DNA of 64,000 nt from Malacoraja senta. Its lineage: Eukaryota. The DNA lies in assembly GCA_038087875.1 (NCBI GenBank), contig CM075988.1:8806001-8870000 (forward strand), written 5' to 3'. Below, one piece after another: positions 1-64,000 of the stretch (its first letter is position 1; every line of letters starts with the position of its first letter). The position numbers were made by a program, and so were the translations under genes. Below the pieces are notes generated by a model. That model searched no databases, had not been told where the DNA came from, and saw nothing but the letters and a program-made list of their open reading frames with translations.

Positions 1-669
1 GGCTTTCCTGTGCATTCCTAAAAAATAATGAATTGATAAGTGTCCAAAGTTATGTCAGCAGATATAGTAGCCAAATTGAGTATTGCAGCTTCTCAGTAAC
101 AATAGATGATTGAAATATTAAATAGTATTTTGAAGGATTGGATTGAAGGAAGAATGAATATGCAGAACATGTCCAACTTTGATAAAAGTGCGGAGCAAAG
201 AAAGAAAACAACAAAATCACCAGACATCTGTTTGGAATGGGAGAAAAATATTCTGCTTCCTGAGATTAAAAGTTAGACCAATTTTCGGAAGGTTGTGTCA
301 ACTATTTTCGGCTCTGCTTCTAACGAGGCTTCCTTTCCATCAGCTGATCTGTGTAAACAATCAAGTGGTACACTAAGGAGAACTCTAGGACATTCCTATT
401 CCTCCCTACATGGTAAACGCCCAACACTCCCCTGAGCATAGCTGTAGCTCAGAGATAAAGTATCTTTCAATGTTTACTGCTATAATTGGGTTCTGTTTTT
501 AAGTAAACAAACGTAAGTGATGGGCAATAGACACCATAGTTTGAAAATGGCGTGCTCTCATGGCATTTGTGCCCTGCTGGTCTTGTATCTGCTGCTAACA
601 TTCTGCAACGAGGAACTTTATGAAATGTTGAAAGGACAGCAAGAGGGAAAAGAGAACGATGGGCTTGCA

Positions 670-886
670 GATTGACACAAAAAGCTGGAGTAACTCTGCG
701 GGTCAGACAGCATCTTTGGAGAAAAGGAATAGGTGACGTTTCGGGTCGAGTCTGAAGAGTGTAGAATGGTCTCGATCCGAAACGTCACCTATTCCTTTTC
801 TCCAGAGATGCTGCTTGACCCGCTGAGTTACTCCAGCTTTTTGTGTCTATTTTCAGTTTAAACCAACATCTGCAGTTCCTTCCGAC
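670..886. mobile_element. Penelope-type short repeat in inverted (hairpin) configuration with 14-bp TSD
   Basis: Arms about 675-750 and 771-847 are reverse-complementary; TSD acgatgg(g/a)cttgca at 656-669 and 887-900. Confidence 0.7.
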
Positions 887-1777
887 ACGATGGACTTGCA
901 CTTGTGCAACACCACTCAAAATCTCAAAATGCTCCTTGGAAGATTACTGTTAATTAAAGTACTTTTGGATTGTGGTCATTGTGAAAATGTAGGAATCTCA
1001 ACTCAAATTTTTAAACATCAAGAGAACCCAAAGCAGTTTACAATGAATTTGTAGCATAGTTTCACTTGCAGGAAACACAGAAGCCAATCTGCATGCAATA
1101 AGATCTCCCAAGGGGTAACTTAACATTAGTTTATTGATGTGGGTTGAGGAGACAAATATTGGCCAGAACATTAGAAATGATTATCTGGGAGCGTCCAACA
1201 TTATTAATTTTATCTCCCGCACTAAATCTTCATGGTACAGATATATACAGTAATACTGCCCCAGGCCTCAGCTTCCCCCCTAGTCATTTTGACATTTTGT
1301 GAGCATCTGACCACCCTTTCCCACAGCACACTGTGCCCCAACACATTCCCACAGTTTTTCTAAACAGTTAGTACTAGAGGAAACAGCAGGATTTTTCAGA
1401 ATAGATTTAATAACTTTAAGTACATTACGTGACTATGTTTCCTGCAAGAATTAGTTCCACCACTTCCCCCTGCCAGTCTTCTGCCTTTCTTTCCATAATC
1501 TGTTTAAGTCTGGTTCCTGGGGGCAACTTCCCTCATCGGAAGTTGGATCTGAGTTTTGTACGTCCTGTCACTAAAGAGCAAATATATCTTCTCTACTTTC
1601 ATTCAGGAAGTCTGCTTGATTAGAACAGGTTATATACCATCAGACCACAGAAGGGGTAGCTCTGCTGACAGTGGAAGGCAGCTTCGAATCTTTGGTCAAC
1701 CATGCTGACTGGCATCAGAGCTGATGAACGAAACAGCAAAGAACCAACAACATTTGTTTAAGATGTTAAACGATGGT

Positions 1778-2097
1778 TGCAGCAGTGGCACTGTGGTAGA
1801 GTTGCTGCCTTACAGCGCCAGAGACCCAGGTTCGATCCTGACTATGGCCGCTGTCTGTACAGAGTTTGTACATTTACCTGTGACCGCGTGGGCTTTCTCC
1901 AGGTGCTCAGGTTTCCTCCTACACTCCAAAGATGTACAGGATTGCAGGTTAATTGGCTTTGGTAAAAAAATTGTTAATTGTCCCTTATGTGTAAGATAGT
2001 GCAAGTGTGTGGGGTGATCGGCGATTGGCGTGGATTCGGTGGGTCGAAGGGCCTGTTTCCGTGCTGTATCTCTAAAGTCTAAAGTCTTAAATCTAAA
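1778..2097 (+). mobile_element. tRNA-derived V-SINE (HE1-like)
   Basis: A/B-box-like head (ggttcgatcc), V-domain core, CR1-like 3' end, (TCTAAAG)n tail. Confidence 0.85.
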
Positions 2098-3948
2098 GCT
2101 GGACTACCGATAGAGAGCAGGATGACCTCCTGCCCTCAGGCAACACAGGACTGGAAAGTAACAATGGTAATTTAAAACAAGACAATTAGGCTGTGTATCT
2201 AGACAGGGAAAGTTATTTCAGCAATCTGACTATCACAGTAGAGAAACTGGGAACGCAGATTCATTAATTAAACACTTTAAACATTTATACACATTGTAGG
2301 GAGATTTGAGAGGACAGTTGTGAATTTTGTAACTACAGAGATCTTACGCATTATCTTGTTCATTCATTCACAGGGTGTGAACATGGCTGGCAATGTGGCA
2401 TAATTCTGTGGCCCTAATTGTCCTTTCATTGAGAGTCGTGGTGTGGAGTGGTATAGGGACTGTGCTGTCCAGATTTGAATCCAGATAGATTTCATTACAG
2501 GTGGAGTAGATCTCCTGGATACTGATCCAGTAATTTAACTATTACTCGCAATGTACACGAAAATGTGGGCATAATGGCGGGTATTGATTATGTAATGGTA
2601 AGGGTAATGGCAGAGTTGAAGAAGACATTAGAGAAAACTATCAAGGGTAGTGGTCTTGGATAACCATTAGTTGTGAAGATTTCATGATCAGTTGGGAATG
2701 AGGAGGAGATGCACCCCTGGCCAAAGTTGAACAGAGGTAGAGGTTTGTACAACAATAGGACATTCCAGAGATTGATTGAAAGATGGGGCATGGAAGGAGG
2801 CCCTTCGGCCCACAGAGTCTATGTCGACCTTCATCACCCTGTTCACACTATCTCTATTGCATCCACTCCATACACACCAGGGGAAATGTAATCTCCCTAT
2901 AGGCCAGTTAACCTACAAATACACGTTTTTTGAGATGTGGGAGGAAACTGATGCGTTCACAGGGAGAACATGCAAACTCAACACCCGAGGCCAGGATCAA
3001 ACCCAGGTGTCTGGTGCTGCGAGATAGCAGCCCTGCCGGCTGTGTCTCAATGCCATGCTTTGCTGCTTGTGGGGAACGATAGAGCAATAAAGTTATTTAA
3101 TCAAACTTTTGATATTCTTCGGATTGAAATAACGAGTGATGGGTGGATACAGGCGAGGGGGGGAGTTTGATTGGCAGATGGTTGGACAAAAGCCAGAGAT
3201 AAAAAGGTAGGTGTGAGATAAGGATAGAAGAGTTGTTAATTGTGAAGCCAGAAGAAGGAATATAGGTGGAAAGGGAGAGATAAGGGAAGAAACAACAGTC
3301 TCAAAAAATGCTAGGAACATTCAATAGGTCAGACACCATCTGCAGAAAAAGAAACAGAGTTCAGGCCAGAGACTCTTCATCATGAAAAGGTCATTTTAAG
3401 TTGCAGAGAAGGTGGCTGGAGGTATGGGTGGAACAAAAGGAATATCTGCGATAGGGTGAGGTCAAAGACTGATTTGCAGGGTCCAGTTGCTCAAATGGGT
3501 TAACCTGGACAGTTGTAAAGTGGTCTGTCTAATATGGGAACTTTCAAACAAGTATTTATCAGAAAAAGTGACTCGCCCTGAAGCTGATAGAGCATTGTTA
3601 GAACAAAGTAATTCCTAGACTATTGACATTTGTCATGGCAACGTGAACCAGGCAGATTTTACGCCTGGATGCTTGTCAGGTTTTTGCAGAGGGTTGAAGC
3701 CTGGCTCTGTCTAGGATTCTGGCAGTGAGACAACCCCTTGAAGTGCCATGGATGGTTATTAACTCCTACCAGGGATGGGACATAAGATATTATTGGGAGG
3801 AGGGTGCGGTTGGAGAAGGAAGTGGCCACTTCTAGCAGAAGGCCCAATGGCTGTTGGAGATGTTTCCTACTTGGTCTCATTACCTGACAGCTGTTATAAA
3901 GCACATTTGGATGTCTAATCGACCATGTTGGAACTAGAGCTTCCAGTA

Positions 3949-4250
3949 GGGCGGGCGCAATGGCGCAGCGGTACAGTTGCTGCCTTACAGCGCCAGAGAT
4001 TCAAGTTCGATCCTGATTACAGGTGCTGTCTGTACGGAGTTTTTACGTTCTCCCTGTGACCGCATGGGTTTTCTCCAGGTGGAATGCCCAAAGGTGGAAT
4101 GTATAGGTTCGTAGGTTAATTAGCAACGTTATAAATTGTAAATTTTCTCACGTGCGTAGGATAGTGCTAGTGTACAGGGTGATCGGTGGTTGGCGTGGAC
4201 TCGGCAGGCCAAATGGTCTGTTTCCACGCTATATCTCTAAAGTCTAAAGT
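3949..4250 (+). mobile_element. V-SINE
   Basis: Same head, core and tail as the other copies. Confidence 0.85.
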
Positions 4251-4925
4251 CAATAGTGAACTGTGGCTGCAAGAGCTCACATCAATGGCAAAGGGCTGCA
4301 ATTTATCGACAGATGCATGAAGTCTGTGCATTATTGCACAGAGATTTGTAATTCTAATGTGCATTATAGTTTGCAGAATATTCCGTCTCAGCCCTGCATG
4401 GAACTGATGTGGATTTCTTTCTAATTTAGTACACTTTAACACACCTTTAAGGAAAGGCAGACTGTGTTGGGCAGACTGACGTGTCAAAGCACCTGTTCCT
4501 TTCTGTCATGAATTGTATGTCTTTTGCTCAACTGAATTTCTAGTTCGGGTCTTATCAAAGGAAAGTTGACATGGTATTTACTGACTTGGGCTCTCCACAC
4601 GGTTTATCATCTGACCTACATTGATATTACACTACACAAGTGTGCTTGTGCCAAACCAAGGCCGCAGGGTCATAAGTGATAGCAGAAATAGGCCATTCGG
4701 CCCATCAAGTCTACTCCGCCATTCAATCATGGCTGATCTATCCCTCCCTCCAAACCCCATTATCCTGCCTTCTCCCATAACCCCTGACACCTGTACTAAT
4801 CAAGAATCTATCTATCTCTGCCATAAATATATCCACTGACTTGGCCTCCACAGCCTTCAGTGGCAAAGAATCCCACAGATTCACCACCCTCTGACTAAAG
4901 AAATTCCTGTGCCTTACAGCTTTAC

Positions 4926-5235
4926 AGGGCAGCACAGTGGCGCAGTTGATAGAGCGGCTGCCTCACAGCGCCGGAGACACGGGTTCGATCCTGACCTCGG
5001 GTGCTGTCTGTGTGGAGGTTGCACATTCTCCCAGTGACTGCGTGGGTTTTGTCCAGGCGCTCTGGTTTCCTCCAACATCTCAAAGACTGTAAGTTGCCCT
5101 GAACGTGTAGGACGAGGATGCGAGAGTGGGATAACATAGAACCAATGTAACCGGGTGATCGATGGTTGGCGTGGACCCAGTGGGCTGAAGGGCCTGTTTC
5201 TGTGTTCTATCTCTAAACTCTAGACTCTAATCTAG
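4926..5235 (+). mobile_element. V-SINE
   Basis: tggcgcag A box and ggttcgatcc B box, V core. Confidence 0.85.
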
Positions 5236-5439
5236 ACTCAAGAATGTCACGACGGAACTGAAACAATTTTGGATTAATAAAAAAACGAGTTTGGTGCAGA
5301 AAGGAAGGAACTGGAACAAATTCAAAAGCATTTTTAAACAAATTGTACTTCTAGACGTGACTCGTTGCATGTGTCTTTGTAATAATGGAAGTTGAGGCAT
5401 ATATCCCAGTTGTTATAATGGACCTACTGGGGATTCTCA

Positions 5440-5770
5440 GAGGGTTAAACAGGAAATCAGTTCCCGTCTGTTGGGAAGCAGTTTTCTCAGCAGCCTTTAT
5501 GCGTCTTTGAGCTAAAGGTTGCGGCCTATCTGTGGCGTGGGAAATTATCAGCACGTACTCAGTCCTATCAATGGGCCCCATATCCTGACATTGTCTGGCA
5601 GAGTCTATTTCTTCATTAGGCCAAGTAGCGGCAGGACAGAGAGAATAGCGTTGCCGTGGTTGTTCTGTACAGGGCTGTTCCGTCAGCTGCATTCTCACAT
5701 TGTCCAGCTGCATTCTCCCATTGTCTCGCATTCTGACGCAAATATTCAGGACTGAATTTATTTCTCACAG
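5440..5770. promoter_or_regulatory. Candidate endothelial enhancer
   Basis: FOX:ETS TAAACAGGAAAT 5446-5457, RBPJ CGTGGGAA 5536-5543, SOX CATTGT x3; motif evidence only. Confidence 0.4.
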
Positions 5771-5858
5771 GTTACCACTCCTTATAGTTTAGTTTACTGC
5801 CAGGTGTACCACTGTGAACAGTGTTTCTGTTGTGTTCTATCCAGTCAGCCGAAAGACT

Positions 5859-5953
5859 CAGTCTGAAGAAGGGTGTCGGCCCGAAACGTTGCCTATCTCC
5901 TTCGCTCCATAGATGCTGCTGCACCCGCTGAGTTTCTCCAGCATTTTTGTGTA
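5859..5953 (+). mobile_element. 95-bp Penelope-type mini-element with hammerhead-like core
   Basis: Perfect 13-bp TSD cagccgaaagact at 5846-5858 and 5954-5966; near-identical copy at about 29206-29297. Confidence 0.75.
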
Positions 5954-6579
5954 CAGCCGAAAGACTATACATGTCGTGATGAGTGAGATGGAATATGTTG
6001 GTCGGTGTGGGCAAGTTGGGCCGGAGGGCCTGTTTCCAAGCTGTATGACTATGACTATGATTACAATCAAGCCGTCCGCAGCGTACAGATACTGGAGAAA
6101 GGGAATAACATTTAGTGCAAGATAAAGTCCGATTAAAGATAGTCCAAGGGTCTCCAATGAGGTAGATAACAAGTCAGGAGCGCTCTCTAGTTTGTGAATA
6201 TTGGTTGGTTGGTTCGTTCATTATATTCACTACATAGGAGAAGTGGGGATTAAGCCCCCATTCCATGTCCAGTGAGGCTGCTAAAATATTGCAGTCACTT
6301 CAACCAACACTCTCGAAACATTTAAAAGCTGTAAATTTTGATACCGACAGTCCAAACCTCAGAGGCGCAATTGTGGAATGTATTACTGAGTTGAAGAATT
6401 CATCATACACTGTAATTTCAGGATAGAGATGAGCAATGAGAGCTTGGTTTGTCTGTGGGCTTGTAGAAAGCTGCCCTCGAGACAAACATCTTCATACACA
6501 GGAATTCACATTCAGTCAGGCAAGCATGACCGCTACTGCTTTTTTAAATGGCGTTGAAGAATGGGACAGAGTTCTGTTT

Positions 6580-6714
6580 AAGCCTGAAGAAGGGTCTCGA
6601 CCTGAAACATCACCCATTCCTTCTCTCCAGAGATGCTGCCTGTCCCACTGATTTACTCCAGCATTTTGTGTCTGTCTTCGGTTTAAACCAGCATCTGCAG
6701 TTCCTTCCTACATG
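6580..6714 (+). mobile_element. Penelope-type short repeat; further copies near 8260, 8570, 9650, 10050, 12095, 14610, 21380, 21950, 22350, 33945, 35030, 37245, 39350, 43350, 45370, 45690, 46315, 49995, 60760, 62760
   Basis: Shared consensus ctgaagaagggtctcgacccgaaacgtc...gagatgctgcc...ttactccagcattttgtgtc...gcatctgcagttcc; TSD gagttctgttt flanks this copy. Confidence 0.7.
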
Positions 6715-7084
6715 GAGTTCTGTTTTATGCATGATTCATATGCTATGGTAAAGCTAGGGGTTAGCTAAACAGGGTAATAATGGCAGTGTTTGATTTACTG
6801 GGCTCAAGTCATGTGGAAAGCAGGAAGGCCTATTATTAATGCCAATACTGTCAGCTGTGGCCATTGGCAACAGCCCTTTTATATCACCTGCAACAAAGTG
6901 GGACAGGGTCTAAGTTTCTAAAGGTAAATTAAATACAGTGAGCACAGAAGATAGTAGTCTACCATTATCTCTGTGGCAATCTTCATTATATAATGTCTCC
7001 CCAAGTTCCCAGATTTTTCTTTGTAGCCCTTCTTAAATAAAGGCACAAAGTTAGCCAGAGTACCAGGACCTCACCTGTGGCTAG

Positions 7085-8032
7085 TGTGTTGGTGCGACTG
7101 TGTGTGTGCATGCAAGTGTGTGTGCGACTGAGTGTGTGTGCGACTGAGTGTGTGTGTGCGACTGAGTGTGTGTGTGAGACTGTGTGTGAGGGTGACTGAA
7201 TGTGTGCAACTGTGAGTGTGTGTGACTGTGTGTGTGTGAGACTGAATGTGTGCGACTGTGTGTGTGTGTGACTGAGTGTGTCTGTGTGATTGTGGGTGTG
7301 TGACTGTGTGTGTGTGTGTGTGTGTGACTGTGGGTGTGTGACTGTGTGTGTGTGTGTGTCTGTGTGTGTGTGTGCGTCCGTGTGTGCATCCGTATGTGCG
7401 TCCGTGTGTGTGTCCGTGTGTGTGTCCGTGTATGTGTCCGTGTGTGAGTGTGTGTCCGTGTGTGTGTGTCCGTGTCTGTGTCCGTGTGTGTGTGTATCCG
7501 TGTGTGTGACCGTGTGTGTGTGTGTCCGTGTGTGTGTGTGACTGTGTGTCCATGTGTGTGTGTGACCGTGTGTGTGTGTGTGTGTGTGTGTGACCGTGTG
7601 TGTGTGACCGTGTGTGTGTCCCCGTGTGTGTCCCCGTGTGTGTGTCCGTGTGTGTGTCCGTGTGTATGTGTCCGTGTGTGTGTCCGTGTGTGTGACTGTG
7701 TGTGTCCGTGTGTGTGTCCGTGTGTGTGTGTCCGTGTGTGTGTCCGTGTGACTGTGTGTCCGTGTGTGTGTGACCGTGTGTGTGTGTGTCCGTGACCGTG
7801 TGTCCGTGTGTGTGTCCGTGTGTGTGTCCGTGTGTGTGTGTGTGTCTGTGTGTGTGTCCATGTGTGTGTGTGACCGTGTGTGTGTGTCCGTGTGTGTGTG
7901 TGTCCGTGACCGTGTGTCCGTGTGTGTGTCCGTGTGTGTGTGTGTGTGTCCATGACCGTGTGTGTGTGTGTGTCCGTGTGTGTGTGTGTGTCTGTGTGTG
8001 TGTCCATGTGTGTGTCCGTGTCCGTGTCCGTG
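7085..8032. repeat. Compound (GT)n microsatellite/minisatellite, about 950 bp
   Basis: GT runs interrupted by GACT, GACC and GTCC units. Confidence 0.95.
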
Positions 8033-10706
8033 CGCTTTTACTATTCATAGAAGCTCATAATTATTAATTTAATAATGAAACCAGGGATCTTTGCTGAAAT
8101 GAAATATTGGTTAAGGATACAGTTGGCATTATCTTTAATCCCAGCCCAGGTTACACACCCTGCTGTCACTTGATAACTAAGATCACACATTCAGGTGGGG
8201 CACGTTAGCAATGCTGAACTGTCATAGACCTTAGAAAGAGAACAATGGAGTGGAGATACAAGAGACTGCGGATGCTGGAGTCTGAAGCAAAACGCAGATT
8301 GCTGGAGAAACTTGGCAGATCAGCATCTGTGGAGGGATTGTCAGTCGAGACCCTTCATCTGTACAGGAGACAGAGGGGGTTTGTGCAGAATTTACCAGAA
8401 CAAGTGGAGCTAAACATAATCTTCTTGGAAACCTGCCACCAATCTGACCATATGTGCTTAATAGGGTTTACATAGTCAACTTCTGTGTGAGTCTTTATTT
8501 GAGATTTATTTGGATGGAAATTAGGAACACAAATGTTTTCTTTTAATGCGGTATCATAAATAGGTGGAAACAAGGAACTGCAGATGGTGGTTTACACAAA
8601 AGGACACAAAGTGCTGGAGTAATTCATCTCTGGAGAATATGGATAGATGACGTTTCTGAAGAAGGGTCCCGAACCAAAAAGTCCTCTATCCACTTTGTGA
8701 CCTACTGTATCTTGAATTTGTCTTTTTTTTAAATATCAGTGTTTGCAGACGTGATTCTGTCCCTAGCTGTGACTACAGGAAAGGGAAGTTTGCTGGGGTA
8801 GTTTGGAGTTGTGTACTACAAAGCAGCATGACATAGAAGCAACGCTTTTGAATCAAAATCAAATGTTTATCTGTCACACAGCATCAAAGACTTTCCACAA
8901 TGAGCTGAGTCTCCACAAAACAAGTATTATTTTACACAAACAAGGTCTGGTAATACTAACTGCCAACAATTATTTGTTATCATATTATGCTGTCTCTATG
9001 TGTGGACCCCAGTGTGAATGCTCTTTGCAATTAACCTCGCACTCCCACAACCATTCTTTCAAACTATTTCTTCAAGGTTTGAACAAAATAATAATTTGTC
9101 CAATAACCGCATCAAAATGGCAGATTATACAGAGGAGTATATTTAACTTCAATGGAAGTGAAAGGCAACGTGAAAAGGTGTTCTTTGTTTCACTTGAGTT
9201 TAGTGGTTAAATAGATTGAGTGTGGTGTAAGGGAGATTCATGAACTTGTAAATCCCTCATTGAGTTTTACACGTAAGATGTTCTTATGTAGGAACAGAAT
9301 GCTGACTGTGGCAGTAACCTCAGCTTTGGTGTACAAGTGAAGTCTGGAATCGATACTTTACTTCTCATATTATCTCACAACATGCCAGTCAGCCCGTTTA
9401 GTCAATGCCAGATCTCAAAGCAATCCCATTCTCCTGTTTACTTTTCTGTAATTGTCATCTCTTCTTTACTCATTAAATGCAACCCCACCCCCTGATGTTC
9501 CTTCCACCCACTTCCAATGGGATTAATTTACAGCAGTGAACTAGCATGGCAGTCAGCATCATCTTGGGACGTGGAAGGAAACTGGAGTGAACTGAGGAAT
9601 CCATCCTCGTCCAAAGGAAGGAAGTACTACATGAGATATTCCAAAAAAAAAGTGCTGGAGGAACTCAACAGGCCAGGCATTATCTGTGGATGGAATAGAC
9701 ATTGGATTGGGACCCTTCCTCAGTGTCAAGAAGGGTCCTAACTCCAGACGTCATCTGTCCATTCCTTCCACAGATGCTGTTGACCCCCTGAGTTTCTCTA
9801 GCACTTTATTTTTTTTGTTCAAGAATCCAGCACCTGTGGTTTTGAGTGTCTCCATGAAATGTTCCAACCTAGATTTCATCAGGACCACTGAATTCCAGAC
9901 CTTATCACACCCTTAATCAGAACGTGCACCAAAGAGATGAATTTCATAGATGAGGTGATAGTGACCAGCCCCTGGCCTCAGACTGAGTGTGACATCGGTC
10001 TTGGTATAGTGGGCATCAATGAGAAAGCAGTCCAATGGCCAGAGTTATAGAAACAAGGAACTACAGACGCTGGTTTACAAGGAAAGACACAAAGTGCTGG
10101 AGTAACTCAGTGGGTCAGGTAGCATCTCTGGAGATCATGAATAGATTACGGGCTGGGAAGTTCTTCACGCTGATCGAAGTGGTGGGGGGGGGGGGGGGGC
10201 AGGACAAAACCAGACAGGTAATAGGTTCATACGGGGGGGGGGGGGGGATATAAGTTAGCGATAAGCAGATGTTTGGACAAAGGCCACTACAACTTCATTA
10301 ATATTGTTAATCCAGCAAATTTTAGCAAAATCTCGTAAGACTACTTTTACTTTGTGGAACATTTGCATCTATTCCTTTTATAATATATATGTACCTTCTG
10401 CAATGCTTATTTTAAAACAAAGTGGTGTTCCCTTTGAAATATGAAGTTTTACTTTATTAAATTACACGATGCTGCCCCCTGGTGTGTCATTCTATGTTGA
10501 CTATCGTTTGAACAAATGCCTTTGACTTTAATTCTTCATAATAAGTGTATTTGTTTCTGTTGATCAGATCCCAGCAGCGTTACACTTAGCACTAGCACGT
10601 ACTGAGTGGATGCAGTGAAATTATTTTTCTTTCATTTTTGTCAAATGGTAGATGGTGTATGAAGCTTCAGGTGGAATGGGTGGCAGATCTGCACTTTTAT
10701 ATTGTG

Positions 10707-11966
10707 CTAGACTAAGTGGGACCCATTGGGTCCCTGTCACATGGGAGGCCTGGTCCCCCAACGCAACCCGTTCCCCAACGCAATATTCCACCACTCACCC
10801 ATTCCCCCAATGCAATATCCCACCACTCACGCCTATCCCCCTCCCATCAAATCCACCCCTCCCTGCCCCTTCTCCCTCAACTCCCTCTTGCCTATCACCT
10901 CGGACCCCTTCTACACCCCTCCCTAGCCCCCTGCACTCCTCTACCCCACTCCCTCCCTCTCATTCCCCCCCTCCCTCCCTCATCCCTCTCTCCCCTCTCC
11001 CTCCTTCATCCCTCATCAGCGGGTAGACAGCGGGGCTCGGCACTGCCCCCCCTCCCCCCCCCCATCTCCCTCAACCATCCCATCTCCCTCCTCCCCATTT
11101 CCCTCATCATCCTCCCCTCACTCCCATTCCCTGCCCCAGGACCTACCCAGGTCATAGAGCAGCGCCAGGGCCTGGAACTCGGCCTGGTTCTCGTACTCAG
11201 CCCAGCCCTGGCTGTAGGAGGTCACGCACTCGCGGACCTTATCCTCGACGGAGCAGGGCTCGCTGTGCCGGTGGTGGGGTGAGGGTGGTGGGCAGCAAAG
11301 GCAGAGCTGCCCGCAGAGCAGGAAGCGGAGCCTGTGCTGCAGGATGGCGACGGCCGGACGGCCCCCGAGGTGCTGGTACACCTTGACCAGGCCCCGGGCT
11401 TGGGCACGACTCCAGCCCTCAGCTCGGCCGTCGCCTGGGATCCAGTCCAGGCTTCGACTTCATCTCCGGGCTCGTATCTGACCCCGGACCCAGGCCCAGT
11501 CCCCAGGCTCGGCCCGTGGCTCCAGCCCAGGCCCAGTCCCTGGGCTCATTCTTGGCTTCAGTCCGGGCCCAGTCCCCGGGCTCGGCCCGCGGCACCACCC
11601 TCCCCACCAGGTACTCCTCGGGCCGCGGCACCACTCCTTCACCATGGTGACTTCCAGCCGATTGACAGCGGACGCGGTGACGCCCCTTGACAGTCCCGGC
11701 TGCGCCTCTTCCTGAGTGACAGGAGAGGAGACCAATCTGCGTGGCGGCAACTGACAGCATTCTGCGCATGCACGCTTTTTACGATTTTTAAACCTCGATA
11801 ACTTTTACAATACAGCATCCATCGGAACGAAACTTGTTGCACTCGCAACACAGGAGAATGGTAAGGGGGTGAAAAATCACGGCGCTATTGTGTACCGTTT
11901 TTGTGTAAATAGAAAAACCCCGCAAACCGGAAGAGCACAAGATCAGAGTTTTAGTTATGTATTAGA
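10707..11966 (-). mobile_element. Non-autonomous Helitron carrying a captured gene fragment
   Basis: On the minus strand it starts A|TC (11966) and ends with the hairpin GGGACCCA-A-TGGGTCCC (10718-10734), 7 nt, then CTAG (10707-10710); no TSD; the base after CTAG is C rather than the usual T. Confidence 0.75.
11147..11715 (-). pseudogene. Captured, decayed exon of a SAC3/GANP-family gene, most like SAC3D1
   Basis: NRLEV, VKEWCR, YLVGRVV, YQHLGGRPAVAILQHRLRFL, ENQAEFQALALLYDLG in SAC3D1 order, ending at the phase-1 donor G|gtaggt; GC/CpG-rich. Confidence 0.7.
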
Positions 11967-12479
11967 TAGTACTGGCTTAAAGATTTACTGAGTTAACGAT
12001 ATAGCTCTGTGTTAGGATGACTGATCAAACTGGACAAGTTAACTGATGGGCTCCACCTCCAAAGTGAGAAACGTTGCAGAAAGGAGTAAAAGTGTCTGAA
12101 GAAGGGTCTTGACCCGAAGCGTCAGCTTTTCCTTTTCACCAGAGATGCTGCCTGACCCGCTGAGTTTCTCCAGCGGTTTGTGTCTATCTTCGGTTTAAAT
12201 AAGCATCTGCAGTTCCTTCCTACACAAGAGTGGAATAATATTTGAGTTAAAGTAGCAGTACTGTATTAAATGGACACTGACATGGACTCTGAGAAAGACC
12301 AGGGAAGTTTGAGAAAGCTTGAGTATTCTCAGGAGCCATGTCTAAGCAAAGATGTACATTGATGATGGAAATCACCACCACATTCAGCGTGCCAGCATAC
12401 CCTTTGGTCAGTTGAGGAACAGGGGTTTGAAGAATTTCAAGCGTCCTGTGTTTAATTGCTATTTGGAGCAGAACAATGA

Positions 12480-13690
12480 CATTCTTGCTTACTGCTTTAC
12501 ATTAGATGCAACAAAGCAACAAATAAATAAACAACAGACAATAATACAATAAATGATCAGTTATACTTGGTAACCAGACCATAATCATGCAAGCCATGGT
12601 ATGTAATGGAAACATATAACAAGTCCATGGTAGATCAGTACTGAAGTAGGGTTGTGCAATGTGGTTCAAGAAGTTGTTCTTGAATGTGGAGGTAATAGTT
12701 CTCAGGCTCTTGTACCTCCTTCCCAATGGTAGCAGTGAGATGAGAGCATGGCCAGGGTGGTATGATACGATACGATAGAACTTTATTTATCCCAGGAGGG
12801 AAATTGATCTGCCAACAGTCATAAAAACGCAAAATACTTGAAACGTCTACAGGTGTACAGTTGAGAGCATGCTGACCAGTTGCATCGTGGCTTGGTTCGG
12901 CAACTTGAGCGCCCAGGAGCATAAAAGACTGCAAAAAGTTGTAAACACTGCCCAGTCCATCATCGTCTCTAACCTCCCCACCATTGAGGGGATCTATCGC
13001 AGTCGATGCCTCAAAAAGGCTGCCAGCAACATCAAAGACCCACATCATCCTGGCCACTCACTCATCTCCCCGCTGCCTTCAGGTAAAAGGTACAGGAGCC
13101 TGAAATCTGCAACATCCAGGTTCAGGAATAGCCGCTTCCCCACAGCCATCAGGCTATTAAACACAACTTCAAACAAAACTCTGATCGTTAATAGCCCTTT
13201 GCACTTTATCTGTTATTTATGTGTGTATATATATATGCATTGGTATATGGTCACACTGATCTGTTCTGTTCTGTATTTATTTGTGCCTACTATATTTTAT
13301 TGTGCTGAAGCAAAGCAAGAATTTCATTGTCCTATCTGGGACACATGACAATAAACTCTCTTGAATCTTGACATGAAATTAAAGTGACGAGTGGAAAGGA
13401 TTGGGGGATGTGCAAAGGTTGGGGAGGGGAGGGAGGGAGGGAGGGAGGGATGAGGGAGGAGGGAGAGGTCAGTCTAAGTCTACCCCATGACAGAAGGGGG
13501 AGGAGTTGGAAAGTTTCCTAGCCACAGGGAAGAAGGATCTCCTGTGGCGATCTGTCCTGGGACTTTGACAATATTTGCTGCCTTCTTGAAGGACCACTTT
13601 CTGTAGATCCCTTTGAAAGTGGGGAGGTCAGTACACGTGATGGATAATGCAATGTCCATCACTTTCCACAGCCTTCTACATTCTGGGTAT
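12480..13690 (-). mobile_element. Older Rex1-type fragments, two nested families, hosting the 12844-13370 copy
   Basis: Minus-strand GRRYKSLRTITSTFKN (12502-12726) and DLPTFKGIY..KKAANIVK (13553-13662), split by a second family's 3' end at about 12761-13552. Confidence 0.6.
12844..13370 (+). mobile_element. Rex1/Babar-clade LINE 3' fragment
   Basis: ESMLTSCIVAWFG...IKDPHHPGH...LPSGKRYRS...FPTAIRLLN, then AATAAA and (TCTTGA)-type tail. Confidence 0.85.
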
Positions 13691-14071
13691 ATTGATTGCT
13701 TAGACAGAGCAGAAAGCTGTCTGACAGAGCTTTATTCACTGAGAACACTAACCAATCCAAATAAATTTAAAAAAAATGCTTCTGATTGATATTTAGGAGC
13801 TTAAAATGACAATCCTGTTTCAGTATGCAATCAAAGAAATTGATCTGGTTTAAGTAAAAGGAAGGTTTAATTTCAATTGAAGTGTTTTACTATTTTTGTA
13901 GCGTAATCCCTTTTAGGTGATGTTTAATGTCTGTGAGTCATATATAAGTATGCGCTTAGCAATATCTGCAATTTGGAATTCATAAACCATTGTAAATCTA
14001 GCTGCAACATTTGAATCAACGGATTTGTCATCTATGTTTATACCTGTAAATGATATTATGCCACAGTCTTA

Positions 14072-14502
14072 AGGGGCTGTCCCACTTGGGCGACCTAATC
14101 CGCGAGTTCTGGCGAGTTTGCCCTCGACTCATACTCGCAGCATGGTCGACACGAGGTCGTAGGCGGTTGTGCTTCATGCTTGAGAGTCGTCCCCGTATAC
14201 TAGAGGCCTCAGCTAGGTCGCGGCATGTTTTTCAACATATTGAAAAATGCCTGCGAGTAAAAAAAGGTGGCCATACTTTTTTTACTCGTAGGTTTAGTCG
14301 TAGTAGATCGTAGTAGGTCGGCATGTTAGTCGTAGGTAATCGAGGGTAGTCGAAGGTAGTCGTAGATAGTCTTCATCATAGTCGAAGGGAGGTCGAAGGG
14401 GATCAAAGGAGGTCATCTTCACTCTCCACTATTCGGTGTCCAATTTTCCCGAAGTTAGTCGTAGCTAGTCTTCAACATAGTTGAAAGAGGTCGAAGGAGG
14501 TT
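14072..14502. mobile_element. Truncated non-autonomous DNA transposon, possibly PIF/Harbinger-like
   Basis: Starts TAA-GGGGCTGTCCCACT; CpG-rich internal (GTCGTAG/GTCGAAG) repeats; no second TIR found. Confidence 0.4.
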
Positions 14503-15027
14503 AGCAGGGAGAGAAAGATCGGCCATGATTGAATGGCGGAGTAGACTTGATGGGCTGAATGGCCCAATTCTGCACCTAATCCTTATGACCTTAATAATGT
14601 TGAATATAGTGGAGAAGGGCCTGGACCCAAAACATCACCTGTGCGTGTTCTCCAGCGTTGCTGCCTGATCCGCTGAGTTATTCCAGAACTTTGTTTCCTT
14701 TTTGTTTAACTCAATATATCTTTATGTTGTTGTTCTATTTATTACTTTAGTGGTGATGATAACACACTTAAACTAAGTGGTTTAAATCTACAGCAGGACC
14801 ATAGAATGTCATGGAAATGTGCTGGTGCTTGGATTAGTCTTTCGTAGGTCATATACATTGTATTGTCAGCTCCACGCTTTCTCCCCTAAGACATGCCTAC
14901 TAATCGAAATAAGAAGAGTGATTGAAGATCGTAGGAACACTGAGGGGTGTTGGAAATCCTATGAGAGAGAATAAATTACAGAGCAACGATATGATGCTCT
15001 GAGAGCTGGCATAACCTCGATGGGCTT

Positions 15028-15330
15028 AGATTTAGAGAGGTCCTTTGGCTAACCAAGTCCACACCGGCCATTGATCACCCATTTACACAAGTGAGTTCTC
15101 ATGGTAGTTCTATGTTATCCTACTTTCTCATCAACTCTCAACACACTGAGGGCAATATACAATGGTCAATACCTACAAAACTAAACATCTTTGGGTTGTG
15201 GGAGGAAACCTGAGCACCTGGAAAAATTACACAGCGAGAACCCCATGTAGACGGCACTCAAGGTCTGGATCGAACTTGGTTCTCTGGCGCTGTGAGCCAA
15301 CAGCTCTACCTGCTGCACGGTTGCGCCACC
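15028..15330 (-). mobile_element. V-SINE, diverged; similar copies at about 2793-3055, 21050-21340, 23030-23240, 48835-49135
   Basis: Reverse complement of the family consensus. Confidence 0.7.
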
Positions 15331-17604
15331 TTATATGACCTTTATATGACAACAAAAAAAAGAGAAGTAAGTCTGGAAGTCATTATGAAGTATGACTAAA
15401 GCAGCCACTTATTTTAAACGGACTCTACATTGTGTTCATCAGGAAGTGAGCTAAGGAGAATTCGCCAGCTGCCATAATGAGTTGCAACTAACATGGTAAT
15501 TTTCCCATTTAGCTCACGTTGGACAGAGAGAGAGAGTTTGTTTAAAGGACTAGTCTACATTAGTGCCTCAAATATAATACCTGTTTCCACACTTCTGATG
15601 AGCAATGGGAGCTCACCAGTGACTGCCTCGGTAATATGTATGTTCATACAAGGGGCCTGTTTCTGTGCTGGTTGGGACATGTCATAGAGTCACACAGCAT
15701 GGAACTAGGCCCTTTGGCCCAATTCACCCATGACAACCAAAGTACCCCATCCAAGCTAGACCCATTTGCCTGTATTTGGCCCATATCCCCACCAAAATCT
15801 TTCTTACCTATGCACCTTTTCAAATGCATTTTAAACGTTGTAATTGTACCCACCTCAACCACTTATGTGAAAAACTTGCCTCTCAGGTCCCCTTTAAATC
15901 TTTCGCCTCTCAGCTTCTATTTATGCCCTCTAGTTTTAAACTTGCCCATCTAATATATGTTTGTGTTCATATATGTATTTGTGTTTGTGTGTATATATGT
16001 ATTTATACACATACACACGCGCACATATATATTATGCATATGTATATTTTATGGGGGTTTTTATGACTTGGCTATTTAATTTCCCTCCTGGGATTAATAA
16101 AGTTCTATCGTATCATATTGTATATATACATACATACTTATATACATGCTTATATATACACACACACACACAGTTGAGGCACGTACTATCGCAATGTTTA
16201 AGAAACATTTAGACAGGTACACGGATAGGATAGATTTAGAGGAGTATGGGCCAAATGCAGGCAGATGGGACTAGTGTAGAAGGGCATGTTGGTCAATGTG
16301 AACAAGTTGGGCTGAAGGGCCTATTTCCAGGTGGTATGCCTCTATGGCACTATGTTGCTGGGTTGTCGCATTTCCTATTTGCAAACTCTTTGGTTTGGGA
16401 ACAGTGCTCTGGAACAGACCCTGTCACAATGCAGGGGAGACACGGCTTCCTTTGTTCATGTGACACCAATCCCAGGCTGTCCAGTCTCTCCATATAACTC
16501 AAGTGCTCCTGTCCCAGCAACATCCTTGTTAAACCCTCTCACACATAATCACATCCTTCCTACAAGGTTTCAAGGTCAGTTTATTGTCACATGTACCAAT
16601 GAAGGTACAGTGAAATTCAGATTGCCATACAGTCATACAGATAACAAGCAACAAGACACCCACATTTGTTTTTTAACATGAATATCCACCACAGTGACTC
16701 CTCCACATTCCTCATTGTGATGGAAGGCAAAAATAGTTCAATCTCTCCCCTTCTTTGATCTCCCACGGTCGGGGCACTCGAACCTTCTGTTGTCGGGGCG
16801 ATCTTGACTCCCACAACCGCCGGTCGAGCCCTCCACATCGGGGCGATCAAGCTCCCGTAATGGGGGGGGGGGGATCTCAGCCCCTCGTGCCGGGCGATCG
16901 GACCCCAGGTCAGGGCTGGTCGAACCCCCTGCGGCTTGGAGTTTCCCGACATCAGTCTCTACCCGAGACTGCGAGCTCCTCGATGTTGAAATCCGCAGGA
17001 GCGTGACCACTGAAACTACACGCCACACTCCAGGTGCAGTGTCACTAATATCCCATGCAGTTGCAACATGACAGCACAACTCCTGCACTCGAGTGAGCCA
17101 AAAAATTGTGTTAAGCAGTGCTTTTTTGTAGACATTCAAGAATCAAGATTCAATTTAATTGTCACATGTATCAATTAAGGTACAGTGGAATTTGAGCCAC
17201 CATATAGTCATGCTAAGTAAAAAGCAAAAATATACACAGCACATAAAATAAGGTTTAACATAAACATCCACCACAGTGGAATCAACATTCCCACTGTGAT
17301 GGAAGGCAATAAAGTTCAGTCATCTTCATCCTTTGTTCACCCGTGGTGGTCGGGGCCTTTGAACGGGGCCGTTGCCGACAGTCCGCTGTTCAAGCCCTCT
17401 CGTCGGGATGATCGAAACTCCAGGACAGATTGGATTACTCCGCGGCATGGAGCTCCCGAGTCGGCCGCTTCTTACCAAAGACCGCTGCTTCACGATGTTA
17501 AAGTCCACAGGCCCCGCGGTCGGAGCTCACACACTGGCGATTCTTGGCAAATGATCCCAGGCTCTGCGATGGTAAGTCCGCGCCGCACTGAGGAAAGTCC
17601 GCCG

Positions 17605-18135
17605 CCAAATCTGAGGAAGGACATTATAGCCATAGAGGGAGTGCAGAGAAGGTTCACCAGACTGATTCCTGGGATGTCAGGACTTTCATATGAAGAAAGA
17701 CTGGATAGACTTGGCTTATACTCGCTAGAATTTAGGAGATTGAGAGGGGATCTTATAGAAACGTACAAAATTCTTATGGGGTTGGACAGGCTAGATGCAG
17801 GAAGATTGTTCCCGATGTTGGGGAAGTCCAGGACAAGGGGTCACAGCTTAAGGATAAGGGGGAAATCCTTTAAGACTGAGATGAGGTAAAACTTTTTCAC
17901 ACAGAGAGTGGTGAATCTCTGGAACTCTCTGCCACAGAGGGTAGTTGAGGCCAGTTCATTGGCTATATTTAAGAGGGAGTTAGATGTGGCCCTTGTGGCT
18001 AAAGGGATCAGGGGGTATGGAGAGAAGGCAGGTACGGGATCCTGAGTTGGATGATCAGCCATGATCATATTGAATGGCGGTGCAGGCTCGAAGGGCCGAA
18101 TGGCCTACTCCTGCACCTATTTTCTATGTATCTAT
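17605..18135 (+). mobile_element. CR1 3' fragment nested in a GC-rich non-autonomous retroposon (about 17137-18240; related copies at about 16565-17000 and 29420-29750)
   Basis: PNLRKDIIAIEGVQRRFTRL...TRGH, (CTATG) tail. Confidence 0.85.
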
Positions 18136-19764
18136 GCACCCGCGGCTTGGAGCTCCGGGCCGGTATCCAGGAAAGGCCGTACCACTCCATGTTGTAGGCC
18201 GCAGGGGGAGACAGAGATGCAACATGGAGAAAAATGACGGTAAATACAATTAATAAACACGCGTACCAGAGAACAAAATAAAGATGTTTAGCTTTTTAGA
18301 GGAGCTGGTACACTATACCATCACAAATAAAGCACCAGTGTTCAGAAATGTTGGTTTCCTAAATTGGTAGTTACAGCCCTGTTTAATACTTTTGGAGTAA
18401 TTTTGGGGTTCCCTATCCAGCAGTTTATATTATTGATCAGTAATACATTTGTAGTGTGACTGTGAACACAATATATCTTTTTGAGTCTTTTGCCTGCATA
18501 TTTTCTGAAGGGGTGGTGTTCTGAATGAGTTTAAAAAGTCACTCAAAGTTGAATTTCTTATGGCAAGGAAAACCTACAGATTACTTGTGATTTTTCTGGG
18601 TCATTGCTGAGGCAACATCAATGGAAATGTTGAAGATATGGAAATCATATAAATCTGTTTGACAGAATAAACTGAAGTAATACTTGTTGAAATTGCCACA
18701 GCCTTGTGTAAATCAAGAAAGCTAGATTATTAAAATGTTTTTGTATTTGATATTGGAAAGTATTACAGCTCAAATATCTAAGCAATAAGGGCTAAATCCT
18801 TTTTATGAAAATAATCTTTTCTAATCCAGGCACCAATCAAAATGAGAACATGCCTTTGATCCATTGCAGTGACATTTATGCTGCTTCTTATTCCTTCATG
18901 ACTGAACAAATGCATTTCTTTTAACTCCGTTATTGGTGAGAGTTATAGGAAATCATGTAATTATTTTATGAGTTTTCAATGCAAATTGAACTTAAATTCC
19001 AGCTGCCAATAATTCAATTACTTTTCAGTGATGTTTTCAACTATCTGTATTAATCAGACCAACTTGCATATCAATTATACATGGGCTAAATGTCTTCAGG
19101 AATCACTATTTTCTATTAGAAGCATCTACAGGGTCTTGGGATCATTGATAATGCAATGCAGAATTGGAGGTAAAGAGAGCACCATGCATTGAACCCACAC
19201 CTTTTAATTGTAGAAATGCTTCCTCAGAAGATATTTTATACCATGCACAAATTTACTTAACATTCACCTCAGTGAAAGATGAATTAAGGAGTGGTGTGAA
19301 ACCAAATGTCACAGTGCCTGCTTGGTCTTGTCGGTAACAGTACATCCGATTCTAAAGGTTTGATACACTTTTATGCAATTGTTAACTTCCTGCACTTGTA
19401 GCTGGTGAATACAAGGAGAAAAATCTCAACTTTTAGTGTCAAACCTTTTAGCTGAAATCACTCTCCCCTGCAGCCATTCCAGTAATTCTATCTCTCTAAA
19501 TTCTCTCTAGAGACTTTAAAAGCTTCAATTTTCCACAAAATGTATGGTTGGCATTACGAAATACATTGCCAACAGAGGTTTATCAGTGTAACGAAGCACA
19601 AAGCAATATTCTTATCGGCGAGTTTTTTTCTCTGCAGATAATTTCAAAACCTTCATATAGAACAGGCCATAATGAATCAAACTGATAGCCAAACAATAGA
19701 TGAATTCATCAAGAAGCATTATAATCCACAAAACAATCTCTTTACATGCATAACTTTGGTGAAC

Positions 19765-20607
19765 TTTAGACTTCAGAGATACAGCACAGAAACAGGCCCT
19801 TCGGCCCACCAAGTCCATGCCGACCAATGATAACCCTGTGCACTAGCACCAGCCTACAATAGGGACAATTTATAATTTCTACCAAAACCATTACCTGTGA
19901 GCAAATTTGGGCCCTATATCTGAGGGAGGATGTGCTTGTTCTGGAGAGGGTCCAGAGGAGGTTTACAAGAATGATTCCAGGAATGAGTGGGTTAGCATAT
20001 GATGAGCACTTGACAGCACTGGGCCTCTACTCGCTGGAGTTTAGAAGGTTGAGGGGGGACCTCATTGAAACTTACAGAATAATGAAAGGCATAGATAGAG
20101 TGGATGTGGAAAGGATGTTTCCGCTGGTGGGAGAGTCTAGGACCAGAGGTCATAGCCTCAGAATTACAGGGTGCATTTTTAGAAAGGAGGTGATGAGGAA
20201 CTCCTTTAGTCACAAGGTAGTTAATCTGTGGAACTCATTGCCACAGAGGTCTGTGGAAGCCAAGTCAGTGGAAAGGCAAAGATAGACAAATTCTCGATTA
20301 GAATGGTGTCAATGGTTTGGGGAGAAGGCAGGAAAATGGGATTGGGAGGCAGAGAACAGCCACGATTGAATGGCGGAGTAGATTCGTTGGGCCAAATGGC
20401 ATAATTCTACTCCTATAACTTGTGAACTTGTGAACCTACAAACCTGCAGATCTTTAGAGTGTTGGAGGAAACAGGAGCTCCTGGAGAAAACCCATGCAGT
20501 CACAGGGCGAACGTGCAAACTCCATAAGACAGTCCCATAGTCAGGATTGAACCCAGGTCTCTGGCGCTCTAAGGCAGCAACTCTACCGCTGCGCCACTAT
20601 GCCGCCC
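19765..20607 (-). mobile_element. V-SINE interrupted by a + strand CR1 3' fragment (about 19896-20432)
   Basis: SINE halves flank LERVQRRFTRMIPG...LYSLEFRRLRGDLIE. Confidence 0.8.
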
Positions 20608-23600
20608 CAACCATAGAGGCAACATTGCTTAATGATGGAACACATATGTGAAGCATGAGGGTAAGGAATGAGTGTTGAATATTATGGTGATATTTAGAAG
20701 GGTAATGAAGAGTCGAAAGTGTTAACCTTCATGAACCTCTTAAAGTGGCCAGATTAGGTTTAAGAGAGGAGATTCTAGATAGCTGGTGGCTCAGAATTCA
20801 GTGGTGGAGCAAGAGATGTTGATGCACGGAGTCGAGTTGGAGGATGTGATGAGTAGGGATAGTAGGAGATAGGTGGGGGGTTAATAACAATAGGATTGAA
20901 AAGCAGGTTCAACACAAGTATAACAAAGATATACTGAAGATAATGTTTGCATGAAGCCCACAATGGTTAACAAAGACAAGGGTGCTGGCAAAGGATATTC
21001 AGCACACACGATGTACAGTAAGCAGCATGTGTTCAGCAGGCTTCATTCAGAGAACAGCATGGAAACAGGCACATCGGCCCACCGAGTCCATGCCAACCAT
21101 TGACTAGTTCAATGTTATGCCACTTTCAAACCCACCCCCTACACACTTGGGGCAATTTTACAAAGGCCAATTAACCTACAAACCTACGCATCGTTGGGAT
21201 GAGGGAGGAAACCGGAGCACCCAGAGGAAACCCATGCAGGTCACAGGGTGAGCGTGCAAACTCCACGCCGGCAGCAGCCAAGGTCAGGATTGAACCCAGG
21301 TCTCTGGCGATATGAGGTAGCGGCTCTACCAGCTACGGCATTGTAGTTGAATTTAAATTTACAAAATGGAGGTACAAGGACTACAGCGTGCTACAGAAAT
21401 CTGCAGAGATGCTGAAATCTTGAGCAAAACACAAAGTGCTGGAGGAACTCAACAGATCAAACAGTATAGGTGGGGGGGGGGGGAATGGACAGACGGTGTT
21501 TTGGGACCCTTCTTCAGATGGAAGGGTTCCAATCTGAAACATTGCCTGTCCATTCCCTCCACAGGTGCAGGCTGATCCGTTGAGTTTGTATTTTCTGTAG
21601 TTTACAAAAATGCTAGATGAAAACAGCAGAGGCAATTTTATACTTCAGATTTTTGTCCAATACAAACTAGATTCTGAATCCTCAAACTCAACCAATGAAG
21701 GAATATTAGTCTGTGTTCCATCATTAATTTGGTGAACCTTACTTCAAACATGTATTGAGATTGTTTTTGAGAAGTATAATGCTTCTTGATCCTTGGACCT
21801 ACTGTCTGCTAATTGGTTTGGTTCATTCAACTGCCCTGCCCCTCACAGCAGATTGAAGTAGCCAGAGACTTGCCCACAGTAATTTGGGATAAAAACTGTT
21901 TGGTCCTCTTTCTAACATTAAGAATACGGTTTGGCTGTCTCATGGACAAACAAGGAACTGCAGATGCTGCTGTACAAAATAAAGACACAAAACGTCACCT
22001 ATCCATGTCGACCAGAGATACTACCTGACCTGCTGAGTTACTCCAAAACGTTTGTCTGTTCATTGTGTTCTTCCTGTTCATGATCGCAGAATTATATTAG
22101 TTGTGTTCGGGGCTAATGTGCATTTTGTCGAGGTTGCCTAATTAACTAGTGCTTGCATTATCTGGCGCTACTTCAGCAGAAAACGAAAATATTTTAACGC
22201 TAATGAGCTCTAAAACTACTGCTGTAGTTTTGCTTTTTTTCTTAATGAGCTGTTCAGCATAAATTGCCCTTTTGATCTACAAGCAGGATGCGTTTCCAGC
22301 ATTAAATCTTCACTAATTTACAATGTGTAACAATTTAAAATATCTGATAGAAGGAACTGCAGATGCTAGAATCTTGAGTCAAGTGCTGCAGTAACTCAGC
22401 GGGTCAGGCAGCATCTGTGGAGAACATGTCCATCAGATTGTATTTTAACCTAAAATGATCTAATCTTTGTATTAACAAGGAGTGGGACTAAGGGAGGTCA
22501 CCTCATGAAAATAAAACATTGTTTGTTTTCAGCATTTAACAGTTTGTCATTGGTATCTTAGGCAAAGTAGGACTTGCAGTTAGAGAAATGCTCCCTCAGA
22601 ACTTTTGGTCTAAGGCATTCAGACGAGGAGCAACACAATTTTGGTACAAATAGAGGTTCCACCACAGTGCCAATCATAGCAATTCAACTGTACATTGATT
22701 GGATCTTCCTAACTATAGTTCATCTTTGAAGCAGATCTGACCGTGTGGTGAGCTAATATGAGGATATGACCTCTTATAAGCACGACGGTGAGATGCTTTA
22801 GACAACTCACCTACATCTAGTTGAGGGCAAGTGGAGTTTTGTGAATACCTAGACTCTGACCAATTTTGTGTGCTCCTTTGAGAAGTAGCAGATATTGCTC
22901 AGCCATGATCCCCTGATTTCAGATGCAGGATAATCTGACTATCTTATCTGCCTTACATTTACAGAGGTCTATGTTTACATATCTCTTGTGCTGCTGCAAG
23001 TAAGAATTTCATTGTTCTGTTTCGGGACTTTACTTTAGAGATATAGCGCGGAAACAGGCCCTTCGGTCAACCGAGTCCACAGTAACCAGCAATCACACCC
23101 CGTACACTAGCACTATCCTACACACGACGGACAATTTAGAATTTTACCAAAGCCAATTAACCTACAAACCTGTAGGTCTATGGAGTGTGGGAGGAAACCG
23201 GAGCACCCGAAGAAAACTCACATAATCAAGGGGAGAATGTGCATTTGGCGCATCGAGTCTACTCCGCCATTGAATCATGGCTGATTTATCTTTACTTCTC
23301 GACCACATTCTCCAGACTTTTCCCCATAACCCTTGACGCCCTTACCAATCAAGTATCTATCAATCTTTGCCTTAAAAGTACCCAATGACTTGGCCTCCAC
23401 AGTTGTGTGTGGCAATGAATTCCATAGATTCACCACCCTCTGATAAATTCTTCTTCATCTCCTTTCTAAAGTACTTCCTTTTATTCTGAGGCTATACAAT
23501 CTGGTTCTAGACTCTCCCACTAGTGGAAACATCCTCTATACATCGACTCTATCCAGGCATTTCACAATTTGGTACGTTTCAAAGAGGTCCCCCCTCATCC

Positions 23601-23734
23601 TTTTAAACCCCAGCGGGTACAGGCCCAGTGCTGTCAAACGCTCATCATATATTAACCCAGTCATCCTCTGTGACTTACTGGTGCTCCTAATTTGTACCTC
23701 AGAATTTTAAAAGAGCTTCTACTGTCTTTTTCAG

Positions 23735-23877
23735 ATGTGCTCTCACAAGTTCGGCTGGAGATGCCAAGCTCCCAGCGGGTCACCATTGGCGATAGAGTTG
23801 TCTTAACCGGTCAGATTATCACTGCCTCGTCAGATATAAACATCACGTTTGTCAGTTGGAGGAAAGGGAACAGAACA
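23735..23877 (+). CDS. ESAM: ESAM exon: N-terminal half of Ig V domain (first exon after the unlocated signal-peptide exon)
   Basis: Acceptor tttttcag|, donor |gtaagt; phase 1 to 0; encodes VLSQVRLEMPSSQRVTIGDRVVLTGQIITASSDINITFVSWRKGNRT. Confidence 0.85.
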
Positions 23878-24341
23878 GTAAGTTAACAGAGGTTCAAGTG
23901 ATATCACAGCAACAAATATTGAATGTCTAAACTGAGGTGACTTCATACATTTGGAATTTATGTCTCCAATTATTCAGCAACAAAGGACTGTGTTTGCTGC
24001 TGCTTCTTATCGAGTCCACATACAAGATCAGAAGTTGTTCAGCCAGAGCTGAACACACTTCTCGGCATCTGCACAATGGTGTCTGTCTTGTGCTTCTTGT
24101 GCGTGGTGGTGGAAAGATTGGTGGAAACAGGGCTGCGACGTGAATGCTCTTTCCTTGACCCGAGTCTTTGCTAGACCACAGTTAGCGATTCCAGCTTCCA
24201 ATCTCCATTTTACTATTAGAAGGTAATATGTTGAAACATATGCTGAAGTGGATTCTGACAGCAATACAGATATCAAGAATACCAAATGTCTATATTTGTG
24301 TGGTTTGCTCTTGGAAGGGGTTTGGTGTATATGAGAAATTA

Positions 24342-24630
24342 AGTTTAGCTTGGAGCTACAGTGTGGAAACAGGCCCTTCAGCCCACCGAGTCCCTGCCCA
24401 CCAGCGATCCCCGTACACAAACACTGTCCTACACACTAGGGACAATTTACAATTTTACCAAGCCAATTAGCCTACAAACCTGTACATCTTTCAGAGTGTG
24501 GGAGGAAACTGGAGCTCCCGGAGAAAACCCACACGGGTCATGGGGAGAACATACAAACTCCGTACAGGCAGCACCAATAGCTGGATCGAACCCGGGTCTC
24601 TGGCCCTGTAATGCAGCAACTTTATCGCTG
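24342..24630 (-). mobile_element. V-SINE
   Basis: Family consensus, reverse strand. Confidence 0.8.
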
Positions 24631-24697
24631 TTAATGTTAATGAACGGTGAAGAAAAAATCCAATGCAGCTCTAAACTACATTAGAAGTGGCACAAGA

Positions 24698-25481
24698 GCC
24701 AGACACTCTTTAATACAATTTAAAGTACTACATAGATTACATTATTCTAAAACAAAACTAAATAGAATCTTCCCACATATCTCCCCTATCTGTGATAAAT
24801 GTCAACATTTAGAGGCTAACCTAACACACATTCGCAAATTGTATAAAAATCACAAAATTTTGGACGGACATTTTTAGAATAATATCTATAGTTGTCAACA
24901 CTCAATTGGATCCTGATTTAAAATTAATAATACTAGGAATATCAGAACAAAGTCTAACACTTACAACAACCCAAAGAAACTTCATCGACTATAGTATAAT
25001 AACTGGAAAAAAATTCATATTAAAATTTTGGAAAGGTCCTATAACCCCCACAATTAAAATGTGGATTATGGAAATGTCTGAGACCTTACATTTGGAAAGA
25101 ATCAGACTTGTCTTAATGGACAAACAAGAGCTTTTTATCAGAACATGGTCTCCATTTATTGACTATTTGAAGGGACAGACTGGTTCGGCACGAGAACCTG
25201 ACTGAAACTCGAATTAAGGATTAGATGAAAAGTTATATTTTAAAATTTACGAATTCATCTCCAATGTTGTACTTTTAGTAAATTATTCCATTCTTCTTTA
25301 TCATGGTTTTTTTATCCCTTCTTTCTTTTACTCTCTTATTTTCTACCTATATATAAAAAAATAAAAAAATACTAGAAGCAGAGTTAATATCAATCGATAA
25401 TATTAGTAATGTAGGAATGAAATACATGAAATGTTTTCAATATGATATGTACCCGCCTCTAATAAAAATATTATTTAAAAA
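24698..25481 (+). mobile_element. 5'-truncated L1-clade LINE with 15-bp TSD
   Basis: IQFKVLHRLHY...CDKC...LTH (L1 C-terminal Zn-knuckle region), WSPF, AATAAA and A-rich tail; TSD agaa(g/a)tggcacaaga at 24683-24697 and 25482-25496. Confidence 0.85.
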
Positions 25482-26471
25482 AGAAATGGCACAAGAAAGA
25501 CCACAAAATGGTCAACAAACAAGTGAGTAACTGGGCAGCACAGTGATGCTGCAGGTAAGACTGCAGTTGCAGAGCACCAGAGATCCAGCCTTGATTCTGA
25601 CCTCCAGTGCAACCTCGTGATGTTTGTGACTGCAGAAATATCTCCTGGGTGGGAGAGGTTGTTGGCTGGGGGTGAAGTTGGGGGGCGAGAAGGAAGAGAG
25701 ACCATCGGGACTATATTGAATCCTATCGGTGCCCTTTACGTGGTGATTCTTTGCATACATGTGTATTTTATGTAAAACAAAGAATTTCACTGTACCAAGT
25801 ATATGTGACAATAAAATATCAATCAGTCAAGTGGAGCTGGTGGTTGCCAGGGGATCCTTTGCCTCATCATGGTGGGGTTGTCCTGTGTGAGAATGATCCT
25901 AACTCTGTCTCATTTACATTTGTGTTGTAATGCTGCTGCAGTTATGACTTTGCTCTGCACTGGGTGAAGTTAGTTAATACAGTGGCAAGATCAAGTATGT
26001 GGGGGCACAGTAAAACCGATCCCTGTACCTGAAGATTCAGTAGGCTCACATGTCCCTCAGTGGGTTTTCTCCAGGTACTCCGGTTTCCTCCCACACTCCA
26101 AAGATGTGCAGGTTTGTAGGTTACTTGGCTTCGGTAAAATTGTAAATTGTGCCGAGTGTGTAGGATGGTGCTAGTGTATGAGGTGATCACTGGTTGGCAC
26201 GGACTCGGTGAGTCGAAGGGCCTGTTTCTGCACTGCATCCGTAAAGTCTAAACCCTCAGGAGAATTGATCTGAGAATTGAGTCTTTAAATTTCTCTTTAA
26301 ATTATTCCAAATAATTTAAAAGATTAGTACAGTTCTACATCAGTAGTTATTTGCAAATTTGCTTAGTACATTTCTGTTAGTGTTAAAGAATGTACAGATT
26401 TAGTTTGATTGTTTTAGTTAGCATGCTGCTAACTTTCCTTTTCTAAGGTATCTTATGTTTCTTCTTCCCAG

Positions 26472-26667
26472 ATGTTAATTTACACGAACAACAGAATTAT
26501 GCCAACGCCTGACGCCCGTGTTGGTTTCCTGCATTCGAAGCTAAACAGAGATGTGTCTATATATATCAACAACACCACTTTAGCTGATACAGCTCTGTAT
26601 ACTTGCATAATAATTACTACAAATCCTCATGTCTGGAAAGAGAAATCAACCAATCTGGCCGTGCTGA
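26472..26667 (+). CDS. ESAM: ESAM exon: C-terminal half of Ig V domain
   Basis: cttcttcccag| and |gtatgt; phase 0 to 1; MLIYTNN...DVSIYINNTTLADTALYTC...NLAVL contains the V-set DxAxYxC motif. Confidence 0.9.
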
Positions 26668-26844
26668 GTATGTGCAGTCTGCTCTTATTATTACAAACCT
26701 CTGTATAAGGGTTTCAGTCATAGCATTCAGCGCCTCCCCATGGTAATCAGACAGTACTGTCTCTTTCAGGGCACAGGCTGCTAGTTACACTGCGGGTGGT
26801 CACTGACATTGACAAGCAATTGCTTCAATTGACACTTTTGTTTT

Positions 26845-27163
26845 GTTTAGAGATGCAGCGTGGAAACAGGCCCTTCGGCCCACCCCATTCGTGCCGACCA
26901 GCGATCACCCCGTACACAAGCACTATCTTACACACTAGGGAAAATTTACAATCTTTACCAAGGCCAAACGTACAAACGTTTGTACAACTGGCAAATGTAC
27001 AAACCTGTACGTCTTTGGTGTGCGGGTGGAAACTGGAGCATCCGGGGAAAACGTACAAACTACACACGGACAACACTCGTCAGCACAGCACAGCGTTAGG
27101 ACGGAACCCAGGCCTCCGGCGCTGTGAGGCAGCAACTTGACAGCTGCGCCACCATGCCACCCC
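26845..27163 (-). mobile_element. V-SINE; a partial + strand copy also lies at about 26058-26252
   Basis: Family consensus. Confidence 0.8.
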
Positions 27164-27929
27164 TTAGCGCAATGATACTCTATTAAAAAATGTATCAAAC
27201 GCCATTCAGTTTGCAGTAACAAAAATATTTTTTTAGCTGATAAAAAGAACATTGCATTTGTAAAAAACTATTTTCATGGAGTAATTGGATCGAATCCCTT
27301 ACTCGGTTGTAGTGGACAATCAGCAATTATAGATACCGTTCCCGTCCCATGGTCTGATATAAGGAGGGTTATCTGCATAACAATCTGCTCCCTCTGGCTC
27401 CAATCTGATCTAACGAACTACAATTCCCAGGATGCTCTGCACCAGTGGGACTTGGCTAGGGGGTGCACATGTGCTGAGAATAAGGGGAGAGTGGCAGGTT
27501 TCTTGGCAGGACAGACACGATGTGGGGTGCCTGAGAATAGTATATCAGGATTGCTAGAGTGGATCCCATAGTTTTAAGGCAATGATGCCCTGCTCTTCAT
27601 TACGGAGACTCCCTCTGCCATTCTTCGGTTTGGTGTAGGATAATATACCGTGATGCTGGATCATACTGCTAAAGGTACGGTAGAATGCAAATATCCAAAC
27701 GTACCATCACCATCTGACACCACACTGGCAAAGGGCGCAGGGTAAAGCCAAGACAAATTCCCATACAAGTCTTGAACCCAGCCTGACTTGGAGATTTGTC
27801 ATCACTCTCTGAATCCTGAAACTCCGTACTCATGAGCACCATGGGAGAGCCTCATTCCAATGGGCTGCAGTTTCCAGGAGCAAATAGTGAAGGGGAATAC
27901 ATTCTGGCCTTTCCTACAATACCACAATC

Positions 27930-28221
27930 TGAGCAGTAGAGTTGCTACCTTACAGTGCCAGACCCTGACTACAGGTTCGATCCTGACTTTGTGTGCTTGT
28001 CTGTACGGAGTTTGTACGTTCTCCTCGTGACCTGTGTGGGTTTTCTCTGAGATCCTCCCACACTCCAAAGACGTACAGGTTTGTAGGTTAATTGGCTTGG
28101 GATAAATATATCAATGTAAAATTGTCCCTAGTAGTGTTAATGTGCAGGGATCGTTGGTCGGTGCAGACTCGGTGGGGCGAAGGGCCTGTTTCCGTGCTGT
28201 ATATCTAAACTAAACTAAACT
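27930..28221 (+). mobile_element. V-SINE
   Basis: Family consensus with (CTAAA)n tail. Confidence 0.8.
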
Positions 28222-28394
28222 GAACCACAAACTGCAAATTAATTAAAAAGGAACATTTCTTTTGTCCAGAGATTCTTATGTTTTTAAAAAAAGATCAGGG
28301 AGTTCACTCTGAGTATTGTAGCAATTGCAATGTGCTTCACATGTGCTAAGCATCCGTCTCATTTTATTTTGTATTCCCCTTCCCCTCAAAACAG

Positions 28395-28550
28395 TTCCAC
28401 CCTCAACACCAAAATGCTACGTGATCGGAACTCAGTTTATTGGGCATAACGTGACCCTGACCTGCCGCTCGACACGGGGAAAACCAGTCCCCACCTACAC
28501 CTGGCAACGCAATACTCCCAAGCCACAGTTTTTTAACTTCCCAGCCCACA
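28395..28550 (+). CDS. ESAM: ESAM exon: first half of Ig C2 domain
   Basis: aaacag| and |gtgagt; phase 1 to 1; IPPSTPKCYVIGTQFIGHNVTLTCRSTRGKPVPTYTWQR...FFNFPAH matches the CTX-family PPxxPxC/NVTLxC/YxW pattern. Confidence 0.92.
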
Positions 28551-29206
28551 GTGAGTATGAAAACTAAATTGCTTTCATTGATTTATGTCATCTCTCGCTG
28601 AATTCTCATGAATAAACAAGAAGAATCATAAAGATTTCATACCGTGCAACAGAGACTACATTTTCAACGTGCTTCTTGTCTGTAGAGTGCTTTAAGATGT
28701 CCTGATGTTGGGATAAACAGGATATGTGCATTGAGAGAGTCATAGTCATACAGCGTAGAAAGAGGACCTTCAGCCCAACTTGCCCACGCTGATCAAGATG
28801 CCCCCATCTGCACTCCCAGCTCACTAGGCCTATCTCCCTCGCACTCTGTCCAAGCTCACTTTCTCTTATCTAGCCAGAGGCTCCTCATGGTGTCTCCCTC
28901 CTACACCTGGAGTTCCCTTGGTCTCTCTCGCTTGTATTTTCCAAGGTCCCTTTGTCTCTCTTTCTCTTACTCTCCCCCAACTTCTGAGGTCTCTCTTTAC
29001 TCCCCCCTCCCTCCCATACTCTCCCCCGTTCCCCAGGCCTCTCTCTTTCCTGCTCTACCCCATGTTCCGCAGGACTCTTTCCTACTCATTTTGTTGGACC
29101 AAACACTACTCCCTCTGGCTTGATATACTTTGGTGACCCATTTTGGACATTGCCAGGGATGGTGACCTCCCAGTTTAAAATTCTCTGATATAACTGGATC
29201 ATTAAT

Positions 29207-29234
29207 CTGAAGAAGGGTTTCGGCCCGAAACGTT
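29207..29234 (+). ncRNA. Putative minimal hammerhead ribozyme motif in a Penelope-type repeat
   Basis: CUGAAGA-A-GGGU(UUCG)GCCC-GAAA-CGUU. Confidence 0.5.
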
Positions 29235-30255
29235 GCCTATCTCCTTCGCTCCATAGATGCTGCTGCACCCGCTGAGTTTCTCCAGCATTTTTGTGTAATC
29301 TCGAACAGAGACTTGCTTGATGTATTTGCATGTTGGCCTCCATGGAATAGAGGGATAGAAATGTATTGTCTATCAGTGACTATAATAACTCCTCTGAAGT
29401 TAATGGAATTGAAATTCTCTAGAAGTTCAAGTTCACATTTATTACCACATGCAACAATTGAAGCACAGTGGAATTAGACTTACCATGCAGCCATACAATC
29501 AAAAGAGCACAATACACAATAGAATACAACCTGAACATCCACCACAGTGGAATCAACAATCTTCACTGTGGTGGAAGGCAATAACGTTCAGTCAGTCCTC
29601 CTACTTTGTTCATCCGTGGTCGGGGCCATGAACACTCCGCAGTCGCCGCTACGGACAGCCCGATGTATAGACCCTGTCGTCGGGATGCTCGAAACTCCCA
29701 CGTCGGGACGGACGGACAGTCCGCGACTTGGAGGTCCCGAATCGGCCTGAAATGTGCAATACCGGCTTTACACAAACACACTCAAATCACAATGTATGTG
29801 AGCGCACACAGACACAGGCACACACGCACTTGTACACACAAACACATACACACGTACACACAAGTGTACACACACATCCAACTCTATCCCCATAATCCCT
29901 TTTTTTTTTTAAATCTCGAACTCTTTGTCCACTTTCTTTTCATTTTTTCAATGTTACAATTGAACCATGTTGCACCAGCATTTCAGGCAGTGAATCTCCT
30001 CATCAGATCTTAAAAGTGGTTAAAAAATAGTTCTTCATTTTTTTTTAATCCTTTTACATTCACCAGATCCATTTCTTCTGGTTAGTCATACTTTGGCAAC
30101 TGAAAAACATCTCAATTTGTGGGCTGTCAAAACCATTTCTTGGCTCGAAATTGATAGCACAAGGTTATAATTTAATATGCTAGATAATTTGATTTCTGCG
30201 AATAAAATATGAAAGGATTGAAAATTTAGCATGAAAATTTGTGACTGGTTCTGTT

Positions 30256-33200
30256 AAACATAGAAACATAGAAAATAGGTGCAGGAGGAGGCCATTTGGC
30301 CCTTTGAGCCAGCACCGCCATTCATTGTGATCATGGCTGATCGTCCCCTATCAACAACCCGTGCCTGCCTTCTTCCCATATCCCTTGACTCCACTAGCCC
30401 CTAGAGATCTATCTAACACTCTCCGAAATCCATCCAGTGATTTGGCCTCCACTGCCCTCTGTGGCAGGGAATTCCATAAATTCACAACTCTCTGGGTGAA
30501 AAAGTTTTTTCTCACCTCAGTCTTAAATGACCTCCCCTTTATTCTAAGACTGTGGCCCCCTGGTTCTGGACTCGCCCAACATTGGGAACATTTTTCCTGC
30601 TTGTCCAGTCCTTTTATAATTTTATATGTTTCTATAAGAACCCCCTCATCCTTCTAAACTCCAGTGAATACAAGCCTAGTCTTTTCAATCTTTCCTCAAT
30701 TGACAGTCCCGCCATCCCAGGGATCAATCTCGTGAACCTACGCTGCACTGCCTCAATCACAATACAATACAATACAATACAATACAATTTATTTGTTGTC
30801 ATTTGAACCTCATTGAGGTTCAAACAAAATTTGGTTTCTGCAGTCAAGGATGTCCTTCCTCAAATTAGGAGACGAAAAACTGTACACAATACTCCAGATG
30901 TGGTCTCACCAGAGCCCTATACAACTGCAGAAGAAACTCTTTACTCCTATACTGAAATCCTCTTGTTATGAAGGCCAACATTCCATTAGCTTTTTTCACT
31001 GCCTGCTGTACCTGCACGCCAACTTTCAGTGACCGGTGTACAAGGACACCCAGGTCTCGCTGTACCTCCCCCTTACCTAACCTAACCCCATTGAGATAAT
31101 AATCTGCCCCTTTGTTTTTGCTGCCAAAGTGGATAACTCACATTTATCTATATTATACTGCATCTGCCACGCATCTGCCCATTCACTCAACCTGTCCAGG
31201 TCACCCTGCAACTTCCTAACATCCTCTTCATAGTTCACACTGCCACCCAGCTTTGTGTCATCTGCAAACTTGCTAGTGTTGCTCCTAATTCCCTCTTCCA
31301 AATCATTAATATATATGGCAAACAGTTGCGGCCCCAACACCGAGCCTTGCGGCACTCCACTCGCCACTGCCTGCCATTCTGAAAAGGACCCATTCACTCC
31401 TACTCTTTGCTTCCAGTCTGCCAACCAATTTTCTATCCATGTCAACACCCTACTCCCAATACCATGTGCTCTAATTTTAGTCACCAGTCTCCCATGCGGG
31501 ACCTTATCAAAGGCTTTCTGAAAGTCTAGAAACACTACATCCACTGGCACCCCTTCATCCATTTTATTTGTCACATCCTCAAAAAATTCCAGAAGATTAG
31601 GCAAGCATGATTTCCCTTTCATAAATCCATGTTGACTTGGACTAATCCTTTTACCGCTATCCAAATGCCCCATTATTACCTCTTTAATAATTGACTCCAG
31701 CATCTTTCCCACCACCGAAGTCAGGCTAACTGGTCTGTAATTCCCCATTTTCTCTCTCTCCTTTCTTGAAAAGTGGGATAACATTAGCTATCCTCCAATC
31801 CACAGGAACTGATCCTGAATCTATTGAACATTGGAAAATGATCACCAATGCGTCCACTATTTCTAGAGCCACCTCTCTGAGGACCCTGGGATGCAGACCA
31901 TCAGGCCCAGGGGATTTATCATCCTTCAGTCCCATTAGCCTACCCAATACTATTTCTCGCCTAATGAATATTTCTTTCAGTTCCTCTACCCCCTTAGATC
32001 CTCTGTCCTCCAGTACATCTGGGAGATTGTTTGTGTCTTCCTTAGTGAAGACAAATCCGAAGTACCTATTCAACTCTTCTGCCATTTCCTTGTTGCCCAT
32101 AATAATTTCACCCGTGTCTGCCTTCAAGGGACCTACATTTGACTTTGCTACTCTTTTTCCCTTAACATATCTAAAGAAGCTTTTACTGTCCTTCTTTATA
32201 TTCCTGGCCAGCTTCCCCTCATACTTCATCTTTTCAGCCCGTATTGCCCGTTTTGTTTCCTTCTGTTGTACTATGAAAGTTTCCCAATCCTCTGGCTTCC
32301 GGCTACTCTTTGCTGTGTTATACATCTTTTCTTTTAGTTTTATTCTATCCCTAACTTCTCTTATCAGCCACAGTTGCCTCCTACTCCCCTTAGAATCTTT
32401 CTTCCTTTTTGGAATGAAATGATCCTGCGTCTCCCGGATTATGCCCAGAAATTCCTGCCATTGCTGTTCCACCGTCATTCCTGCTAGGATCCCTTTCCAG
32501 TCTACTTTGGCCAGCTCCCCTCTCATGCCTTCATAGTCCCCTTTGTTCAACTGCATCACTGCCACTTCCGATTTAACGTTCTCCTTTTCAAATTGCAGGT
32601 TAAAACTAATCATATTATGATCACTACCTCCAAGCGGTTCCTTTACCTCGAGTTCTCTTATCATATCTGGTTCATTGGACAACACTAAATCCAGAATTGC
32701 CTTTTCTCTGGTCGGCTCCATTACAAGCTGCTCTAAGAATCCATCTCGGAGGCATTCTACAAACTCTCTTTCTTGGGGTCCTGAACCAACCTGATTTTCC
32801 CAGTCTACCTGCATATTGAAATCCCCCATCACCATAGTGGCATTACCTTTGTTACATGCCAGTTTTAACTCCTGCTGCAACTTACACCCTACATCTGGGC
32901 TACTATTTGGGGGTCTGTAAATAACACCAATTAGTGTCTTCTTGCCTTTACAATTCCTCAACTCAATCCACAGTGACTCTACCTCGTCAGTCCCTATGTC
33001 TTCCCTCGCAAGGGACTGAATTCCATCCCTCACCAGCAGAGCTACCCCCCCTCCTCTGCCCACCTGCCTGTCCTTTCTATAGGATGTATAACCCTGAATA
33101 TTAAGTTCCCAGGCCCGATTCTCCTGCAGCCACGTCTCAGTAATTCCCACAATGTCATATCTACCAACCTCTAACTGAGCCTCAAGCTCATCTACTTTAC

Positions 33201-33817
33201 TTCTTATACTTCGCGCATTCATATACAATACTTTTAATTCCTTACGCATCTCACCTTTCACATCGATCCCTATTACACTTGGCCATACTCTCCTATCCCT
33301 TTGTGAGCTTCCTTTCCTGTTAATTCTGGGGTCATTAACCCTCCCTTTACTCTCTTTCCCTTTAACTCCATCCTCGACTATCCCATTTGACACCCCACCC
33401 CCATTATTCAGTTTAAAACCACCCGTGTAGCAGTGGCAAACCTGCCTGCCAGAATGCTGGTCCCCCACCTGTTAAGATGCAATCCGTCCCTTTTGTACAG
33501 TTCCCCCTTACTCCAAAACAGATCCCAGTGATCTAAGAATCTAAATCCCTGCCCCTTGCACCAGTTCCTCAGCCACACATTCAGGTCCCGTATCTCCCTG
33601 TTCCTGCTCTCGCCTGCACGAGGAACTGGAAGCAAACCGGAGATAACAACCCTGGAGGTCCTGCTTTTCAGCATTTTTCCGAGCTCTCTAAAGTCACGCT
33701 GCAGAATATTCATCCCCTTCTTTCCGACATCGTTTGTGCCGACATGCACTACCACTTCCGGCTGTTCACCTTCGCCCTTGAGGATTTTCTGCACTCTGTC
33801 CGTGACGTCCTGGATCC
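30256..33817 (-). mobile_element. CR1 LINE, 5'-truncated within ORF1; ORF2 complete in extent (APE + RT) but frameshifted
   Basis: ORF1 esterase motifs VVVHVGTND and DGLHLN (33408-33794); ORF2 YMNARS, ITETW, GDFN, SDH, SPGPDG, QGSVLGP, FADDTK; (TTCTATG)n tail; in the ESAM intron. Confidence 0.95.
30762..30846 (-). mobile_element. Short retroposon 3' end inserted in the CR1 ORF2
   Basis: (ATTGT)n tail with AATAAA interrupting LRKDIL|VIEAVQRRF. Confidence 0.6.
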
Positions 33818-36139
33818 TTCGTGTGTCTGAAATGTAGAGCCCTTCGTGTGTCTGTAATGTAGAGCCCTGAAGATGTATAATAGTGTCTAAGATTGTGCAT
33901 CTCGCACTGAACGCTGCTCCAAGATTTTCATCAGATTTTCATCAGTTTGAAGAAGGGTCGCGACCCGAAACGTCACCCATTCCTTCTCTCCAGAGATGCT
34001 GCCTGTCCCGCTGAGTTACTCCAGCATTCTGTGCCTATCTTTGGTTTAAACCAGCATCTGCAGTTCCTTCCTGGGCACTAAGATTTCCATTGTTGGTTTG
34101 GGTAATTGACATCAACCGTGTCCCTTGCACTGAACCAGGTTTTCAATGCATCTGTGAAGACTGAGAGACACAAGGGAATTTCATGGAGCAAATCCAGGCA
34201 ACGGGAACTGGGAACTTGTCTTGGACAGGCCCTCTCCAATTCTTTTACTTACTGATTCTCCTCCAGATTTACCACTATCTCCCCCCACCATCCCATATCA
34301 CCCAAAACCAAAGTATTTTTTCTTCTTGGAGACGAGTGGACAAAGGGCCCCAGCAATGTTATGGTTGCACATCTGCATTTGGTGACATTGTGGATGCCAG
34401 CAGTGGACTGGGCGGGCCTGTAAGCTCTGCCATTTTGATCATAGATTCTCTGCTGATGTTGGCAATTAAGATTTGATGGAACCTAGAACAGTACAGCACA
34501 AGAACTGGCCCTTCAAACATGATGGCAAATGTATAACTAATCTACCTGCGCGTAATCCATATTCCTCCATTGACTCCATCTCCATGCAGCTATCCAAAAG
34601 CCTTTTCAAAGCCACTATCGTATCTGCCTCAATCATCAACCTTGACAGTGTGTTCCAGGCATACCACCCTCTGTGTAAAATAATTACCCTGCACATCTCC
34701 TTTAAACTTTGTCCCCCTCCCTCTTCACCTTAAATCTATGGCCTGTTTCAGCCATGTCAATGTAAATTATCCATGTTCAGGAAAAGGCAGTTGTAATCCA
34801 TCATAGCATCCAACTTAGACATCCAACGTGAATCGATCAAGCATGCCAGGTACTGTAGGTACAGAAACACAGGGGGGGAGAAAATGATAAGGCCAATCAA
34901 AGGGGGAAAGATAAAACCACAAGTAACTGGGTTGCATCTATTCAGCTTTCTTTACATAGCTCATTTGTATCTCTTTGGGTTATCGCCAAACCAGACCAGA
35001 TAATGGAAGTCCCAAACACTACAAAACATAGACACAGACACAGGAGTAACTCAGAAGGTCAGGCAGCATCTCTGGAGCACATAGATAGGAGACATGTCAG
35101 GTTGAGACCCTTGTTGACAGCATTTTGTGTCTATCTGTGGGATACACTGGCACATACAGTTCACTTTTATTGTATCCCAAATTGTACAGGTTGCTGCAAA
35201 CTATTCTTTATGTAAAGGTGAGTGGTAGAATCTGAAGAGAGTTGATGGGAATATGGAGAAAATAAAAAAAACACAGGATTAATGTTGGATGAGGGAAAAT
35301 GGGTGGTGAGGGTTGGCATGGGCTGAATGGCTCTCTATTATCATCCAGTCATTTCTACTTGTCTTACATAAATTACACTTTTTCGGTCGAGTTTTACTAC
35401 CTGTGAACCATTTTTAAAGAGCAGCCTTTGTTGTTATGTAGGAAAAGTGGGAACAAATTTGTGCACTGAAATCTCCCAAAATAACATTCTGATTATATAC
35501 AGCCACATCTCCATTTGCAAAAGGGACACATTCCTTGAAAACATTTCATTAAACGACATTTTGTAAATCCAAAAAGCAGTGCAAAAGGCATTGTGAGTGT
35601 TTCAATTTATCCCAGTGAACAGATAATGACATGCAAAAAATAGATTTGTAAATCAAAGTTATTTTTCCAAAAATGTGGATGGTATTTGAGCGAAATTTCA
35701 AATATTAAATATTCATATATTGATAAATATATGTATACTTTTTTTTGCTTTGGAGTTCAATCAACAATGTTAATCCTATAATTCTGATATTAGTTTATTT
35801 GTTCCTGGTCAGGCTGAATGTTTGCTTTGATATTAACCCAGATCTGAACCAGTACCAAGGTGTGGGAATATTTATGTCCGCGTTATGAAACAAAGTTAAT
35901 CTCCAGGTGTTCAAACAGGATTTTGTGTTGAGCAGAAGCACTGAAAGTGACTGATTTTGTAGCCAGAATACAAACAGGGTTCATTGCTTATGTTGAGATC
36001 TTGCTTTGATGGTCCAGGCATCTGACCCCACCATTGCAAAGCTAAATATAAAATGGGAGATTATTTAATAGTAGGATCAGGAATTTTATAAATTGGAGCA
36101 ACTGAAAATATTTTTGGAATCCTCTGAATGACAAAGATT

Positions 36140-36484
36140 TTAGGATGTTCCCGATGTTGGTGGAGTCCAGAACCAGGGGTCACACGGTTTAAGAATAAGG
36201 GGTAGGCCATTTAGGACTGAGATGAGGAAAACCTTTTACACCCAGAGAGTTGTGAATCTGTGGAATTCTCTGCCACAGAAGACAGTGGAGGCCAATTCAC
36301 TGGATGTTTTCAAGAGGGAGTTAATGTAGATTTAGTTCTTAGGGCTAAAGGAATCAAGGGATATGGGGAGAAAGCAGGAATGGGGTACTGATTTTAGATG
36401 ATCAACCATGATCATATTGAATGGCAGCGCTAGCTCGAAGGGCCGAAAGGCCTATTCCTGCACCTATTTTTCTATGTTTCTATG
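36140..36484 (+). mobile_element. CR1 3' fragment; others at about 4670-4905(-), 15685-15950(-), 23240-23668(-), 34470-34740(-), 38627-39080(+), 40190-40512(-), 43700-44110(+), 44280-44990(+, old), 46855-47115(-), 49260-49500(-), 50980-51300(-), 60130-60474(+)
   Basis: Shared ESRTRGH/RVVNLWNSLP coding remnants and conserved CR1 3' UTR. Confidence 0.8.
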
Positions 36485-36567
36485 CACATTTAAATAGAAA
36501 ATGTAAAAAAAAACCTGTAGATGCAAGAAATCTGAAATAAGGACAGAAAATATTGGAAACATTTCGC

Positions 36568-36890
36568 AGGGCAACACAATGGCGCAGTGGTACAGTTGCT
36601 GCCTTACAGTGCCAGAGACTCAGGTTCGATCCTAACTACAGGTGCTGTCTGTACTGATTTAGTATGCTCTCCTTGTGACCGCATAGGTTTTCTCCGTATA
36701 CTCCAGTTTCCTCCCACATCCCCAAAACGTACAGGTTCGTAGGTTAATTGGTTAATTGGCTTCTGTAAATTCTAAATTGTCCCTGCTACGTAAGAGTGTG
36801 CTAGTGTATAGGATAATGGCTGGTTGGCGCAGACTTGTGGGGCCGAAGGGCCTGTTTCCACACTGAATCTCTAAAGTAAAGTCTAAAGTC
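36568..36890 (+). mobile_element. V-SINE
   Basis: Family consensus. Confidence 0.85.
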
Positions 36891-37482
36891 AGGCAGAAAA
36901 TCAGAGTTTCAGGTTGAAAACCTCATAATTATTGGGGCAGAGAAAGAGTTGTAATTTGCAGAGAAGGGGGGGGGTGGGGGAGGATGTAAAGGAGACAAAG
37001 GGAATATCCGTGCTGGTTCAGGGACAGGGTGACTGTCGGGATGGGTTGCAAATATGATGAGCATATATCACCATCAGCTCTTACAAGATCATCATTTCAA
37101 GATATCTTGCCCATTTAATAGTCCCAGGTCTTGCCAGAGAATGTTTTGGTATTGAGATGTTGCGTAATCAGGTTATATTGAAGAAAGGTCATATCCCTAG
37201 ACCTGAATAGGAATTCTTAATTTCAAGGCAAACATTCATATCATGGATAGACACAGAATGCTGGAGTAACTCAGCGGGACAGGCAGCATGTTTGGAGAGA
37301 AGGAATGGGTGTATCATGGACTTTAACTAAGTGGAAAATGGAAAAGAGCGTCTTTTCTGATCTAATTCTAGTGGGTATGAATGAAAAGGCACTTGGGATG
37401 TATTTGTGACTTATCCAGCAGGTTGCCGACCTTTGAGTCTTAATTGCATTTTAACTTTCTTAATATAATGTTTATTTTCTAG

Positions 37483-37605
37483 ACTCTCAAATGGGAACTC
37501 TGATACTGAAGAACCTCACCAAGGAGATGTCTGGATTATACATTTGCAGGTCCATAAATTCAATAGGGAATGCATCATGCTCAATACAGATGGATGTGAT
37601 AACTT
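37483..37605 (+). CDS. ESAM: ESAM exon: second half of Ig C2 domain (not in the ORF track)
   Basis: ttttctag| and |gtaagt; phase 1 to 1; NSQMGTLILKNLTKEMSGLYICRSINSIGNASCSIQMDVIT. Confidence 0.92.
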
Positions 37606-39687
37606 GTAAGTACAGCAGTGTATGTGAGCCGTTCCTCGTTTGTAATCATGCATTGTCTTTCTGCTGACTGGTTAGCACGCAACAAAAACACAAGCTTTTC
37701 ACTGTACCTCGTTACACGTAACAATAAACTAAACAGATGCATTTTGTTGATCCAAGTCTACTGATGTTAGTGATCAATTCTGTGGACATATTTTATGCCC
37801 TCTCACGTTGTGTAACCCATTCATTCATGCCATGAGTATTTATTACCGAACAGACCGCTTCTTCTTCTTTTTCTTTCGTGTGGCGTGCACAGCCTAAAGT
37901 TGTTGGACAACTTGTTCTATTTGATCTTCCGTTTGTGCACGTCGAGTTGATTGCATTAGTCGAAACACGTGAAGGTTGCAATCTTCCACCCCACCGAACA
38001 GACTTCTCAATAATGTTATCATCATTGTAGTGGCAGATTATTATATCGTTCAAGGAATTTTTCCTCTAGCCACTATGATTGAAGACAGGGGTGAGGAGAT
38101 AGCATGCGAGCTCTCCACGAGACATTCAAAGCCATCCAGAGATAAATCTTCAAAACACAGTCTCTTAATTAATAGTTTCTTTATGGTCGTAGTAAAAACA
38201 GTGAGATTTTAATCCAAGCTTCTTGTATGAGTACATTTTGATCTTACTCGTAGTCAAACTCGTGCATGGTGGAAAGCTGTGCCTTCCCCACGCTTCTTCA
38301 AAACTAAAAACTAAAACTAATAGCGCATCTGCGCGAGAATCCCAGACTCAAACACGCCTACGTAATAAATCCCACCCACATAATTACAGGTAGATAACAT
38401 TTAAAGGTAACTGGTTATAGTTATAAGATACTGAGTTAAACTCAATGGCTACTACAATCATGATTGTTATCATCCCCAAGCCATGCCTTGACCCCAAAAT
38501 TTATCTCCCAAATTCCGAATGAATAAATGAATGAATGAATGAATGAATACTTTATTGTCATTATAACATGTAAACACGTACAACGAAATTAGAAATGCCA
38601 ACCAGTCAGTGCATTTTCTTAACGCAAAAGACTGGGCAATGCAATGCTCTGGGCTTGTATTTGCTGGAGTTTGGAAGGACGAGGGGAGACTCATTGAAAC
38701 TTAATGAACAGTGAAAGGCCTTGATAGAGTGGATGTGGAAAGGATGTTTGCACTAGTGGGAGAATCTAGGACTAGAGGGCACAGCCTCAGAATAAAAGGA
38801 CGTATCTTTAGAAAGGAGATGAAGAGGGATTTATTTAGTCAGAAGGTGGCAAATCTCTGGAATCCATTGCCACAGACGGCTGCGGAGGCCAAGTCATTGC
38901 ATTACCCAGTCATTAGGTATTTTTGAAATGAAGTTGGCATGTTCTTGATTAGTAAGAGTGTCAAAGGTTAAGGGAGAAAGCAAGAGAATGGGGCTGAGAG
39001 GGAAAATAGAGCAGCCACGATTGAGTGGTAGAGTAGACACGTTGGGCTGAATGGCCTAATTCTGCTCCTATGACTTATGAAGGAATCTGAAGGCTATGGA
39101 ATAGAATTGTAGCCATCAGGGATTAGGGATGTATTTCTACCTCACCCATAGTCCTTCTCACCTCCCACAGCTCCCCCAGGATGAGAGGCTGTAGTGTAGG
39201 GAACGGAAATGCCACACTTGACAATGTTGGGTATCGTGCTCAATCGGAAATGTGAAGATTCATTGAATAACATTGCAGATAGTCATTTGCAGGTTTCTTA
39301 CACCCAAAGAAGCCTCGAGTACAAATCCAATTTTCAGCAGATGAAATGTGTAGGAAGGAACTACTGATGCAGGTTCGAACTGAAGATAGACACAAAATGT
39401 TGGAGAAACTCAGCGGGACAGGCAGCATCTCTGGAGACATGGAATGGGTGCCATTTCAGATCTCGTCCTTTCTTCAACGTCTGAAGAAGGGTCTCGACCT
39501 GAAACGTCACCCATTACTTCTCTCCAGAGTTGCTGCCTGTCCCGCTGAGTTGCTCCAAGCATTTTGTGTCCAATTTTCAGCATCTGTCCTCTCTTGTTAA
39601 AACTCCTGTTTCTCTTGTTTTCCTTTGCGATTTGAGTATCTGTCACGAAGGAATGATTCTTCTTCAACTTGTTTCTACTTTCCACAG

Positions 39688-39828
39688 CAAATAATGCAGG
39701 ACTCTTCGCTGGGGCTATTATTGGGGCATTCTTGGGATATGTTTGCTGGTCGCTATCATTGCCTTCTTCTGCATCTATCAAAGGAAGAGAAAATTTGAAA
39801 AGGAGGAGGATCTGGCTAATGAGATAAA
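39688..39828 (+). CDS. ESAM: ESAM exon: transmembrane and juxtamembrane; apparent 1-bp deletion near 39734-39736
   Basis: tttccacag| and |gtaagt; SNNAGLFAGAIIGAFL then, in a shifted frame, ICLLVAIIAFFCIYQRKRKFEKEEDLANEIK; 141 bp where the flanking phases need 142. Confidence 0.88.
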
Positions 39829-39859
39829 GTAAGTATCCGAGTTTCCATGAAGTTCGTGG

Positions 39860-40166
39860 AGTTTAGTTTAGGTTAGTTTCAGAGATACCGCGTGGAAACA
39901 GGCCCTTAGGCCACCAAGTCAACGCCGACCAGCGATCCCGAACACTACGTCTATCCTACATACTAGGGATCATTTACAGAAGCCAATTACCTACAAACCT
40001 GCACATCTTTGGGATGTAGGATGAAACCGGAGCACCCAGGGAAAACCCATGCGGACACAAGGAGAACATACAAACTCCATACAGACAGCACCCAGTAGTC
40101 AGGATCGAACCTGGGGTCACTGGCACTGTAAAGCAGCCACTCTACTGTTGCGCCACTGTGCTGCCC
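39860..40166 (-). mobile_element. V-SINE
   Basis: Family consensus, reverse strand. Confidence 0.85.
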
Positions 40167-41164
40167 CATTTGATGCATTGGATCACAACATAGAGACAAT
40201 AGGTGCAGGAGTAGGCCATTCACCCCTTCGAGCCAGCACCGCCCTTCAATGTGATCATGGCTGATCATCCCCAATCAGTACCCCCGTTCCTGCCTTCTCC
40301 CCACATCCCCTGACTCCGCTATCTTTAAGAGCCCTATTTAGCTCTCTCTTGAAAGTATCCAGAGAACTGGCCTCCACCGCCCTCTGAGGCAGAGAATTCC
40401 ACAGACTCACCCCTCTACGTGAGAAAAAGTGTTTCGTCGTCTCCGTTCTAAATGGCTTACTCCTTATTCTTAAGCTGTGGCCCCTGGTTCTGGACTTCCC
40501 CAACATCGGGAACATACTGTATCTATATACATGAACTGGAAACAGCGTTTGTCACTTCAATAAGCAATTCACTTGAATACAACAGCAGTTTTCTTGATGT
40601 CACCTATAGAGCTAATGACATCTTGTCATCACTATGAGATCAAACAAGCAGCAATTTTTCTGGGTTGGGGAATGTAGGATGGGCTCGTGAGAACAATTTG
40701 TAAAGACAGTAAAAAGAAAACAGATAGCAAATATGTTTGGCTACTTAATTTTCAATTATGGAGGATTACAGAACTCAACACCCATTATAGTCTTTGAAAC
40801 ATCTGTTGACCCACTCATAACTGCCTGTCATATTTATTTGTACACACTAGAGCTCGCCATACACTTTAACCTTACTGATTTCCTACTAATAACGTCTTGG
40901 TTACAGTAAAACATTCACCCAAGACTTATTTCATTTCCTGCAAAAATGTTGGTATGTTAACTCATTCGACCAATATCCACCCAGAGTGAAGAAAATTGTA
41001 TCACATTCAGTCTAACATCTGAATAAGATTCTGTGGCCTGAGTTCTGAGTTGCGCTGAATGGTAATGTTTTATTTTGATGTTATTATTGTTTAGTCTTTG
41101 GGTGGAAACTACGATGGGCTGTTCCTGAACAACATTGAAAACTGTGACCTGATTTTCTTTTTGG

Positions 41165-41440
41165 CAAGTGTGCATGTGCAAATGCGAGTGCGAGCGTGAC
41201 CGGGTAGGTGCGAGTAAGTGCAAATACGTGTAAACTTGTGTGTGGGTGAGTGAACGTGTGTGTGAGTGTGGATGTGAATGTGCAGATGTGAGTGTGCGAG
41301 CATAAACAAGTAGGTGCGAGTGTGTAAGTGTCAATGTGTGTGTGTGTGTGAGTGAGTGTGTGATTGAATGAGTGCGTGTGAGTGAGTGAGCGTGTGTGAG
41401 TGAGTGAATGAGTGAGGGAGTGTGAGAATGTGTTGTGTTC
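41165..41440. repeat. Degenerate (GT)/(GAGT) low-complexity tract; smaller CA/TA tracts at about 15950-16171 and 29805-29878
   Basis: Direct inspection. Confidence 0.85.
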
Positions 41441-41805
41441 ATATGTCCCATGGCGTTATTTCACCAGCCATTCCCACAACCTCATGAGAGTAAAACAAGG
41501 GTCAGTTTTCTGGTGTAAAAATATGTTAGATTAAAACAACCAAGGGATATTTACAGAGAGTACAAAGAACGTCGTTTCACATTGAGCAAAAAAGTAAGAT
41601 GCGAGTCCCAGAGATCATAAGACATAATGGAAGTTTTGTATAGCATGCTGTACTTTCTCACCTTGCTCCATCTTGTTAACACATTACACATTATAGTCAA
41701 CGTTTGCGATCATGATGAGCTAAAACAATTTAAAGCAATAATCCTCTCTGTCCCTACTTGGATTGTTATAAATTGCACTGATTTGAACACTTGTTTTGTT
41801 CACAG

Positions 41806-42202
41806 AGAGGATACCCAGGCACCAGGGGAAACGTATGGATAAGAATGGGAGCTCTGACATCATCTCCAAAAATGGCACCCTGTCTTCAGTGAATAGCACA
41901 ATGCGCGCCTACAAGCCGTATCCCCTCCAAGCCACCGTCGGACACTGCATCAACTATCACCGCAATGAACGTCAGTCACGCCGGAAGTGGCAAACGTCCA
42001 AAAAGTGCCCAAAGACCAGCTACTGCACCGACTGTCAACACTCACCACTCTAGTCCTTTCCCCCAAGTGGCAGAACGGAGCTCGGCAGCAGACCCCGGAA
42101 CAGGAGCCCACGTTGCCCCCAATGTCCTCATCAAATCTTGCCAGGATGGGGGCGGTGCCAGTCATGGTGCCAGCTCAGAGTCAATTCGGATCACTGGTGT
42201 AG
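41806..42202 (+). CDS. ESAM: ESAM last coding exon: cytoplasmic tail with PDZ-binding end; three apparent +1 frameshifts
   Basis: ttcacag|; EDTQAP / [14 protein letters not shown] / KPPSDTAST / [25 protein letters not shown]. Nearly identical to recalled mammalian ESAM motifs ([35 protein letters not shown]). Confidence 0.92.
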
Positions 42203-42842
42203 GGGCACCTTGACAGTACCATGGCATGAGATTCTCCAATGAATTTCCTCATGTTACCAAACAATAGGCTTCAGATGCAACCTATTTATGGTTGCAGTAC
42301 AACACTGTAAACAATTACCTGAAGTCTCGTAACCTCGTTTTAAAACGTTTTACAGCTAGAAATCTAAAGAAGCCAGAAGTAAAAAGATTTAGTGGATTGA
42401 TGAGCTGAGAACTATTTCTACCTTGGTATCCCACTAACATTTCAAACATTCTACTTTCTCCAGACTGAATCCTTATAATCCTAGCTCTACTTCTGGTTGT
42501 TCTCATCTTGACACCCAACTAACGTTCCTAAAGCACTTCAATTCAATATAAGGCTTGTTTTAAAGATTATCCATTCATTTTAGTTATACCCATAAAATGT
42601 ACTGGGAATCGCACTTGCTAATCCCCACTGAAGAGGAATTCAGACATGACTACTGACTCACATCACAATGTATCATTTTTGTGGGCAGTTTACATGTTCT
42701 TCTTTGTAGCTTTTATGCCCCAGCTCTATAATATGAGATAACAGCGTGACAACAGAATCTAATGCTTTTGTCAGCATCACTTCGCCTTTTAGGTTAAATC
42801 ACCCTTGCATACAGACGATTGAGAGATGATCAGATCAAAGCA

Positions 42843-43018
42843 ATTAAAATAAAATAATTGAGGACCCAACAGTATAGAAAAAGCGAACACTATTTCCTTC
42901 AGCAGAAATTGATACCAAAGCAACGTAATCACAACACTGGAGCCAAATGAGTATGCTCTCTAACTCACGAGAGTGTATGAATTATGAAATTACCTCACTC
43001 CGAAGGCTGGACAATAAA
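42843..43018 (+). promoter_or_regulatory. Candidate ESAM polyadenylation signals
   Basis: ATTAAA/AATAAA at 42843-42853 and AATAAA at 43013-43018, 0.65-0.8 kb after the stop in unique sequence. Confidence 0.3.
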
Positions 43019-45069
43019 TGCAATTGATCTTGTAGTCGATTTTTGGTTGCACGGTCAAGTAGGGGACAGATCGAACTGAACACCAGAGCCCCCTGAGTTG
43101 AATGAGCTACTGTTCTCACTCATGATGTTTGCCATTCGTACGTGGGGAGTAGGCTGGATCAATTACAGTTGGCTGCCAATAGAGAGAAGTGCAAACGGGA
43201 ATTGGTGCATGAGAGATAAAAAAAGGACGTGGACATCAGTACGGGAAACACTTGGAATGAAGGGGATCATTGGTTATGCTTCATCTTGTGGCCTATGACT
43301 GCCACGTTGATCCAATTACATTTTCATAAACTTTTTCAGCTTCCCTATACAAGGAACTGCTGATGCTGGAATCTTATGTAGAACACAAAGTGATGGAGTA
43401 ACTCAGTGGGGTCATGCAGCATCTCAGGAGGGCATGGATAGGTGACAATTTGGGTCGGGAAAGTTCCATAGATCATCCATATGTTGGAGACAAATCAATA
43501 AGCTCTTTAATACACAAGTGTGTATTAATCATGAAATGCCTCACTCTAACATGTGAAGAAGGATCCCAACCTTTCTAGATGCTGCCTCACCCACTTAGTT
43601 ACTCCAGTACCTTGTGTTCCCTATGGTAAATGCTGGAAATATATTATCTGGTATAAGCAGAGTGCATGCTGAGGACATACAAGAGCCGGAAAGCTGGTAT
43701 GTCTGCAGAGCTGATGTTGCCAGGACTCGAGGGCCTGAGCTATAGGAGAGGCTGATGAGGGGTGATCATATAGAGATGTACAAAATCATGAGAGGAATAG
43801 ATAGGGTAAATGTATACAATCTTTTTCCCAGAGTAGGGGAATCAAGAACCAGAGGACATAGGTTTAAGGCAAGGGGGGGAGATTTAATAGCAACCTGAGG
43901 GGCACCTTTTTTACACAACGGGCAGTAGGTATAGGGAACGAGCTGCCTGGGGAGGTAGTTGAGGCAGGTACTATCATAACATTTAAGAAACATTTGGACA
44001 GGTGCATGGATAGGATAGGTTTAGCGGGATATGGGCCAAATGCAGCTAGGTGGGACTTTTGTAGATGGGGCATGTTGGTCGGCGTGGACAAGTGGGTTGA
44101 AGGGCCTGTCTCTCTGACTCTAAGAACCCAGTTTTCCTTGCATGACAAAGTATTCCGAGATGTTTGGAATATCAGATTGTTTATCTGCCATTATTCATGA
44201 AATGCAGTGAAAGTTAAAGATATAACAAACAATTCTCCATGAGTTTTCCAGTGGTACAATTGGCAAGATATTAAACACCATTCATGGGTGAACCAAGAAA
44301 TAGATAGGAGGGAGAAAACAAAACTTGAGAGTAATCTAATTAGCAATAAAATGGGCTCGTTCATAAAAAGACACAAGCTAACATGAATACTGCAGAGGCA
44401 GTAAACATTATAATAAGGGATAAAGAAATGACAGAAAGATTAAAACAAATATTTTGCATTCATTTTAATGCATAGACGTAGAACTTATATAGTGTGGGGA
44501 ATCATAAGTCTGGCAAGGCTGAGCAATAAAAGATAATAAATGGAAGAAAATAAATATATTTCAGGAATTAATCATAATTAAACCCAACAATCCATTGGTC
44601 CTGATGACTTACATCAAGGGTTTTAAGTACACAGAGAGCAGATGCATTAATTTTACTTCACCATAATTCCCCAGAGTCTCAATTGGCTCCCATGAATTGG
44701 AAGACAGCAAATATTCAAGAAAAGATGGAAAGCAAAAAATGGGAATTATAATCCATCAACATCAATGTGGAGTAAACAGCAATACCAGAAAGCATTATTA
44801 GGATGAGTAAAGGAGCACTTAGGAAATCAATGTTATTATTCAGAACCAACACAATATTTTGAAAAAGTAACTGTGTTTCCCAAATCTATTCATTCTTTGA
44901 GGAAGAAACTAGCAAGGTACATTAAGTAGATTTTCAGACTTTGTTAAAGTGCCAATAATTGGTTACTACACAATACTCATGGGATCCAGGTAACAAATAA
45001 ACATGAAGAAACAAGGAACTGCAAATGTTGGTTTACCAAGGAAAGACACAAAATCTTGTGCTGGATTAA

Positions 45070-45360
45070 CTGGGCGGCACGGTGGTGCAGCGGTAGAGCT
45101 GCTGCCTTGCAGCACTGGGGACCTGGGTTCGATCCTGACTACGCGTGCTGTCTGTACAGAGTATTACGTTCTCCCCGTGACCGTGTGGGTTTTCTCCGAG
45201 ATCTTCGGTTTCCTCCCACACATCAAAGACGTACAAGTTTGTAGGTTGATTGGCTTGGTATAAGTGTTAATTGTCACTAGTGTGTGTAGGATAGCATTAA
45301 TGCTATCAGTGGGCTGAAGGGCCTATTTCTGCACTGTATCTCTAAACTAAACTAAACTAA
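45070..45360 (+). mobile_element. V-SINE
   Basis: gggcggcacggtggtgcagcggtagag head, (CTAAA)n tail. Confidence 0.85.
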
Positions 45361-47579
45361 ATCTGATCAGTCTGAAGAAGGGTCTCGACCCAAAACGTCA
45401 CCCATTCCTTCTCTCCAGAGATCCTGCCTGAGTTACTCCAGCATTTTGTGTCTGTAAACTAAACTAAACTCAGCAGGTCAGGCAACATCTCTAGAGAACA
45501 TGGATGTTGGGTTGGACCCTTCTTCAAAATGCATGTATAAACATGGATTGGTTAAGAGTAAGGGTAAAAAGGTAATTTAAAATAGAGCAATGTGAAAGTA
45601 GCTGATTTCCTCGTAGATCGATCCTTGAGCCTAAACCATAGAGAATAATTAAGTGAAACCAACTATAATACTGTATAGAAGGTAGAATGTAACTGGAGTA
45701 ACTCAGTGGGACAGGCAGCATCTCTGGAGAGAAGGAATGGGTGACGAAAGATGCTGCCCGTCCCGCTGAGTTACTCCAGCTTTTTGTGTCTATCATCGAT
45801 TGAAACCAGCATCTGCAGTTCTTTCCTACACGTATAATGTAGAAGGTTTGTACATGATACAAGGGTAGTTGGGTAAATAAACGTTGTTGAGATTAGTAAG
45901 TATTGTGGTTTCAGATCAATTTGGAATCCTATACCTAAGCATAAAAGTTGAAGGTGTCACAAGCAATTAGGAAGGCAAATAGTATACAGGAGTTTCCTTA
46001 TGTTCCTGAAACTCGATCATAAGTCAATACTGACACACAAAACCCTGTACCCACTACTCCCACTTATGTATATTGCTGGGACCCACCTCCCTTGCAACAG
46101 ATATCAATGTCCTGCTCACACTGTTTCTGGTGCTGCCTCCTCTTCTTATGGAGCAGTTTTTTTTACACACCGAAACATCACCTCTTCCTTTTCAACAATG
46201 CAAGGCACATGTTAACTGAAGAGTTTAGCTTAAGGATAGTCTTGGGGTAAGAGACTGGACATTTGGGGTTCGGGTGAGTGGACATCTTTTCACAGAGTTT
46301 CATATATCATCATTCTGAAGAAGGGTCTCGACCCGAAACATCACCCATTCCTTCTCTCCAGAGTTGCTGCCTGTCCCGCTGAGTTACTCCAGCATTTTGT
46401 GTCTACCTTTGATTTAAACCAGCATCTGCAGTTCTTTCCTACTCCTTCATATATCATCCATCTCATCCAGTTGTGTGGATAAGGTGCCCTAATGTCATAA
46501 GGAGAACTTAATGGAGGTGTATGGAAAGCCCTAGAAATGCCTTGAAAGGATTGTAAAGATAGACACAAAGTTGGACTAACTCAGCAAGTCAGGCAGCAAC
46601 TCTGGAGAAAGAGGATGGGTGAGGTTTTGGATCGGGACACCGGTTGTGTTAGTTGAACCATTCCCTTTGATCTTTGCTGTGGACATTTTAATTAGATTCT
46701 AGAAAGGGCTAATTTGATGGAGCAAATAGTCAAACCGCCTATTCCCTGATAGCATGCTGTTTCTCTTTATGCCAGAGCTATATGATCAGATATTTTGGCT
46801 TTACCAGTTGATTATTTGTTTAATTTGAGACCCCCAAATTAGTACACCTTTCACCTACATAGATACATGGAAAATAGGTGCAGGAGTAGGCCATTTGGCC
46901 CTTCGAGCCAGCACCGCCATTCAATGTGATCATGGCTGATCATCCACAATCAGTACCCCGTTCCTGCCTTCTCCCCATATCCCTTGATTCCGCTAGCCCT
47001 AAGAGCTCTATCTAGCTCTCTTTTGAATGCATCCAGTGAATCGTCCTCCGCTGCCTTCTGAGGCAGAGAATTCCACAAATTCACAACTCTTTGGGCTAAA
47101 ATGGTTTTCTTCATCTGTGCTACTCTCTCTTTTTACTCACCCCCACCCCACCTCCCCACCACCACAATGGACAGGTCCTTGACGTTAAACAGAAGGCAGG
47201 GTGAAGGCACTTACAAATAAATGGTGATCAACAATGCACCAGGGAGATGATGATGTGAAGAATATTGCTATTAGATTAATGTTGCTGCTTCTCAGTGTTG
47301 TTCATAAACAAGTATCAGTTGATGCCCAAAGCTACCAACCTGACAGAAGCCTTCCAGACTTGTATGCTTGTGGTTATTACCAAATGCAATAAAACCTAAG
47401 GTGCCAATCCTACACCATTCCATTAACATGATTTCCACTGGAGAAAGCTTGGACATTTAAGGAACATTGCCAAGTTGATGTTCTGATAATGACAGGATAA
47501 TATATAGAGTGATTTGGTCATCCCTTTACATCTCCTCAGTTCTTCTTGTCAATATGGATCTGAGCTCCAACTAAACTTA

Positions 47580-47880
47580 AGGGCGGCACGGTGGTGCAGC
47601 AGTAGAACTGTTGCCTCACAGCGCTGCAGATCCAAGTTCGATCCTGACTATGGGTGCTGTCTGTAAGTAGTTTGTACGTTCTCCCCGTGACCCCATGGGT
47701 TTTCTCCGAGATCTTCGGATTCCTCCCACACTCCAAAGACGGATATGTTTGTAGGTTAATTGGCTTGGTGTACGTGTAAACTGTCCCTAGTGTGTGTAGG
47801 ATAGTGTGAATGTGCGGGGATCGCTGGTTGGTGGGTTGAAGGGGCCTGTTGCGGCGCTGTATCTCTAAACTACACTAAAC
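47580..47880 (+). mobile_element. V-SINE
   Basis: Family consensus. Confidence 0.85.
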
Positions 47881-50800
47881 AAATAAGCATCATAAAATAC
47901 ATTTAAGTCTGAAAATAGTTTATTACTTAGCATTGTGATTTACATGCTATCTGATTTGTCTTCTTAAAATGTGACTTAAGGTTGAATCAACATGGATATT
48001 CCCATTTCCCCTGGGGTCCGACATTGTCTTAAACTTTTATGTAGCCCTTTCAGTTTAAAAGTAAAGGAAATTTATTAAAGTCATGGGTCAGGGTTCAGTA
48101 GAATCTAACATAGGAATTATTTACATTAGTTTAGTTGCAGTTGATCAAAACTGGATGGAGGTCTGCTTTGTAAACTACACACAATGTGTTGGAATTATTT
48201 GCCTGGGTGTGGCTTGAACTGAGTTATTGTTGTGTAGAAATGTCCAATACATTAGTTGTAGATGACAAACACTTCGGCATTCACGAACGGATAGCATCAA
48301 AGCACGGGATTTTGTTGAGGGCAGGTCATTCTCAGTATACAATGAGATTATGTTGAGTAATTATTTGCCGAAAGCCATTCAGATGCCTCATATTTAATTA
48401 CACCTCATGACTTCTAATCTTGATTGAATCCTCATGCCTACCAAACCTTCCTTCAGTTAGGATGTTTGCTATTGGGGTTACTGGGGGCATGGGATGCAAG
48501 AGGTGGGGGTAGTGGAAGAGTTGTTGAAACTAGTTACTATGTCGATCATTATTAATATAGGATAAATGAAAAGATATTGCTTAATTAAGGTTACTGAAGT
48601 AACTTTGAAACCTACCACTTTGACCTAGGAAATTGGAGCATAGATTAATGTTCATATTTGAAAGGTTTACAGAGAGTATACATCTGATTTTATGTGTACA
48701 CTGACAGTGGACAGAGTTGCACTCCTCTTTGAAAGAAGATTTTACTTTCGTGTATCTGAACAAGGTGAATTTATGATGATAGAGCTTTGTGAATTATGAT
48801 GAAGAACAGGAATCTGTATTAATATAATTTTGGAGTTTTAGAGATGCAGAATGGCAACAGGCTCCTCATCCCAACGAGACCACACTGACCATCGATCATC
48901 TGCACACTAGTTCTGTCATCCCACTTTTGCATCCTGCACTCTAGGGGTAATTACTCTTAAGGCGAGAAGCCAATTACTCTAAAACCTGCACGTCTTTGGA
49001 ATGTGGGAGGAAACCGGAACACCCAGAGAAAACCCACACGGTCACAGGGAGAAAGTACATACAGCACCCGTAGTCAGGATCAATCCTGGGTCTCTGGCGC
49101 AGGGAAGCAGTAGTTCTAAAGATGCCACAGTGCCGACCTCAGCTGCCTTTGTGCATCACAGTTCTTGATGAGAAAGTGGGACAACGTAAAACTAGTGTGA
49201 TGGATGATTGGGGGTCAGTGTGGACTCAGCGGGCTGAAGGGCCTGTATCTTTTAATCAATCAAACATTGCCCTCTCTCACCTTAAAGCTATGAGCTTTAA
49301 CATTTGACATTTTCAACCTGGGCGAACGTATCTGACTATCTGCCTTATCTCCCATAATTTTATATACTTCTATCAGGTCTCCCCTCAGCCTCCGATGCTC
49401 CAGAGAAAACAATCCACGTTTTTCCAACCTCTCCTTGTATTTAATACTGTCCAATCCAGGCAATGTCCTGGTGAGCCCCCACATCAAACCCTCCACATCC
49501 TTCCTCATGTATGTTGTCTCTTTATAATGCACTGCTTGTATTCTTTATACACAACCCTGTAAATCAGTCCATTTATCTATCTACCCAAGCTCCTTTTTAA
49601 AATATTTGTTGAATCTAACTCCACCATCGCTTCAGACTGGGTATTGCATCAGAAAACATTTTTAATCTTGGCTTGATCCTTTGCCTAAAATGTAATGTCC
49701 TTGTGGTAGCAGTCTTTCTGCTAATGGAAACAGTCAATGGAAATCAATCATAACCTTATTTGTAATCTGTCTCTTCAATCTATGATTTGCTGCTTCTCAA
49801 TAAGAATCCTCCTTATACACTCTCCATCTCTGACCTTCCTCCCCAAGCCAGACACATATCTGCACAAGCATAAACTTGTGGCAAATGCAGTGACCATCCT
49901 GTAGAAAATTCCTCTTTAACTCCCTATGACCACGAAACAGGTTTCAGGCACCACACGACCATATGAGACTCCTGACTTCCAGCTTTATCTAAGAAAGAAC
50001 TGCAGATGCTGGAAAAATCGAAGATAGACAAAAAAGCTGTAGAAATTCAGCGGGTAAGGAATAGGCGACGTTTCAGGTCGAGAGCCTTCTTCAGTCTGAG
50101 TCTCGACATGTCAAAAATGACGTTTCATTTTTTGTCTACCTTCCAGCTTTATCTAGTTACTGATTATAACCGATTAAGTTAAATATTGAGACACTTGGAA
50201 CAGCAGTTGCTGGTTTACAGAAAAAGACACAAAGTGCTGGAGTAACTCGGCGGGACTGACCTTTTGAGTTGCTACGACATCTTGTAAATTATTTATTGAT
50301 ATGGGTTTCTCAACAGCCAAACATGTGGATTTGAAACACAGCTTAATGAAACATGTCCTTGAATGTTTGCCTTTCTGCTGTTAGAAATTCTGAGGATTTA
50401 AATTACTAAATGCATTTATTTTGGGGTCTGGTTTTAAATGTCTTTTATTTTATACAGCTTGCAGGCAACATTGGCTTCTGAAACTGAGTTCAACCTGAAA
50501 CACATAACACATGAAGGAACAACTTGCTAACAGTTTGGTTTGATTCTGACATTGTATTGTTCTCAAAAAAATAAAGGGTCCATTTTGCATTTATTTTTTG
50601 GGAGGAGAAGTGATTATGTGTACTTGGAAGGTTTTATATTTTTTAATTCTTGCTAGACAGACAATGGAAGCTAAATGGCCTGTATGATCCACCAGAAGGA
50701 TAATCCCTATTTGTCAGGATAATCCTTCTTTAACAGGATGAAAGGCAGTTACTAGATGTGACGCCAACAACATGTGCTAATGTACTTAGTAATTAATATG

Positions 50801-51959
50801 AAAAAAATAATTATTAATATGTAAAGTCATTATCCTTGCTTGGATAACTCTGAAAGGGGCCGGGGGGTGGGGGGGGGGGGGGGGGGTCTGGATGTGACTG
50901 TGAACAACTAATACATTGCTGCCTATTTAAGAAATGCTTTTCAATAGTGGATTAAATTGTACAAAGGGCATAAATTCATGTCATAGGAACAGAATTAGGT
51001 CATTCGGTCCATCAAGTCTACTCTGGCATTCATTCATGGCTGATCTATCTTTCCCTCTCAACCCCATTTTCCTGCCTTCTCCCCATAACCTTTGACACTC
51101 TTAATCAAGAACCTATCAATCTCCACTGTAAAAATAGGCAAAGAGTTGGCCTCCACAGCCATCTATGCCAGTGAATACCACAGATTCACCACTCTCTGGC
51201 TAAAGAAATTTGTTCTCATCTTCTTTCGAATGATGCATCTTTTTAATCTGAGGCTCTGCTATCTGGTCCTGGACTCTGCCACTTGTGGAAACATCCTCTC
51301 CACTGTGACTTCTTACCCGTTGAAATGAAAGAATTTAAAACCATGTGTGATTTACAAGGCTACCTGCTCTGGTCCAGCGAAGCAGCCACCACCTCCCTTT
51401 GTGCTAATAGCAACCTAATGGAAATGATGTCCATTGCCCATATTAGCCCATGGTGGTCATCTTTAATACAAGCTATTTAACCAAAAACTTCATACCTTTC
51501 CTCTTCCCACATATTTATGTTTCCTTTCCATTCAACTAGTTACCTAAGGCACAAAGCCAGACAAAAGGCATGGTCCCCGTTTCAATGACTAACTTCATTG
51601 TTGAATATATTTCACAAATATTCAATCCTGCCACTATTTTGAATCTGCTACACTGATTACCAAAAAATTGTCATTCAATGCGTATGCCAGTCAAGAAGAG
51701 GTGTAAGTAGGCAAGAGAAAGTCGAGTTAAAATTCATTTTATTCATGCATTCATTCATTCATTCATTCTGTCCAGAGGTGCAATGTAGAGTAACCAGAGA
51801 GGAACAACTACTTGCAGTGAGAGACAGAATACTCCTAAGTTCCTGAAGAAGCTCAGACATCCTCAAACTGTGTTAATTCTGTTGCACATCACTGTGCTTT
51901 CCACAAGATAGTTGCAATGTTTATTAACGCCAATTAATTCTGTCTTTTCATTAAAAAAG

Positions 51960-52256
51960 GGAAGCTATAGTGGTGCAGCAGTAGAGTTGCTGCCTTACAG
52001 CTCCAGAGACCTGACCACGGGTGCTGTCTGTACGGAGATAGTACATTCTCCCTGTGACTGACTTCTTGGGTTTTCTCTGGGTGTTCCGGTTTCCTCCCAC
52101 ACTCCAAAGATGTTCAGGTTTGTTGGTTACTTGGCTTCAGTTAGGTGAAAAATTGTCGTGAGTGTGCGTAGGTTAGCGTACGGGATTGCTAGTTGGCGTG
52201 GACTCGGTGGGCCGAAGGGCCTGTTTCTGCGCTATATCTCTAAAGTCTAAAAGTCT
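51960..52256 (+). mobile_element. V-SINE
   Basis: Family consensus. Confidence 0.8.
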
Positions 52257-53150
52257 AATGCTGTAGGACTAGAGCCTCACGTCACTGCTCTAATATTATT
52301 GGTATCTTAAACCCAGACTAATAACACCGCCAGGGAAGCTAATTATGACACTGCCAGAATCTTGTTTCTGCGAGTACATCTGATTCTGACAGATCTGGAG
52401 ATTGCTTAACTAAAACCTTTACAGGAATTTTAATTGGAAACAAAGCATGAGATCTGTGCGACAGGATAGTTTGAAAAGGGATGAAGTAAATTAACGACAT
52501 TGCATTGTGCCAAGTTTCAAGAGTGAGGAAAGCCAGGAATCAAGAACGAGGTGTTCCAAAATTATAAGATGCCAAAGAAATATTTATGTTCTCTGACTAA
52601 TTTTTATTTAGCGGTCTGACTACTTTGTTATGATACCTACAGTTAAAACTGTATGGGTTGCCGAATGCCAGGGCAATGTGATGGAGAACAGAGTCCCACG
52701 AATGATGCCATTAGCCTGAGGTTGACCATGCAATAATGACTGGTGTCCACTGTATTCTGCTTATACTGATGACACTTTCACATGACGATGATGGTGTTCA
52801 CCTCATGCTGCATTCAATGAGTTTTACAACTTGCTTATATCAATAGTTTTGTTTTTGGACTTGTTTTTTTATTGATATTTGTATTTCATGGAACGTTTTA
52901 GGCCAACCTACCTGGAATCAAATCATTTGATGCTTCTTTGACATTATCATGCCTCTTTTGAAATGAGTAAGAATGATTTGTATCAAAATTCAATGGACTT
53001 CATTTCAAGGTTGGAGTATTTGTTCAGTCTATTGTATATTAATAAACTCTGAATTATTTGCCGATCAGATTTTATTGTGTTATTGGTGCAACTTTTATTT
53101 TAAAGTTAAGCAATAGAAAAGCTACTAGCTTCATCATCTACCTGTATTCA

Positions 53151-53534
53151 ATGAATGAATGAATGAATGAATGAATGAATAGTTTATTTCGGTCATAAAT
53201 TAAAAAGAACAAAACTTTACAATCTGTGTGAATATGAACCAACACTGTATCCATTTCACACAACGTTCACATAATCAATGACCGAACAAGGAATAGGCTG
53301 AAGCCACAAAGCTTATTTTTGCCTATGCCATACAATCCATAAGATAAGATAACCCAGAATATCAGCATTCAAAGGAAAGAAAAAATAATAAAATTTACTC
53401 TAAATTGTAATCCTTACTTATTTTACATTTTAATCATTTTACATTATAATCCTTAATTATTTTACTTTTTAAGGCTTTTTTGAAACTCGACAGAGGGCCA
53501 CAAAATTTCAACACATCACTAAGCCCGTTCCATA
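53151..53534 (-). mobile_element. 3' end of CR1-group (L2/Crack-like) LINE split by the DIRS insertion
   Basis: Continues the ORF from 58612 (LWNGLSDVLKFCGPLSSFKKALKSKIIKDYNVK*), then 3' UTR, AATAAA and (ATTC)n tail. Confidence 0.85.
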
Positions 53535-55236
53535 ATTTTACTTCGGAGTCACGTGAGTGACTACGTGAAGAAGCCCCGTCCAGCCGCACACGCGTCATTA
53601 TCGATCAGACGCATAGCGTTCATGACCGTGTGTGGAGGAGCAGGAGCTCCTCCAGCCGGTGAGTAAAACAAAAGTAAAACAAAAGTCGGAAGGTAAGTGG
53701 AGTTACTTTTCACTTACAGGAGCGTTTCCTTCCCGTTTAGACTTGTTTGGTGGAGCTCCACTCAAGTTTATTATGGAGAAATGGGAAGGAGAGGGGCCAG
53801 GGACGCACTGTAGTAAAACCCCAGATCCTAAGGGTAGCGGGCGTCAGTCAGGGGAGTCAGTGGCAGCGAAGCCATTAACTCCCGTTGTGGTCGAATGTGC
53901 GTTAAACCGCCGGCGGTGGGCGCAAGGCTGAGAGAAAAAAAAAAATCGGCCCGACCTGTAGACTCGGATGAGTCAGACCCGGAGGTATGCCCTCCTCAGG
54001 CAGGAAAGAGTATTACACTGCAAGGGTCAAAAACTTTTTAACTCCTTATGGGGCAGATGATTTGTAAAGAACCCCCACAGGAGGATTTAAGTCGGTGTTG
54101 GCCAATGAAGTATAGCACAGGAGGTGCCTTGGAACAGGCACAAGGGTGGCCTACAGGAGAGCCATCAGTACCTGTGCAGAAACATTAAAGAGGTTGGCCT
54201 ACAGGAGAGCCAGTGCCCAAAAATGCCAGAAAAAAGGCAAGTTATGTGTTGGCCTATTGGAGAGCCAGTACTAGAAATGCCTGAACAAAAGGCAGCACAA
54301 ACGTGCAATGATAAATGTGCCAGCACCGACAAATATAAAGAGTAAAAATAATGAAGCGTTGGCCTAGAATTGAGCCAGCGCCAGCAGCACCTGAAGCAGG
54401 GCTGCCTGTCCGTGGGCCTACAAGAGAGCCCGCGCAGGGGGAATCTGGCAGAGACTTACCTGAAACAGGGGAGCCAGAAATTACCCAACATAAAAATGAA
54501 TATCTAGATTTAGATGATGATTTAAATGAGGACCAGAGCCCATTATCAGAGCCAAAAATGTTCCAAGGCTGGCACAAAACTTTGCTGTTCCCAGAGTAAC
54601 AGGGGAACCTTTGAGAGAGGAAATAGCTATGACTATAAATTATCTACTCTCCCATCAGCCCAGGAATTAACCATGGATGAGACTATCAAAAAATATGAGA
54701 CCCGGGAAATTGTAGCAGTTACAGCAGTGAATAAATTTGATATGGGTAATTTGAGCAGTGGTTTACGCTCACAAGAATTGAAATTACACAAGTGCTGAAA
54801 TTTCTGGGGTCAGTGGTTTGGATGAAGGTTATATATCGTATTCACAACAAAATGTAGCACTCATGTGTAGTGCGCAATTTGAAATAAATTGTATTCATAA
54901 AAATGCAATAAGACCAAATATTCATCCTAAGTATGCAGGCTCTGCAAACCATGCAATATACAAATGCCTAAATCTGTTTTGGAGAAAATCTAGCAAAGAA
55001 ACTAAAGGATCACCTATGCTGAGCAGAGCGGTGAGAAGGCAGTATCCCTACAGGCGAAATGTGGTGCTGGAGAAGGAACAATCCTATCATTCTCGTATAC
55101 ACGTTGACGTGCTGCACCGAGGATACGTGGAGGTTACAATGTGCCTACTAGAAGGGGACAACTACTGCCGGTGGCAAACCCCGAGGTTAGGGGGCTTGGT
55201 CTGGTAAGAAACACAACAAATGTTTCACACTCACAA

Positions 55237-57124
55237 ATAGGGGGAAGGTTACGATTCTTCCTAAAAGAATGGTAATCAATAACAAATGATTCATTTATTC
55301 TATGTAGCATTGTAGGATTCAAAATTGAGTTCCCTCCACGTTTGGATCCTCCAATTCAGCATAATTCAAACTGGTCACGGATTTTTCTCAAAGGAAGAGA
55401 ATGGGTTGATCAAAGGAGAATTGAAAAACTTTATGCAGAAAAGGATGATATAAATGTCAGGAGAACAACACCATCAGTTTGTGTCAAATATTCTCCTAGG
55501 AATATTCTCCTAGAAAAGGGATGGTGGACATAGAATCATTTCCGATCTGACAAATCTTAACCTTTATGTACAATAGAAACATTTCAAAATGGAAACATTT
55601 ACTAATGCCATTTAGCTAGTCACAAAGAATTGCTACAAGGCAAGCATAGATCTGCAAAATGCATATTATTCTGTGGCAATGCATGGTAATGATCAAAGAT
55701 ATTTGAAATTTAGATGGATGAGTCAGTTATGGCAATTTAAAGCATTGCCCAATGGTCTGATTTCAGCACCAAGATTATTCACTAAATTGCTCAAACCAAA
55801 TTTTAGCTCTGTTAAGAGCGGAGGGCCATGTATTAATGGCTTATTTAGATGATATCCTCATTGTAGGGGACACTTTGGCTGCTGCAAAATTGTCAGTATC
55901 CAGAGTCAAATACATTTTGAGAAATTAGGTTTCATTATTCACCTACAAAAATCTAAATTGTTACCAAGCAAAAAGATTGATTACCTAGGGTTCACAATTA
56001 ACTCTGAACACATGGTAATCACTTTGCCAAAAGATAAAAAGCTGCAGTTAATTGAAGGTTGCATAAAACCCATTAACGAGGACACACCTTCAATTAGAGA
56101 AGTGGCAAGCTTGCTAGGCAAATTAATTGCAGGGTTTCCAGCGGTCACGTTTGGACCATTGCATTATCAATGTTTACAGAGAGCTAAGGTACAAGCGTTA
56201 AAAATGAATAGAGGGCATTTTGATAGGCCCATGAAATTAACAATTCAATCCATTACAGAAATAGAATGGTGGATTAACAATGTTTCTAATGCTTCCAGAA
56301 AAGTTCTGGTAGAAACACCTTCCGTCACTCTACAGACTGATGTAAGTGTGCTGAGTTGGGACGCTACTAACATGATTTCCAGCTGTGGAGGTAGGTGGAA
56401 TGTGAATGAAGTACCTTTGCTGGAAAATCTGGGAATCAATTATCTAGAGCTATTAGGCGCATTTTACGGCCTTAGAGCTTATTGCACTGATATGGGAAAT
56501 GTGCATGTTCAGGTACAGGTTGACAATACTACAGCTGTAGCATACATAAATCACATGGGTGGTATAAAATCAGAATCATGTGATAAATTGGCAAATGAAA
56601 TTTGGACCTGGGGTATTGCCAGAAAAATTTGGCTGTCAGCAATATATTTACCAGGTAAAAATTAATACAATTGCAGACAAAAGATCACGTAAATTTAATG
56701 ATAATACAGAATGGATGTTAAATTGGAAAATATTCACACAAATTATCACACAATTTGAATGCCAGAAATTGATCTGGTTGCATCAAGATTGAACCACCAG
56801 TTGCCTAAGTATGTGTCATGGGAACCTGATCCTGGAGCAGTAGTGGTGGATGCTTTCTCGCTACATTGGGGTGGTATGTTTCTGTATGCTTTTCCACCAT
56901 TTTGTTTAATCCACAAATGCATACAGAAAATTAAACAAGATTCAGCCTCAGGGATTTTGGTAGTACCAGATTGGCCTACACAGGTATGGTACCCACTGGT
57001 GTTAAAAATGATCAAAAAAACCCTTATGGTTATTCCAAAGCAGATTAAACTGCTTGTACACCCTGTGACTAATGAATCACATCCTTTACATAATCGTATT
57101 GGTTTGTTGATTTGCAGATTCTAA
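55237..57124 (+). pseudogene. DIRS pol: RT + RNase H + adenine-methyltransferase-like domain, disrupted
   Basis: IGGRLRFF, HFKMET, SIDLQNAY, LPNGLISAPRLFTK, MAYLDDIL; RNase H LQTDVS, INYLEL, DNTTAVAYINHMGG; MT IDLVAS, DAF, YAFPPF, VVPDW; stops at 55273, 55574, 55613 plus several frameshifts. Confidence 0.9.
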
Positions 57125-57161
57125 GAAGGCATATCTTGGAAAAGGATTATCAGACCGTACG

Positions 57162-58105
57162 GTGGATGTTATGACAGCAGCCTGGAGGAATAGTACCCAG
57201 AAGCAGTACATTTCCTATATAAAGAAATGGGAGGTGTTTTGTTCAGGAAAGAATATTGCATATAACACAGTAGAAATTTCAGATGTAATAGAGTTTCTTT
57301 CAACTCTACACTATGAATTGAAATTAAGTTATAGTGCAATTAATACTGCACGAAGTGCACTCTCTGCATATTTAAGCAGTGAATCAGAACAAACTCCAAT
57401 TGGAGAACATCCTTGGGCCTGTAGGTTTATGAAAGGAATTTTCAACTCTAATCCTCCCAGACCCAGGTATACAGAAATTTGGAATGTAAAAGATGTACTG
57501 ATGTTCCTAAGGAGTTGGAATCCAGTTGAAACCCTGTCATTATCCAAAATTACCATGAAATTGGTTATGCTCATGGCATTAGTTTCAGCGCAGAGAGTTC
57601 AAACATTACAGAAACTCAGAATTGATAGAATGAAAGTAGGGCAAAATGCCGTGACATTCTATGTCTATGATTTACTGAAGCAAAGTAGACCTGGGTCCAC
57701 AGGATGCAAGTTGGAATTTTTAGCATATCCTACAGATTCACGACTGTGTGTAGTAACATATGTGAAATGTTACATAGAAACAACAAAAGTTTTAAGAGGC
57801 GCCGAATTGGCATTTTTTATTAGTCATAAAAAGCCTCATAAGAAAGTGTCAACACAAACAATTTCACGATGGTTGAAACAGGTGTTGATATATTCAGGTA
57901 TTGATACTGATAAATTTAAATCTCATTCCACGAGGGCGGCATCAACATCAGCGGCCAGGGATTCAGCGTGCCAATAGACCTTATTCTCGCGGCCGCAGGA
58001 TGGGCAAGTGAACAGATGTTTCACAAGTATTACCACAAGGAGATTAAAGATCTCAGAGGGTTTGGTGATGCCGTGCTGGATACAGTATTAAATCCCCCAT
58101 TATAA
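57162..58105 (+). pseudogene. DIRS tyrosine recombinase, one frameshift near 57963
   Basis: SAQR (catalytic Arg) and HSTR (HxxR), then in a shifted frame ILAAAGWASEQMFHKYY (W and catalytic Tyr region), stop at 58103-58105. Confidence 0.9.
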
Positions 58106-58611
58106 ATGGGCCAAATTTTTGTTATTTTTATTAAAATAAATAAAACCATTAACTGATTACATTCAAATGTTGTGGTTATGCATTGTTGATTGTGCTTACT
58201 CAAATAGAGTCAATCGATGCAGTGAACACCTGGATTTGAATCCACGGTGTGAAATCACAGAGCTTTGAAATCTTCACGTAGTCACTCACGTGACTCCGAA
58301 GTAAAATAGTAAGATTAAACGAGAACTTACCAAGTTTGAAGTTTGATCTTTATTTTATGAGGAGTAACGTTGAGGGATTACGTGCCCTCCGCTCCCACCC
58401 TCATAAAAAGATCAAGCTGGTAGTTCTAAGTCTTTATGCATCTTACTATCATACTTCAGTAATTATCGTCTGTGATTGTCACTCCGCTGCTTTGAAAGAT
58501 TGACGCGTGTGCGGCTGGACGGGGCTTCTTCACGTAATCCCTCAACGTTACTCCTCACAAAATAAAGATCAAACTTCAAACTTGGTAAGTTCTCGTTTAA
58601 TCTTACTATTT

Positions 58612-59781
58612 GACTCCCAAAACTGAGACACATCTATATTTTACATTGGTTCTCACTTTACATGTTTCAAAAATACACAACCCTCTTAAATTATAATGTC
58701 CTTCTCTTAATTTAATTTTTTTTTGAATACTAACAGGAAGGCTTTTATTCCTAACTCGGAAAAATATTTCTAATGTCTTTACATGCACAATATCCAAAAA
58801 CTTTAAGATGCCGGACTTTATGAATAATGGATTTGTAGTTTCACGGTAAGAAGCTTTATGTATTATTCTAATAGCTCTTTTCTGGAGTTTAATTATAGGG
58901 TCTATATTTGTTTTATATACATTTCCCCAAACTTCAACACAATATGACATATATGGCATTATAAGTGAGCAATACAATATATACAAACACTTCTTATTCA
59001 ACAGATCCTTTGTTTTGTAAAGAATAGCAATTGATTTTGATAATTTCCGTTTGATGTATTCTATATGTGGCTTCCAACAAAGTTTATGATCTATAATCAC
59101 TCCCAGGAATTTTGTTTGATATACTCTTTCAATTTCAACTCCATTTAAATTCAATTTTATTTCACAATTAACCCTATCACCACCAAACACCATAAATTTT
59201 GTTTTATTTTCATTTAGGGATAATTTATTAATATCAAACCATTTTTTTAGCATTATCAATTCTCTTTCTGCTATTTTCAATAGTTCTTTTATATCATTCC
59301 CTGAACAAAATACATTTGTATCATCTGCAAACGTAACAAACTTCATCATATTGGATACTTTACAAATATCATTTAAATAAAATATATATAACTTAGGTCC
59401 CAGTACCGAACCTTGTGGAACACCACAGGTTACTCTTCTAAGCTGTGATTCAGTATTATTAATTTTTACACACTAAAACCTATTACTTAAATAACTTCCC
59501 AACCAATTTTGTGTGACACCTCTTATACCATAACGTTCCAATTTCTGCAAAAGTAAGGAATAATCAATTGTATCAAATGCTTTACGTAAATCAATAAATA
59601 CACCCACAGTGTGTAGTTTCTTATCTATTGCTGTTGCTATATTTTCTACAAAATCCATCACTGCTAAAGATGTCGATCGATTACTCCTAAAGCCATATTG
59701 ATGATCACTCAATAACTCATATTTCTCAATGGTCATCAAGTCTATTCACAAATAGCTTTTCAAGTATTTTAGAAAATTGAG
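58612..59781 (-). mobile_element. 5'-truncated CR1-group (L2/Crack-like) LINE, RT region
   Basis: QFSKILEK, QYGFR, FIDLRKAFDTI, GVPQGSVLGP, FADDT, KFLGV, YCVEVWG; one in-frame stop at 59473-59475. Confidence 0.88.
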
Positions 59782-59940
59782 TTAGATAAAGCTCTTAGGG
59801 CTAACAACATCAAGGGATATGGGGAGAAAGCAGGAATGGGGTACTGATTTTGAATGATCAGCCATGATCGTATTGAATGGCGGTGCTGGCTCGAAGGGCC
59901 GAATGGCCTACTGCTGCACCTATTTTCTATGTTTCTATGT
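59779..59940 (+). mobile_element. CR1 LINE 3' fragment, probable host of the L2-like insertion
   Basis: Matches other CR1 3' ends in the window; (TTCTATG)n tail followed by tacctgta, which also occurs at 53139-53146. Confidence 0.8.
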
Positions 59941-60474
59941 TACCTGTAGATTGTGACTTACCCAGTCTCAGGTTCATTGCTCAGCTCTCCAACCAATTGT
60001 GGAATTAATCCATCTTTAGTCTCATAGCCCACAGCTATTAACTGGACCAGTACATACACAATGGGACAAAGAGCCTCCCTATGTGTCCTAACATGGGGTA
60101 AGTCCAAGTCCCTAGCAAGTGGGAACACCAGTTAAGAAAGTGTATGGCATGCTTGCCTGCATCGGTCGGTCATGTAGCTTTAGAGGACACAAATGTTAGG
60201 CCACATTTGGAGCATTGTGTGCAGTTCTGGTCACCACATTGCAGGAAGAATGTGCAGGCTTTGGAGTGGGTGCAGAAGAGGTTTACCAGAATGTTGCCTG
60301 GATTAGAGTGTATGAACTATAAGGAGAAGTATTTTCTCTGGAATGTTGGAAGTTGAAGAGAAATCTCAGAAGTATACAAAATTATGAGAGGCAAATATGG
60401 GGTAGATGATCAGAACCTCTTTCCCGCGGTGGAACTGTCAAGGGCCAGAGAGCATAGCTTAAAGGTGAGAGGGG

Positions 60475-60674
60475 NNNNNNNNNNNNNNNNNNNNNNNNNN
60501 NNNNNNNNNNNNNNNNNNNNNNNNNNNNNNNNNNNNNNNNNNNNNNNNNNNNNNNNNNNNNNNNNNNNNNNNNNNNNNNNNNNNNNNNNNNNNNNNNNNN
60601 NNNNNNNNNNNNNNNNNNNNNNNNNNNNNNNNNNNNNNNNNNNNNNNNNNNNNNNNNNNNNNNNNNNNNNNNNN
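60475..60674. other. Assembly gap (200 N)
   Basis: Run of N; the CR1 fragment on the left does not continue on the right. Confidence 1.
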
Positions 60675-61914
60675 AGTCCAGTAAAGTTGCGAAAAGTAAG
60701 AATTTTGTTGTTCTATTCCTTATGCACATAGCAATTAAACACATATCAATGGAGATGCAAGGAACAGCAGATGCTGGATTCTTGAAGGAAAACTCAAAGT
60801 GCAAGAGTAACACAGCAGGTTAGGAGGCATCTGTGGAGGAAATGGATAGGTGACGTTTCGGATAGGGACACCTTCTTCAGCCTCAGACACATTTCTTCCA
60901 ACTTAAATGTCATCTAACAATGAAAATCTAACTCAGGTACTGCCTGACCTATTGAGTTATTCTTGCACTTTGTGTATAGCCCGAAAGAACATTCTGGCTT
61001 ATGATCCCACCAGCAATTCACACTAGTTTCAAAACAAATCTGTCTTTTTAAAATTAAATTAAAGAAAAACATTTTTATTGTGAAGATTTTTCAGGATGTC
61101 TGTGTTGCACTGCTTCCAGATTCCACAATTTAAATGGTTCAATCGTTCAAAGATACTTTATTGTCGCATATACCTGAATAGAGTGAAATGATTTGTTTTA
61201 CATACAATTCAGTAAAATCATACTATACATGAGCACATTGGCACATTGGCACAGCGGTAGAGCTGCTGCCTCACAGCGCCAGGCACCCTCACAGCACCAG
61301 ACACGCGGGTTCGATCCTTTCTACAGATGTTGTCCTTCTATACTCCAAAGATGTACAGGTTTGTAGATTAATTGGTTTCTATAAATTGTCTCTAGTGTGT
61401 AGGATACAGCTAGTGTACAGGGGTCGCTGGTCGGTGTGGACTCGGTGGGCTGAAGGGACTGTTTCAACTCTGTATCTCTAAACTAAGCTAAACACAATCA
61501 TATACAAGTACAAGAGTGCAACGATTGCCGTGTAAGAATAGTAGCCATCGCTGAGGCAGTAGATACATAGATACATAGAAAATAGGTTCAACAAGTACAC
61601 AAAGAGTCACCACATTTCCACTGCCAATTTGTGCCTTTCAAGTTTCAAGTTCTGCGGCAGCACTGGGCCAGTGTTGCAGGGGTCGGCTGGCGTGGTGATG
61701 CTGTCAATGTCCGCTCCGTGCCGTTGCAGGCCACGTCCAATCTGCGCGCTCGTCCGACCTCTGTGAGGCCTGGTTTTGAGCTCTAGACCCCATGCTCCAT
61801 CACAGCGGCCTAGAGCGTCTTTCATCAACTGAACAACAATGATGCACTGCAACATGCTGTCTTACACATTTTAGGAATGCCATGTTTAATTTTCATTGAT
61901 GCTCAATGCATTGC

Positions 61915-62222
61915 TTTAGTTTAGTTTTAGAGATACAGCACAAAAACGGGCCCTTCAGCCCACCGAGTCTGCACCGACCAGTGATTCCGCACATTAATAC
62001 TATCCTACACGCACTGGGGATAATTTACACTTGCACCAAGCCAATTAACCTACAGACTTGTACGTCTTTGGAGTGTGGGAGGAAACCAAAGATCTTGGAG
62101 AAAACCCATGCAATCACGGGGAGAAGGTATAAACTCCATACAGACAGCACCCGCAATCGGGATGGAACCCGGGTCTCCGGCAATGAAAGCGCTGTAAGGC
62201 AGCAACTCTACAGCTGCACCTC
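61915..62222 (-). mobile_element. V-SINE; + strand copies also at about 61250-61492 and 63257-63491
   Basis: Family consensus. Confidence 0.8.
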
Positions 62223-64000
62223 CGGGCTGCTCCGTTGTGTTTTAAGATTATCACCTGTAACTGCGGTGCTATTTTGATTTTCTTCACAGTGGAAAGGCCT
62301 GCTCACAAATAAATGCACTGCGAATGTTGTTGTTCTTGGCAGAGTTGGGAAACCTTTCCAAATCAAAGCAAGAGCAGAAATCAATCAGATTTGTTTGTGG
62401 CAGTCTGAGCAGTGAAGGGCAGTGGGATCACGCTGGACTCAATTCCATGGGTCAGTTGAAATAGATCGTTAAATAACTTTCGGTCTCTCTTTAATGTTGT
62501 GAATTGCAGCTCGAGTGAACATTGAAGCTTCCCCATGACTTCATGCAAGGTCAAGGAATCATTCAAATAACACCTGCAGGCTGGGAGGAAGGCGGCGAAG
62601 ATCATTGTGTTTCTCCACCATTTCACTTCAGCTGAAGAGGATTAGATTCAGCTGGTATGGTTGGATACAAGAGAGCTTTTTGCAGTTCAATGTTCATTGA
62701 GATGGAAAACAAGGTCAATAAGGAGAGAAAGAACTTGAAGTCAAGAAGAATCATTCTGTAGGAAGGAACCGTAGATGCTGGTTTAGAGATTAAAGATAGA
62801 CACAAAATGCTGGAGTAACTCCACGGGACAGGCAGCATCTCTGTTTCGGATCAAGAACCTTCTTCAGTGATTCAGACAAGAATCATTCTGAGATCGGATG
62901 TGGTGAGTCTTCCATCAAAAAAGCAGCATAAACTTATATGTGGCTCTGCAGAAAAACATTGAGTTGTTTTACTTTATTTTACTGCTTCTGCTTCTATTTT
63001 GCAATTAATTTATTATTTTATGTTTTCAAAAATTAAAAAAACAATTTCTAAATGTTTTAATGATCAGCGAGACCCCCCCCCCCCCCCCAAAAAAACAAAA
63101 AATGACCGCAGGGAACCATTGAAGGCTGTCAGGGAGTTCCAGGGGGCTTTGTCCCATGGAGGTGTGCTGTCTGAGAGACTTTGGAGTCCAGACTCTGTCC
63201 GGACACCTCTGGAGTGGCAGTAATTCAGCTCCTACAGCCCAACATGGAACTGTGCCCATGGTGGCGCAGCGGTAGAGTTGCTGCCTTACGACATCAGGGA
63301 CCCGGACTCGATCCTGACTACTGGTGCTGTCTGTATGGAGTTTGTACGTTCTCCTTTGTCCCCGGTATGTGTAGGATAGTGTTAGTATAAGGGTTGATCA
63401 CTGGTTGGTGCGGACTCATTGGGCCAAAGGGCCTGCTTCCACACTACCTCTAAACTAAACTAAACTAAACTAAGCTAAACTAAACTAAACTGCTTTTATA
63501 AGTGTGGACTGCGGGCTGGGTCCAGGATCTCAGCCCAGGGAGATGGAGAAAAGTTAAGCAAACATTTGTTGCTGGCAACTTGACTGAAAATGCATTTCAG
63601 ACTGGCAGAGCTTAGTGTTGTTGTCACCTATAAATGATCTCTTCCTCCACCAGAGGGAGCCTCTGCCACACTAAACGTCTCAACAGAAAAAAAACAGTGG
63701 TTGAGAAATACCATCAGGATAATGCAGTGTGCGTGTGTGCCGTGTGGAAGCAATTTGCCAGACAGCTGATAATTAAACAGTGATCCAAAAGACTTGAGCC
63801 TCACGGCAGCATCCTCTGTGTCAGTGCGGCTTGGTTTGTGAATTGGCCGCTGTAAATTGCCCCAGTGTGTAGCTGACTGATACAATCTGAGGGAATTGAT
63901 GAGAATATGGGAAGAATAAAAATAAATGGGATTAACATGGGATTGGTGTGACTGTGTGGTTAACAGTTGACATGAACTTAGTGGGTAAAAGAGCCTGTTG

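What the first reader, a model, noticed from the sequence alone, without database searches (positions are those of the whole stretch)
10707..11966. Helitron that appears to have captured a SAC3D1-like coding exon with its splice donor
Seen: minus-strand element bounded by A|TC and a 17-nt hairpin plus CTAG, with a GC/CpG-rich core reading NRLEV-x-VKEWCR...YLVGRVV...YQHLGGRPAVAILQHRLRFL...ENQAEFQALALLYDLG, then G|gtaggt and purine-rich intron-like sequence. Known: these termini define Helitrons, which capture gene fragments. SAC3D1 as I recall it has HRLEV, AVKEYSR and QPAFQGLFLLYNLG in this order. Inferred: DNA-level capture (donor retained) of a SAC3D1 exon, now deleted and frameshifted, lying antisense to ESAM upstream of its Ig exons. 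I know vertebrate Helitron gene capture mainly from bats, so a chondrichthyan case would be notable.
Basis: partly seen in the sequence, partly recalled or inferred. Interest (0 to 1): 0.8.

Follow-up and report, generated by a model that had tools for sequence, protein, structure and literature searches.

The report
Skate Helitrons spreading host first exons
This is one of hundreds of copies of a rolling-circle transposon in a skate genome that carries a broken piece of the host gene SAC3D1, while sister versions with the same ends carry pieces of ALG13 and CPSF3; the pieces were likely copied straight from chromosomal DNA and are likely decaying without function, a process already described in bats and frogs.

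Summary
10707-11966 (minus strand) is a non-autonomous canonical Helitron in intron 1 of ESAM, antisense to it. Its GC-rich core matches skate SAC3D1 (75% and 70% protein identity) and stops at a GT donor where all 97 genome matches stop. The cargo is no one-off: 877 first-look candidates genome-wide; the 39 other scored copies are 75-88% identical, share the termini and are decaying near-neutrally (pN/pS 0.8).

The same 5' and 3' arms also enclose the first exons of ALG13 (506 candidates) and CPSF3 (1753). For ALG13 I found the parental gene: upstream DNA, exon 1, donor and about 210 nt of intron were taken together, which shows DNA-level capture. None of 78 copies keeps an old 3' end before its cargo, which fits internal capture better than simple end bypass.

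Limits: the SAC3D1 parent was not found in this assembly, so its intron match is untested; this copy ends CTAG|C, not CTAG|T; only about 100 nt after the donor are candidate intron. First-exon capture is known from bats and Xenopus; my searches found no cartilaginous-fish case.

The parts
10707..11966 (-). Non-autonomous canonical Helitron, SAC3D1-carrying subfamily, 1260 bp, in ESAM intron 1, antisense to ESAM
11717..11966 (-). 5' arm starting TC, shared by the SAC3D1-, ALG13- and CPSF3-carrying subfamilies
   Evidence: covered in 62-100% of the loci of each group over the first 240 nt; 3630 candidates
11661..11716 (-). End of the 5' arm, internally deleted in this copy; cargoes join in or right after this stretch
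11147..11660 (-). Captured SAC3D1 coding fragment, from about residue 26 to 284 of the skate protein; lacks the start codon region; several deletions and frameshifts; includes the skate-type Gly-Ala-Glu-Pro repeat region (about 11385-11590) and the conserved core 11147-11381
11048..11146 (-). GT donor (GTAGGT) and about 100 nt found almost only in SAC3D1-type copies; inferred start of SAC3D1 intron 1
   Evidence: parent not available to confirm
11017..11047 (-). 31-nt remnant of a second GC-rich insert that is about 165 nt long in sister copies; source not identified
10829..11016 (-). Purine-rich low-complexity body of the element, variable in length, partly matched by other subfamilies
10707..10828 (-). 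3' arm shared by all subfamilies
10718..10734 (-). Subterminal hairpin, 7-bp stem, 11 nt before the CTAG end; a second family form has an 8-bp stem with paired changes
23734..42199 (+). Host gene ESAM, coding exons after the signal-peptide exon; exon 1 lies about 50 kb before the window start

Best explanation
The element is a non-coding Helitron copy that carries a broken fragment of the skate SAC3D1 gene, likely copied once from chromosomal DNA into an ancestral element and then likely spread to hundreds of sites by a Rep/helicase supplied by an autonomous Helitron. Shown: termini, dispersed family, identity of the cargo, sister subfamilies with ALG13 and CPSF3 first exons between the same arms, and, for ALG13, capture of upstream DNA, exon, donor and intron in one block. 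Inferred: the capture happened elsewhere, in a skate ancestor after the split from sawfish and electric rays; the insert most likely entered the inside of an existing element by template switching or gap repair at short microhomologies, using open GC-rich gene starts as template (about 55% for this step); the ESAM copy is a passenger whose donor points the wrong way to be used by ESAM transcripts; the cargo has decayed without selection on protein.
For: Family: 877 candidates, 40 scored, the 39 others 75-88% identical on many contigs; CTAG|T in 31 of 33 unique CTAG ends, A before TCTAT in 23 of 28; empty paralogous sites without target duplication for 2 of 13 full-length copies tested. Cargo: the only 4 database hits are batoid SAC3D1, skates first; all 97 genome matches end at or before residue 286 of 446; GTAGGT follows in 25 of 30 mappable copies. 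Dating: the column-majority peptide of 36 copies matches Rhinoraja 53/56, Amblyraja 51/56, Pristis 43/52, Narcine 41/53, and the cargo holds the repeat insertion that only the two skate proteins have. Decay: non-CpG change 7.2, 6.4, 7.8% at codon positions 1-3; pN/pS 0.8; CpG sites 14-19%. Sister cargoes. ALG13 parent with three exons in frame and no Helitron end within 2.5 kb; junction overlaps of 1-3 nt. No old 3' end between 5' arm and cargo in 0 of 30, 0 of 22 and 0 of 26 copies. 5'-arm tree groups by cargo: 7 changes against 33.5 shuffled. Intact RepHel frames up to 1766 aa exist and share the last 30 nt or so.
Against: The SAC3D1 parent was not found with the C-terminal protein part or a 5' motif, so the intron match and the exon boundary are inferred. 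The CPSF3 parent was not found either, and its name rests on 14 of 14 identical residues at E 0.03-0.05. This copy has C after CTAG. The RepHel elements examined do not share the 5' arm body (score 27, shuffles up to 40), so the true partner is not identified. Junction overlaps of 1-3 nt can be chance. SAC3D1-type arms are not shown to be one clade (2 changes). No orthologous empty site was seen.
Confidence: 0.85

Rival explanations
1. Same capture, other route: end bypass or composite transposition. A 5' end sitting upstream of the exon read through host DNA and finished at the 3' end of a second copy downstream; the donor-site elements were later lost.
For: Shown experimentally for the bat element (PMC4778049, passages) and seen at 3 parental loci in bats, one with both ends (PMC4224331 section 15). 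The young autonomous copies here have a second 3' end 1.0-1.6 kb after the first, so bypass does occur in this genome. Head-to-tail junctions are common (8 of 51 5' ends).
Against: No relic 3' end before the cargo in 78 copies; no Helitron end near the ALG13 parent; three different cargoes join within the same short stretch of the 5' arm, which would need the same truncation each time.
Confidence: 0.35
2. RNA route: an unspliced or partly spliced SAC3D1 transcript was reverse-transcribed by a LINE into a Helitron and then amplified.
For: Retrocopies nested in Helitrons are described in bats (PMC4224331, passages); LINE frames are present in this window. The SAC3D1 cargo lacks its promoter and start, as a 5'-truncated copy would.
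Against: Nothing past residue 286 in any of 97 matches, no poly(A) or duplication around the cargo, donor retained. The ALG13 cargo lies antisense and includes about 330 nt upstream of the start codon.
Confidence: 0.04
3. The cargo is kept because it helps: captured GC-rich gene starts give the element promoter-like open chromatin or a working splice donor, so cargo-bearing lineages out-replicated empty ones.
For: 22 of 29 loci picked by the 5' arm alone carry one of the three first exons (12 SAC3D1, 5 ALG13, 5 CPSF3). In bats, elements with promoters or first exons reach higher copy numbers (PMC4224331) and the NUBPL donor works as an exon trap (PMC4778049).
Against: The SAC3D1 cargo has no promoter or native start; CpG sites decay about twice as fast as others; short derivatives that lost most of the cargo also moved (L053); the 29 loci are biased towards arms like this copy's.
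Confidence: 0.2
4. The stretch is a decayed SAC3D1 paralogue or the true locus, with chance Helitron-like ends.
For: The true SAC3D1 locus was not found elsewhere in the assembly.
Against: Hundreds of dispersed copies with the same ends; location inside ESAM intron 1; no N-terminal or C-terminal part nearby.
Confidence: 0.01

Closest known systems
HelibatN3 (NUBPL capture) and related Helibat families of vespertilionid bats (PMC4224331, PMC4778049; passages and one section seen)
   Same: Non-autonomous TC...CTAG Helitron; hairpin 11 nt before the end; first exon and splice donor of a host gene amplified to about a thousand copies; bias to 5' ends of genes; cargo in either orientation; usually no Helitron at the parental gene (26 cases in bats).
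   Different: Cartilaginous fish. The SAC3D1 cargo is about 260 codons of coding sequence without promoter or start, whereas HelibatN3 has the promoter and six codons. No exon trapping shown here.
Heli1Xen1 of Xenopus laevis (PMC12001565; passages seen)
   Same: Canonical Helitron family carrying coding fragments, 17 of 19 from the 5' end of genes.
   Different: There 19 fragments in 64 insertions, at most 17 copies each, in a young family; here three cargoes with hundreds to over a thousand candidates each, about 9% diverged.
SAC3D1 (SAC3/GANP family, PF03399)
   Same: Residues about 26-284 of the skate protein, 75% identical over the core.
   Different: A fragment: no start, no C-terminal 160 residues, deletions and frameshifts, near-neutral change; not a working gene.

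Membership tests
Canonical Helitron (HLE1), non-autonomous | 5' end begins with TC | tested here: met
   definition from PMC11417382
Canonical Helitron (HLE1), non-autonomous | 3' end CTRR | tested here: met
   CTAG here and in 33 of 43 unique 3' ends
Canonical Helitron (HLE1), non-autonomous | Short hairpin just before the 3' end | tested here: met
   7-bp stem 11 nt from the end (alone not significant, z -1.15); conserved in the family, with a second form showing paired changes
Canonical Helitron (HLE1), non-autonomous | Insertion between A and T without target duplication | tested here: met
   Family level: A|T in 8 of 13 full-length copies, empty paralogous sites for 2. This copy is A|C, and its own empty site was not seen.
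Canonical Helitron (HLE1), non-autonomous | Dispersed multi-copy family with fixed ends | tested here: met
Canonical Helitron (HLE1), non-autonomous | Cognate autonomous RepHel element with matching ends | tested here: inconclusive
   112 PF14214 matches; 1766-aa frame with Helitron_like_N and PIF1 and no endonuclease domain hit; shares the last 30 nt or so and a short 5' motif, not the 5' arm
Canonical Helitron (HLE1), non-autonomous | Mobilisation by RepHel in cells | not testable with these tools
   needs a transposition assay
DNA-level gene capture (transduplication) of SAC3D1 | Cargo is homologous to a host gene and lies between the termini | tested here: met
DNA-level gene capture (transduplication) of SAC3D1 | Cargo continues into the parent's intron | tested here: inconclusive
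   Parent not found; donor kept in 25 of 30 copies; met for the sister cargo ALG13
Functional SAC3D1 gene copy | Complete open frame under purifying selection | tested here: not met
Helentron / HLE2 | Subterminal inverted repeats and insertion between T and T | tested here: not met
   Ends are TC and CTAG; T|T in only 2 of 13

The most novel reading that the evidence does not exclude
One skate Helitron lineage acted as a cassette: it repeatedly took in the GC-rich first exons of housekeeping genes (SAC3D1, ALG13, CPSF3 and at least two unidentified inserts) at the same internal site between unchanged arms, by template switching rather than end bypass, so that most of its several thousand copies carry a host first exon with a splice donor and some have become promoters or exon traps of skate genes.
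Probability: 0.3. Interest if true: 0.72.

Novelty: new member of a known kind. Interest (0 to 1): 0.5.

Why it matters
It extends Helitron gene capture to cartilaginous fishes, with the same bias to first exons as in bats and frogs and at high copy number per cargo. How Helitrons capture genes is an open question (PMC4224331 section 15 lists competing models). Here several cargoes sit between the same arms, intermediate copies survive, and one parental gene is in hand, so junctions can be compared across skate genomes to test end bypass against internal capture. In practice, hundreds of SAC3D1, ALG13 and CPSF3 exon copies can disturb gene annotation, read mapping and marker design in skates. 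The copy in ESAM itself is most likely inert.

Tried and rejected
SAC3D1 parent: Pfam family search gave three Helitron copies only; the full protein gave copies only; the C-terminal 160 residues gave nothing; a 5' motif gave nothing. Not found with these queries, which does not show absence. CPSF3 parent: the Beta-Casp search gave one exon that I read from recall as CPSF2-like; the motif search gave three Helitron copies with a fuller exon. PDB search with the SAC3D1 cargo: nothing meaningful. Pfam and PDB with the degenerate ALG13 and CPSF3 cargo frames: nothing. Second GC-rich insert: two hits that look spurious, a repeat protein and a 5292-aa protein; only one of six frames was searched. 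Insert of L066: no hit, one frame searched. Sequencing runs: no RNA holder listed. Laying four runs showed the family in all four, no joint across the element and none at the donor among the 15 joints shown (492 not shown); the RNA reads cannot be assigned to this copy. The microsatellite matches for L033 in the empty-site test were rejected as artefacts. The earlier-findings index held nothing. No structure prediction was run, since the cargo is a broken fragment of a known family.

Full report
Observation. The minus strand from 11966 to 10707 begins A|TC and ends with a 17-nt palindrome, 11 nt, and CTAG; the next base is C. The quoted peptides are present in two frames, and G|GTAGGT follows LYDLG at 11147|11146. 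The core has GC 0.69 against 0.43 for the window. The hairpin folds as a 7-bp stem but is no better than shuffles by itself (z -1.15).

It is a family. The core DNA gave 877 first-look candidates in the own genome; 40 were scored, and the 39 others are 75-88% identical on many contigs. Their alignments to the element stop at the same two ends. Among the unique ends that my patterns caught in the fetched loci, 33 of 43 3' ends are CTAG and 31 of these 33 are followed by T; 28 of 51 5' ends begin TCTAT and 23 of these follow an A; 8 are head-to-tail junctions and 15 are degenerate. Joining the flanks of 13 full-length copies found contiguous empty sites in repeats for two, with no target duplication; a third match was a microsatellite artefact. 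These are the features given for canonical Helitrons (PMC11417382, passages). [quoted passage not shown] These young autonomous elements share the last 30 nt or so and a short 5' motif with the family but not its 5' arm, so the partner that moved the family is not identified. Candidate counts are not copy numbers.

The cargo is SAC3D1. Pfam SAC3_GANP matches this copy weakly (E 2.5e-4, 21 bits, cut-off 27) and three sister copies above the cut-off. The protein search returned four hits, all SAC3D1: Rhinoraja 75%, Amblyraja 70%, Pristis 57%, Narcine 54%. The two skate proteins have a repeat insertion of about 100 residues that the other two lack, and the cargo contains it. With the 446-aa protein as query, all 97 genome matches end at or before residue 286, the place of the donor; GTAGGT follows in 25 of 30 copies where the site could be mapped, and 6 of 36 could not. 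Taking this place as the end of exon 1 is an inference. The cargo starts near residue 26, so promoter and start codon were not taken. A longer copy keeps HLEVATSVAVKEWRRPA and about 1.7 kb between donor and 3' end; the window copy lacks several blocks that this copy has.

Age and selection. Over a 56-codon core in 36 distinct copies, the commonest residues match Rhinoraja at 53 of 56, Amblyraja 51 of 56, Pristis 43 of 52 and Narcine 41 of 53, which places the capture in the skate line. Copies differ from the column majority by a median 8.7%. Non-CpG change is 7.2, 6.4 and 7.8% at the three codon positions, pN/pS is 0.8, CpG sites change at 14-19%, 10 copies have a stop in this core and 13 keep it open. 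This is near-neutral decay with a methylation-like signature. I have no rate to turn it into years.

The parent. Coverage by subfamily shows that only about 11146-11048 is specific to SAC3D1-type copies; then come a remnant of a second GC-rich insert, a purine-rich body, and a 3' arm common to all.

Other cargoes. The 5' arm alone gave 3630 candidates. Of the 29 other loci fetched, 12 carry SAC3D1 sequence, 5 an ALG13 piece, 5 a CPSF3 piece (two of these are near-duplicates) and 7 something else or a truncation. The ALG13 piece gave 506 candidates and the CPSF3 piece 1753; 22 of 29 and 24 of 28 fetched loci have the same 5' arm. The CPSF3 peptide matches solved CPSF3 chains at 14 of 14 residues (E 0.03-0.05, all four hits) and is followed in most copies by a GTGAGT donor; its parent was not found. 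The ALG13 parent was found on contig C7: exon 1 at about 5,532,565, exon 2 3.2 kb on and exon 3 7.4 kb on, with compatible splice phases and PF04101 matches for exons 1 and 3 (the gene name is recalled from the motif and family). Helitron copies match it at 67-79% (six copies compared) over up to 630 nt: about 330 nt upstream, exon 1, the donor and about 210 nt of intron, antisense to the element; no Helitron end lies within 2.5 kb. This is direct evidence of DNA-level capture by this family.

Mechanism. A tree of 68 5' arms groups them by cargo (7 changes against 33.5 shuffled; ALG13 one supported clade, SAC3D1 2 changes, CPSF3 3), with short inner and long end branches, which suggests captures in quick succession followed by bursts. 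All cargoes lie between the same arms and join within one short stretch of the 5' arm. None of 78 copies has an old 3' end between arm and cargo. The ALG13 junctions overlap arm and parent by 3 nt at one end and 1-3 nt at the other. Simple end bypass predicts a relic terminus and new 3' ends; neither is seen. Internal capture by template switching or gap repair fits best, but composite transposition between two copies that were later lost cannot be excluded: it is documented in bats (PMC4224331 section 15), bypass is shown experimentally (PMC4778049, passages), and the autonomous elements here show a second 3' end downstream of the first. I give internal capture about 55%.

The site. ESAM coding exons map at 23734-42199 on the plus strand and its signal-peptide exon about 50 kb before the window, so the element is in a 74-kb first intron, antisense; its donor cannot serve ESAM transcripts. 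Four public runs from four coded organisms all hold the family; one has a contig across the 3' junction with 2 differences in 441 nt and may be the same species; no empty site and no splice from the donor appeared among the joints shown.

Literature. First-exon and promoter capture with high amplification is known from bats (12,382 copies with host sequence; NUBPL to about a thousand; PMC4224331, passages) and from Xenopus laevis (19 fragments in 64 insertions; PMC12001565, passages). Helitron with SAC3D1 gave 0 papers; Helitron with ALG13, CPSF3 or SAC3D1 gave nothing relevant in 6 listed; four searches pairing Helitron with skate, shark or chondrichthyan terms showed no report of capture in their listings (top 20-25 of each seen); the little skate genome paper has no 'helitron' in its main text (PMC10115646, term search). 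Supplements, Repbase and Dfam were not seen.

Verdict. A real, well-supported case of a known process in a lineage where I found no report of it. The single copy is ordinary; the family, with three named cargoes between fixed arms and one parent in hand, is what deserves follow-up. Interest 0.5.

Noticed in passing
L066, L068 (G000:C5134 and C5), interiors: Another GC-rich insert, antisense, ending at a GTGAGT donor whose intron side is the end of the 5' arm used by SAC3D1-type copies; its last 70 nt also remain in many CPSF3-type copies. It may be the older cargo that the others replaced. Gene not identified.
   Followed up: partly
L064, L069 interiors: Two further GC-rich interiors between the same arms, not identified.
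   Followed up: no
L002:1250-1420, L011:2075-2246; remnant at window 11017-11047: Second GC-rich insert of about 165 nt after the SAC3D1 donor region in many copies; source unknown.
   Followed up: partly
window 11640-11648 and sister copies: Most SAC3D1-type copies have an ATG in a GCCATGG context where the parent protein reads ATGAAV; it seems to have arisen by a deletion in the master copy.
   Followed up: no
G000:C3619, C4719, C5355, C2 near 33.34 Mb: Young autonomous Helitrons with open frames of 1302-1766 aa in head-to-tail arrays, each with a second 3' end 1.0-1.6 kb after the first.
   Followed up: partly
5' ends of many family copies: TCTA-type microsatellites directly before the 5' end, and head-to-tail junctions that lack one TCTA unit.
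   Followed up: no
5' arm of SAC3D1-type copies (L002, L010, L012): A long internal palindrome that is deleted in the window copy; the arm also has CCAAT-like and GCGCATGCGC motifs (names recalled, not tested).
   Followed up: no
window 31077-33938, minus strand: LINE with esterase-like ORF1, endonuclease and reverse transcriptase frames inside an ESAM intron.
   Followed up: no
window 57111-57977 (+) and 58606-59472 (-): Tyrosine-recombinase-like frame and a separate reverse transcriptase frame; possibly a DIRS- or Crypton-type element (class recalled).
   Followed up: no
window 39681-39850 and 41827-42199: ESAM exons show apparent frameshifts against the two skate proteins, possibly assembly errors.
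   Followed up: no
window 12094-12226: A very abundant short repeat next to the element, the deepest feature in all four runs laid.
   Followed up: no
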